A stretch of 61,724 nucleotides of DNA, counting the filler, from Dugesia japonica (Eukaryota): assembly GCA_001938525.1 (NCBI GenBank). It is 6 parts of 6 records of this genome, joined end to end, with 100 filler letters (N's around TTAATTAATTAA, not from the genome) between each part and the next. Parts side by side here need not be neighbours in the genome. Positions count along the whole stretch, not along the records: positions 9,250 to 17,767 come from MQRL01586718.1; 5 more parts are not named here. One strand, given 5' to 3'. Both the position numbers and the translations under genes were made by a program. This document shows positions 1 to 61,724 of this stretch, one piece after another. The stretch's first letter is position 1, and each line of letters begins with the position of its first letter. Under the pieces are notes generated by a model. That model ran no database searches. It saw only the letters and a list, made by a program, of their open reading frames with translations, and was not told the DNA's origin.

Positions 1-749
1 TATATATATATATATATATAATTTGAAGTAATTATAAGCTTTTTGTTTAAATAAACTGGTGAAATAATAAAAACTGAAATGCTCACATTTGAAGTATTGT
101 GCGTAATTAATTCCAAAATGTATGAGAAATTTTTTCCAGTTTTTAGACTAAGAAAATCATCGGAGAAATGAACCATTTATTACCTGTATACTTAATCTGA
201 ATTAATTCAACCTCGTATTAAATTTATATTTTACACTCGAAGATTTCCAAAATAGAAAAGTCAGCCTCATTCAATCCTAATGGACACAGTTAAGAATTTG
301 TGATCCGATTAACCCATATACACTATTAATAATTAACAACGTAATTGCATACATGATAGTTTTAACAACCATATTTTTTTATACATTATGGAGCTTTGTT
401 GGTCCAATAAAACTAAATTAATTTTAACTGAAGAACCTCAATATTGTTTTCATAATTACAAAAATCTTTAAGAATAACATTAATATACATTTTAACGACT
501 TTTATACTTTTAGTTTTATATTTAACCCAAATTAGATTAATTAACTATTCATGCTTAACTATCCCTTTGGTCTAAATTTCAAACTTAAAAACTTTGGGTC
601 TTTAAACAACTAAAATTCATTATTAAAATGTAATTTAAAATAGATTAAAATGTGAACACCATAATTTAAAATGTGCAATCAACTTCAGTAAAAATATTTC
701 ACAACACTTACTAAACGTAAACTAAAATTACCAGATCAATCTCCTAAGC

Positions 750-1088
750 CAGGCGTGGCCAATAGTTTTTGTCTGTGAGCCAGATTGGAAGGAAAATATG
801 TTATATTAAAATTAAAAAAATGTTAAATATAATCTAAAAATTTTTTCGGCCATTTTGCTTAGATGTGTTATCATGTGGTAAAGACGAGAATAAAAGTTGT
901 AAATCTTTATAAAGGAATCTTTTTGCAAAAGAAAGAAGTATTGAAATTTATTCCACTAATTATTGAAATTCTAATATAAAAGCTAATATTGAATATTAAT
1001 TAACTAATATCAAAAAATGAATTGAGGGCCACATAAATTCATTATACAGGCCGGATCCGGACCGAGGGCCCTATGTTGGGCATGCCTA
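750..1088. mobile_element. hAT/Charlie-like MITE
   Basis: Imperfect TIRs CAGGCGTGGCCAA / TTGGGCATGCCTA, GGGCC-rich subterminal motifs, degenerate 8-bp flanks TCCTAAGC / CTCTTAGC; no ORF. Confidence 0.6.
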
Positions 1089-1279
1089 CTCTTAGCGTAT
1101 ACCTATATTTATCAGTGCTTAGAGAATTAAACACAGGCCAAATTGACACACGATAACTTGAAAAATAATTTTTATTTTTAATAATTTGTATTGGTAATTA
1201 TAATAAGAAATTATTTAATATAAATTTTATAATGCAATTTTTTGTATTTTTTATTTTTAATAATTTGTACTGGTAATTA

Positions 1280-1990
1280 TACCATCCTTTGACCTCGGAA
1301 TGTAGAAAGGCAATTCTAACTGCTGTCATGCAGGCCATCACAAAATCCACCAGGACTTTCTGTAGTAAGAAATGTGAAAGTAGTCCTTAAAAATTTAAAC
1401 ATTCTTCTGTGTGTAGGTTGATCCTTTTTTTGCTAAAGGAAATAAATTTTCAAATCAATCATGCCTGGTGTAAAATTGGTAAGATATATTAGAGACTTTA
1501 CCAAATGTACCATTTCCAAAGATTGTATTTTTGACAAGCTCATTTAGTGTCTCTTAATTTCGAAATTCTGTCAAGGTCATGCTCTCCAGAGTAATTAAAA
1601 TACAAAGTCCTATATCTATCAATAATGATGACAATTTCCGGAGTTGTAGGATTAGACAAGTGAACCACATCTCTGTGATGTAACAGCTTTCTGGTAATAG
1701 AGGACAACTTTGGCAAAGGAGCTAAGACATCCCTGTTCACCTGTGATTAAGTACTTCCCATCACATTTATTGGTGTAAAACAAACTGCTATCTATTCATG
1801 CTTCATTTTATTTTTGACAATTTTGGCTTTGTCAGCTTGTAGGTATGAGTCATGATAATGCTTTGGAATTACTTTTTGAATGATTCCTGCTATTGTCCTT
1901 AAGAAAGCCTTGCACTTGACATAATTATGTTGTCTGCATCTTGTTATCTGTATTTTCTCGAAATTTGTATTATTTTAAACCAAAATAAAT
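1280..1990 (-). pseudogene. Highly decayed Ty3/Gypsy integrase remnant
   Basis: Fragments KVIPKHYHDSY (Zn-finger-like) and PFYIPRSKDG (resembles the AFHPQSNG core motif), broken by frameshifts. Confidence 0.4.
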
Positions 1991-2625
1991 CGCAATTTGG
2001 TTTCCTGGCTAGGTCGTTGAAAATTCCTTTAGTAACCCTGTTTATAAAATAAAACGTTTTCATTTGTAAAAAATATTAATTAAAGATTAAAACAATTTAC
2101 TATTATATAATTGTTCAGTGAAACACATGTATAGATATATAAAATTAAAGAGGATCACAAATAAATAAAACCGCAAGGTTGATCTTTCCCCGTCTAGATC
2201 GTAATGAGAAACTAACTAGCTAACATTACATTACTGACTTGAATAAAAAATTTCACGAGAAATAAGATTCCGAAAATGTACATGAATTTCAACTGAGTTG
2301 CATTGATACAATCTGATGAATTTCTCTCAGAAATTTTCCAAGTAGAATCTAATTAATAATATTTTATGTACGAATATTATCTAAGAATAGATTACTGAAG
2401 CGTTTCTATGAGATTTGATGTACCAAAACTGTCATGCTTATTTCTAGAACCTCCAGCCACCTACATCATCTTTTACTGAAGACTTTGAAAATTATCTCTG
2501 GCATAGTTTAAATACATTTTCCAAATTAAGCAGTCTTTAGCTTTCTACTGATATAATAATTGTATAGCTGTATATTCACTGTTTAATATATTAAATCTAA
2601 TTGCTAATCACCTATCTTCCTTTAA

Positions 2626-2940
2626 TTGAACAAGTTCCATGCAAAATCATTCACTTCCACTAAGAAATATAAAAGCAATAGCGATGATCATGAAATTACC
2701 TGGGAGCTATATCGATTAGCCTAGCGCAATTGGAAAGCTCAGATGGCTGGGAATTAGAGAGGAAGTGGCACACTCTCATAATCCAGAGAGATTTTGAAAG
2801 CGCAGATAGAGACCTTCGTTGAACTGTTAAAGTAGTTCTACGAGCGTGAAAATCGCCTTGTCGAAGATATCCTTAAATTGAGGGCATGAATGCCTCCCGA
2901 TTCAGTCGTGATAGATATTGGCACGCAGACTAAACTGTGA
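2626..2940 (+). pseudogene. Accessory ORF-X copy A: coiled-coil protein with C-terminal LC8-type motif
   Basis: Read through stops: LNKF..SDDHEITWELYRLA*R...KAQIETFVELLK*FYERENRLVEDILKLRA*MPPDSVVIDIGTQTKL*. Clearly homologous to 10061-10419. Confidence 0.7.
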
Positions 2941-3051
2941 TCTGCAACTTTTCGTTGTTTACTTACTATTCTTACTTTTTTACCATGTTGTTATAAGATA
3001 CATGCTTGGTTTTTGTTCTTTTTCTGTTTTGATCTTTTTTTCTTTTACCAG

Positions 3052-3378
3052 TTACCAAGTTCCATAAATAAGTGTCATTGTTTGTTACATGGTCTAACAT
3101 TGGAGCAACATTATTATAAACAACGAGAACGAATGTTACTCAGGCACATAAAGCGGAAGAATTGTTCTATACGACAACTCGAAAACTCCTATAAAATGGA
3201 TATTGCTAATAACACCATCTAACAATTGATTCATAGAGTTGAATTCCTCACACGATTTTTGGATGACCTCGCGACACTTCATAGCTTTATCTATGCGAAC
3301 CAAAATTTGTAACAATTGGGCGACACTGACGATGCCGCCCTATTTGACTTCGACGAAGAGACAGCATCTGCTTCGTGA
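3052..3378 (+). pseudogene. Accessory ORF-Y copy A, unknown function
   Basis: Follows a pyrimidine tract and CAG. Reads LPSSINKCHCLLHGLTLEQH...LLRHIKRK...RVEFL...DTDDAALFDF, with two internal stops and AATAAA at 3391. Homologous to 9591-9940. Confidence 0.7.
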
Positions 3379-3486
3379 GAATGTTCTATAAATAAAATTA
3401 TAGCCTCTTACCGTTTTTCTTATTAGTGAAATAACGTTATATGGAGATTAATAGTGAACTCGAACCAAAGAAATACTGGTATTCAC

Positions 3487-4489
3487 TGGGGTTTCTCATT
3501 TCCCGTAAATTTTAAATCTCGGCATTTCCCGGGATCCCGGGGAGAAATATAAATATTGTAAAACATTAAATCAAATATTATTCCAGAAATATTAATTTAT
3601 TTCAACAAAAAGAAACTGTAGAAAATAATAAATTATTAAAATATGATTTTGAAAAAAATATAAATAAAACATAAATAAAAATCACAATTCGAAATTCATA
3701 ACTGTCGTAGCCCGGGGACTTTAAGATAAAACTTTTGAAAGAAATTTTTTTTTGAAATATTTTTTATTGTTTGTTCTGTTTGCCACTTGATAGTCATTAA
3801 TGCTGAATACACATTATTTAAATTTTCAGTGCGCTTTCTAGTGGCCTCGAAAATATTTTTTTTTAATTTTAATGCTTACCTAGGATTGATGTTTCACCTT
3901 CCCCCTGTTTGACATTATAAATAGCTGCATACAATTTTCGTGAAGTGTTAATTCAACTTCGCTAAATGATCTTGAGACAGCCGTCTGTGGTATCAATGAA
4001 ATGTCTTCATTACCATGACTCTCGTATATTACTTGATTATATAGTGAAGTATCACTAGCATCCTCAATGTATAGCCTTGTGAAAAGTTTTTTAGCTGTTG
4101 CATGTAAAGCATATTTGGAGGGCAAGATCAATTTGAAATTGATATCTTCAGATTCATAATGATAATTTGACGGGATGTTTAAAAGTTTAAGTAAGCCAAC
4201 TAAATTTATATTTCTGCGTTCTTGAATTCTTTGCTGCACAGATTGAAGCCTTTTAGTAGAAATTCAATTTTTCAAGTTTCAAACTGCAATGCACTCTGCA
4301 CTCTTGTTTATGTTTATGAATAAACTATCTTACATAATTAAAATAATTATTTGTCAAATGTAAAAAATTGAATAGCAAATTAAAAAAGAAAAACCCAAAA
4401 ATATAAAAAATTAAATTAAAGAAAGAAATTGATTTCCCGGGATATCACGCTATCAATTTTACCATAGGGATCCCGTTTAAGAAACACTA
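3487..4489 (-). mobile_element. Internally deleted hAT transposon
   Basis: Ends TGGGGTTTC / GAAACACTA; duplicated flank TATTCAC(T) at 3480 and 4490; subterminal TTTCCCGGGA motifs; ORF 3880-4239 (RIQERRNINLVGLL) resembles hAT transposase. Confidence 0.65.
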
Positions 4490-5054
4490 TATTCACTCAA
4501 ACCACGGATTAAAAGTTACTGACTCTGTCCTGAAAATCTACTTTAGGGACGCTAGATCAAACTCTTTGCGGGGTTCTACTAGGCGACCGAATATTTGTGT
4601 GTCGATTTCAGAATTTTTGATTTGTCATGTAACTATATTTAACAACTGATGAATTAACTCACGTTTATTAAATATATATTTCCTTCTACCAGTCCGTTGA
4701 TTAAAGTATAAAAGTAAGGACGCATAAGATGTAGCATTAGGAAATAAACGGTATTTAAGGTTAGCAGCTACAAAAGTCTTGTTTTCTAACTGAATTCAAC
4801 TGTTTATATATTACTTTTCATCAATAAATAGTAGCTCAACTTTTAAAAATTATCTATTCTAACAGATTTAGAATTTTTATGATACTCTGACACATTAATT
4901 TTATTTGCAAAACTTTCCTTATTCAAATTATTCAAACTCTTGGTGTGAGTTTGCAGTTCACCTCGGCATGGAAGCATATGATGTAAAGGTTACGCTATTA
5001 GTTTTCATTGGGTTTTTCGATACATGAGACAGTCCATCTGCACTCAATTAAGTA

Positions 5055-7748
5055 CAGTCAACCCTCCTATAACGCGACGGATACGTTCTTAGGAAACGTC
5101 GCGTTCTAGGAAATCGCGTTGTAAGAGACATGAACTCTATAGATAAAAAGAAGTTAGGTTCCAAGTATAAAAAACTGCATTTAAATTAATAAAATGAAAC
5201 TTTAATAAGTTAATATTCAAGATTTTATTAGGAAGTCTTCAGTAAAATTATAATAAATTAATAAAATTTAATAAAATAGTTTACGTTTTTAAAAATTAAG
5301 AACTATATAAAAATTCAAATTTATAAAAATTAAAACAAAACAAATGCTGATGCATATTATTTATACAAATTTTTCTTCATCACTACTAAGCGGATGATGC
5401 CGCGAACGTTTGGCTGGTGCTACATCCGAATCTGAACAACTGGAGCAATGGATAGGTTCGTTAGCTCTCTTTATCGTTATCGGCTTGACAAAATCAGTTA
5501 TTAAAGATTTTTTCATTTTTGCGAGCAAATTTTTATAAATTTCGTCATAAGGAGACAAGCAATTTTCTAAATTTCTTTTAAATTTTTGAGATCTTTCCTC
5601 CAGTGGATCATTCTCTAAAAAATAATTTGCTAACTGCTTCGCCATACCTAAACCTTTTTCAACACATTTTACAGTAAATTTCTTGGATTTATCTTCATCA
5701 TCAGATATATCTTCAGAATTACTATCTTCAATCGGNNNNNNNNNNNNNNNNNNNNNNNNNNNNNNNNNNNNNNNNNNNNNNNNNNNNNNNNNNNNNNNNN
5801 NNNNNNNNNNNNCCAATGTTATTTCATCGAACCCATCGCGTCTTATTGCGTGTGCAATATTAAGTATCTTTCCAAATCCGGCCTGAGTTGGTTCAACAGC
5901 ATCTTTCTGATTTACCATTTTGGGTAATAATACTTTCCAACAAGCATTTACCGTGGATTGACGCATTTCTTTAATTGACGATGCAACAAATTCAACACAA
6001 TACAAAATTGAGAATTGTTTCCAAACTTCGCTAATTGTAATATATATGTTTGTCTATTTTGTCTAAGATTAATTGAAACGACCTACGGATATAAATTTAT
6101 TTAAAATTCGCTATGATCCCTTGGTCCAAAGGCTGTTATAGCGAGGTAATATTAGGGGGTAAAAAGGTTATCTACACATTTGGGTGATTTAAATCACATG
6201 AATGTGAGGGCGCATTATTCAAAATTAGTAGAACTTTGAATGCTACGTTCTTTTTCTTCAAATAGTTTTCCACATCCGGAACAAAACAATGATGGAACCA
6301 ATTGTTAAATAAATTAGCCGTCATCCATGACTTTTTATTGACCCTCCAATACACAGGAAGGTTTTTTTTGTTACATCGTTTCAACGCTCATTGAATTTAA
6401 CGATCGGTTAATGAATATAGGCTTAGTCATAAGATCACCAGATGCGTTACTGCAGAAAAGTAAGGTGATCCGATCCTTAGCAGCCTTAAATACAGATGCT
6501 ATTCTTTCATTTTTTGAAATATAGGTTCTAGAGGGCATTTTTGTCCACCACAATTCTGTCTCGTCGGCGTTAAACACCTGATCGGCGGAATAGCACTTTT
6601 CTTGAATTATTTTGGAAAGTTCTCCTGGAAACAGCTTTGATCCTTCTACATCAGCAGATGCTTTTTCTCCCTGTAGTTTTATATTGTGCAAAAAATGCCA
6701 TTTTTTGAATTATTCAAACCATCCATTGCTAGCAACAAACCTATGGCTGGGTTCATCAGCTGACGATTCTCCCATTTCTTTTAAACATTTAAATATTTTT
6801 AAAGCGTTTTCTTTGAGCCTATTTCCGTTTAAAGGTAACCATTTTTTGTCATATCTTCTACCCATACTATAAGGGCTTGTTCCAGTTTTTCCATTATATT
6901 TGTTCTCGGACGAGCAGTAATTTTGGCAAGCACAGATGATCCAGATGCTACCAAATTCCTAATTATTTCTTCTGTTTGTTTTATGGTTCTAATTGTTGAC
7001 TCATTTAAATTAAAATATTTGACTACATCAGTAATCTTCTCTTGATTTTTAAGCCTATTCAAAATTTGAATTTTGGTTTGAAGTGAAATAAATTTTCGGA
7101 TTTTCTTTCATTCGGCATTTTGAATGGTATAATGATATTTTTCCTATAAATTTAAATTATATATAATTATATTATAATTGATTTATATAAAAAATCTTTC
7201 TGAACCAATTTCTTACTTACCTTTTAATTATCACTGAAACAATATTTTAATTTTTGTGTTTGGTTCTGTTCCATTCAACACCAAGACTAAACTTACGAAA
7301 AATTAATTGTTCATTGTATTTGTAGGTTCATCACTTATATCAAAACCGTCTATGTACATACTATTAAATTTTGGATAATAGAGAAAACAGAATTAAAACA
7401 AAAAGAACACCTGTTTCAACATACACATGTATAGAAAATAAAATATGTATGTATGTACATATAATAAAATTTCTTTTCATCCTAAAGTTACCACAACTGC
7501 AAAANNNNNNNNNNNNNNNNNNNNNNNNNNNNNNNNNNNNNNNNNNNNNNNNNNTGTATGTATGTACATATAATAAAATTTCTTTTCATCCTAAAGTTAC
7601 CACAACTGCAAAATAAACACACATTTTTATATTTATACACTGAGATTTTTTTAAATCGCGTTTTAGGAAAAAAACTCGCGTTATGAGAAAAATTACCGTA
7701 ATTTATAAATCGCGTTATAGCGAAAACGCGTTGTAGGAGGCTTTACTG
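5055..7748 (-). mobile_element. Tigger/pogo DNA transposon, near full length, frameshifted transposase (about 5361-7130)
   Basis: TIRs CAGTCAACCCTCCTATAACGCG / CGCGTTGTAGGAGGCTTTACTG with TA TSD; HTH region, VFNADETEL, KDRITLLFCSNASG, WMT, LILNNAPSH motifs. Confidence 0.93.
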
Positions 7749-8617
7749 TATCCATAGAAACATCGCTGGTCGTATAATATAAAACAAAGGTATTTCAATT
7801 ATGCAAAAGATTAAAGGAAATTTATCATTAGCCAGACTAAATAGGTTGCTAAAATTGCATTGAAATGCATTAATAAGGAGCTTAAGCACTGTAGAATAAT
7901 CTGAGATGTTTCAAAGCATTTGAAAATGTCTAGAGACTAATTCATCATCTAGAGACTGATTTGATAATATTCAAAAGTTCGTCTAACCCTTCATGAATTC
8001 TAAGGAACATTCATCATAGAAATTATTTGAATATTTTTGGATTATGATGAGTATCTAAGATTGGTCTAACAACCGAATTTCACTCAGTATTGGTCATATT
8101 TATTTGTTCACTTCTTCATGGTTCGGATTGAAATTCAAAGTAAAAACCAAACTAAAAATACAATTATTCTTCGGAACCAAACAATTTGAATATCAAATAT
8201 TGCATTATAAAATATTCTAATATTCTAGAAAGATCAATATACATTAAATGCAGTTGATACTACAATACTATAAAAAAGAAATTATTGAATAATAAATTTT
8301 TAATCAATTTTTTTAATTATAAATTTTTATTGTAACTTCAAAAGGTAATATTTTAAAAATGACTCTTATACTTTATATGTAGTTGTTTCTAATTTTCTAT
8401 AATAACTCGTATATTTATCAAGACGATATCTGTATATTACATAATAAAGCGTCTATGTTTTGTGTGGAAACTAATTTCCCATGACAAAGTGTATTCTTTC
8501 AATGTTGAAATGTTTTTTTTCAATAATGAATCCTATATTTTACATGTTGACTCAAAATTTAAATGTGTTGTTTTAGGATTTCGTGAGATAAAATGTAATT
8601 TTAATGTAATAGATTAC

Positions 8618-8763
8618 AGTTTTAGTGTGATGGAATGCTATTTTAGTGTGATGTATTGACGTAGAGTTTATGTGACTAATTATAATTTTAGTATATGGAT
8701 TATTGTTTTAAGGCGATGACTTAGAAAGTTTAATGTGATGAACTAAATTTTAGTGTGATGGAT
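8618..8763. repeat. Degenerate tandem repeat with core TTTTAGTGTGATG
   Basis: About 6-7 imperfect copies spaced roughly 20-25 bp apart. Confidence 0.6.
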
Positions 8764-8774
8764 TAAAATTTTAA

Positions 8775-9149
8775 AGTAGGTGGATAGTGGCGCATTGCGG
8801 CAATTTTTTTAAAGCGGTTATCGCGGGACCCACATTACGCTTGAGCTGAGTTTTTTAATCGATAATTATTGATTATCGATTTTTGATCGGATCAGTTTTT
8901 TTTGATTGGATCAGATTTTTTTTGATCAGATCAATTTTTTTAATCTTTATTTTTTATCTTTTTTTCTATTTTTTTACCTTTTTTTAATCCTTTTTTTTAC
9001 CTTTTCTTACGGAGGGAATTTTTTTTTAATTGTTTTTTTTGTTTTAATAACTTAACATTTTTTTGTTTCAATTATTGAAAATGATTTGTTTTAATTAATA
9101 CTAGAATTTTGTTGGTAATTAAAATTTTATTATTTTTTTGTGAGAAGAC
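8775..9149 (+). mobile_element. Polinton/Maverick-like terminal inverted repeat fragment
   Basis: Begins AGTAGGTGGATAGTGGCGC (18/19 identical to 28527), followed by short GATC(A/G)GATCA repeats. 5'-AG/AGT starts are typical of Polinton termini. Confidence 0.55.
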
Positions 9150-9249
9150 NNNNNNNNNNNNNNNNNNNNNNNNNNNNNNNNNNNNNNNNNNNNTTAATTA
9201 ATTAANNNNNNNNNNNNNNNNNNNNNNNNNNNNNNNNNNNNNNNNNNNN
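9150..9249. other. Artificial scaffold spacer
   Basis: 44 N + TTAATTAATTAA (stops in all six frames) + 44 N. Confidence 0.97.

Positions 9250-9313
<64 letters not shown>
9250..9313. repeat. (ATT)n microsatellite
   Basis: Perfect run at the scaffold end. Confidence 0.97.
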
Positions 9314-9315
<2 letters not shown>

Positions 9316-9590
9316 TTTGTGGTCTCACCCGAGTTGGGAATCGAAAACCAGTGGCTGTGGAAAAGACAGCCCTCTAGGGGACCCATTCAAGAATTTTAAT
9401 CCAAAGCCCCTCAGTTGGATATTCAGTGTAGAGTGGTTGACCTTCGACCCTTACGGGAGGTTCGCACTCGTACACCTTTAATTTGGGTTCATTTTTTTCC
9501 CTGATAGTTATAAACAAGTTAAACAAAAGTTATCTGAAAATATCTATTAAATAACATTTATTGTTCTTCCAAAACACCAGGCTCTAACCA

Positions 9591-9940
9591 CTATACTGGG
9601 TCAGTCACCCAAAAATCGAATGCAGCTAAGTCATCGCTGTCATTCCACTGCATCCAATCCGGGTTCCCCATCTGACTTGACAGGTCAGCTGTATATTGTT
9701 TCAAGAATTTTATCTTCCGTTGCAATATCTGGGTATTCTGCGCTTCAAGAGCCTTAGTTTTCTAGGCCAAGTCATTTTGTTTCTTAACCACTAAATCAAA
9801 TTTCTTGATTAATTGATCCCGCCGAGAGAGATGTCTTAGCAGAGCCTGGTCGGTCTTACGTTTTGAATGGCGTTCTAACAATAGACGGCTCATGATCCGA
9901 TGACATCTCCACAAACTAGTTGGTAATACAATTCGTGCCA
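9591..9940 (-). pseudogene. Accessory ORF-Y copy B
   Basis: Acceptor TTTTCTTTAG at 9941. Reads ARIVLPTSLWRCH...LLRHLSRR...RKIKFLKQYTADL...DSDDLAAFDFWVTDPV*, with one internal stop at 9762 and AATAAA at 9557-9562. Confidence 0.72.
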
Positions 9941-10060
9941 CTAAAGAAAAATTACAGTTTAGGTAGGCAACCTCCACGAAAAAAATTGGAGGATTAGATT
10001 GTAAAAGATACAAATAATAAAACGATTTATTAAATCCAATCACAAATAAAGCACGAAAAC

Positions 10061-10419
10061 TCAAGAGCGGTTAGTCTGGATACCTTTATCTATCAAAGGC
10101 GGGGCCAAAGGTATGGCTGCCCTCAATTTTAATATATTTTCTATTAATTTATTTTCCCGCTCCTGATAAGACTTGATAATTTCATTGAAGGATTTAACTT
10201 GCGCTTTCCATATCCTCTCTTGATTCTGGGTCGCTTCCACTTCCGATTTAAAAGATAAACATTTCTTCTTATAGCGCTTAACTTTAGCCTCAGATGCTGC
10301 AGTCTCAGCCTCCCGTCGCCGCTTTGCGAGTCGGTATAAATTTCACGTGAGCTCTATATCATAACTGGTTTCACGTAGTTTTTTATTCGGGCCCTGAGAT
10401 CTATTCAAGGATGAATGCA
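10061..10419 (-). pseudogene. Accessory ORF-X copy B: coiled coil ending DKGIQTNRS
   Basis: Acceptor ATTTTAG at 10420. Frame is open except one TGA at 10343-10345, where copy A has TGG (Trp). Confidence 0.72.
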
Positions 10420-10623
10420 CTAAAATGCAATATTACTCATTAACATAGATTCAAAAGCGAAATAAATTTCCTAAAGAAAGTAACTCGAAGATAAAACGCA
10501 TAAGGAAAAAATCTCCCTACTGAGATTGCGTTTGAATAAAACAATAACTTTTCAGATAACTGGAATAAAGGGTACAAAATATTTTACTAAGAACATCAGA
10601 TAAACACAAAGATAATGTTGGTC

Positions 10624-11043
10624 TTATGGAGAGATATTTGGTGTGAGCGGAGCATGGTTTTCGGCTGACCCGCCACTAGCCCTATTTCGTAAATCCCATA
10701 GAGTATTTCCGATATCAATATGAAGACTAGTATCAGGAGGCAAATGTGTGGCCGCCACGGGTAGAAAGGTAGGTCCGTCTTGCCATACTCTAGTGGATTC
10801 CCCGGTTAAAGGGTCTACAACCAAGTCAAGGTGTACGACCTCTTGGGTTCGGTCCGGTCCTCGCCAAGCATAATATGCGTTTCTTTCTACGGCATCCCAT
10901 TCCCGCTCATTGTCGGCGTCGATGGCTGGCAAGTTTGAATGATCTCGAATCACATCCGCATTCCGATCATGCTGATTATGGTAACATTTAAAAACCACTT
11001 TGTTAGTCCTGGTATCGAGAAGGGTCTCCCAGATGAAATCCAT
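10624..11043 (-). CDS. Intact 139-aa orphan ORF, putative retroelement accessory protein
   Basis: ATG-to-stop ORF, GC-richer than its flanks, directly preceded by TTATTATTATTTACAG-A-ATG. Confidence 0.6.
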   Translation of the reverse strand: MDFIWETLLDTRTNKVVFKCYHNQHDRNADVIRDHSNLPAIDADNEREWDAVERNAYYAWRGPDRTQEVVHLDLVVDPLTGESTRVWQDGPTFLPVAATHLPPDTSLHIDIGNTLWDLRNRASGGSAENHAPLTPNISP

Positions 11044-11332
11044 TCTGTAAATAATAATAACCTAAATTCCAGATTCTATGATTTATGGTTCTAAAATAAG
11101 GGGAATGATACTGATGTGACTATCTACTGGAAAGTCAAATTAGTGAATAATCTAACAATGTAGAAAGAGGCAGACCCGAAATCACAGAGTAATTAAAGGA
11201 ATGACGATATTCTACTTTGGGGCGAATTCAACAAATGAACAAAGTTTTATAAGGTTTAATTGATAAAACAATGATTCAGTAGTGTGCTTTATTATGTCAC
11301 TTTTAAACTGGTCCATGATACCAGGTTTTGGA

Positions 11333-11518
11333 TTACTCCTTGTGCTCCCCGTCGGTAGACGATTCCAACGGGAACATCTTGGCAAGACAGCCCAGGTCTG
11401 TCTCGTCGGGGTGCTCGACGATCCGAGGGAATAGCAAATAACCAATTAACTGTTTTAGACGAGCTGCGCGTCGCTGTTTTTTGATAGTGTGGAGAACTCT
11501 CTGTAACTCTGGGGTCAT
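11333..11518 (-). CDS. 61-aa basic orphan ORF, putative retroelement accessory protein
   Basis: Preceded by TTATTATTAATTGTAG-AAA-ATG; contains a KKQRRAARLK basic patch. Confidence 0.5.
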   Translation of the reverse strand: MTPELQRVLHTIKKQRRAARLKQLIGYLLFPRIVEHPDETDLGCLAKMFPLESSTDGEHKE

Positions 11519-11899
11519 TTTCTACAATTAATAATAAGGGTCAATATTTCATCCATATACCAGTTGCTACTCAAATTTACCCTGAGAGTAAAATAAAATT
11601 AACGAAAAGAAAAAATTTATATGGTGCGATAAAATTCCTGTTTGGACACGAACTCGATTAAAAACAAAATGAGTTACATAAACCCCACTATCGAATCATG
11701 CCTAGTGAATTTTATAAAGTGACGACCAACACTACCATATATTTACACAAAACTTCCCTTATTTTTACTGGGTCCTCTTTTTATAATAATTTAGGCTCGA
11801 TAGCGTCATCTAACCCCCTCTCAATCATCTCGTACTAAAAATCGTATGATCCACTTACCCGTGATTTGAGACGATGTCATAGGAAGTAAGCTGGTTCTC

Positions 11900-37494: not shown

Positions 37495-38860
37495 NNNNNN
37501 NNNNNNNNNNNNNNNNNNNNNNNNNNNNNNNNNNNNNNNNNNNNNNNNNNNNNNNNNNNNNNNNNNNNNNNNNNNNNNNNNTTAATAAGATATAATAATT
37601 AATAAGAAAATATAATTAATAAGAAATAATAAAAATACTAAAAATAATAAAATAAAAATAATAAATAAAAATAATTAAATAAAAATAATAAAGTAAAAAT
37701 AATAAAATAAAAATAATAAAATAAAAATGAAAAATAATAAAAATATTACAATAATAAAAATATTAAAATAATGAAAAATAATAAAAAAATAAATAATAAA
37801 AATATTAAATAAAAATAATAAATCGAAAAAAACAATATTAACCTTTGCTTTCTCTGGACTCATTAAATACAATTCCTGTTCTCCCATCCAGGCTTCAGCT
37901 TCACTGGCATCAAACAAATATTGCTGAGCTACCAGATTATCTTCTAAAACTGCAAAGCGTTCAAATAATTTCCTTTGTAACTCATCCCAAAGTTCCCAAA
38001 GTTCTTTCATAGCGATTTTAAATTTATCACTTTGTGGATGACCTTCAGAAATCATTATTTCTCCGTCCTATTAGAAAAATCCCAAATAAATGCAAAAAAT
38101 TTCAATTTGTTTTACTTCACAAACGGTTTCAATTCGAGGACGATGATTGTCAACTTCATTATTTAAAGTTTTTAACCGACGAATAAACTGTTGAACAGCT
38201 AACAAAGAATCTCCAATTTTGCCGTTATTTTGAACCAGATTAATTTTTTCTTCAATCCATTGTTTTTCATCTTCAATATCTCTCAAGAATTGCCTTACAC
38301 GTTTACGTTTCATGAGGTTTTCACGGCGTCCTGCTAATGGAGCTTCAACTTGAGTTAATTTAACTCGAACTTCTTGTTGCATTTGTTCAATTTCTTCTTC
38401 TCGATCAGGATATTGTTCTTTCAGTTTTACAGCGTGAGTCTGGAAACATTAGCACTTGAAATAAAATTATTACAGAAATTACTTCCATATCGGTAAGCAT
38501 TTTCCTTTTCTGTTCTAGTTCTTTGTCTTTCTTTTCTTGATCCTTCATTTGTTCATTTATTTCCACAAGACCAATTTCAGTTTCTGAATCTTCTTCAGTT
38601 GTAATAATTTGAGAACTAATATCAGTAATCCATTCATTCATAGATTTTGCTGTTTCGTTGAAAATCGTTTCTGTTAATTCAAGTAAATACAAGTGAATTC
38701 GATTTATTTAACCAATTTCACCTCTATTAGCATCAGCCATTTTCAGACTTTTATCTTGTGCTGTTTTATTCAATTCATTCCATTGCTGTGCTAATTCATC
38801 AATCTTCGATTGAGTAATATCAGCAAACTGTGGGCGTTGTTGCTTCAATTCTTCTCCATC
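29791..38860 (-). CDS. Beta-spectrin, six internal exons (38722-38860, 38483-38670, 38116-38439, 37843-38067, 32669-33247, 29791-30167)
   Basis: All GT-AG junctions join in frame. Beta-spectrin repeat signatures QQYLFDASEAEAWMGEQELYLM, KAKDEQGA, SHEMGSDYEH, INESWADLLELIETR, QRKHQAFEQE. Confidence 0.95.
31720..32174. mobile_element. hAT/Charlie-like MITE in a spectrin intron
   Basis: TIRs CAGTGTTTCCCA / TGGGAAGCACTG with perfect 8-bp TSD GTTTAAAT. Confidence 0.88.
35536..35756 (+). mobile_element. 5' LTR (221 bp) followed by PBS-like TGGCGTTCC
   Basis: TGTTAG...CTAACA inverted ends; its start matches the 3' LTR start at 49812, which follows a polypurine tract. Confidence 0.82.
36020..36440 (+). 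pseudogene. Gypsy gag fragment with CCHC-type knuckle
   Basis: ILCSGCNKPGHIRK downstream of the LTR/PBS; antisense within a spectrin intron. Confidence 0.8.
36753..37225. mobile_element. pogo/Tigger-like MITE
   Basis: TIRs TAGTCAAACCTCTTGA / TCAAGAGGTTTCACTG. Confidence 0.7.
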
Positions 38861-38869
38861 CTAATGATA

Positions 38870-38929
<60 letters not shown>

Positions 38930-39029
38930 NNNNNNNNNNNNNNNNNNNNNNNNNNNNNNNNNNNNNNNNNNNNTTAATTAATTAANNNNNNNNNNNNNNN
39001 NNNNNNNNNNNNNNNNNNNNNNNNNNNNN
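38930..39029. other. Artificial scaffold spacer, preceded by (AAT)n
   Basis: 44N-TTAATTAATTAA-44N. Confidence 0.97.
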
Positions 39030-40079
39030 TATATATATATATATATTTATTTAGTCTTGTTTTCATTTTCTACCAGTACATTACTTCCTCCGTCATTTAT
39101 AGTTCGACGGAGCGATTAAATCAAGTCAGTTCATAATCGAACTTATCGATCAACTTGCGTAGTTTTAACTAATGTTGGGTATTTCTACTCAACAAAGTGA
39201 TTTTATGGTTCGTAATTGAAACTATCAAACTTAAAATAAGTTGATGAATTCATGGTGTTGATTTTTTCCTTTTTGTATGTCAATACTAATACTATATAAA
39301 TTATATCTTTATCAAAATTATATATAGTGTGCAAATTATATGCATTTTTGCTCAGGACTCGTCCTGTATAAATAAATGAGAAAAGACTTTTTAAAGATTT
39401 TTTTCGGTATATAAAATATTCGTACAAAGGTCTTATAGAGTTAAAAATTAAGATCAAAGTGGAGCAGCTTCCCATAGAGGTCAGAATCCAGATGACTATT
39501 TTTTGTCTGAGAAATCTACTAACCAGATCAGTATTTATACTAATTTCGGTTTGTAGGCCTCAGCACACACTATATACAAATTAAATAATACAAATCAAAT
39601 TTTCACAATAACCTACATAAATTTTAAGAAAAATAAATAAAAATGGTTATTTATTACAAGCGAAGTAAAATAATCAATAATATTGGCACTAGTTTTATGC
39701 AATAAAATAAAATTACCACACATATTATAAAAGTAGTCAAATCAATTAAATTGTTAAAGTCAATACTTGAACATTGATCAATAATAATCAAATAAAATCA
39801 ATAATTGAACATTGATCAAAATTTTGGGAATTGATTTGTTTGAGTTGCTCTTTCATTGCTACATTATATGTATGTTATGTACATGTTATGTTGTATGGTG
39901 CTGGTGTTCGGCTTGTGTTCTCAACACTTGGCTAAGCTCGATTACGGTATGTGCATCCCTGATAGCAATGCTTCAGTCCGCTCAATGTCATAAATTGAAC
40001 ACCGCTACAATTGTTTTAAAACAATCAGTCATAATCGTCAATAATTGACTAGAACTAGATCCGCAAAATAGTAATGAAT

Positions 40080-40718
40080 TCCAACGCAACTTTTACTTAT
40101 TCAATACATGTCGTATTTTATCCTTTTATTTTGCATCTAGTAAAACATATCTTGGTTCATTAGCTGGAGATTCCAAACAAATCTTAGCAGGTGATCGTTT
40201 CAATTGAATATGAACCTAGAATAAGGTATTTCGGTTGATCCATGAAATCAAGTTGCAACGAACCACATAGTGATAATTGTTTTGATTTTGCAATAGACAT
40301 TTTCTATCTGCTTCTGATCCATATCTTATTGCTGCAAGACAGATATTTTTACTATCACCATTATAATTTATTATAGTTTCAATTATTGTTTTGTAAAGAT
40401 AAGATCCATTTCCACCTTCAATTTTGAAATTATTAAACGAAAAAATTACATCCTTTCAAAAGACCTGCATTATGAGTGTCTGCTAAATCTTTACCAGCCT
40501 TATCAACCACGTTCACTTAAATATAAAATAAAGTATCATTCAAATCCAAATATTCTGTTTGAGATCCATTTATAAAAACTTTACGTCACTTTGTGATTCA
40601 GAAATTGAATTCATAGCAAAGACATCTTCGAAAGTATCCTTTTCAATTACAGCTTGAGAAGATGTCAAAAATACATAATTCAATTTTACCGCAAATTATT
40701 TTTTAGATATATTTCCAT
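40080..40718 (-). pseudogene. Polinton major capsid protein (PY/hexon-like), N-terminal half
   Basis: SQAVIEKDTFEDVFAMNSI...INGSQTEYLDLNDTLFYI...YLYKTIIETIINY...IQLKRS; frameshifted. Confidence 0.8.
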
Positions 40719-40731
40719 GACCTCTTATTCG

Positions 40732-41118
40732 TTAGTTTATACGTGATTCGTGAGATTTCTTACATTTTCTACCATTTTGTGGTGTTTTGACTTGATTTGA
40801 TAGCATATTAGTTATTTCAGATGGTATTTTACTAGTTATACTTTGCAGTAATATGTTTGCTACTTTTAGAATCATACTGATTACTCCACTAGGTAAGGAT
40901 GAAATAACATTTCCAAGCTCAGCTATTTCATTAGATTTTAATGTTGGTAGTATTTTTCCATCATTAGCTAGTACATCCTGAGCTGTTTTTATACCAAAAG
41001 AACCAATACGTTTACGAATCGGCAAAGCAAATCTATCTATTGTTCGTAACCTACCGGATCCATACTGTTTTCCAAGAAAGTAAGGTAATTATCCACCTGC
41101 TTGAACAGTATTATACAT
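40732..41118 (-). pseudogene. Polinton core-like protein (PZ/pVII-like)
   Basis: QAGG*LPYFLGKQYGSG...ALP...DVL; lies between penton and MCP. Confidence 0.65.
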
Positions 41119-41144
41119 TGAAAAAATATCAAAATTAATTATTT

Positions 41145-42307
41145 ATTTTCTAAAATGTTAAGTTAAATAGGTTTTTGAATCTTCTGGAAACTTGATTTAT
41201 TTTCCGTTATCATCACGTATATTAATTTCTATATTGCTTATGCATGATGTTGCAATAGGTAAATACATTCGATTATCAACTATTTTTTGTATTTACAAAT
41301 CTTCATCAGTTTTATGCTTTTCTATCGAAAGGTACAATAACATCTCCTACAATTATAGGTTCAACAAGAATACTATAGATAAATATTTGCTGATGTAACT
41401 TAACTGATGATTTTTGGATTTCTAACACCTTGTATTACACCATTCTTCATATCTGCAAGCGAATAATGTTCTTTTTCTAAGCCCAATATTCTTGACAAGA
41501 CTTTATCGAATGTGACAGTTTTGTCTTTCATTGAGAATTGAAATAAATTATTTGCTTTCAGAGAAATCGTATTAAATAGTTTAGATCCGCTTTTTGTTAA
41601 ATTTTTACTTAGTTGGTCTATTTTTGTTATGTATAATTCATCGTTTAACTGTACAGTATGATAAGTTACTTTAGAATAAGCCATTATAATTTTTACATTT
41701 TCTAATGAAGAATCATTTTTAAATAATGAATATATAACAGAAAGCCATCCTTTATCCATTTTGTTAGATGTATATCGGAATCCAAATTTATGTGCAATTT
41801 TTTCATGTTCAAATGTGAGTACATATGGATATTCACAACCAACAGTTAAATAACCTCTGAAAGATATAAAAGCATTCTCATTTTGCTTGACAGTTACGAC
41901 TTTTGATTTGGGATTAAGTGTTACAGTTATTTCATTTACTATATTTTTAGATGTCATGTATTGAATTTTAGAATTGCTATATAAAGGAAATATTTGATAT
42001 ACAAAGGAAAAATCTAACAATGCTACTTCCCAACTATCATCCATATAAATTGAATTTGGAAGCTCAAAAATGAATTTGCTAACATTATTTTCTGGATGAA
42101 TAAGTGTACAGCTTGCATCCGTCCATATTATCTTTAGTATCCCAATATCAACAATTCAATGCTAATTTGAAGTCAAAATTAGGTAATGATTGCAATCCAC
42201 CCATTGTTTATTAATATATTGGTCAAAAGCTTCAATTGTTTATTTGAAATGAGTTAAGCCTAATGCTGTACACTTGGTAAAAGTGTAAAGAAATTACTCG
42301 ATTTCAT
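41145..42307 (-). pseudogene. Polinton minor capsid protein (PX) with a 5' insertion
   Basis: FFTLLPS...HPENNVSKFIFELPNSIYMDDSWEVAL...ILGL...MYLPI...IEINIRDDNG. Confidence 0.8.
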
Positions 42308-42319
42308 CTGAATTCTCTT

Positions 42320-43330
42320 CCTGATTGACTATTTGTGATGCTAATATCCAACTTGGTTTTCGTATCCATGCCACTTTACATAGTATTGTTTTTTCTTTCC
42401 TGATCCTTTTGATTTGATTATTGTTTCTATTCTATATATCTCTGGTGGTGGAATGACTTGTAATTCTTGCTCATAGAATTTTACTTGCAAGATATTATCT
42501 TCATAATCTTTAATAACATACATGACCGAATTTTGTTTAATGTCGATTTTTATTATTTGAAACACTTCATCACTCCAATTACTATTGAAATTCTGGTGAA
42601 GCTAATCTTTTCGAGATTCTCACATGATCGCCAACTTTAGACTTTGGTTTTTAATTTGCTTTTGAATGTTTACGCGATAACCATAACTTTAATTGATTGT
42701 TTGTATTTACATCAACCGGTCTTGCTCCATTTTATCCCTTATGACCAGAATGATTATAACTATGAATAAGTTTTGGTAAAACATTTATCCAAGTCTTATT
42801 ACTAACATGTTTAAAGTACTTTCTCTCAATGTGCGATTAAATCTCTCTACATCTGCAGCTTTATACTGAAAGAATACACTATAATAATTTATGGATAAAT
42901 GATTGATAAGTTGTTTTACCTTGAAATTGTAAAATCCCTTACCCAAATCCGTTTGTAAGTTTTCTAGATGTCAATTTTTAAACATTGTCTTGATTGCTAG
43001 TTCCATATCTTTAGCAAATTTGGATTTAACAGGAACACCTCATGCAAATTTACTCAATACATCGATAGATGTCAAAATATAATTGTATCCTTTATTAATT
43101 TTTGAATATGAAATCGTCTCCATTAGATTCATTTGCCATAAATCCTCAATACCATATGTTTTATATGCTCTGGTTGGAAATCTTTTCAACATCGAATTGT
43201 TCAGGCTGTACGCTAGCTACCCAGATAACCACTTTTTTTGTCTTTCTTTTCGTTTTTTGAGCTGCTTTCATCAATTTTTACGCCTCCAAAACTTGCTGTG
43301 TTTTTTGCATCCATCCATATTTTCTTTAGT
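42320..43330 (-). pseudogene. Polinton retroviral-like integrase with C-terminal chromodomain
   Basis: DLWQMNL, YILTSIDVLSKFA, LQTDLGKGF, ERFNRTL, KVGDHVRIS, FYEQELQ, YYVKWHGY. Confidence 0.9.
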
Positions 43331-43431
43331 ATCCCTATTACAACAATTAAATGCTAATTTTTAGTCAAAATTAGGTAATGATTGCAATCCACTCATTGCT
43401 TATTAATATATTGGTCAAAAGCTTCAATTGT

Positions 43432-43700
43432 TTATTTGAAATGAGTGAAGCCTAATGCTGCCCATGCAATTGGTAGTAATGCTGCTATAAATCCACCAAC
43501 TTGATCATTTTGTATTACTTTCCTCATCAACCTCCTATTTTTTGTATTTACAAACGATAGTAAGGTTTTTTTAATGTTTTTTCAATGTTTCCTTTTTTGC
43601 TTTGCTCAAATTTACATATTTACATATTTACAAAACAATATTTACAATAATCTCAAGTAAATCATCCATGACATATGGTGGAAATGAGTCCAAAACTCTC
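43432..43700 (-). pseudogene. Polinton small protein ending QVGGFIAALLPIAWAALG
   Basis: xGG-F adenain-type cleavage site followed by a hydrophobic helix. Confidence 0.7.
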
Positions 43701-44043
43701 ATTCTCATTGATTATGATGATTTAATCAAAGCAGTAAAAATTGGAATACTTCTTTCTAATTTCATTTTTATTTCAATAACAAAGACATACTAGTTAATTG
43801 TTTATAATGATATCCATTTTTAATTCATCAATTTCAGTTTTATCTAGTACTTTTTGCAAGTTTTATAAACTTATTCAATTGTTTTTCTAATTTGCATACG
43901 TTTTCTTATAAGATTGTTTCTTCTGAGATTTTTTTAAGACTGCTTTGTCTTTTTCTTCAAAATCATCCTTTTTAAATTTTTAACAACAGCACCACCAACT
44001 ACAATTTTTTTAAACTTTGCCATTTTATATAATATCATAAAAA

Positions 44044-44282
44044 TTACCTGTTTGGTTTATATACTGTGATACCATTAGGGTCAAACATATCTGTTCTCAC
44101 CCTATAATCATATGGACATTGTTGTGTAAAGTCAAGAAATAGATATCCATGTAGTTTTTCTGTTGCATCTTGAAATGATTTAATAAGAAATTGTCTGTTA
44201 TTTGGATATGCTTGTCTTGCTAGAAAATCAACAACAGTCTTGATCTCTAGGATTTTTGAATAGAACCAAATATTGCACGTTT
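44044..44282 (-). pseudogene. Polinton packaging ATPase, C-terminal part
   Basis: YLVLFKNPRD...FLARQAYP...FQDAT...GYLFLDFTQ...RVRTDMF. Confidence 0.85.
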
Positions 44283-46229
44283 AAATAATCATTTAAATAA
44301 ATAATTAAATAATCATTTCATATTTATCGTAACCAAATTATCTCATCGTAGCCATGAATCATAACTAAACCATCTCATCTTTCATCATAAATCACTTCAT
44401 ATTTATGATAATCAAATCATCTCATCTTTCATAAATCATTAAAAATTATCTCATCATTGAGTGAACGATCTAGTAATTCAAGATCTCTGAGCACTGATGC
44501 TCATCACTGCTAGCGGAGCTAGTCAATGATGACCATCGTCTCAGTCTTCCGTTCGCATAATTTTTTTTATAATAATTAAATAACAAATTATAAATTACTT
44601 TGTCAGTGATCCTTTTATAGAAATGAATTCAATGCCACACTTATCCTTTTAACTACCAGATAATAAGTGCGAACTAATAAAATTTTTAAGAGTTTTTTGT
44701 TTTGTGTTGTTTTTCTAAATTCTGTAACTCTTTTTATATCAGATTTTCCATCGTCAATTTTGACGTTTCAAGTACGCACCCACTTCAGTTTTTTAGAGAA
44801 GCGGTGCTCACTCGCAGATTAGCATACGATGATTATATTTAGGCATGTTTTTATTTTCATTTTAAACTCGGGTTCTATATAAAAAATTATTTCATACATA
44901 TGAGTACCGGTGCTGAATCGGTCTCATAGATTTTGTCTATATTTCTGCTTTTCTACAAAGTGCGGTGNNNNNNNNNNNNNNNNNNNNNNNNNNNNNNNNN
45001 NNNNNNNNNNNNNNNNNNNNNNNNNNNNNNNNNNNNNNNNNNNNNNNNNNNNNNNNNNNNNNNNNNNNNNNNNNNNNNNNNNNNNNNNNNNNNNNNNNNN
45101 NNNNNNNNNNNNNNNNNNNNNNNNNNNNNNNNNNNNNNNNNNNNNNNNNNNNNNNNNNNNNNNNNNNNNNNNNNNNNNNNNNNNNNNNNNNNNNNNNNNN
45201 NNTTTAATATGACTTAAAAATTCTTATTTAACTTTTCATGATCTTTCATAATCCATAACTTTTATTTAAAAATTCAAACCCAATCGTTATAAATAATAAT
45301 ATTTATTCAATAATAATAAATTTAATAATATTTATCGTAAAATAATAATAATTTTACATANNNNNNNNNNNNNNNNNNNNNNNNNNNNNNNNNNNNNNNN
45401 NNNNNNNNNNCGGTATTTACCCGACACTGATAATCTCCAAGAAAATTTCTTGTGGTGACATGCATGGCTTCAATAACATCTGTGATTATTGACTCGGCGC
45501 AAACCACTTTAGAAAAATAATAATATTTATTATTTAAAATAATAATTCTTGAAATTCTGTTCTGACTTTATAAATAGGAAAATATACATGACAAAATATA
45601 AATAATTTAATATGACTTAAAAATTCTTATTTAACTTTTCATGATCTTTCATAATCCATAACTTTTATTTAAAAATTCAAACCCAATCGTTATAAATAAT
45701 AATATTTATTCAATAATAATAAATTTAATAATATTTATCGTAAAATAATAATAATTTTACATAGTTTGTATCTATATTAAACATAGGGATTCATACGTGA
45801 ATGAATCTAATTAATTTACTATTCTTACAAAATCCTACTTAACCTTTTATTATCTTTCATTACATATAATTCCAGTTTCTTAATTCTAATTTCTTCTACG
45901 TAATTAATAATATTTAACTAATATATAACTATATTTAACTAATATAATATTACAGTCTATTTATTATAATAATATGATTGTTCCTACCAACATTATAATA
46001 ATTTCTTTAGAGTTTTTAACTTTAATAATAATACTGCTTTATTTCATATCTCTTTTCTATAATAATTCTTATTAATTTGACGAAAATCTTCTATTGAACT
46101 ATTTTTTGTTTTAATCTTACTTTCTTACATTAATTATTATTAATCATTATTATATTCTAAATATCCTTTCTAATATATTTATACTTTTAAAAAATAAATA
46201 TAATTATAAATAATAATATATCGCACATT

Positions 46230-49200
46230 CTAATTTTGATTTCGTTCATTATTCTTTCTTTACCGTTTCCGGTCATAATTCATATATACTCGTAACCCGT
46301 AGTTCGATTGCGTCCTCGCATTCCTTTGGTTTTGGTTCATATTTTATGATACTCGCTTGATTTTCAATACATACTTAATTCTTACTAGTTATTCTCTTAT
46401 TAGTCCTTACTCCATTAGTTTCCACTTTGAGGGTCGTCTATTAGTCTTTATTTTATTATCTAGTTCAATCTTAATACATTGTAATTTTTACTGGTTTGTT
46501 GTTATTAACAGGAGAAATTTATCAGTAGTTGTCATGTTTAGAAAATATTCTTAATACCCTTAATAATTTAATTACGAAAAAATTACTTCCTAGAAATTCC
46601 AATGTTTTTCAGATAATAATTAATTCAAAATTTGTTAATGAAACATATATTGCTAAGATAGGGTACAGCAAAAACTTTAAAATGACATAACCCATCAGTA
46701 CTTACATGAGCCATGAATCGATCTGGAGCAGGCACTGTGTAAAATAGAATTATCACGATCACCAATTGTATTGACGTGGCGTATTCAACTTAATCATTAC
46801 AACTTAATCATAACAAAGATTATTATTCCGGATTCTATGTCCTCCGTGATTTTGCAAGTAAGAAATCGTTGCAAAACACCAATTTTAAAACCAGTTATTA
46901 CATTTTGCGATAAATTTCGATCCAAAATTTGATTGAGTTAAAATTTGTTTGATTTTCTTCTGAAATTGAAAAGGTATTTATACTAGTTTTTTTTCCACCC
47001 CGTTCTTTTTATTGGTTATTGGGCATCGTACTATTCCTGTAGCGTTCTTATTAGCGTGATTGTCACATGAGTTCTTCTTATTAGTTGAAACTTTGGAATT
47101 CCAAAATTATTGGAGTTCCATGGGTCAATTTTCAAACCCTGGTATCTTCTTTTTTAGTCTTCCTAAAATTTTTTAATTTAGACTTTCGAAATCTCCGAGT
47201 TTTTATTGACTATAATTTTCTTAATTGCTAATTTTGTCTCAATGGGAAGTCTTCATTTTCCTATATTTTCGTATAAATTTAATTTTCGTTTTTTTTAAAA
47301 TAAATCATTTTAATTTGCATAATTTATTTTATTTAAATATTTTCTTCTTAATTAATAATTAGAAGTTCATTTTTTGTTTTTCTGATCTAAAATTAATTTA
47401 ATTTCTCCATTTTCTTCTACTTATTTATTCATTAAATTTATTTTCTCTTCAATTATTAATTCAATATGATTTCCTTATTTTTGCTTAATGAATTAATTTC
47501 TAAGTTGCTATTTATTATTTGTTTGTCGTGTTAATAGCTCTTATTACTTCTTTTCTTCTTTGACTTTCTTATTGTTTCCGGCTGTAATCCTAGATTTTGC
47601 TGGTTATATTTTAGCTCCTTAATCTGGTTTTCTCTTTAGTTATTGCTTTCTTTAATCAAATTGTGTCCTTCCTTTGTCTGGATTCTTCGTTTTCTTTTCT
47701 TGTGGTACTCTTTCAAATTTTCGGATTTGGTGTTTCACCCCAACAAATGTATTATATCAATTTTATTTTACATATCAAATTGTCTCAAAATACATTTGTG
47801 AACCGTTATTGATGTAGCATGGCAAAATAATTGATGAGTGAATCAATGAATTTAACCAAATTTTTTTGAATTGTAAAAACAATATTTTAATCAATTTAAA
47901 TTTAAAATTTCTTTTAAAGCTTAAGTGCTTTTTAATAACATTGATTTATTTACATTCTTCTTGCCATTTACAACCACCAATTTGTAACATTAGTGCCAAC
48001 AGTTTAGTTTTTAATTTTTCAGATTTAGGTTCTTTTATGTATAGTCTAGCATTGGACATATGTTTCAAAATCTGCTCTTGAAAGAGCATCTTCATTCAGA
48101 TTTTCTTCAACTTTCTTGTATTCTATTTTAATATCCAAACTGCTAATTTTGAAATTGCTATGTTATTAGTCTTTTAGTCTTCAGCATAAACATTTGCATT
48201 TCATGATTACTTCTAATAAATAATGTTTAACATATTCTGCGAAATAAATAATCACCAAAAGTTCTTTCCTGGTAATGCAATAATCCAGCTCATGTTTACT
48301 TATGGCTTTAGATCCATAAGCAATAACTCTTTCTTTACAATCGTTATCAATTTGACTTAAAACTACACATATTTTATCAAATATGGCATTAGTATTCAAT
48401 ATGAATTCTTTAGAAACATTGGGAAATACTACAACTGGAGCATTTATTAGTTGAGATTTCAAATTTTTAAAAGAAATTTTGCACTTTTGTCCAGCATATT
48501 TTTTTCTGGCTACTATCAAATAGATTTTCTAAACCTTTTGAATACTTTGCGTAATCCTTTATAAATTTCCTATATTAATTTGCGAGGCCTATAAAACTTA
48601 TCAACGTTTTAACAAATTTTGGGGTTTCAAAATTAAAACTTGCTTCAATTTTTTGTTATCAGTATGTATTCATTTTGAATGAATAATATGACCCAGAAAT
48701 TTAATCTCGGTTTTCATGAAATTACATTTAGATGGATTTATTTTTAAAATGGCTTTTTAATACGTTTTAAAACATTCTTAATTTCTTTTAGTGTTCTTTA
48801 ATAGTTTCGGAAAAATTTAGTCCATATTTTTTTCCAATTTAAGGGAGCTATAACTTAAGTCTTCAATTTTTGAAAAGCAATATGAACAGCTGCAATTCAA
48901 AATGAAATTATATTAACACAATATTGTGCATCTTTTATCGGTAAAGCAGTTTTATATTTTGCATTATCTGTTAATTCAATTTGATAGTAAGCATACTAGT
49001 AAAATATTTGGCTCCATATAAAATATCCTTCATTTCTTCAGTGTTTGGAATGAGAAAAATTGGTCTTTCTGTAACTTCATTTAATAATATATAATCTAAG
49101 CAAAGTCATATTTCATCATTGTCTCGTTTTTCTACGCAAACCAAAGAAGCATTTCAAGGTGAGTAACATTTACTTATAAATCCATTTATTTCCATTTCCT

Positions 49201-49560
49201 TAATATTTTGCTCAATTTTATCTATTAAATGTTAAGGCTAACATTAATTTCAATTAGTTTACTATTTGTTATTATTTCATGTTTTACAATATTAGTTTTT
49301 CATATTTTTTTTAAAATCATCAATATCATTTCATCTATAATAATTTCAATTTCTAAAGTTTTAGGTTTAAATTTAATTACATTAACAGATTCCTCATTGT
49401 GTGTTTCATTAATGGTGAGTCAATAGATTTATTCCACAAGGAACATGAAGTGAGATTTCTTTAGCAACATAAAAAATGTTCTCCATTTTTTCATTAAGCT
49501 TTACATTTAAATGTACTTATCCCAAAACTATTAAAGAACTATTATTCGCACATTTGACAT
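46230..49560 (-). mobile_element. Decayed Ty3/Gypsy pol (RT-RNase H-integrase)
   Basis: RT remnants at about 48600-49200; RNase H FILNTNA...VLSQ..RVIAYGSK..YCITRKELL at 48181-48519; integrase remnants downstream. Confidence 0.85.
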
Positions 49561-49599
49561 TTATATCATAATCAGTTATTGAAAACTGATTCTGAAGAT

Positions 49600-49865
49600 A
49601 GGTTAATCAGTGGGGAATTATATCCAACTCGTATAGCGTTCAAAATTGGTCAGAAAGTATTGGTGAAGTACTGTCAAAGGAAAAGGAAAGATACGATGGC
49701 CCATACGAGATAAAGGAAAAGATCCATGAAAGAAGGTACAAGCTAGAAGACAGGCAAGGAAGAGCAATATACAGTAATGTGGAAAAGTTAAAATTTCTTA
49801 AAGAAGGGGGATATTAGGATGTTTTAATATCCAACATAAAAATTTTATGAAAAGTTTAAAAAAAA
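49600..49865 (+). mobile_element. Gypsy 3' end: integrase GPY domain, polypurine tract and start of 3' LTR
   Basis: FKIGQKVLVK...YDGPYEI...NVEKLKFLKEGG; PPT AAAGAAGGGGGA; LTR start at 49812 matches 35536. Confidence 0.85.
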
Positions 49866-50753
49866 ATAAGTAACGCCATTTAAAATAAAACTTTATTGTT
49901 ATATATTTCGACAGATTAACCGTCATCATCAGACAAAAATGAAATAAATGAGTTTATTGAGTCTGTATTATTCAAATAAAGATTAATGCGATTATACTGA
50001 ACATAAGACGGCGATAATTCTTAGTTTTTAAATTTTTTAAATAAAATTCTTAATTTTTTAAATTTTTTAACAACTTTTCAATAAAAAATTAATTTATATA
50101 AAAATATTTTATTACTTTTACCTATAAAATCAAAGATGTTTTTTCAAAATATATTTGTTTTTTTAATTTTAGATAATATTAAATTTTTTTAAAACCGATG
50201 AAAATTTAAAATTGAAATTTATTTAAAAAAATAAAATAGAAAACCTATGAAATAATAAAATATTATAAAATTTACTTTAAAAAATAAAATACAATACGTA
50301 TAAAAGAAATTTTTGAAAATAAATTAAAATTTCAATAAAAATGACTTTATATCCAAAAGATATTTTAAAATTTTTTTAATTAATTTAGTAGAATTGGCTG
50401 CCTGTACATTAATGCTTTTGTTGGATTGTTAGGCTTTTGATGTTGTTTAACTAATGCTCAGTCGATTTTTATTTTTCTCTCATGTGTTACCACTCTCTCT
50501 CTCTCTCTCTCTCTNNNNNNNNNNNNNNNNNNNNNNNNNNNNNNNNNNNNNNNNNNNNNNNNNNNNNNNNNNNNNNNNNNNNNNNNNNNNNNNNNNNNNN
50601 NNNNNNNNNNNNNNNNNNNNNNNNNNNNNNNNNNNNNNNNNNNNNNNNNNNNNNNNNNNNNNNNNNNNNNNNNNNNNNNNNNNNNNNNNNNNNNNNNNNN
50701 NNNNNNNNAAACTCAACTCTTTGTACAGAACACTTTATTTTCCTCAAAGTTTG

Positions 50754-51118
50754 TCACTCGTCGAGCTCAATGATATCTTTCGGTTTTTCTTTCGTTTGTT
50801 CCGGTTTTGATGCTGATGCCTGCGTCAAAGTGCGTATGGTCGCAATCATTACGCTTTTCCGATCCACATATGCTTTGAGAATGTCGGCCATCTCTCGACA
50901 GGTTTGTGATAGTGCGAGATCTCGCTCCTTCAGTTTGACATTCCTTATCCGCAAGGCTNNNNNNNNNNNNNNNNNNNNNNNNNNNNNNNNNNNNNNNNNN
51001 NNNNNNNNNNNNNNNNNACTTCTTTCGTATGTCTACCATCGAATGATCGGTTAACTTCTTGTTTTCTGCCACTGAAATTAGTAAAAGATAACACTTCCGC
51101 CACTGCAACTTTTGACAT
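50754..51118 (-). CDS. Orphan helical ORF (gapped), putative element accessory gene
   Basis: MSKVAVAEV...RIRNVKLKERDLALSQTCREMADILKAYVDRK...DIIELDE*; GC-richer than flanks; TAG acceptor-like site upstream. Confidence 0.45.
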
Positions 51119-51249
51119 GATGATTAAATAATCTAACATCAATAATTATAATATGATGCATTTCACAATTATCAATTTATCATGGTTAAAAACTTTAAAA
51201 AACAGAAGAGAAGTATCATAGCTAAACTATATTGCTAGCAACACAATGA

Positions 51250-51661
51250 TCATTTTATAGTTTCAAGAATGTCAAATGTTTTATTAAAAGGTGCGAGCAT
51301 TTGCTGGAGCACCGTCTCAACCTTGCGCGACAATCGGTCCGAAAGTTTGGCGTATTCCTCTGCCTCTGTTTTTACGGCTTGCAAGGAATGAATTAGGTGT
51401 TGTCTAGATTCCGAGAGTTCCGTGGTGCGCATTAAGAGTGACACAAGTTCCATCTCTCGATGTTCCTGCCCAAGAGTTAGTTCCGCTATCTGCTGCTCCT
51501 GTTGATCGACGCGGAGTTGTAGTTGATCGATCCGAACTAACTGGTCGTCGTATTGCTCCTTCTGTCGCAGCAAGGCTGTCTATAACACTTAATCTCTTCG
51601 TCCTTTACATGTAATCGTTCCTGCGTGATCCACCATGGATCCTGATCAGTCCCATACTTCC
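51250..51661 (-). pseudogene. Orphan coiled-coil ORF, one apparent frameshift near 51575
   Basis: Heptad-like Q/E/L-rich 107-aa frame plus an upstream frame; GC-rich island. Confidence 0.5.
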
Positions 51662-51879
51662 NNNNNNNNNNNNNNNNNNNNNNNNNNNNNNNNNNNNNNN
51701 NNNNNNNNNNNNNNNNNNNNNNNNNNNNNNNNNNNNNNNNNNNNNNNNNNNNNNNNNNNNNNNNNNNNNNNNNNNNNNNATAATTCATCAACTTGTTAAC
51801 TATTAGAAATACATAATAAGTTGGATAGATTTTAATATTATTTAAGTGTTTCATGTTTAAAAAAATAACTAAATTTTAC

Positions 51880-52401
51880 CACCAATCAACGATCACTCGT
51901 CATTACGGATGAGGTTGGATAATCTATGGCTCTTTCATACTCTTATACTCCNNNNNNNNNNNNNNNNNNNNTACATCTTCATACAATCCTTTCATATTTA
52001 TAATTATTGTATCTTCATAGAATCATTTCCTGTTTATCTTTACTTTAGGTTTTGCGAATCATCCATCCTCCTCCCAATGAAGATTGATCCATTGGCCAGC
52101 ATATCATATATAATCATTGTTCTAATATCCTCAGTACAATCTATAATAAAAACCAATCAGTATTAATTTAATCCAATGATATTTTTTTATAACATTTACA
52201 ATAATTAATCAGAATACACAGTTCGATATAAAAATTATTGGACAACATCATATAATAAGTAAGTTAGGATTCAACCACCACAAATTCGATATACCCACTT
52301 TCATTTCTCTTAAGTATTAGCAACACATTTAACCCTCGTCATTATCAACAATAACTTTCAATTGACTTTCAACTCTCGCTCTTTCATAAACATTTTTCAT
52401 T
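51880..52401 (-). pseudogene. Very decayed Gypsy integrase remnant
   Basis: EMKVGISNLWWLN resembles KMK..ARSYVWWP. Confidence 0.35.
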
Positions 52402-52501
52402 NNNNNNNNNNNNNNNNNNNNNNNNNNNNNNNNNNNNNNNNNNNNTTAATTAATTAANNNNNNNNNNNNNNNNNNNNNNNNNNNNNNNNNNNNNNNNNNN
52501 N
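52402..52501. other. Artificial scaffold spacer
   Basis: 44N-TTAATTAATTAA-44N. Confidence 0.97.
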
Positions 52502-52748
52502 AATAAATTAGAAAAATCAATATTTTGATTTTTTTGGATAAATTTAAATTCAAACAATAATTTTACTTAAAAATATTTTTCCAACGATAGTGAAATACAA
52601 TAATTCAAAACGTTGCTTAAAAATTGTTAAAAAGCTTATTTGAAATACATTTACACTTTCATCTACTTGTCCTAAATTCAGTTAAGTGATTGATTAACAG
52701 AATCAACTTCAATTTATAATCTATTTTATCATTGTTAGAATTCTGGAA

Positions 52749-52866
52749 ATGGAGCNAAGAGCAGTTATAAAATTTAAGTTGAAATGTGGAAAAACAGCGA
52801 TAGAAATATTTAAAATGATGCAAATTTTATACGGAAAGACTGTATGAGTGGTAATAAGGTCTTTCA
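52749..52866 (+). pseudogene. Mariner transposase N-terminal fragment
   Basis: MEXRAVIKFKLKCGKTAIEIFKMMQ. Confidence 0.7.
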
Positions 52867-53720
52867 ATGTTACCTATTTTAGCGATAATTTTTAAGAACT
52901 TCATTGAAAATAAAATTATTCTCAAAGGTGAGAAGAAGATACATCTTTGGTTCAGATATATAAATGATATTTTCTTTGTTACTAATTCTTCGTTAGAAAA
53001 TATTTTACAACTAGCCCATAGTATTATTGATAACATTNNNNNNNNNNNNNNNNNNNNNNNNNNNNNNNNNNNNNNNNNNNNNNNNNNNNNNNNNNNNNNN
53101 NNNNNNNNNNNNNNNNNNNNNNNNNNNNNNNNNNNNNNNNNNNNNNNNNNNNNNNNNNNNNNNNNNNNNNNNNNNNNNNNNNNNNNNNNNNNNNNNNNNN
53201 NNNNNNNNNNNNNNNNNNNNNNNNNNNNNNNNNNNNNNNNNNNNNGAGACTGAATTCCCTCAGGTTGATGAAAAATAAATTTCTAAATAATGGTTATCCA
53301 AATAGAATTGTATATAAACGTCTATACTCAAATACAGAATTTAACAAAATCAAACACAAGACAAATACAGTAATAAAATTACCTTTTATTAATGAGAAAT
53401 GTAGCCAAATCGTGCAAAGTATAAAAAAATTAAAAAAGCGAAACTCAAACACAGTCCAAGAATTATATTTAAAACGCAAGCACCTTTGGGTATCCTATTA
53501 CAGAAACTTAGACAGAATTTTTGTGATCCCAAATGCATTTGTGATGGTAGAAATATATGCAACAAAAAAATATCACTTACAAAATAACATGCACCTTATC
53601 ATTCAGAATCATTCAGAACCATCTATACAAGAATTAAAGAACATCTCAAACAGAAAGAAAGTGAAGTCTTGAAACACTTTCAAAACAAACATAATGTTTT
53701 GACAGAAACTTACATTATAT
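52867..53720 (+). mobile_element. Penelope-like retroelement fragment (RT and GIY-YIG endonuclease remnants)
   Basis: PILAIIF..FIE...WFRYINDIF; FLNNGYP; LPFI; TRIKEHL...KHF. Confidence 0.8.
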
Positions 53721-53949
53721 ATAAATCTTTAAACGCAAAACCATTCCAAAAGGTAATTTTTCAAAGAATGTAGTGGTTTCAACTAATGAAAAGGTATGAA
53801 TGTTATCAAATGAAATCACTTTATGGATTGAAAGGATAAGTTTTTAAGAAAAGTAGTTTTATGAAGATCCTGGATATAGAACAGATAATTTGAAGCACTT
53901 TTTTCAAACTACACAAGTTTGGACAAAATTATTGCAACCATTAGATATT

Positions 53950-54370
53950 TCGGTAAATAAGTCATTAAAATCGAAATTGTAAAGTATTTTGGAAATTTTC
54001 ATGATGGACTCGTATCTTGAGTATAAAAAGTCCGAAATAGTTTCTTACAAAGAAATATCAAGTTGGATTAGTGTAGAATGAGAAGGTGTTTCTGAGACTA
54101 TCATCAAGAATGCTTTAAAAAGGAATAAGATTTTATACTGAAGAAATACCTTTATTATCTAATAAAGTTAATGAGGATAAAGGTATTTTCTCTTATGAAG
54201 AAAAGACCGATAATGAATTGTATGAATTTCTTTTAAACGGTTTCAAATGTATTAGCAAGAACTAAATCAAATAAAATTGCTCGGAAATTCATGTATTATT
54301 AATTTATATGGTATAAATTATTAACATTTTTTCTTTAACAAGCCGCATCTTATAACGGAAAAACAGGGTA
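53950..54370 (+). mobile_element. pogo-like transposon 3' remnant
   Basis: ISSWIS..*EGVSETIIKNA and TIR-like end GCATCTTATAACGGAAAAACAGGGTA. Confidence 0.4.
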
Positions 54371-54647
54371 TATATATATATATATATATATAGAACAGAT
54401 AATTTGAATATATTTGTATTTATAACTAAAAATAGCGAATGATGACAAAGTATAAATATAGGGAGTTATTGACGATATTGAGGTAAATGATTTTATTAAT
54501 TATAATCAACGAAGTGAATTACTTGATTGTAGATTGGCCGGAAGACTTTACAAAATTTTTATTATTATTGGCTTGAAGAAACTGATGTAGATTATCAATA
54601 CTTCTATAATATTGATAATTTTGAAATCACGTAAAATACAAACTTAC

Positions 54648-57600
54648 CTTACAGGATAATCAGATTCACTAAGATTTATTAAAAAATCCCATTGAAGATT
54701 CCTTGAAATTATTTCTTGCATTGCTTTATAATATGCCAATAACAGACTTGTACCCCCCCAAATAGTTGGCATTGACCAACTGAATACAAATATATTCGTG
54801 TATTTGTTTTGTAACTTTATTAAATATTGTCTCAAGAACATAAATCTCTAAAATATTGCATTAATTATATCCAAATAGGATAATTTTCATATATGACGTC
54901 AAATTTGCTATGAAACAAAGATGATTTGGTTATTATTATACAATAAATTATGTTTAACAATATTTTCTAGTGAATAACAAGATAATTTGATTGTTTTTAT
55001 TGGTTAATATATATTTTTTACAATTAATTCATCTTTAACATTTAATTTTTTCAAACTTTTTTCAAAAACAATTTATCGATTTTTTTAAGAATTCCTCAAA
55101 TAATGATTTTTTGAATCGCATAAAATCAAAGTAGCTGAAGTAAAATTATCGAAATAATAGAAGCAAGAATTTTATTTGTGTTGTGTTTCAATTAAAAAAC
55201 ATTTACTCGATATTTATATGAAAGTTTCTAGCTGATTCCGATCGTATTCGTTTGATAAATAAGACCAAACGATATAAGAAAATGTAAATTCCTGAAGACT
55301 ATAATCGAAAATCCGGATAATTAACAACCAAAACCAAAAACAACATTTTGATCTAAGCTTTTTTATTTATTGAAACTTTAAAAGGAATATTTTTTCATGA
55401 GAGCAAAGTTTTAAGGCCAAAACAGAATTTATAGAGAAACTAAATAAAATTTATAAACTTAAGAGTATTAAAGGAGAATCTGAAAGATTTAATCGAGAAT
55501 CAAATTAACTGAAGTAAAATTATTGAAATAGTTGAAACAAGAATTTTATTGAATCAATCTCATTAACTCTAACTCAGACTTATCAATTATCCTATTGTTG
55601 TTCGTTATGCATCATTTATCATTGGATTTATTATTATTGTAAATTGTTATTGTCTGAATAAATAAATATGGAATTTATGAATACTATGGCTGGGCCATAT
55701 TCATTTGTCGATACACTGTTCGAAAACAGAACTGGTAGCATAATTAAATTTGATAAACATAAATCAAAGCAAACATAAACTTTTCTTTGATAGTTTCAAA
55801 ATTTAATAAATTCGAAAAATTTTTTTACAAAAAGTATAATTTTCAATGGACGGGTGCAAACATTCGAATTTCAGCCCAACTCTAATGAATACCAAATAAG
55901 TTTTACATAACAGATTTTGACTGAGTAAATATATCAGAGTTTAACAGAAATTGTGACGTCATATTTATAAAAGATTACATATTGAATTTTACTTTGTCAA
56001 CATGAATGAAATAATAATTTGACGATTTATATATTGAACTGATTAACTGATAAACTTGGATTACATCTCTACCACTTAACATAAGAAGAAAAGCAATAAC
56101 TATTTCACTTTTATTGTTTGAATTCGCTGGATTAACATTTTAATTAATATTTAAATTTCAAGAAGCATAAGTTACTAAAATGTATATTATGTAGTAATCC
56201 AGCGTTTCTCAACCTGGCTTCATATGGCAACCTGGGAGGAATAGATGTTACAAAGAAGGCATAACCAACTCTAAGGTAGTTTACATATGTACAATTTGTA
56301 GAAAATTACAATGTATCACTAACTAACTAACAATATTCACTAATATTAACTAGATATAAAAATCGATGAACTTTGCAAACACATGAAAGATTTGACCTGT
56401 TTATGCTTATGAAATACAAACGTATATTCAGATGACAAATAATACATTTTAGCTCTACTTTTCAATATTATATTTAACAAATCTGATTTTAATAAATTCC
56501 ACTTCAAAATACAAAAAATTTAAATCTGCTTTTAAAAACTTACAGTTATATATAAATCAATAAACAAATAATTGATTTAAATCAACCAATAACTAATATA
56601 AATCAATAAATAAATAATTGATACAAATCAATCAATAAATAATTAATATAAATCAATAAACAAATAATTGATACAAATCAATCAATGAATAATTGATACA
56701 AATCAATCAATAAATAATTAATACAAATCAATAAACAAATAATTGATATAAATAAATTAATTTATTATAAATCAAACAATAAATAATTAATATAAATCAA
56801 TAAACAGATAATTGATACAAATAAATCAAATAATTGATATAAATAAATTAATTTATTTTTATAAATCAATCAATAAATAATTAATATAAATCAATAAACA
56901 GATAATTGATACAAATAAATCAATAAATAATCGATATGAATAAAATAATTTATTATTGATATAAATAAATAAATTTATTATTACAAATCAATCAATAAAT
57001 AATTAATATAAATCAATAAACAGATAATTGATACAAATAAATCAATAAATAATTGATAAAAATAAATTAATTTACTATTATAAATCAATCAATAAATAAT
57101 TAATATAAATCAATAAACAGATAATTGATACAAATAAATCAATAAATAATTGATAAAAATAAATTAATTTACTATTATAAATCTATCAATAAATAATTAA
57201 TGTAAATCAATCAATAATTGATATAAAATTACTTTACTTTGTATAAAAAGCATTATATTGTATATTTAATCTTAGTTTTTAAAATTCACATTTAAAGGCT
57301 GAGTTTAAAATGTAATTTAAAAAATTGAAATTTTATGTGGATAAATTAAATTCTTGTTAATCACAGTTCGGATAAACGGAACTTTACTGCAATTTTAAAT
57401 GTGTACTTATTTCTTTTTCATTTTTTTTCTCTAGCAAACATTGAGGGGAGTTAAAGAAAAGGTAGCCACATGCCAAACAAAAGTTGAGAAACTCTGTTAA
57501 TATTTTNNNNNNNNNNNNNACAATTATACTTTACGTATGTAATAGGGAATGCTTTCGTTTCGTAAATAATTACATGATGTAAATCATAGTTTGAAATAAT

Positions 57601-57800
57601 AGTTTTCTTTTGTTCATAATGATCCATGCAATAACATATTTCCTTAATTATTGAAAAGTATTGATTCGCCAAATTTCTACATAAACTTGAACATATTTTA
57701 ATATGATTATCGGGAATTTCTCTTGATAAATTAAATTGGTGGAACTTTGCAAATTGTTCATTTGACAATACTACACTATAACTTGTATTCGGAAAATCAT
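54648..57800 (-). CDS. Peptide O-xylosyltransferase (GT14, oxt/XYLT-like), 5' exons about 57407-57800, 55993-56126, 54648-54847
   Basis: IAFLLMLSGR...YYFIHVDK|R, TIWGGTSLL, WDFLINLSESDYP; upstream Cys-rich WSC-like exon; junction phases consistent. True start uncertain, possibly up to 58054. Confidence 0.9.
56550..57230. repeat. AT-rich intronic minisatellite built from AAATCAATAAA(C/T)A(A/G)ATAATTGATA units
   Basis: Direct inspection; higher-order duplicated blocks. Confidence 0.9.
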
Positions 57801-58466
57801 TAATTCCGCCTTATTACAAAAAATTAAATAATTTTATTTTAAAAAATTACGATAAAGTGGACAGTAATTAACGTAGTTAACTTTTTGTGATTTTTGAAAA
57901 TAAAGTTGGAATTTCTTTTCACAAACTGATCGATTATCGTTTGCCAATATTTTAATAGGTTTGTTGAAATTCTAGATTTAAATTGAAAAAAAATTAACTT
58001 TACAGTACAAAACTTACGTTTAAATAATTCGAAAGAAAAAAATAATTCAAACATTGAAAAACTATAAAAAGAACAAAAAGTAATTTAAAATATATCCACC
58101 TCATTAAATATTGAAACACAAAATTAAAACTAGCGTAAACAATAAATAGTGAAACTTCAATATTATATATATTTCATTTAATTAAATTAATTATTATATG
58201 AATTATATTGTAATTAATATTATTATTATATTCATTACAATGAACTATATTTTTCTTTCAGTAATACTTATTTTAATTTATTTTAGCTTAGATATTCTTA
58301 TATTTTATTTATTCTATTTCTATTATATTAAATCTTTGCGATTTAATGATTTTGATTTAATTCAATTAATATTTCAGAAAAATATTATATTAATTTAAAA
58401 ATTTAATATAATTTAAATAATCATTATAGAAAATGAATAGATTCATCAATAATTTCGAATGAATTA

Positions 58467-59252
58467 ATGCTAAATATATTACTATTTTTCATCATACCGA
58501 TTGAAATATTATCGTGGACCCTTGAAAGTTCAACTGTTGGTTCTCTCGGACAAACATCTGTTGTAAAAATAGGTCAACTAGATAACAAAAATGGATTATT
58601 TACATGTAAACATTTGAGTCAAGATATATTTTCATCTGATCTTTATTGTAAAATACATATTATTAATAATCTATTTAAATGCTCAAGAAGAAAGAATTTC
58701 GTTATTTTTATGTATAAAGTTTATCCTGTAGACGAATCACAAATAAGTTGCAGTGCAGATAATATAAATGTCAATATGCTGCCATCAGATTTACAAGAAA
58801 TGTGGCTTAATGTTTATTATTTTGACGATCCATTTGATGATAAACCATTTGTAATGTATGATATAATCTATATTTCTTGTTTTTCTAAATCTGGTGATAT
58901 GGTATTATTTATAACCGATAAAGCTGAATTTGTTAAACAGTCAATTTATAAGAAAAATATAGTGATCAAATTAATATATTATTCACATGGAACATGGAAT
59001 ACAACAATTAGTTGTGTTCAAGGAAGTAAAAAGATCAATAGTACAGCTTTGTTTCAGTATTTGCCAAATATTGACAAAGCATTTTTGATTTCAACCATAA
59101 AGAAAACAATAACTATATCAATTTATGGTTCCATCGTGGTAGTATTACCAATAACTGTTTATATAATAATAACACTAATTATATATCAAAACTTTTTGAA
59201 ATTGAATTTCTACTCCAGTGATCTTAAATATCTTTTAGATAATTTTGAATGA
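58467..59252 (+). CDS. Orphan 261-aa predicted type I membrane protein
   Basis: Uninterrupted ORF in very AT-rich DNA; hydrophobic N-terminus, six ectodomain Cys, NTT/NST sequons, C-terminal hydrophobic segment and short tail. Confidence 0.72.
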   Translation: MLNILLFFIIPIEILSWTLESSTVGSLGQTSVVKIGQLDNKNGLFTCKHLSQDIFSSDLYCKIHIINNLFKCSRRKNFVIFMYKVYPVDESQISCSADNINVNMLPSDLQEMWLNVYYFDDPFDDKPFVMYDIIYISCFSKSGDMVLFITDKAEFVKQSIYKKNIVIKLIYYSHGTWNTTISCVQGSKKINSTALFQYLPNIDKAFLISTIKKTITISIYGSIVVVLPITVYIIITLIIYQNFLKLNFYSSDLKYLLDNFE

Positions 59253-59382
59253 GATAAAATATATAATGCATGAAATGCACAGTGCTATTATGCTTTTTTT
59301 ATTTTTTTTATAATATTGTTTTAATATTTCAAAAGGATTGAAACCATATGTAAAAGAACTTATTGTGGTTCTTACTAAATTA

Positions 59383-59651
59383 TTAAATGATTTGCTCTAT
59401 TATAGCATTCAAAGTCACAATGGAGAAGTCAGTAAGTATGAAGACACAAATCGTTTGTAAGTATGCGTTGCTTAGTACTTCTTGAAATGTGAAATTCTTT
59501 AGAGCGATGATGAATGCATGTTCCCGGACACTCGGCCACATTCTGTCCAACAGCCGCGACTTTTTCTGTTGAATGACCAGGACAAACACGAGTCGCTTAT
59601 TTGACCCAGACTTCTCGACTTTTTTGATAAACCTCCTTACACTTGACACAC
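59383..59651 (-). CDS. Unidentified probable terminal exon
   Basis: Acceptor TTTTACAG at 59652; open 89-codon frame, GC-richer than flanks. Confidence 0.4.
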
Positions 59652-60013
59652 CTGTAAAATTTTGTACATAATTTGTGAATCATGACATTCAACTTTTCAC
59701 CATTATTGTATTAATGTTTATTAATAAGAATGCGTTGATAAAGCACTTAATGACTGAAAAAAGTTTTTAATGAAATTAAAACCATAGAAAACGCATTTTT
59801 GTTAAAGAAAAACGATGGAAACGTATTTTTAATCTTTTATTAATCGAAGAAAGATTATAGTTAGATTTTTATTATAGTCTTGCACCAAAGGTTTTTCGTT
59901 ATTTAAATGAGTATTACAAATCAAAGCAATATTTTTTTTGAATAGGATTATTGAGATACAAAGTTATATCTTAGATTATTTCTTTTTTTCAATAGATCAA
60001 TATGTATAATCCT

Positions 60014-61724
60014 CAGTGGCGAAAATAGGGTGGGGCAAATGGTCATTTAGTCTTGAGCGCCACATTGAAAATTTGATAAATTTTATTCCATCAAAATTTT
60101 CAGTTTACAAATATTTGAAAGGCACAATAATATAATGAGATCGTTACTCTGTTTAGGTAACCAAATCAACAATTCGTGAGTTTATGTTATTCACATATAA
60201 ATATTAATAAATATAACAAGTTTGAATATACAAACAATGTTGTTTTTCGTTTACATGGATCCCAAACACGTTTCTACAAATTTTTATATTCTAGTCTTCA
60301 ACATTGGAAGTTATTTTGCTCTTTCTAATTCCAGTTGAACTTCCATATTTTTGTTGAGTAGGCTATGTTTCATTTGGAGCAATCCTTTAATATTCCTTAA
60401 ATTATATTTTTATTTTCAATAATAATTTGAAGAATTCGAATGGTTGTAGTTGGAATTGAGCCAAGTAATCCAAGTATGCAAGTATCTAATTCTACGTTAA
60501 AATCTGACTTTGCTTGTTTTACTTTAATTTTAAGTAGATAATATTTTCCTAAGTTTCATTTGCTAGACTTTTCAAAATTCTTTACGGAGTTTATTGGGCA
60601 TTTTGTATAAATTAAATATATCGTCTTTTATCAACATTAATTATTGTAATATCTACTCTTTCCCTTGAATAGGAAATATATTTGTTTACTTTATTGACCT
60701 CAAGAATAGCGTTTGAGGTTTTTATTTGCTGACAATAATGTTAAAGCTATCATTATGCCTTTCAGTTACTATTGCCCAATTCTTTTAGCATTTTTGAAGA
60801 ATATGTAAAAAGGTTTCATTTTCAGTAAAACAGCGCCGACAGTTTTGATTTTCATAAAATTATCTTCCACGTATTGATACACAGTTTGTACGTGCACTAT
60901 GAATGAAATTCCGTTGAAATTCATTGAGGTCTCTTTTGTAGATCATTTTATTATTAATTGGGCTCATTTGAATACATGAGAATATCAAGTTTCTCACTTC
61001 GCTATTTTTTCATTTTCAGCGCATGAATTAAAGAGTACATTGTGAATGATATTTGAAATTTCCTTACAGGATTTTTGAGTAATAACATATTTTTCACTTG
61101 TCTTGTTTGTCATATAAAGAACTATTTCTTTATTAAGAACATTAGATGAAGTATCTGTATCCTGAATCATTTTAAAAAATGATATTACAATTCTTATTCA
61201 CTGAATGTGTGTTTTCTTTTCCAATTTATTCATTTGAGACATTTAATCTAGCGATGGGCTTATTTTATTTATTCTTGAACTTTCTGCAAGACATGAGAAT
61301 TCTATATTGATTTTGTTTGTGTACATGCATCTTGATGTAAGTAATTTATAATATTACACAATAAATTGGATGCAATATTCATACATAGATCGACGCAAGC
61401 CGTTCTACCATTTTCGGCGAAATTGTAGACGTATAGAGTTTCAGATTGTTTCCGAAGATTTGATATATATCTAAATTTGAAACGAAGCTTACTGGTATTG
61501 TTGTGACTGACTTTTGGATTATTCTGAGAAAAGCTTAGGGCTCTAATTTTGATTTCACGCGTTTGGAATGAAATAGTGAGTCTAGAATGTAGGAATACTT
61601 TGTATGACTTTAGCTTCTGCCATCCTTGAGAGCCTGAATCAGCAATTTTTAAAAAATCATCAATGACTTGTTGTATTATCTCATAAGGACTTTGGTTGTT
61701 TCAGCCTCCTTGATAAAATTTTTT
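60014..61724 (-). mobile_element. Decayed hAT (Tip100/ZMYM1-like) transposon
   Basis: Terminus CAGTGGCG..GGGTGGGGCAAA; weak dimerisation-domain and catalytic-region remnants. Confidence 0.55.

Follow-up and report, generated by a model that had tools for sequence, protein, structure and literature searches.

Organization of the two loci

The window, by which we mean the whole 61,724-nucleotide stretch of Dugesia japonica DNA that was analysed, contains two loci encoding the same two small proteins, ORF-X and ORF-Y, in the same order and on two different scaffolds. This pair had been reported in the preliminary description, and every peptide quoted there was found in place. In copy 1, on the plus strand, ORF-X (2626-2940) encodes a predicted coiled coil that ends in DIGTQT and is interrupted by 5 internal stops in 104 codons. 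An AT/U-rich spacer (2941-3051, +), which ends in a strong acceptor-like site, leads to ORF-Y (3052-3378, +), a predicted basic helix or coiled coil with an acidic-aromatic tail and 2 internal stops in 108 codons. In copy 2, on the minus strand, ORF-X (10061-10420) has 1 stop in 119 codons, ends in DKGIQT and was modelled as a coiled-coil homodimer. The AT-rich spacer that follows (9942-10060, -) carries an AATAAA (10031) and acceptor-like sites at 9940 and 9971, and ORF-Y (9591-9941, -), with 1 stop in 116 codons, is predicted to form a helix over residues 8-91 before its acidic-aromatic tail.

The earlier term "two-gene cassette" is too narrow: X and Y have no starts, could be exons and, in copy 2, form part of a string of at least five ORFs. 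This string comprises V, W, X, Y and a putative Z, all on the same strand between AT-rich spacers. ORF-V (11333-11518, -; GC3 0.61) is intact and encodes 61 aa from an ATG three bases past an acceptor-like site. ORF-W (10624-11043, -) is likewise intact, with 139 aa and an ATG one base past a strong acceptor-like site. The putative ORF or exon Z (9372-9502, -) has 42 open codons (GC1 0.56, GC3 0.44) and overlaps a purine run plus TG. A possible promoter and leader region, judged from the sequence, lies at 11858-12250 (-); it includes a TATA-like box near 12249, recognized by eye, and a short ORF-U (12174-12004, -). Directly upstream of X in copy 1 we tentatively place a C-terminal remnant of W (2448-2540, +; aligned over 2457-2522). 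The evidence for this remnant, which would occupy the same position as W in copy 2, is borderline (p 0.017 in 1,000 shuffles; the score was reached by 1 of 60 shuffles and by none of 46 control windows). V and Z had no counterpart in copy 1 (p 0.72 and 0.97).

Each ORF-Y is followed by AATAAA, as had been claimed (3391-3396, + and 9557-9562, -). The motif is weak evidence for the end of a unit and not proof of it: it is common here (chance of about 0.11 within 35 nt), copy 2 has four others, and after each of these two a further acceptor-like site follows (3427 and 9500).

The window is AT-rich (about 27% GC), a composition that would suit a triclad planarian; the A/T content of Schmidtea is given as over 70% (PMC11410931). 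It consists of six scaffolds joined by five identical linkers, and a 44N-linker-44N joint at 9150-9249 separates the scaffolds of copy 1 and copy 2. The scaffold order is probably not the genomic order, since matches to beta-spectrin were all confined to one scaffold and its missing exons were absent from the neighbouring scaffolds; linkage was examined for the spectrin scaffold only. The spectrin matches represent the middle exons of a flatworm beta-spectrin gene (29790-38860, -); one exon shows 72% identity to Taenia, 65% to Cichlidogyrus and about 51% to vertebrates, which places the host among the flatworms. The window also contains a satellite of roughly 10-bp units with gaps (15320-16570) and an AT-rich ORF of 271 codons (58437-59252, +) with a hydrophobic C-terminal stretch and no Pfam match.

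Homology, past selection and decay

The similarity between the two copies is highly significant. A tblastn search within the window gave E values of 7e-11 for X and 8e-9 for Y. Local alignment scores were 156 (X) and 127 (Y), compared with best scores of 50 and 54 in 2,000 shuffles each (z = 29 and 22), and shifted and antisense frames scored far lower than the true frame. Both proteins are predicted to be helical with a heptad-like periodicity of 3.4-3.6 (in X a hydrophobic periodicity of 3.6 residues), which could in principle produce chance similarity between coiled-coil-like sequences. The shuffle scores refute this; moreover, X and Y are unlike each other, and among 1,644 six-frame pieces no other one matched either profile better than E 0.5. 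An assembly duplicate is contradicted by the DNA of the copies, which is too diverged for blastn. We regard the probability of either artefact as negligible.

The copies were compared codon by codon. Over 177 aligned sense codons pS was 0.80 (95% bootstrap interval 0.70-0.90) and pN was 0.40 (0.34-0.46); pN reached or exceeded pS in none of 500 bootstraps. For X the dN/dS ratio is about 0.18, while for Y dS is saturated and the ratio is incomputable. First, second and third codon positions were identical in 53, 64 and 36 of the 96 codons that make up the two longest ungapped blocks (Fisher p 3e-4), and in 83, 97 and 54 of 149 codons from four ungapped blocks. Spacer and flank DNA of the two copies did not align (p 0.45-0.70), nor did the translations of the X-Y spacers (p 0.37). 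Past purifying selection, as proposed in the preliminary description, is thus supported by conserved amino acids next to saturated synonymous sites and unalignable spacers. We also considered X, spacer and Y as one long ORF and rejected it; the spacers are open in the Y frame, but this is expected by chance (0.27 and 0.09).

Both copies are now decayed. Copy 1 has 7 stops in 212 codons and copy 2 has 2 in 235; no frameshift occurs within the aligned blocks of either copy. Judged by the saturated dS, the two copies represent old, separate lineages and not recent copies of one family. These lineages thus split long ago while their proteins were under selection, and each copy died afterwards.

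Base composition along the string

GC content alternates along copy 2: V, W, X and Y as well as the tail of Z have 0.41-0.51, the spacers 0.28-0.32. GC3 was 0.39-0.61 in all six cassette ORFs and 0.18-0.28 in all five spectrin stretches; two Gypsy remnants had values of 0.21-0.27, and two further ORFs 0.18-0.19. The codon composition of the cassette is therefore unlike that of the host genes examined and unlike that of the Gypsy reverse transcriptase (RT) remnant described below.

Elsewhere in the window, at 51660-50754 (-), two GC-rich coiled-coil-like ORFs (GC3 about 0.5) flank an AT-rich spacer with an acceptor-like site at its end (51071, phase 1), and an AATAAA follows the last stop. The layout is the same as that of the X/Y unit. 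As a third copy of X this locus was rejected: its similarity gave an unadjusted p of 0.03 against one copy and 0.11 against the other, it ranked 10th of 3,384 windows and it was absent from the profile search.

Missing starts and candidate splice sites

Reading from the preceding stop to the conserved block, we found no in-frame ATG in any of the four X/Y ORF copies. ORF-X of copy 2 contains no Met anywhere, and the first Met in ORF-Y of copy 1 comes only after the conserved start. Each of these ORFs is preceded by an AG that closes an AT-rich stretch. Since a start ahead of the conserved block is missing and a candidate acceptor precedes each ORF, X and Y would need splicing to be read.

Candidate acceptors were ranked against 5,050 AG sites with an ad hoc score of our own, by which three host spectrin acceptors reached percentiles of 96.3, 87.9 and 98.9. 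The Y acceptor of copy 1 (first exon base 3052, phase 0) ranked at the 99.7th percentile. For Y of copy 2 there are two candidates, 9940 (phase 1, 95.6th percentile) and 9971 (phase 0, 90.7th), and both X acceptors (2635 and 10419) fell under the 90th-percentile cut. High-scoring acceptor-like sites were more frequent on the coding strand of copy 2 than on the opposite strand (18 versus 7, p 0.043); copy 1 showed no such bias (6 versus 7).

The acceptors of X, Y and the W remnant in copy 1 are all in phase 0, and the best X and Y acceptors in copy 2 are in phase 1. Three donor-like sites in copy 2 are also in phase 1 (donor phases were counted by hand): there is a phase-1 donor-like site near 10085 within ORF-X, and sites near 12028 and 11860 are both in phase 1 relative to an upstream ATG. 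The agreement in phase between the acceptors of copy 2 and the donor-like sites upstream is best fitted by a short shared leader exon. A model in which a spliced leader (SL) supplies the AUG would fit copy 1; copy 2 would have to use other AG sites.

Predicted properties of the X and Y proteins

The stop-free part of X (93 aa) was modelled as an in-register parallel homodimer with contacts over residues 10-77. The ipSAE score was 0.39, and the best of three controls gave 0.00; runs agreed in at least 84% of contacts, with pLDDT of at least 78. In calibration, 21 of 30 solved microbial homodimers and none of 23 monomers attained the mark set for ipSAE; for eukaryotes the figures were 17 of 29 homodimers (7 of 16 from animals) and 0 of 30 monomers. 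Among homodimers without an older solved relative only 1 of 7 reached the mark, and a coiled coil such as X may pass through its likeness to known coiled coils.

About 10 residues after the coil both X copies keep the sequence D-x-G-[IT]-Q-T, followed by the stop. The binding motif of LC8 is described as [D/S]-K-x-[T/V/I]-Q-[T/V]-[D/E] (PMC3078936). The X tail agrees with it at 5 of 6 specified positions in copy 2 (DKGIQT) and at 4 of 6 in copy 1 (DIGTQT), and the Q-T anchor is retained. In six frames G[IT]QT was found nowhere else; the pattern was picked after it had been seen. The tail of X may thus bind the host hub protein LC8 (dynein light chain). In LC8/DYNLL clients a coiled coil lies beside a TQT-type motif, and X resembles them in that its motif comes about 10 residues after the modelled parallel dimer; it has no sequence relation to any known client.

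ORF-Y was modelled as one long helix (mean pLDDT 82, pTM 0.40). Its first 45 residues include 13-14 basic residues (His counted) and 3 acidic ones; the last 25 include 6-7 acidic residues and no basic one. Such a layout would suit a coiled coil that binds nucleic acids and carries an acidic tail for activation or as an adaptor.

Search for related proteins

The two proteins had been described as having no recognizable domain, and the searches agreed. Pfam gave no match above the curated cut-off for any of the six cassette proteins, PHROGs gave none for the same six, and a search of PDB sequences found none below E 0.17. The Y profile had no match among 1.84 billion representatives, and near-length word searches with X and W found no relative. 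In the atlas search W had no usable match, and the stop-free 93-aa part of X hit generic unnamed clusters at 0.90-0.91 with low recognition. The structure model of W was unusable (pLDDT 39). A fold search with Y in BFVD, where the query model is a bare helix, gave no match at E <= 0.001.

In prokaryotic genomes 2 of 54 pattern matches passed and both were rejected: one straddles the start of a gene, presumably rpoZ, and the other spans 14 residues. Comparisons of X, V and W with both prokaryotic loci gave nothing better than E 0.02-0.1.

These negative results are weak for a flatworm lineage, because flatworm mobile genes are poorly covered by the databases. The best match of a host spectrin exon reached only 72% (proteins over 2000 aa were excluded), and five ORFs in the window that we take to be Polinton-like also had no Pfam match. 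In the titles and abstract openings searched, no description of such a cassette was found; figures and supplements of the original Burro description, and Repbase entries, may already contain these ORFs.

Mobile-element context

We infer that a mobile origin of the cassette is likely. We found no transposase, RT, terminal repeat or target-site duplication with a link to it. Around the copies, in flanks that are limited by scaffold ends, we detected no element boundary, second LTR, TIR or long direct repeat; there was no long inverted repeat around either copy, and the scanned flanks held no transposase, pPolB, integrase or capsid gene. The high copy number proposed earlier is a Poisson inference that assumes a genome of 0.8-1.1 Gb and unlinked scaffolds, under which about 100-300 copies would be needed before one such window is expected.

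A truncated Ty3/Gypsy RT remnant lies at 14376-14684 (-), on the same strand as copy 2 and about 4 kb upstream of its ORF-X (E 1.6e-6 to Ty3 RT). Like the cassette it is decayed, with 4 stops in 103 codons. Its GC3 (0.27) differs from that of the cassette, which weakens it as the cassette's own pol. An integrase remnant near 13700 and a protease remnant near 12830, both noticed by eye, were unsupported in searches. Upstream of copy 1 there is no recognized transposable element (TE) gene. A GC-rich piece at 14360-13990 (-), fused to the truncated Gypsy RT, contains a PAM2-like motif (Pfam E 0.052) and is possibly the gag or ORF1 of another element.

Beyond Y in copy 2, the segment 9502-9320 (-) starts with a purine run plus TG (9502-9490) and ends about 170 bp later with CA at an (AAT)n contig end. 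These LTR-like ends have no partner; they occur at copy 2 only, and the window contains 9 such runs. Rfam, searched over 1-15400 for the hammerhead ribozymes of Penelope-like elements, gave no match at E <= 1, and the predicted folding of the 3' segment was no better than that of shuffled sequences (z -0.49).

Other elements are scattered over the window. A decayed Tigger/pogo-like transposase lies at 5361-7107 (-), with DDE_1 at E 2e-14 and weak matches to CENP-B_N and HTH_Tnp_Tc5. Decayed Gypsy-type pol remnants and a gag-like one, recognized by eye, occur at 21850-23450 (+), 35750-36570 (+) and 48180-49900 (-); RNase H was found at 48184-48528 (E 7.5e-22). ORF remnants at 18600-21000, 26800-28200 and 40700-44300, in which nothing was detected beyond a chromo domain (E 3e-4) and a weak match to endonuclease VII, are presumably Polinton-like (protease-, capsid-, ATPase- and integrase-chromo-like). 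Further ORF remnants at 52858-53672 (+), where no Pfam match supports an RT, resemble what we assume to be the end of a Penelope-like RT.

Origin of the cassette

Starting from the observed homology, gene order, past selection, missing starts, composition and present decay, we read the two loci as remnants, each decayed on its own, of an accessory-gene region that belonged to a selfish element in a flatworm (probably triclad) host, and we give this reading a probability of about one half. It is based on the finding of dead copies from two old lineages within a 62-kb sample, on their foreign codons, on the dense short ORFs behind acceptors and on the motif for a host hub. The single most likely carrier would be a large Gypsy-type LTR retroelement. 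In such an element one promoter would drive a pre-mRNA across a string of short ORFs separated by U-rich spacers of 100-300 nt. Splicing would open the start-less X and Y by joining a short leader that carries an ATG to the acceptor before each. X would form a parallel coiled-coil dimer whose C-terminus is clamped by host LC8, and Y, whose long helix starts basic and leads to an acidic-aromatic tail, would probably serve in regulation or as an adaptor, for example as a transactivator.

Alternatively, X and Y could be exons of one spliced host gene (leader, X, Y), in which case the loci would be old paralogous pseudogenes of a lineage-specific host gene family. The donor near 10085 and the acceptor at 9940 in copy 2, both in phase 1, would join X to Y in frame; the spacer length is conserved (111 and 119 nt), as in an intron, and neither copy has a TE gene tied to it. 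However, that donor is followed downstream by the LC8-type motif and the stop, which both copies have kept despite saturated synonymous sites; the spacer of copy 1 has no phase-1 AG, and V and W are complete ORFs of their own. The GC3 of the cassette, about twice that of the host genes examined, and the fact that both sampled copies are dead also argue against a host family, which we consider rather unlikely. The foreign codon composition and the compact multi-ORF layout would suit endogenised fragments of a flatworm DNA virus or virus-like element, as yet undescribed, that has several alternative acceptors in its early or late unit and is unrelated to LTR elements. The deep divergence between the copies, the lack of relatives in protein databases and the second locus of the same layout at 51660-50754 are consistent with it, and LC8 binding by a viral protein is documented for lyssavirus P (PMC3078936). 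Against a virus stand the absence of a linked capsid, Rep, polymerase or integrase gene and the negative searches with PHROGs (0 of 6) and, for the bare-helix model of Y, with BFVD; this origin seems unlikely.

Two further readings place the missing starts in a spliced leader. In an SL trans-spliced operon, borne either by the host or by an element, the terminal AUG of the flatworm leader would supply them. Flatworm leaders are described as having a terminal ATG, and short operon spacers, of up to 300 bp, as common (PMC12582326); the phase-0 acceptors of X, Y and the W remnant in copy 1 agree with this, as does the succession of AATAAA and acceptor, which copy 2 shows behind both X and Y and copy 1 behind Y. 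But the best X and Y acceptors of copy 2 are in phase 1, phase 0 would need 10393 and 9971, and copy 2 has cis donor-like sites upstream. Such an operon appears quite improbable. It is also quite doubtful, if a little less so, that the loci represent an undescribed flatworm class of mobile or virus-like elements, in which start-less small proteins would borrow the start of a spliced leader, one of them would recruit LC8 and the GC-rich coiled-coil pair at 51 kb, as a third member, would be distantly related. The shared leader would here possibly be the host's own AUG-ending SL RNA.

Comparison with known systems

Planarian Burro elements carry accessory ORFs, reach thousands of copies and are described as leaving decayed fragments with stops in Dugesia japonica; foamy-like fish elements are likewise enlarged by accessory ORFs (PMC6431247). 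Burro/GYPSM1 thus resembles the cassette in its likely host group, its accessory ORFs and its decayed fragments. As described, it differs in having one huge polyprotein and an upstream accessory ORF instead of a string of short spliced ORFs. The Burro domains MATH, BIR, BCL2, ankyrin, env and dUTPase had no Pfam match near either copy, in a scan that covered 1000-3701 and 9331-14200 in all six frames and 14220-15330 in the three minus frames, in sequence where decay lowers sensitivity.

The ORF3s of LTR elements are typically expressed from spliced messages (PMC5408684). Those of the bdelloid elements Vesta, Juno and TelKA, some with coiled coils, resemble the cassette as extra ORFs (PMC5408684), as do the accessory regions of complex or foamy-like retroviruses. 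As described, they are mostly single env or enzyme ORFs tied to gag-pol and LTRs, whereas the cassette has five or more short ORFs without homology, to which no pol could be tied. Flatworm SL trans-spliced operons, as far as they are described (PMC12582326), have the same short spacers, a single strand, an acceptor before each ORF and starts that an SL could supply; they differ through the phase conflict in copy 2 and through the codon composition, which is unlike that of the host genes examined.

Implications

Should the loci derive from a host gene family, they would be a modest case of lineage-specific pseudogenes. If their starts came from the host's spliced leader, this would be a selfish element that exploits trans-splicing, of which we found none in the literature searched (titles, abstract openings and passages of one paper). 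Planarian genomes, which serve as a model for PIWI-based silencing in stem cells, have been shaped by large retroelements whose annotation is poor. X and Y are two conserved proteins without database relatives which, being start-less, are missed by ORF callers. As relics of an accessory-gene region they would be new element-encoded regulators and good probes for the parent element.

Follow-up and report, generated by a model that had tools for sequence, protein, structure and literature searches.

A row of terminal-exon-like cassettes near a decayed Ty3/Gypsy reverse transcriptase in Dugesia japonica suggests gene control of the complex-virus type

A row of short minus-strand units, each laid out like a final exon, was found in a 61,724-nt stretch of Dugesia japonica DNA (the window) and suggests gene control of the complex-virus type. 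Its anatomy, coding constraint, multi-copy status and frame arithmetic are directly supported. We give about even chances to the reading in which the array holds the accessory genes of a Ty3/Gypsy element, with one leader cis-spliced to alternative terminal exons. It would then occupy the 3' part of a multi-copy element of Ty3/Gypsy type, the present copy being dead, and each unit would be a terminal exon made up of a 3' splice site, a short ORF, a stop, a poly(A) signal and a T-rich spacer. The features are as follows.

14376..14735, minus strand: Ty3/Gypsy reverse transcriptase (RT) N-terminal fragment, decayed; 120 aa, 4 stops, 3' side cut off
13750..14370, no strand: insert at the place of the remaining RT/RNase H/integrase N-terminus; bounds approximate
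13615..13696, no strand: very-high-copy patch containing a small hairpin; possibly an unrelated repeat
12866..13600, minus strand: putative C-terminal part of an integrase; its last portion is an open frame of 117 codons
12200..12542, minus strand: cassette 0a; acceptor G at 12541, then a decayed reading frame; 3' end approximate
11990..12172, minus strand: cassette 0b; acceptor G at 12171, ATG 2 nt on, 54-aa ORF 12168-12004, AATAAA at 11995
11853..11880, minus strand: candidate coding mini-exon; ATG at 11880, full-consensus donor after 11859, phase 1
11582..11583, minus strand: additional acceptor-like site; no long frame downstream, donor-like GTAA 1 nt later
11288..11523, minus strand: cassette 1; acceptor at 11522, 61-aa ATG ORF (ORF1) 11518-11333, AATAAA at 11293
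10583..11046, minus strand: cassette 2; acceptor at 11045, intact 139-aa ORF2 11043-10624, AGTAAA 36 nt past the stop
10026..10421, minus strand: cassette 3; acceptor at 10420 (AG|TG), phase-1 frame (ORF3) 10417-10061 with one stop and no Met, AATAAA at 10031
9557..9942, minus strand: cassette 4; acceptor at 9941 (AG|TG), phase-1 frame (ORF4) 9938-9591 with one stop and first Met at aa 16, AATAAA at 9562
9319..9502, minus strand: probable polypurine tract (PPT) and start of 3' LTR; T-rich run, purine tract 9502-9492, 173-nt TG...CA segment
2635..3397, plus strand: copy A; paralogues of ORF3 (at about 2635-2940) and ORF4 (3052-3378), both decayed, order kept

The four acceptor-led ORFs described in the first-pass annotation are present on the minus strand, with the G of the YAG at 11522, 11045, 10420 and 9941 (YAG at 4 of 4 acceptors), but they are preceded by one or two more cassettes upstream. 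The T-rich tract reported before each YAG holds 10, 12, 8 and 9 T in 19 nt, which is inside or marginally below the 9-12 T counted at four spectrin acceptors of the host. The reported GC enrichment of the ORFs was likewise observed (0.41-0.51, versus 0.26-0.31 in the spacers and 0.27 in the whole window), as were the ATG 3 nt behind the AG in ORF1 and 1 nt behind it in ORF2, and the AG|TG acceptors of ORF3 and ORF4, which have no ATG at the start. In-frame stops, one each in ORF3 (10345-10343) and ORF4 (9764-9762), had been overlooked. The AATAAA noted behind the last ORF exists (9562-9557) but is not unique, a poly(A)-type hexamer being found behind each ORF; AATAAA follows the stops of ORF1, ORF3 and ORF4 at 40, 30 and 29 nt, with a chance of 12.5% per random 45-nt window. 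Spacers of 119-287 nt separate the units, and within the four-ORF array the distance from poly(A) signal to next acceptor is 90, 168 and 248 nt. Change-points in GC and T content agree well with acceptors only at 11522, 9941 and 9501.

Upstream, the acceptor of cassette 0a is strong (T13, its quality matched by just 0.4% of AGs) and lies 94 nt past an AATAAA at 12635; another copy spans 12195-12470 of this cassette with 25 differences and 0 gaps. Cassette 0b is the weakest unit because its GC content is merely 0.33, and a homologue search with it was empty. ORF1 is overlapped by a Met-less 75-codon phase-1 frame (11519-11295), and sorting 16 listed read differences by codon position favoured neither frame.

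All array statistics were made post hoc. Single acceptors are not rare, since 1.3-16% of the 5,034 AGs in the window are equally good, although their clustering in cassettes is rare. A cassette rule returned 4 distinct cassettes within 12600-9502, a number reached in 0 of 1,000 shuffles for each of two nulls (means 0.48 and 0.24), and 9 scattered matches elsewhere in the window on both strands. The array might be read as a product of chance, in which AT-rich DNA holds GC-richer patches that code for nothing and happen to carry AGs and AATAAAs. The commonness of the acceptors (1-16% of AGs), the 9 outlying matches and the family, structure and fold searches without a match fit such a reading, which is nevertheless very remote in view of the cluster null, the third-position bias, the database homologue and the gap-free ORF2 copies, and which is already largely refuted for the ORFs.

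The four array ORFs were protein-coding. In comparison with copy A, codon positions 1, 2 and 3 differ in 40, 28 and 56 of 90 codons of ORF3 (E 1.3e-13) and in 43, 40 and 69 of 96 codons of ORF4 (E 1.1e-10), and the similarity between the spacers of copy A and those of the array is not above that of shuffles. This third-position-biased divergence, taken together with the spacers, points to coding constraint. ORF2 has a homologue (P0005) with 51% identity over aa 2-66 (E 3.6e-16) and an identical first Met. The other 2 of the 3 matches of the full HMMER scan, P0006 and P0007, were discarded as repeat-summing artefacts.

Two public runs (X3 and X9) contain diverged copies that together tile the array. 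In keeping with the terminal-exon anatomy, similarity stops 10 nt upstream of the ORF3 AG in 14 X3 contigs. Most of ORF2 is spanned by two other copies that differ from it at 74 and 39 places but have 0 gaps, and gaps fall mainly in spacers (0 in two ORF2 pieces versus 10-19 in three spacer-rich pieces); counter-cases are one ORF4 piece with 6 gaps and one internally deleted ORF2 copy. A skip in ORF2 is a deletion variant, as 55 other letters lie inside it, and none of 15 listed contig joints out of 24 has splice-type ends. Of the differences listed (40 substitutions out of 1,125 and 12 indels out of 105), none falls at the AG|TG sites, which argues only indirectly for AG|TG throughout the family.

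ORF2, ORF3 and ORF4 are conserved proteins outside known families. No homologue was returned by a word-index protein search with ORF2, ORF3 and the 117-aa frame, no relative by viral contigs searched with ORF2, the ORF2 alignment, RT and ORF4, and no homologue by metagenome contigs searched with the ORF2 alignment; a 17-nt end motif hit 40 metagenome loci, 0 of which matched further. Pfam and PHROGs gave just weak sub-cut-off matches for the array ORFs, a PDB sequence search gave only matches with E > 0.4, and the ESM Atlas gave nothing for ORF2. The ORF2 structure model is poor (pLDDT 45), and the Foldseek search with it, which returned nothing under E 0.001, is therefore uninformative.

That none of the ORFs resembles env was borne out, as the array lacks both a hydrophobic stretch (Kyte-Doolittle 19-mer maximum 0.44-1.17 over five frames of ORF1-4) and an env match (top env-like PDB match E 0.46). 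The transmembrane fusogen ORF that marks env- or sORF2/FAST-carrying gypsy elements is absent among ORF1-4. On its predicted structure, the ORF3 product is a soluble basic coiled-coil with a single helix at aa 27-101 (pLDDT 87.9), and the ORF4 product is probably similar. A likeness of the two to bZIP proteins was considered, but Pfam gave no bZIP match for either. They would most likely be nuclear or RNA-binding regulators in a Rev/CERV-like role.

The use of a single leader with alternative acceptors, one of two modes of expression proposed earlier, is favoured by the anatomy but found no junction reads among those placed. Two oligo-dT runs out of seven listed raw RNA runs were used, about a quarter of each, and 34 and 8 reads were placed from 1,887 and 1,749 million letters, with no joint and with depth near zero at the acceptors. 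As no junction read was found, we infer cis-splicing rather than observe it. An element-encoded leader would be joined in cis to a chosen acceptor and the RNA cleaved at the poly(A) signal of the same unit, resulting in one small mRNA for each protein. Units 0b, 1 and 2 would use their own start codon (ATG 1-3 nt behind the AG), and ORF3 and ORF4 would receive theirs at the splice junction. Unspliced RNA would require read-through up to the 3' LTR; the internal poly(A) signals are a burden for genomic RNA and count against the proposal.

Two sources for the junction-made start codon were weighed. Tentatively, and as the likelier of the two, a non-coding leader ending in A, encoded in the missing 5' end, would complete A|UG. 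TG follows 49 of 818 T-rich YAGs, and both Met-poor ORFs begin in this manner, in phase 1. Candidate host donors end in A in 3 of 3 cases, and an A-ended leader would therefore suit the host. The other source, the mini-exon at 11880-11859, is unlikely; it shares phase 1 with ORF3 and ORF4, and its donor has a null probability of 1.4% under strict consensus and 22-79% for looser donors.

Flatworm spliced leaders (SL) end in AUG (PMC12582326), and the second proposed mode was a trans-spliced mini-operon. The accompanying frame claim was confirmed: such a leader is in phase for copy A, whose candidate acceptors at 2634 (AAG) and 3051 (CAG) are both phase 0 with an AATAAA behind ORF4, and out of phase for ORF3 and ORF4 of the array, where at 10420 and 9941 it would read just 4 and 16 codons. 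This, together with the lack of an own Met in ORF3, disfavours the mini-operon for the present copy. Trans-splicing keeps some probability, since the cassettes of copy A, and likewise a RING cassette lying apart from them (phase 0, no starting Met), begin in phase, as an AUG-ended leader requires. An SL operon within a retroelement, in which the poly(A) cut is coupled to leader addition at the following acceptor, would also agree with the ATG 1-3 nt past the AG in three units and with the 90, 168 and 248 nt spacing, which resembles intercistronic distances in S. mansoni (median 99 bp, mean 233; PMC12582326, which also suggests that retrotransposon transcripts may receive SL). It is quite unlikely, given the frame arithmetic and the RNA runs, in which no loose read ends are listed at the four acceptors, though coverage there is near zero. 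A leader that varies with the element fits the phase-0 state of copy A and the phase-1 state of the array better than an invariant host leader.

Internal promoters could instead drive the units one by one, or the whole group that starts with the 11880 mini-exon, with the AGs closing short 5' introns. The full-consensus donor and in-phase ATG directly upstream of the four ORFs, the separate poly(A) signal of every ORF and the precedent of env in Tor3b/4b (PMC4402516) would suit this arrangement, but spacers of 119-287 nt offer scant space for promoters plus introns and cassettes 0a and 0b sit upstream of the mini-exon donor, which makes it highly improbable.

Returning to cis-splicing from an element leader, the Gypsy pol said to lie upstream is represented by a same-strand Ty3-type RT, but merely as a decayed N-terminal fragment 2.9 kb away. 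In phmmer against PDB the fragment matched Ty3 RT (E 2.1e-6) and Ty3 Gag-Pol (E 1.2e-5), and Pfam gave no match. The adjacent insert had no Pfam match in three frames and has an X9 depth of 0-0.7 across 13894-14205. The region 12866..13600, which from its motifs may be the integrase C-terminal region, is shared with another copy (X9 record 15 covers 13092-13566). The patch at 13615..13696 resembles an integrase-core motif by eye only; its X3 bin depth is 36,249 and its flanks varied at both sides. No integrase match was found for either in Pfam, PDB, the protein collection or the second in-window Gypsy tail. Depth over 12753-12915 is near that of a single locus (17.8 in X3 and 11.8 in X9, versus about 10 and 9.4). 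The link to pol thus rests on one scrambled locus, as a foreign insert lies between RT and array and depth is near single, and none of 16 listed contig pieces out of 2,847 bridges array and pol.

The array could therefore be a real multi-gene repeat of another mobile element or endogenised virus that is a chance neighbour of an old Gypsy RT. Besides the unconfirmed integrase, the insert and the near-single depth, this agrees with copy A being without pol (no homology to pol, ORF1 or ORF2 was found upstream of it) and with signs that modules occur apart: depth of ORF3 and ORF4 is about 5x that of ORF1 and ORF2, and one X9 contig spans ORF4 back to the ORF3 acceptor. We regard it as unlikely, however, because the strand is shared, the order runs as expected from RT through an integrase-like tail and the array to a PPT/LTR-like end, an acceptor-ORF-AATAAA unit is found behind the pol of another in-window Gypsy remnant too, and the searches found no viral relatives.

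The segment at 9319..9502, which we infer to be a probable PPT and LTR start, has the highest depth along the array (8,730 in X3), and 23 contigs diverge at 9502. It may alternatively be a further cassette, as it holds a 60-codon phase-2 frame with one stop. No second copy, direct repeat or 5' LTR was found within the window, and both ends adjoin simple repeats and assembly gaps. Rfam gave only one chance match, no tRNA was found, and there is no excess folding (z -0.26); a hammerhead or tRNA-derived segment was considered by eye and dropped. The array may sit in an intron of a spectrin gene; no spectrin exon was recognised downstream, below 29787.

A relationship to Burro, also raised in the first-pass annotation, receives no support from the anatomy: the short ORFs of the array stand apart from one another, whereas in Burro the additional domains lie in frame within a polyprotein of 4,873 aa (PMC6431247). 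Burro/GYPSM1 is similarly Gypsy-like with accessory coding capacity, but its extra domains lie in the polyprotein or an upstream ORF and its env between gag and pol (PMC6431247); Pfam found no RING, BIR, BCL2, MATH, ankyrin or env domains in the array ORFs. In the deltaretroviruses HTLV-1/-2, several small regulatory ORFs of the pX region lie before the 3' LTR and use alternative acceptors, which are joined either to exon 1 or to a small exon 2 (PMC6731619, PMC3468393). The array differs in its Ty3/Gypsy-type RT, in showing no env, and in ORFs that are mostly side by side with a poly(A) signal each; no sequence similarity was found and the likeness is one of working only. Cer1, a Ty3/gypsy element of C. 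elegans, makes CERV from a spliced mRNA (PMC10309623), which is a single 517-aa product of five exons as opposed to five or six units of 54-139 aa. The Tor elements of Oikopleura express a third gene via splicing from the 5' LTR or an internal promoter, env of Tor3a using a splice donor close to where gag begins (PMC4402516), but this is one transmembrane env and no array. The MDG1 group of Drosophila and other insects has small accessory ORFs, sORF1 and sORF2, that flank an alternative poly(A) site, and certain Lepidoptera have sORF2 behind pol (PMC11952523). These are two unspliced ORFs, usually upstream of gag, and sORF2 is transmembrane, unlike the array ORFs, which have no hydrophobic segment. 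LTR elements of bdelloid rotifers carry one ORF3 each (GDSL, DEDDy, CC, TM), and the ORFs of plant Retand are antisense. The adenovirus major late unit also combines one leader with many alternative acceptors and several alternative poly(A) sites; adenovirus is a DNA virus, unrelated in sequence.

A further-reaching proposal, possible but doubtful, is an animal Ty3/Gypsy lineage with a modular operon, in which a true Gypsy element carries five or six exchangeable acceptor-ORF-poly(A) cassettes, some with junction-made starts. In its boldest form, a host spliced leader would resolve the phase-0 subfamilies (copy A and the RING cassette) and an element leader the phase-1 ones; such host-leader use is decidedly unlikely. 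Literature searches returned no account of either design, and repeat libraries or paper supplements may already contain the family.

Extra ORFs of LTR retrotransposons are known, the published cases considered here being one or two per element. If the preferred reading is true, a Ty3/Gypsy element independently reached the regulatory design of complex retroviruses via five or six self-contained terminal exons. This raises the questions of how genomic RNA gets past several internal signals for splicing and polyadenylation, and whether one of the small array proteins is a Rev/CERV-like factor that permits such passage. ORF-based repeat annotation would overlook genes of this kind if their start codon arises only on splicing.

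The four minus-strand ORFs of the first-pass annotation (ORF1–ORF4; 11518-11333, 11043-10624, 10419-10061 and 9940-9591) were all confirmed on re-check. Other features are as follows.
12541 (-): strong acceptor (0a), heading a decayed frame
Acceptor 12171, AATAAA 11995 (-): fifth unit (0b), ATG 2 nt past the acceptor, 54 aa
29787-38448 (-): host spectrin-repeat exons (Pfam E 1e-26)
All four units were present, but the array is larger than had been described, with one or two further units upstream. The ORFs form GC islands (0.41–0.51) against T-rich spacers (0.26–0.31), as had been noted, and the acceptors carry 8–12 T per 19 nt compared with 9–12 in four host spectrin acceptors; each array acceptor alone is equalled by 1.3–16% of the 5,034 AGs in the window. 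No transmembrane-like stretch occurs in any of the five ORF1–4 frames, in line with the reported lack of env likeness. ORF2 is intact while ORF3 and ORF4 hold one in-frame stop apiece, and this copy is therefore dead. The AATAAA attributed to the last ORF does lie 29 nt downstream of ORF4, but is not the only hexamer: AATAAA also follows ORF1 (40 nt) and ORF3 (30 nt), and AGTAAA lies 36 nt downstream of ORF2, at a background rate for AATAAA of 12.5% of random 45-nt windows.

A cassette rule set post hoc (T-rich YAG, at least 50 codons and a poly(A) hexamer) returned 4 distinct cassettes within 12600-9502, with ORF4 escaping because of its stop, and 9 scattered matches outside the array. Under two null models the mean was 0.48 and 0.24, and 4 cassettes were reached in 0 of 1,000 trials each; a chance arrangement is considered highly unlikely. 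At 11581-11583 (-) one G separates an acceptor from a donor-like GTAA; speculatively, such a 1-nt exon would take the reading from phase 1 into phase 2, in which ORF2 lies. A small palindrome lies at 10510-10530 (-) in the ORF2–ORF3 spacer, and in 14 contigs from other copies half of it, reverse-complemented, sits shortly before the ORF3 acceptor.

The array is a repeat family. Alignment of contigs from two public runs to 9330-14205 gave 2,539 (X3) and 274 (X9) contigs, mostly at 80–95% identity, and overlapping pieces of other copies span 11853 to 10460 and then 10287 to 9684. The summed X3 depth, not to be read as a copy number, was ~10 for the locus itself, 198–441 over ORF1/ORF2, 1,005–2,164 over ORF3/ORF4 and 8,730 over the end segment. 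In 14 contigs similarity breaks off 10 nt before the ORF3 AG, and in 23 at 9502. One X9 contig links the end part of ORF4 (9631) back to the ORF3 acceptor region (10430), hinting at tandem or shuffled cassettes, for example tandem ORF3–ORF4 units.

The array ORFs were under protein selection. Two other-copy pieces of ORF2 differ at 74 and 39 positions with 0 gaps, compared with 10–19 gaps in spacer-rich pieces and 6 in one ORF4 piece. Decayed paralogues of ORF3 (E 1.3e-13) and ORF4 (E 1.1e-10) lie in the same order in copy A (2635-3378, +); differences at codon positions 1/2/3 number 40/28/56 over 90 codons for ORF3 and 43/40/69 over 96 for ORF4, in a protein-guided alignment that somewhat favours positions 1 and 2, and the spacers of copy A and the array align no better than shuffles. 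Searched against 1.84 billion proteins, ORF2 had 3 matches, one of them real (P0005; 51% identity across aa 2-66, first Met shared), from a 512-bp contig without context. ORF3 is predicted to fold as a single long helix (pLDDT 87.9), although single-sequence helices of this kind are easy to predict and point to no family.

ORF3 lacks a Met and the first Met of ORF4 is residue 16; both long frames are in phase 1 and start with TG, which follows a T-rich YAG at 49 of 818 sites. Among the 40 of 1,125 substitutions and 12 of 105 indels listed, neighbouring differences fall at 10427, 9981 and 9994 and none at the AG|TG sites, which would, indirectly, suggest that AG|TG is kept family-wide. With a non-coding leader whose last base is A, AUG would be completed at the ORF3 and ORF4 junctions alike, and units 0b, 1 and 2 would keep their own ATGs; all three placeable host donors end in A. 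Alternatively, the start could come from a mini-exon with a full-consensus donor after 11859 and an ATG 22 nt upstream, in phase 1. By chance, such a donor has a probability of 1.4% under the strict consensus and 22–79% under looser ones, and the ORF1 region also holds a 75-codon phase-1 frame. This donor is unable to serve units 0a and 0b, a point that also counts against internal promoters, which are held to be very unlikely. An AUG-ended spliced leader had been said to be in frame for copy A ORF-Y and not for the array copy; both candidate acceptors of copy A are in phase 0 (one a weak AAG), while in the array such a leader reads just 4 codons at ORF3 and 16 at ORF4. The former, with the phase-0 RING cassette described below, speaks for a spliced-leader operon and the latter against it, and we regard the operon as quite unlikely. 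Phase is uniform within a copy and differs between copies, which fits element-encoded leaders; from a host leader a single phase would be expected.

Behind ORF4 follow a T-rich run, a purine tract, a 173-nt TG...CA segment, (AAT)n repeats and a gap. We take the tract and segment to be a putative PPT and 3' LTR from general LTR-element anatomy; the segment has no partner repeat within the window. As regards the proposed position downstream of a Gypsy pol, a Ty3-like RT fragment was found (E 2.1e-6), but it is cut off by an insert with no Pfam match in three frames and the expected integrase stretch had no match in database searches or in-window comparison, making the link weaker than claimed. 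No piece bridging pol and array occurs among 16 listed of 2,847. These breaks, and the near single-locus depth across 12753-12915, speak for the array belonging to another element; the shared strand, the expected order, an end resembling a PPT and LTR, and another Gypsy remnant with a RING unit speak against this, so that another element is deemed possible but unlikely and the putative pol link is favoured.
22000-23610 (+): second decayed Gypsy (RT E 8.5e-10)
24188-24526 (+): mariner HTH fragment (E 1e-3)
48181-48528 (-): Gypsy-type RNase H fragment (E 7.5e-22)
Behind the RT of the second Gypsy come a T-rich TAG acceptor at ~23449, a 47-codon RING ORF (E 2.9e-6; C3HC4, phase 0, first Cys pair before the first Met) and AATAAA at 23603; this unit (~23449-23603) shares the cassette design of the array.

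The window is otherwise AT-rich animal DNA (GC 0.27) with many transposon remnants. A 10-bp satellite of ~100 copies with gaps occupies 15326-16569, where the 5' end of the element would be. An ~80-nt, very high-copy patch at 13615-13696, with a small hairpin and many differing flanks, may be a separate repeat. ORFs at 18599-19533 (-), 26787-28440 (+) and 41400-42155 (-) resemble remnants of a Polinton/adintovirus protease, minor capsid protein and polymerase, with no Pfam match in the four frames tested, and 5361-7110 (-) is presumably a decayed pogo/Tigger-like transposase. The spectrin exons are taken to encode a beta chain, also the top Atlas cluster; no further exon was recognised below 29787, leaving the 3' end of the gene unplaced.

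The array family is nearly silent in the oligo-dT samples X12 and X15. In these 2 of 7 raw RNA runs, each covered to about a quarter, 34 (X12) and 8 (X15) reads fell on the array region, mostly derived from divergent relatives and lying at the end segment or the 13615 patch, the latter taking most reads outside the end segment. No spliced joints were listed in either run, at a depth of 0–0.11 in the four acceptor bins.

The working design presumably also resembles an adenovirus late unit. It works like HTLV pX (PMC6731619, PMC3468393), and the nearest retrotransposon cases are Cer1 CERV (PMC10309623), Tor env (PMC4402516), MDG1 sORFs (PMC11952523), rotifer ORF3s (PMC5408684) and Retand (PMC11963269). 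The anatomy does not support the suggested relationship to Burro, which carries its extras in one polyprotein (PMC6431247), unlike the array. The available portions of PMC13524379 and PMC8532177 held nothing further on such arrays, and no description of a Gypsy element with a multi-cassette 3' array was found in the full-text literature searched (main texts, with few subscription papers and repeat-database entries). The array is a real, conserved, multi-copy set of novel small genes built like terminal exons, and there is about an even chance that it represents a cis-spliced accessory region of a Gypsy element, with splicing and the pol/LTR link putative.

What the first reader, a model, noticed from the sequence alone, without database searches (positions are those of the whole stretch)
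10073..10090. Conserved dynein light chain LC8-type motif at the C-terminus of ORF-X
Seen: both copies end with coiled coil, Pro-rich linker, then ID-x-G-x-QT: DKGIQTN here and DIGTQTK at 2914-2931. Established: the LC8/DYNLL ligand consensus is about [DS]-K-x-[TVI]-Q-[TV], usually in disordered sequence beside a coiled coil, and viral proteins such as rabies P, Ebola VP35 and ASFV p54 use such motifs. Inference: a mobile-element protein that recruits LC8 for dimerisation or trafficking. The motif is kept while the linker diverges.
Basis: partly seen in the sequence, partly recalled or inferred. Interest (0 to 1): 0.75.

Follow-up and report, generated by a model that had tools for sequence, protein, structure and literature searches.

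The report
Mobile-element coiled coil with LC8 motif
A many-copy, probably mobile gene family in what is likely a flatworm genome encodes a predicted two-stranded coiled coil ending in a conserved short tail that likely docks the universal dimer-clamp protein LC8, a host hub used by several viruses; binding is untested and both copies seen here are broken.

Summary
Two diverged, decayed copies of one exon end in I-D-K-G-I-Q-T-N (10093-10070, minus) and I-D-I-G-T-Q-T-K (2911-2934, plus); tblastn E 4e-11. Reads show a many-copy family in two species. At the -1 position 99.5% of contig depth in one DNA run, and all of it in a second species' run, carries a Thr codon. So the family anchor is TQT and this window's Ile is private. 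The exon evolved under protein constraint (dN 0.35, dS 1.14). Identity between copies is 5 of 7 codons in the motif, 1 of 7 in the linker, 18 of 29 in the coiled coil. Models give a parallel homodimeric coiled coil, then an unstructured tail holding the motif: the Swallow / rabies-P layout. Against: +2 is Asn or Lys, seen in 1 of 79 binders and 4 of 32 non-binders; GTQT alone does not discriminate; no LC8 complex could be modelled; no expression was seen; the element class is unresolved. Verdict: a likely LC8 client (about 0.6) clamped as a dimer rather than transported; a new member of a known kind.

The parts
10070..10093 (-). LC8-type 8-residue motif, copy 2 (I-D-K-G-I-Q-T-N in this copy; other family copies carry a Thr codon at -1, place 10080)
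10094..10114 (-). Pro-rich linker of 7 residues, poorly conserved (1 of 7 comparable codons give the same residue as in copy 1)
10112..10339 (-). predicted long helix forming a parallel homodimeric coiled coil (residues 2-77 of the 93-codon frame)
10061..10419 (-). exon X, copy 2: putative terminal exon; acceptor inferred at 10420/10419, premature stop at 10345-10343, own stop 10063-10061, AATAAA at 10031
   Evidence: (depth drop and loose ends at 10426-10439); splice site inferred, no RNA joint seen
9591..9940 (-). exon Y, copy 2: second putative terminal exon (coiled-coil-like, ends D-D-x-A-x-F-D-F), acceptor at 9940 in the same phase as exon X, one internal stop, AATAAA at 9562
10624..11043 (-). 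139-codon upstream ORF, candidate first exon; first 65 residues 51% identical to one metagenome protein (P0001); link to exon X not shown
2911..2934 (+). LC8-type 8-residue motif, copy 1 (I-D-I-G-T-Q-T-K)
2662..2940 (+). exon X, copy 1: decayed (two stops, a frameshift, an internal gap), 40% identical to copy 2
3052..3378 (+). exon Y, copy 1: decayed, 31% identical to copy 2, acceptor at 3052, AATAAA at 3391

Best explanation
The tail is likely a working LC8 (dynein light chain) docking site on a protein of a many-copy, probably mobile gene family: two chains are predicted to pair through a parallel coiled coil, which would hold two unstructured tails side by side so that one LC8 dimer would clamp both and stabilise the dimer. 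Shown: the motif in two diverged copies, a Thr-Gln-Thr anchor at -1 across the family, many copies in two species, protein-level constraint on the exon. Predicted: the helix, the homodimer, the unstructured tail. Inferred: LC8 binding, the clamp role (by analogy with Swallow and rabies P), splicing of the exon to an upstream exon, and mobility. The two window copies are dead; the function would lie in intact family members, now or in the past.
For: Homologous copies keep I, D, G, Q, T while 6 of 7 linker residues differ; Gly is kept through a synonymous change. dN 0.35 against dS 1.14 over 43 codons. At place 10080, 37 contigs and 4759.5 of 4784.4 summed depth in run X1, and 6 contigs and 35 of 35 in run X8 of another species, read the base that gives Thr. 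The bin holding the motif has the highest depth of 30 bins in X1, and depth falls from 4784 at 10080 to 843 at 10098 in the linker. D at -4 with K at -3 occurs in 13 of 79 published binders and 0 of 32 non-binders (counted by eye; Fisher p 0.018); close published binders are NEK9 HSKGTQTA, SLC9A2 REKGTQTS, ZFPM1 SDKGVQTP and rabies P EDKSTQTT. AlphaFold2: helix 2-76 (76 residues with pLDDT 90 or more), tail coil at about 60. Homodimer score 0.39 against best control 0.00, runs agreeing in at least 84% of contacts, pLDDT at least 78; that mark was reached by 21 of 30 solved pairs and 0 of 23 single chains in microbes, 17 of 29 and 0 of 30 in eukaryotes. Swallow and rabies P have a self-association domain about 15 residues before the site (PMC12017986). 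No shared RNA structure over the motif (z -1.22 and -0.23).
Against: +2 is Asn or Lys: 1 of 79 binders against 4 of 32 non-binders (p 0.024). GTQT alone does not discriminate (7 of 79 against 4 of 32), nor does D at -4 alone (31 of 79 against 7 of 32). Only 7 of 19 matrix-predicted sites bound in the source paper. Motif identity (5 of 7) is no higher than in the coiled coil (18 of 29), and the counts are tiny. The read table shows only 40 of 313 variant rows, so invariance of Q and T in the family was not seen directly. In X8 the motif bin is not a depth peak (33.6; highest bin 246). The homodimer mark was reached by only 7 of 16 animal pairs and 1 of 7 without an older solved relative, and coiled coils may pass from memory. 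The linker is shorter than in Swallow and rabies P. Dynein light chain domains are expanded in flukes and tapeworms (PMC3510090), so the partner need not be canonical LC8.
Confidence: 0.6

Rival explanations
1. The tail is conserved as protein but does not bind LC8: it binds another partner (a flatworm-specific light-chain paralogue, a C-terminus reader, exon Y's product) or caps the coiled coil, and the likeness to LC8 sites is incidental.
For: Unfavourable +2 residue in both copies; anchor-bearing non-binders are common (32 listed, 4 with GTQT); motif conservation equals that of the coiled coil.
Against: The conserved residues are the ones LC8 reads (-4, -1, 0, +1); the family has Thr at -1; D-x-x-T-Q-T in the last 20 residues has a chance near 7e-5.
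Confidence: 0.22
2. LC8 binds, but to carry the element's protein or particle on dynein towards the nucleus rather than to clamp a dimer.
For: Foamy virus Gag needs its LC8 interaction for transport of incoming capsids to the centrosome (PMC3705263, passages).
Against: [quoted passage not shown]
Confidence: 0.08
3. The stretch is kept for a DNA or RNA signal (a splice donor inside the Gly codon at 10083, or a 3'-end signal), and the peptide likeness is a by-product.
For: A weak donor candidate at 10083 (score 5.4) would join in frame to exon Y; the DNA of the two copies is also alike just after the stop; the X1 depth peak is a DNA-level signal.
Against: Copy 1 lacks that GT while keeping Gly; no conserved RNA fold; no Rfam match at E up to 1 in 1-16000; dN well below dS.
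Confidence: 0.07
4. LC8 question aside, the gene is not mobile but an expanded, fast-turning-over host gene family with pseudogenes.
For: It appears to have introns and alternative terminal exons (inferred); no termini, target-site duplication or enzyme gene was tied to it.
Against: 848 contigs of 80-100% identity in one DNA run and 122 in another species; both window copies are decayed, opposite in orientation and set among transposon remains; 2 and 0 reads in two poly(A) RNA runs, which is no test unless those runs are shown to hold the organism.
Confidence: 0.15

Closest known systems
Drosophila Swallow-type LC8 clients (weak coiled coil followed by one TQT site)
   Same: One motif downstream of a predicted parallel two-stranded coiled coil, in an unstructured stretch.
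   Different: Linker of 6-7 residues against 15; site ends 2-3 residues before the stop; +2 is Asn or Lys, not Asp; no sequence homology; binding unmeasured.
Viral LC8 clients: rabies P, Ebola VP35, ASFV p54/E183L (Table S4 of PMC6607443); foamy virus Gag
   Same: A selfish-element protein with an oligomerisation domain next to a TQT-type site; rabies P shares D-K at -4/-3.
   Different: Those are polymerase cofactors or structural proteins of infectious viruses with measured binding; this is an orphan, apparently spliced accessory gene of an unclassified repeat. The Gag interaction maps to a coiled coil, and no TQT site is named in the passages read.
Human clients with K-G-[TV]-Q-T sites: NEK9, SLC9A2, ZFPM1
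   Same: Near-identical -3 to +1 residues.
   Different: Host genes; their +2 residues are Ala, Ser, Pro.
Burro / GYPSM1 giant gypsy elements of planarians
   Same: A likely similar host group, many copies, accessory ORFs and an Smc (coiled-coil) motif are described (PMC6431247 section 7); a gypsy-RT-like remnant lies 3.3 kb upstream of copy 2 on the same strand.
   Different: No Burro sequence was available to compare; no paired LTR or Burro domain was found; the RT remnant is truncated and not shown to belong to the cassette.

Membership tests
LC8 client motif (Jespersen 2019 rules) | Anchor: mid-sized H-bonding or hydrophobic residue at -1 and +1, Gln at 0 | tested here: met
   IQT in copy 2, TQT in copy 1, Thr codon at -1 in other copies
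LC8 client motif (Jespersen 2019 rules) | Polar residue such as Asp at -4, large residue at -3, no bulky aromatic at -2, no internal Pro | tested here: met
   D-K-G and D-I-G
LC8 client motif (Jespersen 2019 rules) | Favoured, not required: Pro, Asp or Glu at +2 | tested here: not met
   Asn and Lys; 1 of 79 binders, 4 of 32 non-binders
LC8 client motif (Jespersen 2019 rules) | Motif lies in a disordered stretch | tested here: met
   Predicted only: coil from residue 77, pLDDT about 60, single-sequence model
Swallow-type client | Self-association domain close to the site | tested here: met
   Predicted parallel homodimer, residues 10-77, 0.39 against control 0.00
LC8 client motif (Jespersen 2019 rules) | Motif conserved across the family | tested here: inconclusive
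   Kept in two diverged copies; -1 is Thr in two species; other positions not displayed (40 of 313 variant rows)
LC8 client motif (Jespersen 2019 rules) | Anchor-dependent binding to LC8 | not testable with these tools
Transposable element | Many dispersed, diverged, decaying copies | tested here: met
   848 and 122 contigs laid; two broken copies in the window; dispersion beyond this window not shown
Transposable element | Defined termini, target-site duplication or mobility enzyme | tested here: inconclusive
   No terminal repeats or second copy of the 9316-9600 end in the window; Pfam blank on six frames of 1-5400 and 9320-15320
Burro / gypsy LTR element | Paired LTRs around gag-PR-RT-RH-IN with accessory ORFs | tested here: inconclusive
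   RT-like remnant at 14378-14846 recognised from recall and by likeness to two other remnants, no Pfam hit; no genome or Burro sequence to compare
Polinton / Maverick | pPolB, integrase, capsid and protease genes in one element with terminal inverted repeats | not tested
   Polinton-like pieces at 18.6-19.5 kb are a recalled resemblance, Pfam blank, and 7.5 kb from the cassette

The most novel reading that the evidence does not exclude
A selfish-element family encodes an abundant LC8-binding coiled-coil dimer as a decoy that draws LC8 away from, or docks onto, the host's nuclear PIWI silencing machinery, an anti-silencing trick aimed at the same hub that dimerises the PICTS/SFiNX complex in flies, with alternative splicing to exon Y as an off switch.
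Probability: 0.05. Interest if true: 0.85.

Novelty: new member of a known kind. Interest (0 to 1): 0.42.

Why it matters
LC8 is a known target of viruses and a known part of transposon silencing in flies (PMC7861614). Three full-text searches listed no paper on a transposon-encoded TQT-type client, judged from titles and abstract starts. A confirmed case would put a genomic parasite on the same hub, give a first function to an orphan gene family present in many copies in two species, and offer a cheap test (an 8-12 residue peptide against host LC8). It would not be a new mechanism: coiled coil plus one TQT site is the textbook layout.

Tried and rejected
No genome is held for the window, so copies could not be collected from an assembly. 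Protein searches with the 93-residue frame found nothing at 164-2000 or 51-163 residues, in JGI metagenome contigs, viral contigs or PDB sequences; the Atlas gave only short hypothetical or coiled-coil clusters at 0.89-0.91 with low recognition. The 139-residue ORF gave 3 hits; I kept P0001 and dropped P0002 and P0003 as repeat-driven matches. It found nothing in the Atlas, viral contigs or, as an alignment with P0001, metagenome contigs. Its model is poor (pLDDT 45) and fold searches gave no match at E 0.001 or better. Pfam: no meaningful hit for exon X, exon Y or the upstream ORFs. Rfam: none. RNA structure over the motif rejected. No RNA holder was listed; two poly(A) runs gave 2 and 0 reads, which is no test of expression; 4 of 24 listed runs were laid. 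A motif search in the text of PMC12057147 returned nothing. The original Burro paper is not held. Earlier scan findings by place and sequence: none. An LC8-peptide model was not run for lack of an LC8 sequence.

Full report
Observation. The window is AT-rich, repeat-laden eukaryotic DNA. A beta-spectrin exon at 32651-33196 (Pfam E 1e-22) has its best named hits in Taenia (73%) and Cichlidogyrus (68%), so the host is likely a flatworm; a planarian is my inference from composition and repeat content. At 10090-10073 on the minus strand the frame reads D-K-G-I-Q-T, three residues before its stop. At 2914-2931 on the plus strand it reads D-I-G-T-Q-T, two residues before its stop. The two are homologous (E 4e-11), and so is a second coding block behind each, here called exon Y (31% over 109 columns, E 5e-8). 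Both copies are broken: copy 1 by stops at 2833-2835 and 2887-2889 and a frameshift near 2790, copy 2 by a stop at 10345-10343.

Chance. What counts is position and retention. A loose match in the last 20 residues of a coding frame has a chance near 1.4e-3, and D-x-x-T-Q-T near 7e-5. Over the 43 comparable codons the copies differ with dN 0.35 and dS 1.14, so the exon was under protein constraint while the two lineages diverged. Identity is 18 of 29 in the coiled coil, 1 of 7 in the linker and 5 of 7 in the motif. The motif thus stands out from the linker but not from the coiled coil, and the counts are small.

The wider family. Four of 24 listed runs were laid on 9880-11150 at 80% identity or more. 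A DNA run of organism A gave 848 contigs (51 at 99% or more, 379 under 90%), and a run of organism B gave 122, so this is a many-copy family in two species; depth is not a copy number. At place 10080, the middle base of the -1 codon, 37 contigs holding 4759.5 of 4784.4 depth in X1 and 6 contigs holding 35 of 35 in X8 read the base that gives Thr. The family anchor is therefore T-Q-T, as in copy 1, and the Ile of this copy is private. It is the only displayed difference within 10073-10090, but only 40 of 313 rows are displayed, so invariance of the other positions was not seen. In X1 the bin with the motif has the highest depth of 30 bins, with a sixfold fall 18 bases away in the linker; in X8 it is not a peak. 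Two poly(A) runs gave 2 and 0 reads, which does not test expression.

Gene anatomy (inferred). Depth falls tenfold and other copies run on in unlike sequence at 10426-10439, just outside a TTTTAG at 10420, which fits a splice acceptor, although my simple scan did not flag it. The scan did flag acceptors at 9940 (copy 2) and 3052 (copy 1) at the start of exon Y, and AATAAA follows exon X and exon Y in copy 2 and exon Y in copy 1. In copy 2 both acceptors are in the same phase, which suggests alternative terminal exons on a shared first exon. The 139-codon ORF upstream is the candidate; its first 65 residues have one relative, P0001 (51%, E 4e-16), and no counterpart was found upstream of copy 1. 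No RNA joint was seen.

Structure. AlphaFold2 on the 93-residue frame gives one helix over residues 2-76 and coil from 77 at pLDDT about 60. Two copies fold as a parallel in-register coiled coil over residues 10-77, score 0.39 against best control 0.00, with runs agreeing in at least 84% of contacts and pLDDT at least 78. That mark was reached by 21 of 30 solved pairs and 0 of 23 single chains in microbes, and 17 of 29 and 0 of 30 in eukaryotes, but by only 1 of 7 without an older solved relative. The motif is residues 84-91, outside the interface.

Fit to LC8 rules. PMC6607443 (outline, sections 4, 9 and 12, a supplement search and the whole of Table S4 read) sets the anchor at -1/0/+1, favours Asp at -4 and a large residue at -3, allows small residues at -2, and favours Pro, Asp or Glu at +2. 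Both copies meet all but the last. By my count from Table S4, D-K at -4/-3 is in 13 of 79 binders and 0 of 32 non-binders (p 0.018); Asn or Lys at +2 in 1 of 79 and 4 of 32 (p 0.024, against); GTQT in 7 of 79 and 4 of 32 (no discrimination); Ile at -1 in 7 of 79 and 3 of 32. These are 9 unadjusted tests. The paper found that only 7 of 19 matrix-predicted sites bound, and that an adjacent coiled coil can rescue a weak site. The LC8-peptide complex itself could not be modelled here, so binding rests on rules and architecture.

Mechanism. The best reading (0.6) is the dimer clamp: the coiled coil aligns two tails and one LC8 dimer binds both, as for Swallow and rabies P, where the self-association domain lies about 15 residues upstream (PMC12017986, passages). 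[quoted passage not shown] A conserved tail with another partner gets 0.22; light-chain domains are expanded in flukes and tapeworms (PMC3510090, passages). A nucleic-acid signal gets 0.07: there is a weak donor candidate at 10083, but copy 1 lacks it and no RNA fold is shared.

What element. Unresolved. No terminal repeats, no second copy of the end near 9316, and no Pfam enzyme domain were found around either copy. A truncated gypsy-RT-like remnant at 14378-14846 lies on the same strand as copy 2; the label is recalled and backed only by likeness to two other remnants in the window. Burro elements of planarians carry accessory ORFs and an Smc motif (PMC6431247, passages and section 7), but no Burro sequence could be compared, and the original paper is not held, so its supplements may bear on this. 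PMC11410931 and PMC8532177 (passages) gave background only, including nuclear PIWI silencing of LTR elements and Polintons. A host gene family is not excluded (0.15).

Novelty and score. The layout is a known kind. Searches for LC8 with retrotransposon, transposase or transposable element (listings only) showed the host side, Panoramix binding LC8 through two TQT sites (PMC7861614, passages), and no element-encoded client. PMC12057147 was seen as abstract and outline only. Earlier scan notes on other genomes show that LC8-type motifs are flagged often; I did not test them. The boldest reading left open is an anti-silencing decoy (0.05); that Panoramix is confined to flies is recalled, not checked. 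Interest 0.42: real, strengthened by the family data, cheap to test, but a predicted short motif in dead copies of an unclassified repeat.

Noticed in passing
window 10083 (minus) to 9940: A weak splice-donor candidate inside the Gly codon of the motif would join in frame to exon Y and remove the Q-T anchor; absent from copy 1.
   Followed up: partly
window 9591-9940 (minus) and 3052-3378 (plus): Exon Y ends in a conserved acidic-aromatic tail, D-D-x-A-x-F-D-F, in both copies; it may be a second short linear motif.
   Followed up: no
window 13991-14362 (minus): ORF with a PAM2-like stretch at residues 27-37 (Pfam PF07145, E 0.1, below the cut-off), next to the RT-like remnant.
   Followed up: no
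window 10849-11043 (minus): The first 65 residues of the upstream ORF form a small conserved orphan domain shared with P0001; its opening hairpin recalls a WW domain (from memory; no hit).
   Followed up: partly
window 11180-11580 (minus) and 11488-12230 (plus): Further decayed coding-like frames on both strands upstream of copy 2; Pfam blank.
   Followed up: partly
window 14378-14846 (minus), 22511-22979 (plus), 48985-49231 (minus): Three mutually similar decayed gypsy-RT-like fragments (label recalled).
   Followed up: partly
window 5361-7107 (minus): Decayed pogo/Tigger-like transposase: DDE_1 at 6175-6387 (E 2e-14), weak CENP-B and Tc5 HTH hits.
   Followed up: no
window 18599-19524 and 41400-42044 (minus): ORFs resembling a Polinton-type cysteine protease and minor capsid proteins (recalled resemblance; Pfam blank).
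   Followed up: no
window 29790-38448 (minus): Host beta-spectrin exons interleaved with repeat remnants.
   Followed up: partly
window 15300-16600: Array of a 10-base satellite unit.
   Followed up: no
window 1300-2080 (minus): Decayed frames that recall an ISL2EU/Harbinger-type transposase, divergent from copy 1; Pfam blank.
   Followed up: partly
window 52867-53672 (plus): Frames that recall a Penelope-type reverse transcriptase region (from memory; not tested beyond one blank Pfam scan of the second ORF).
   Followed up: no
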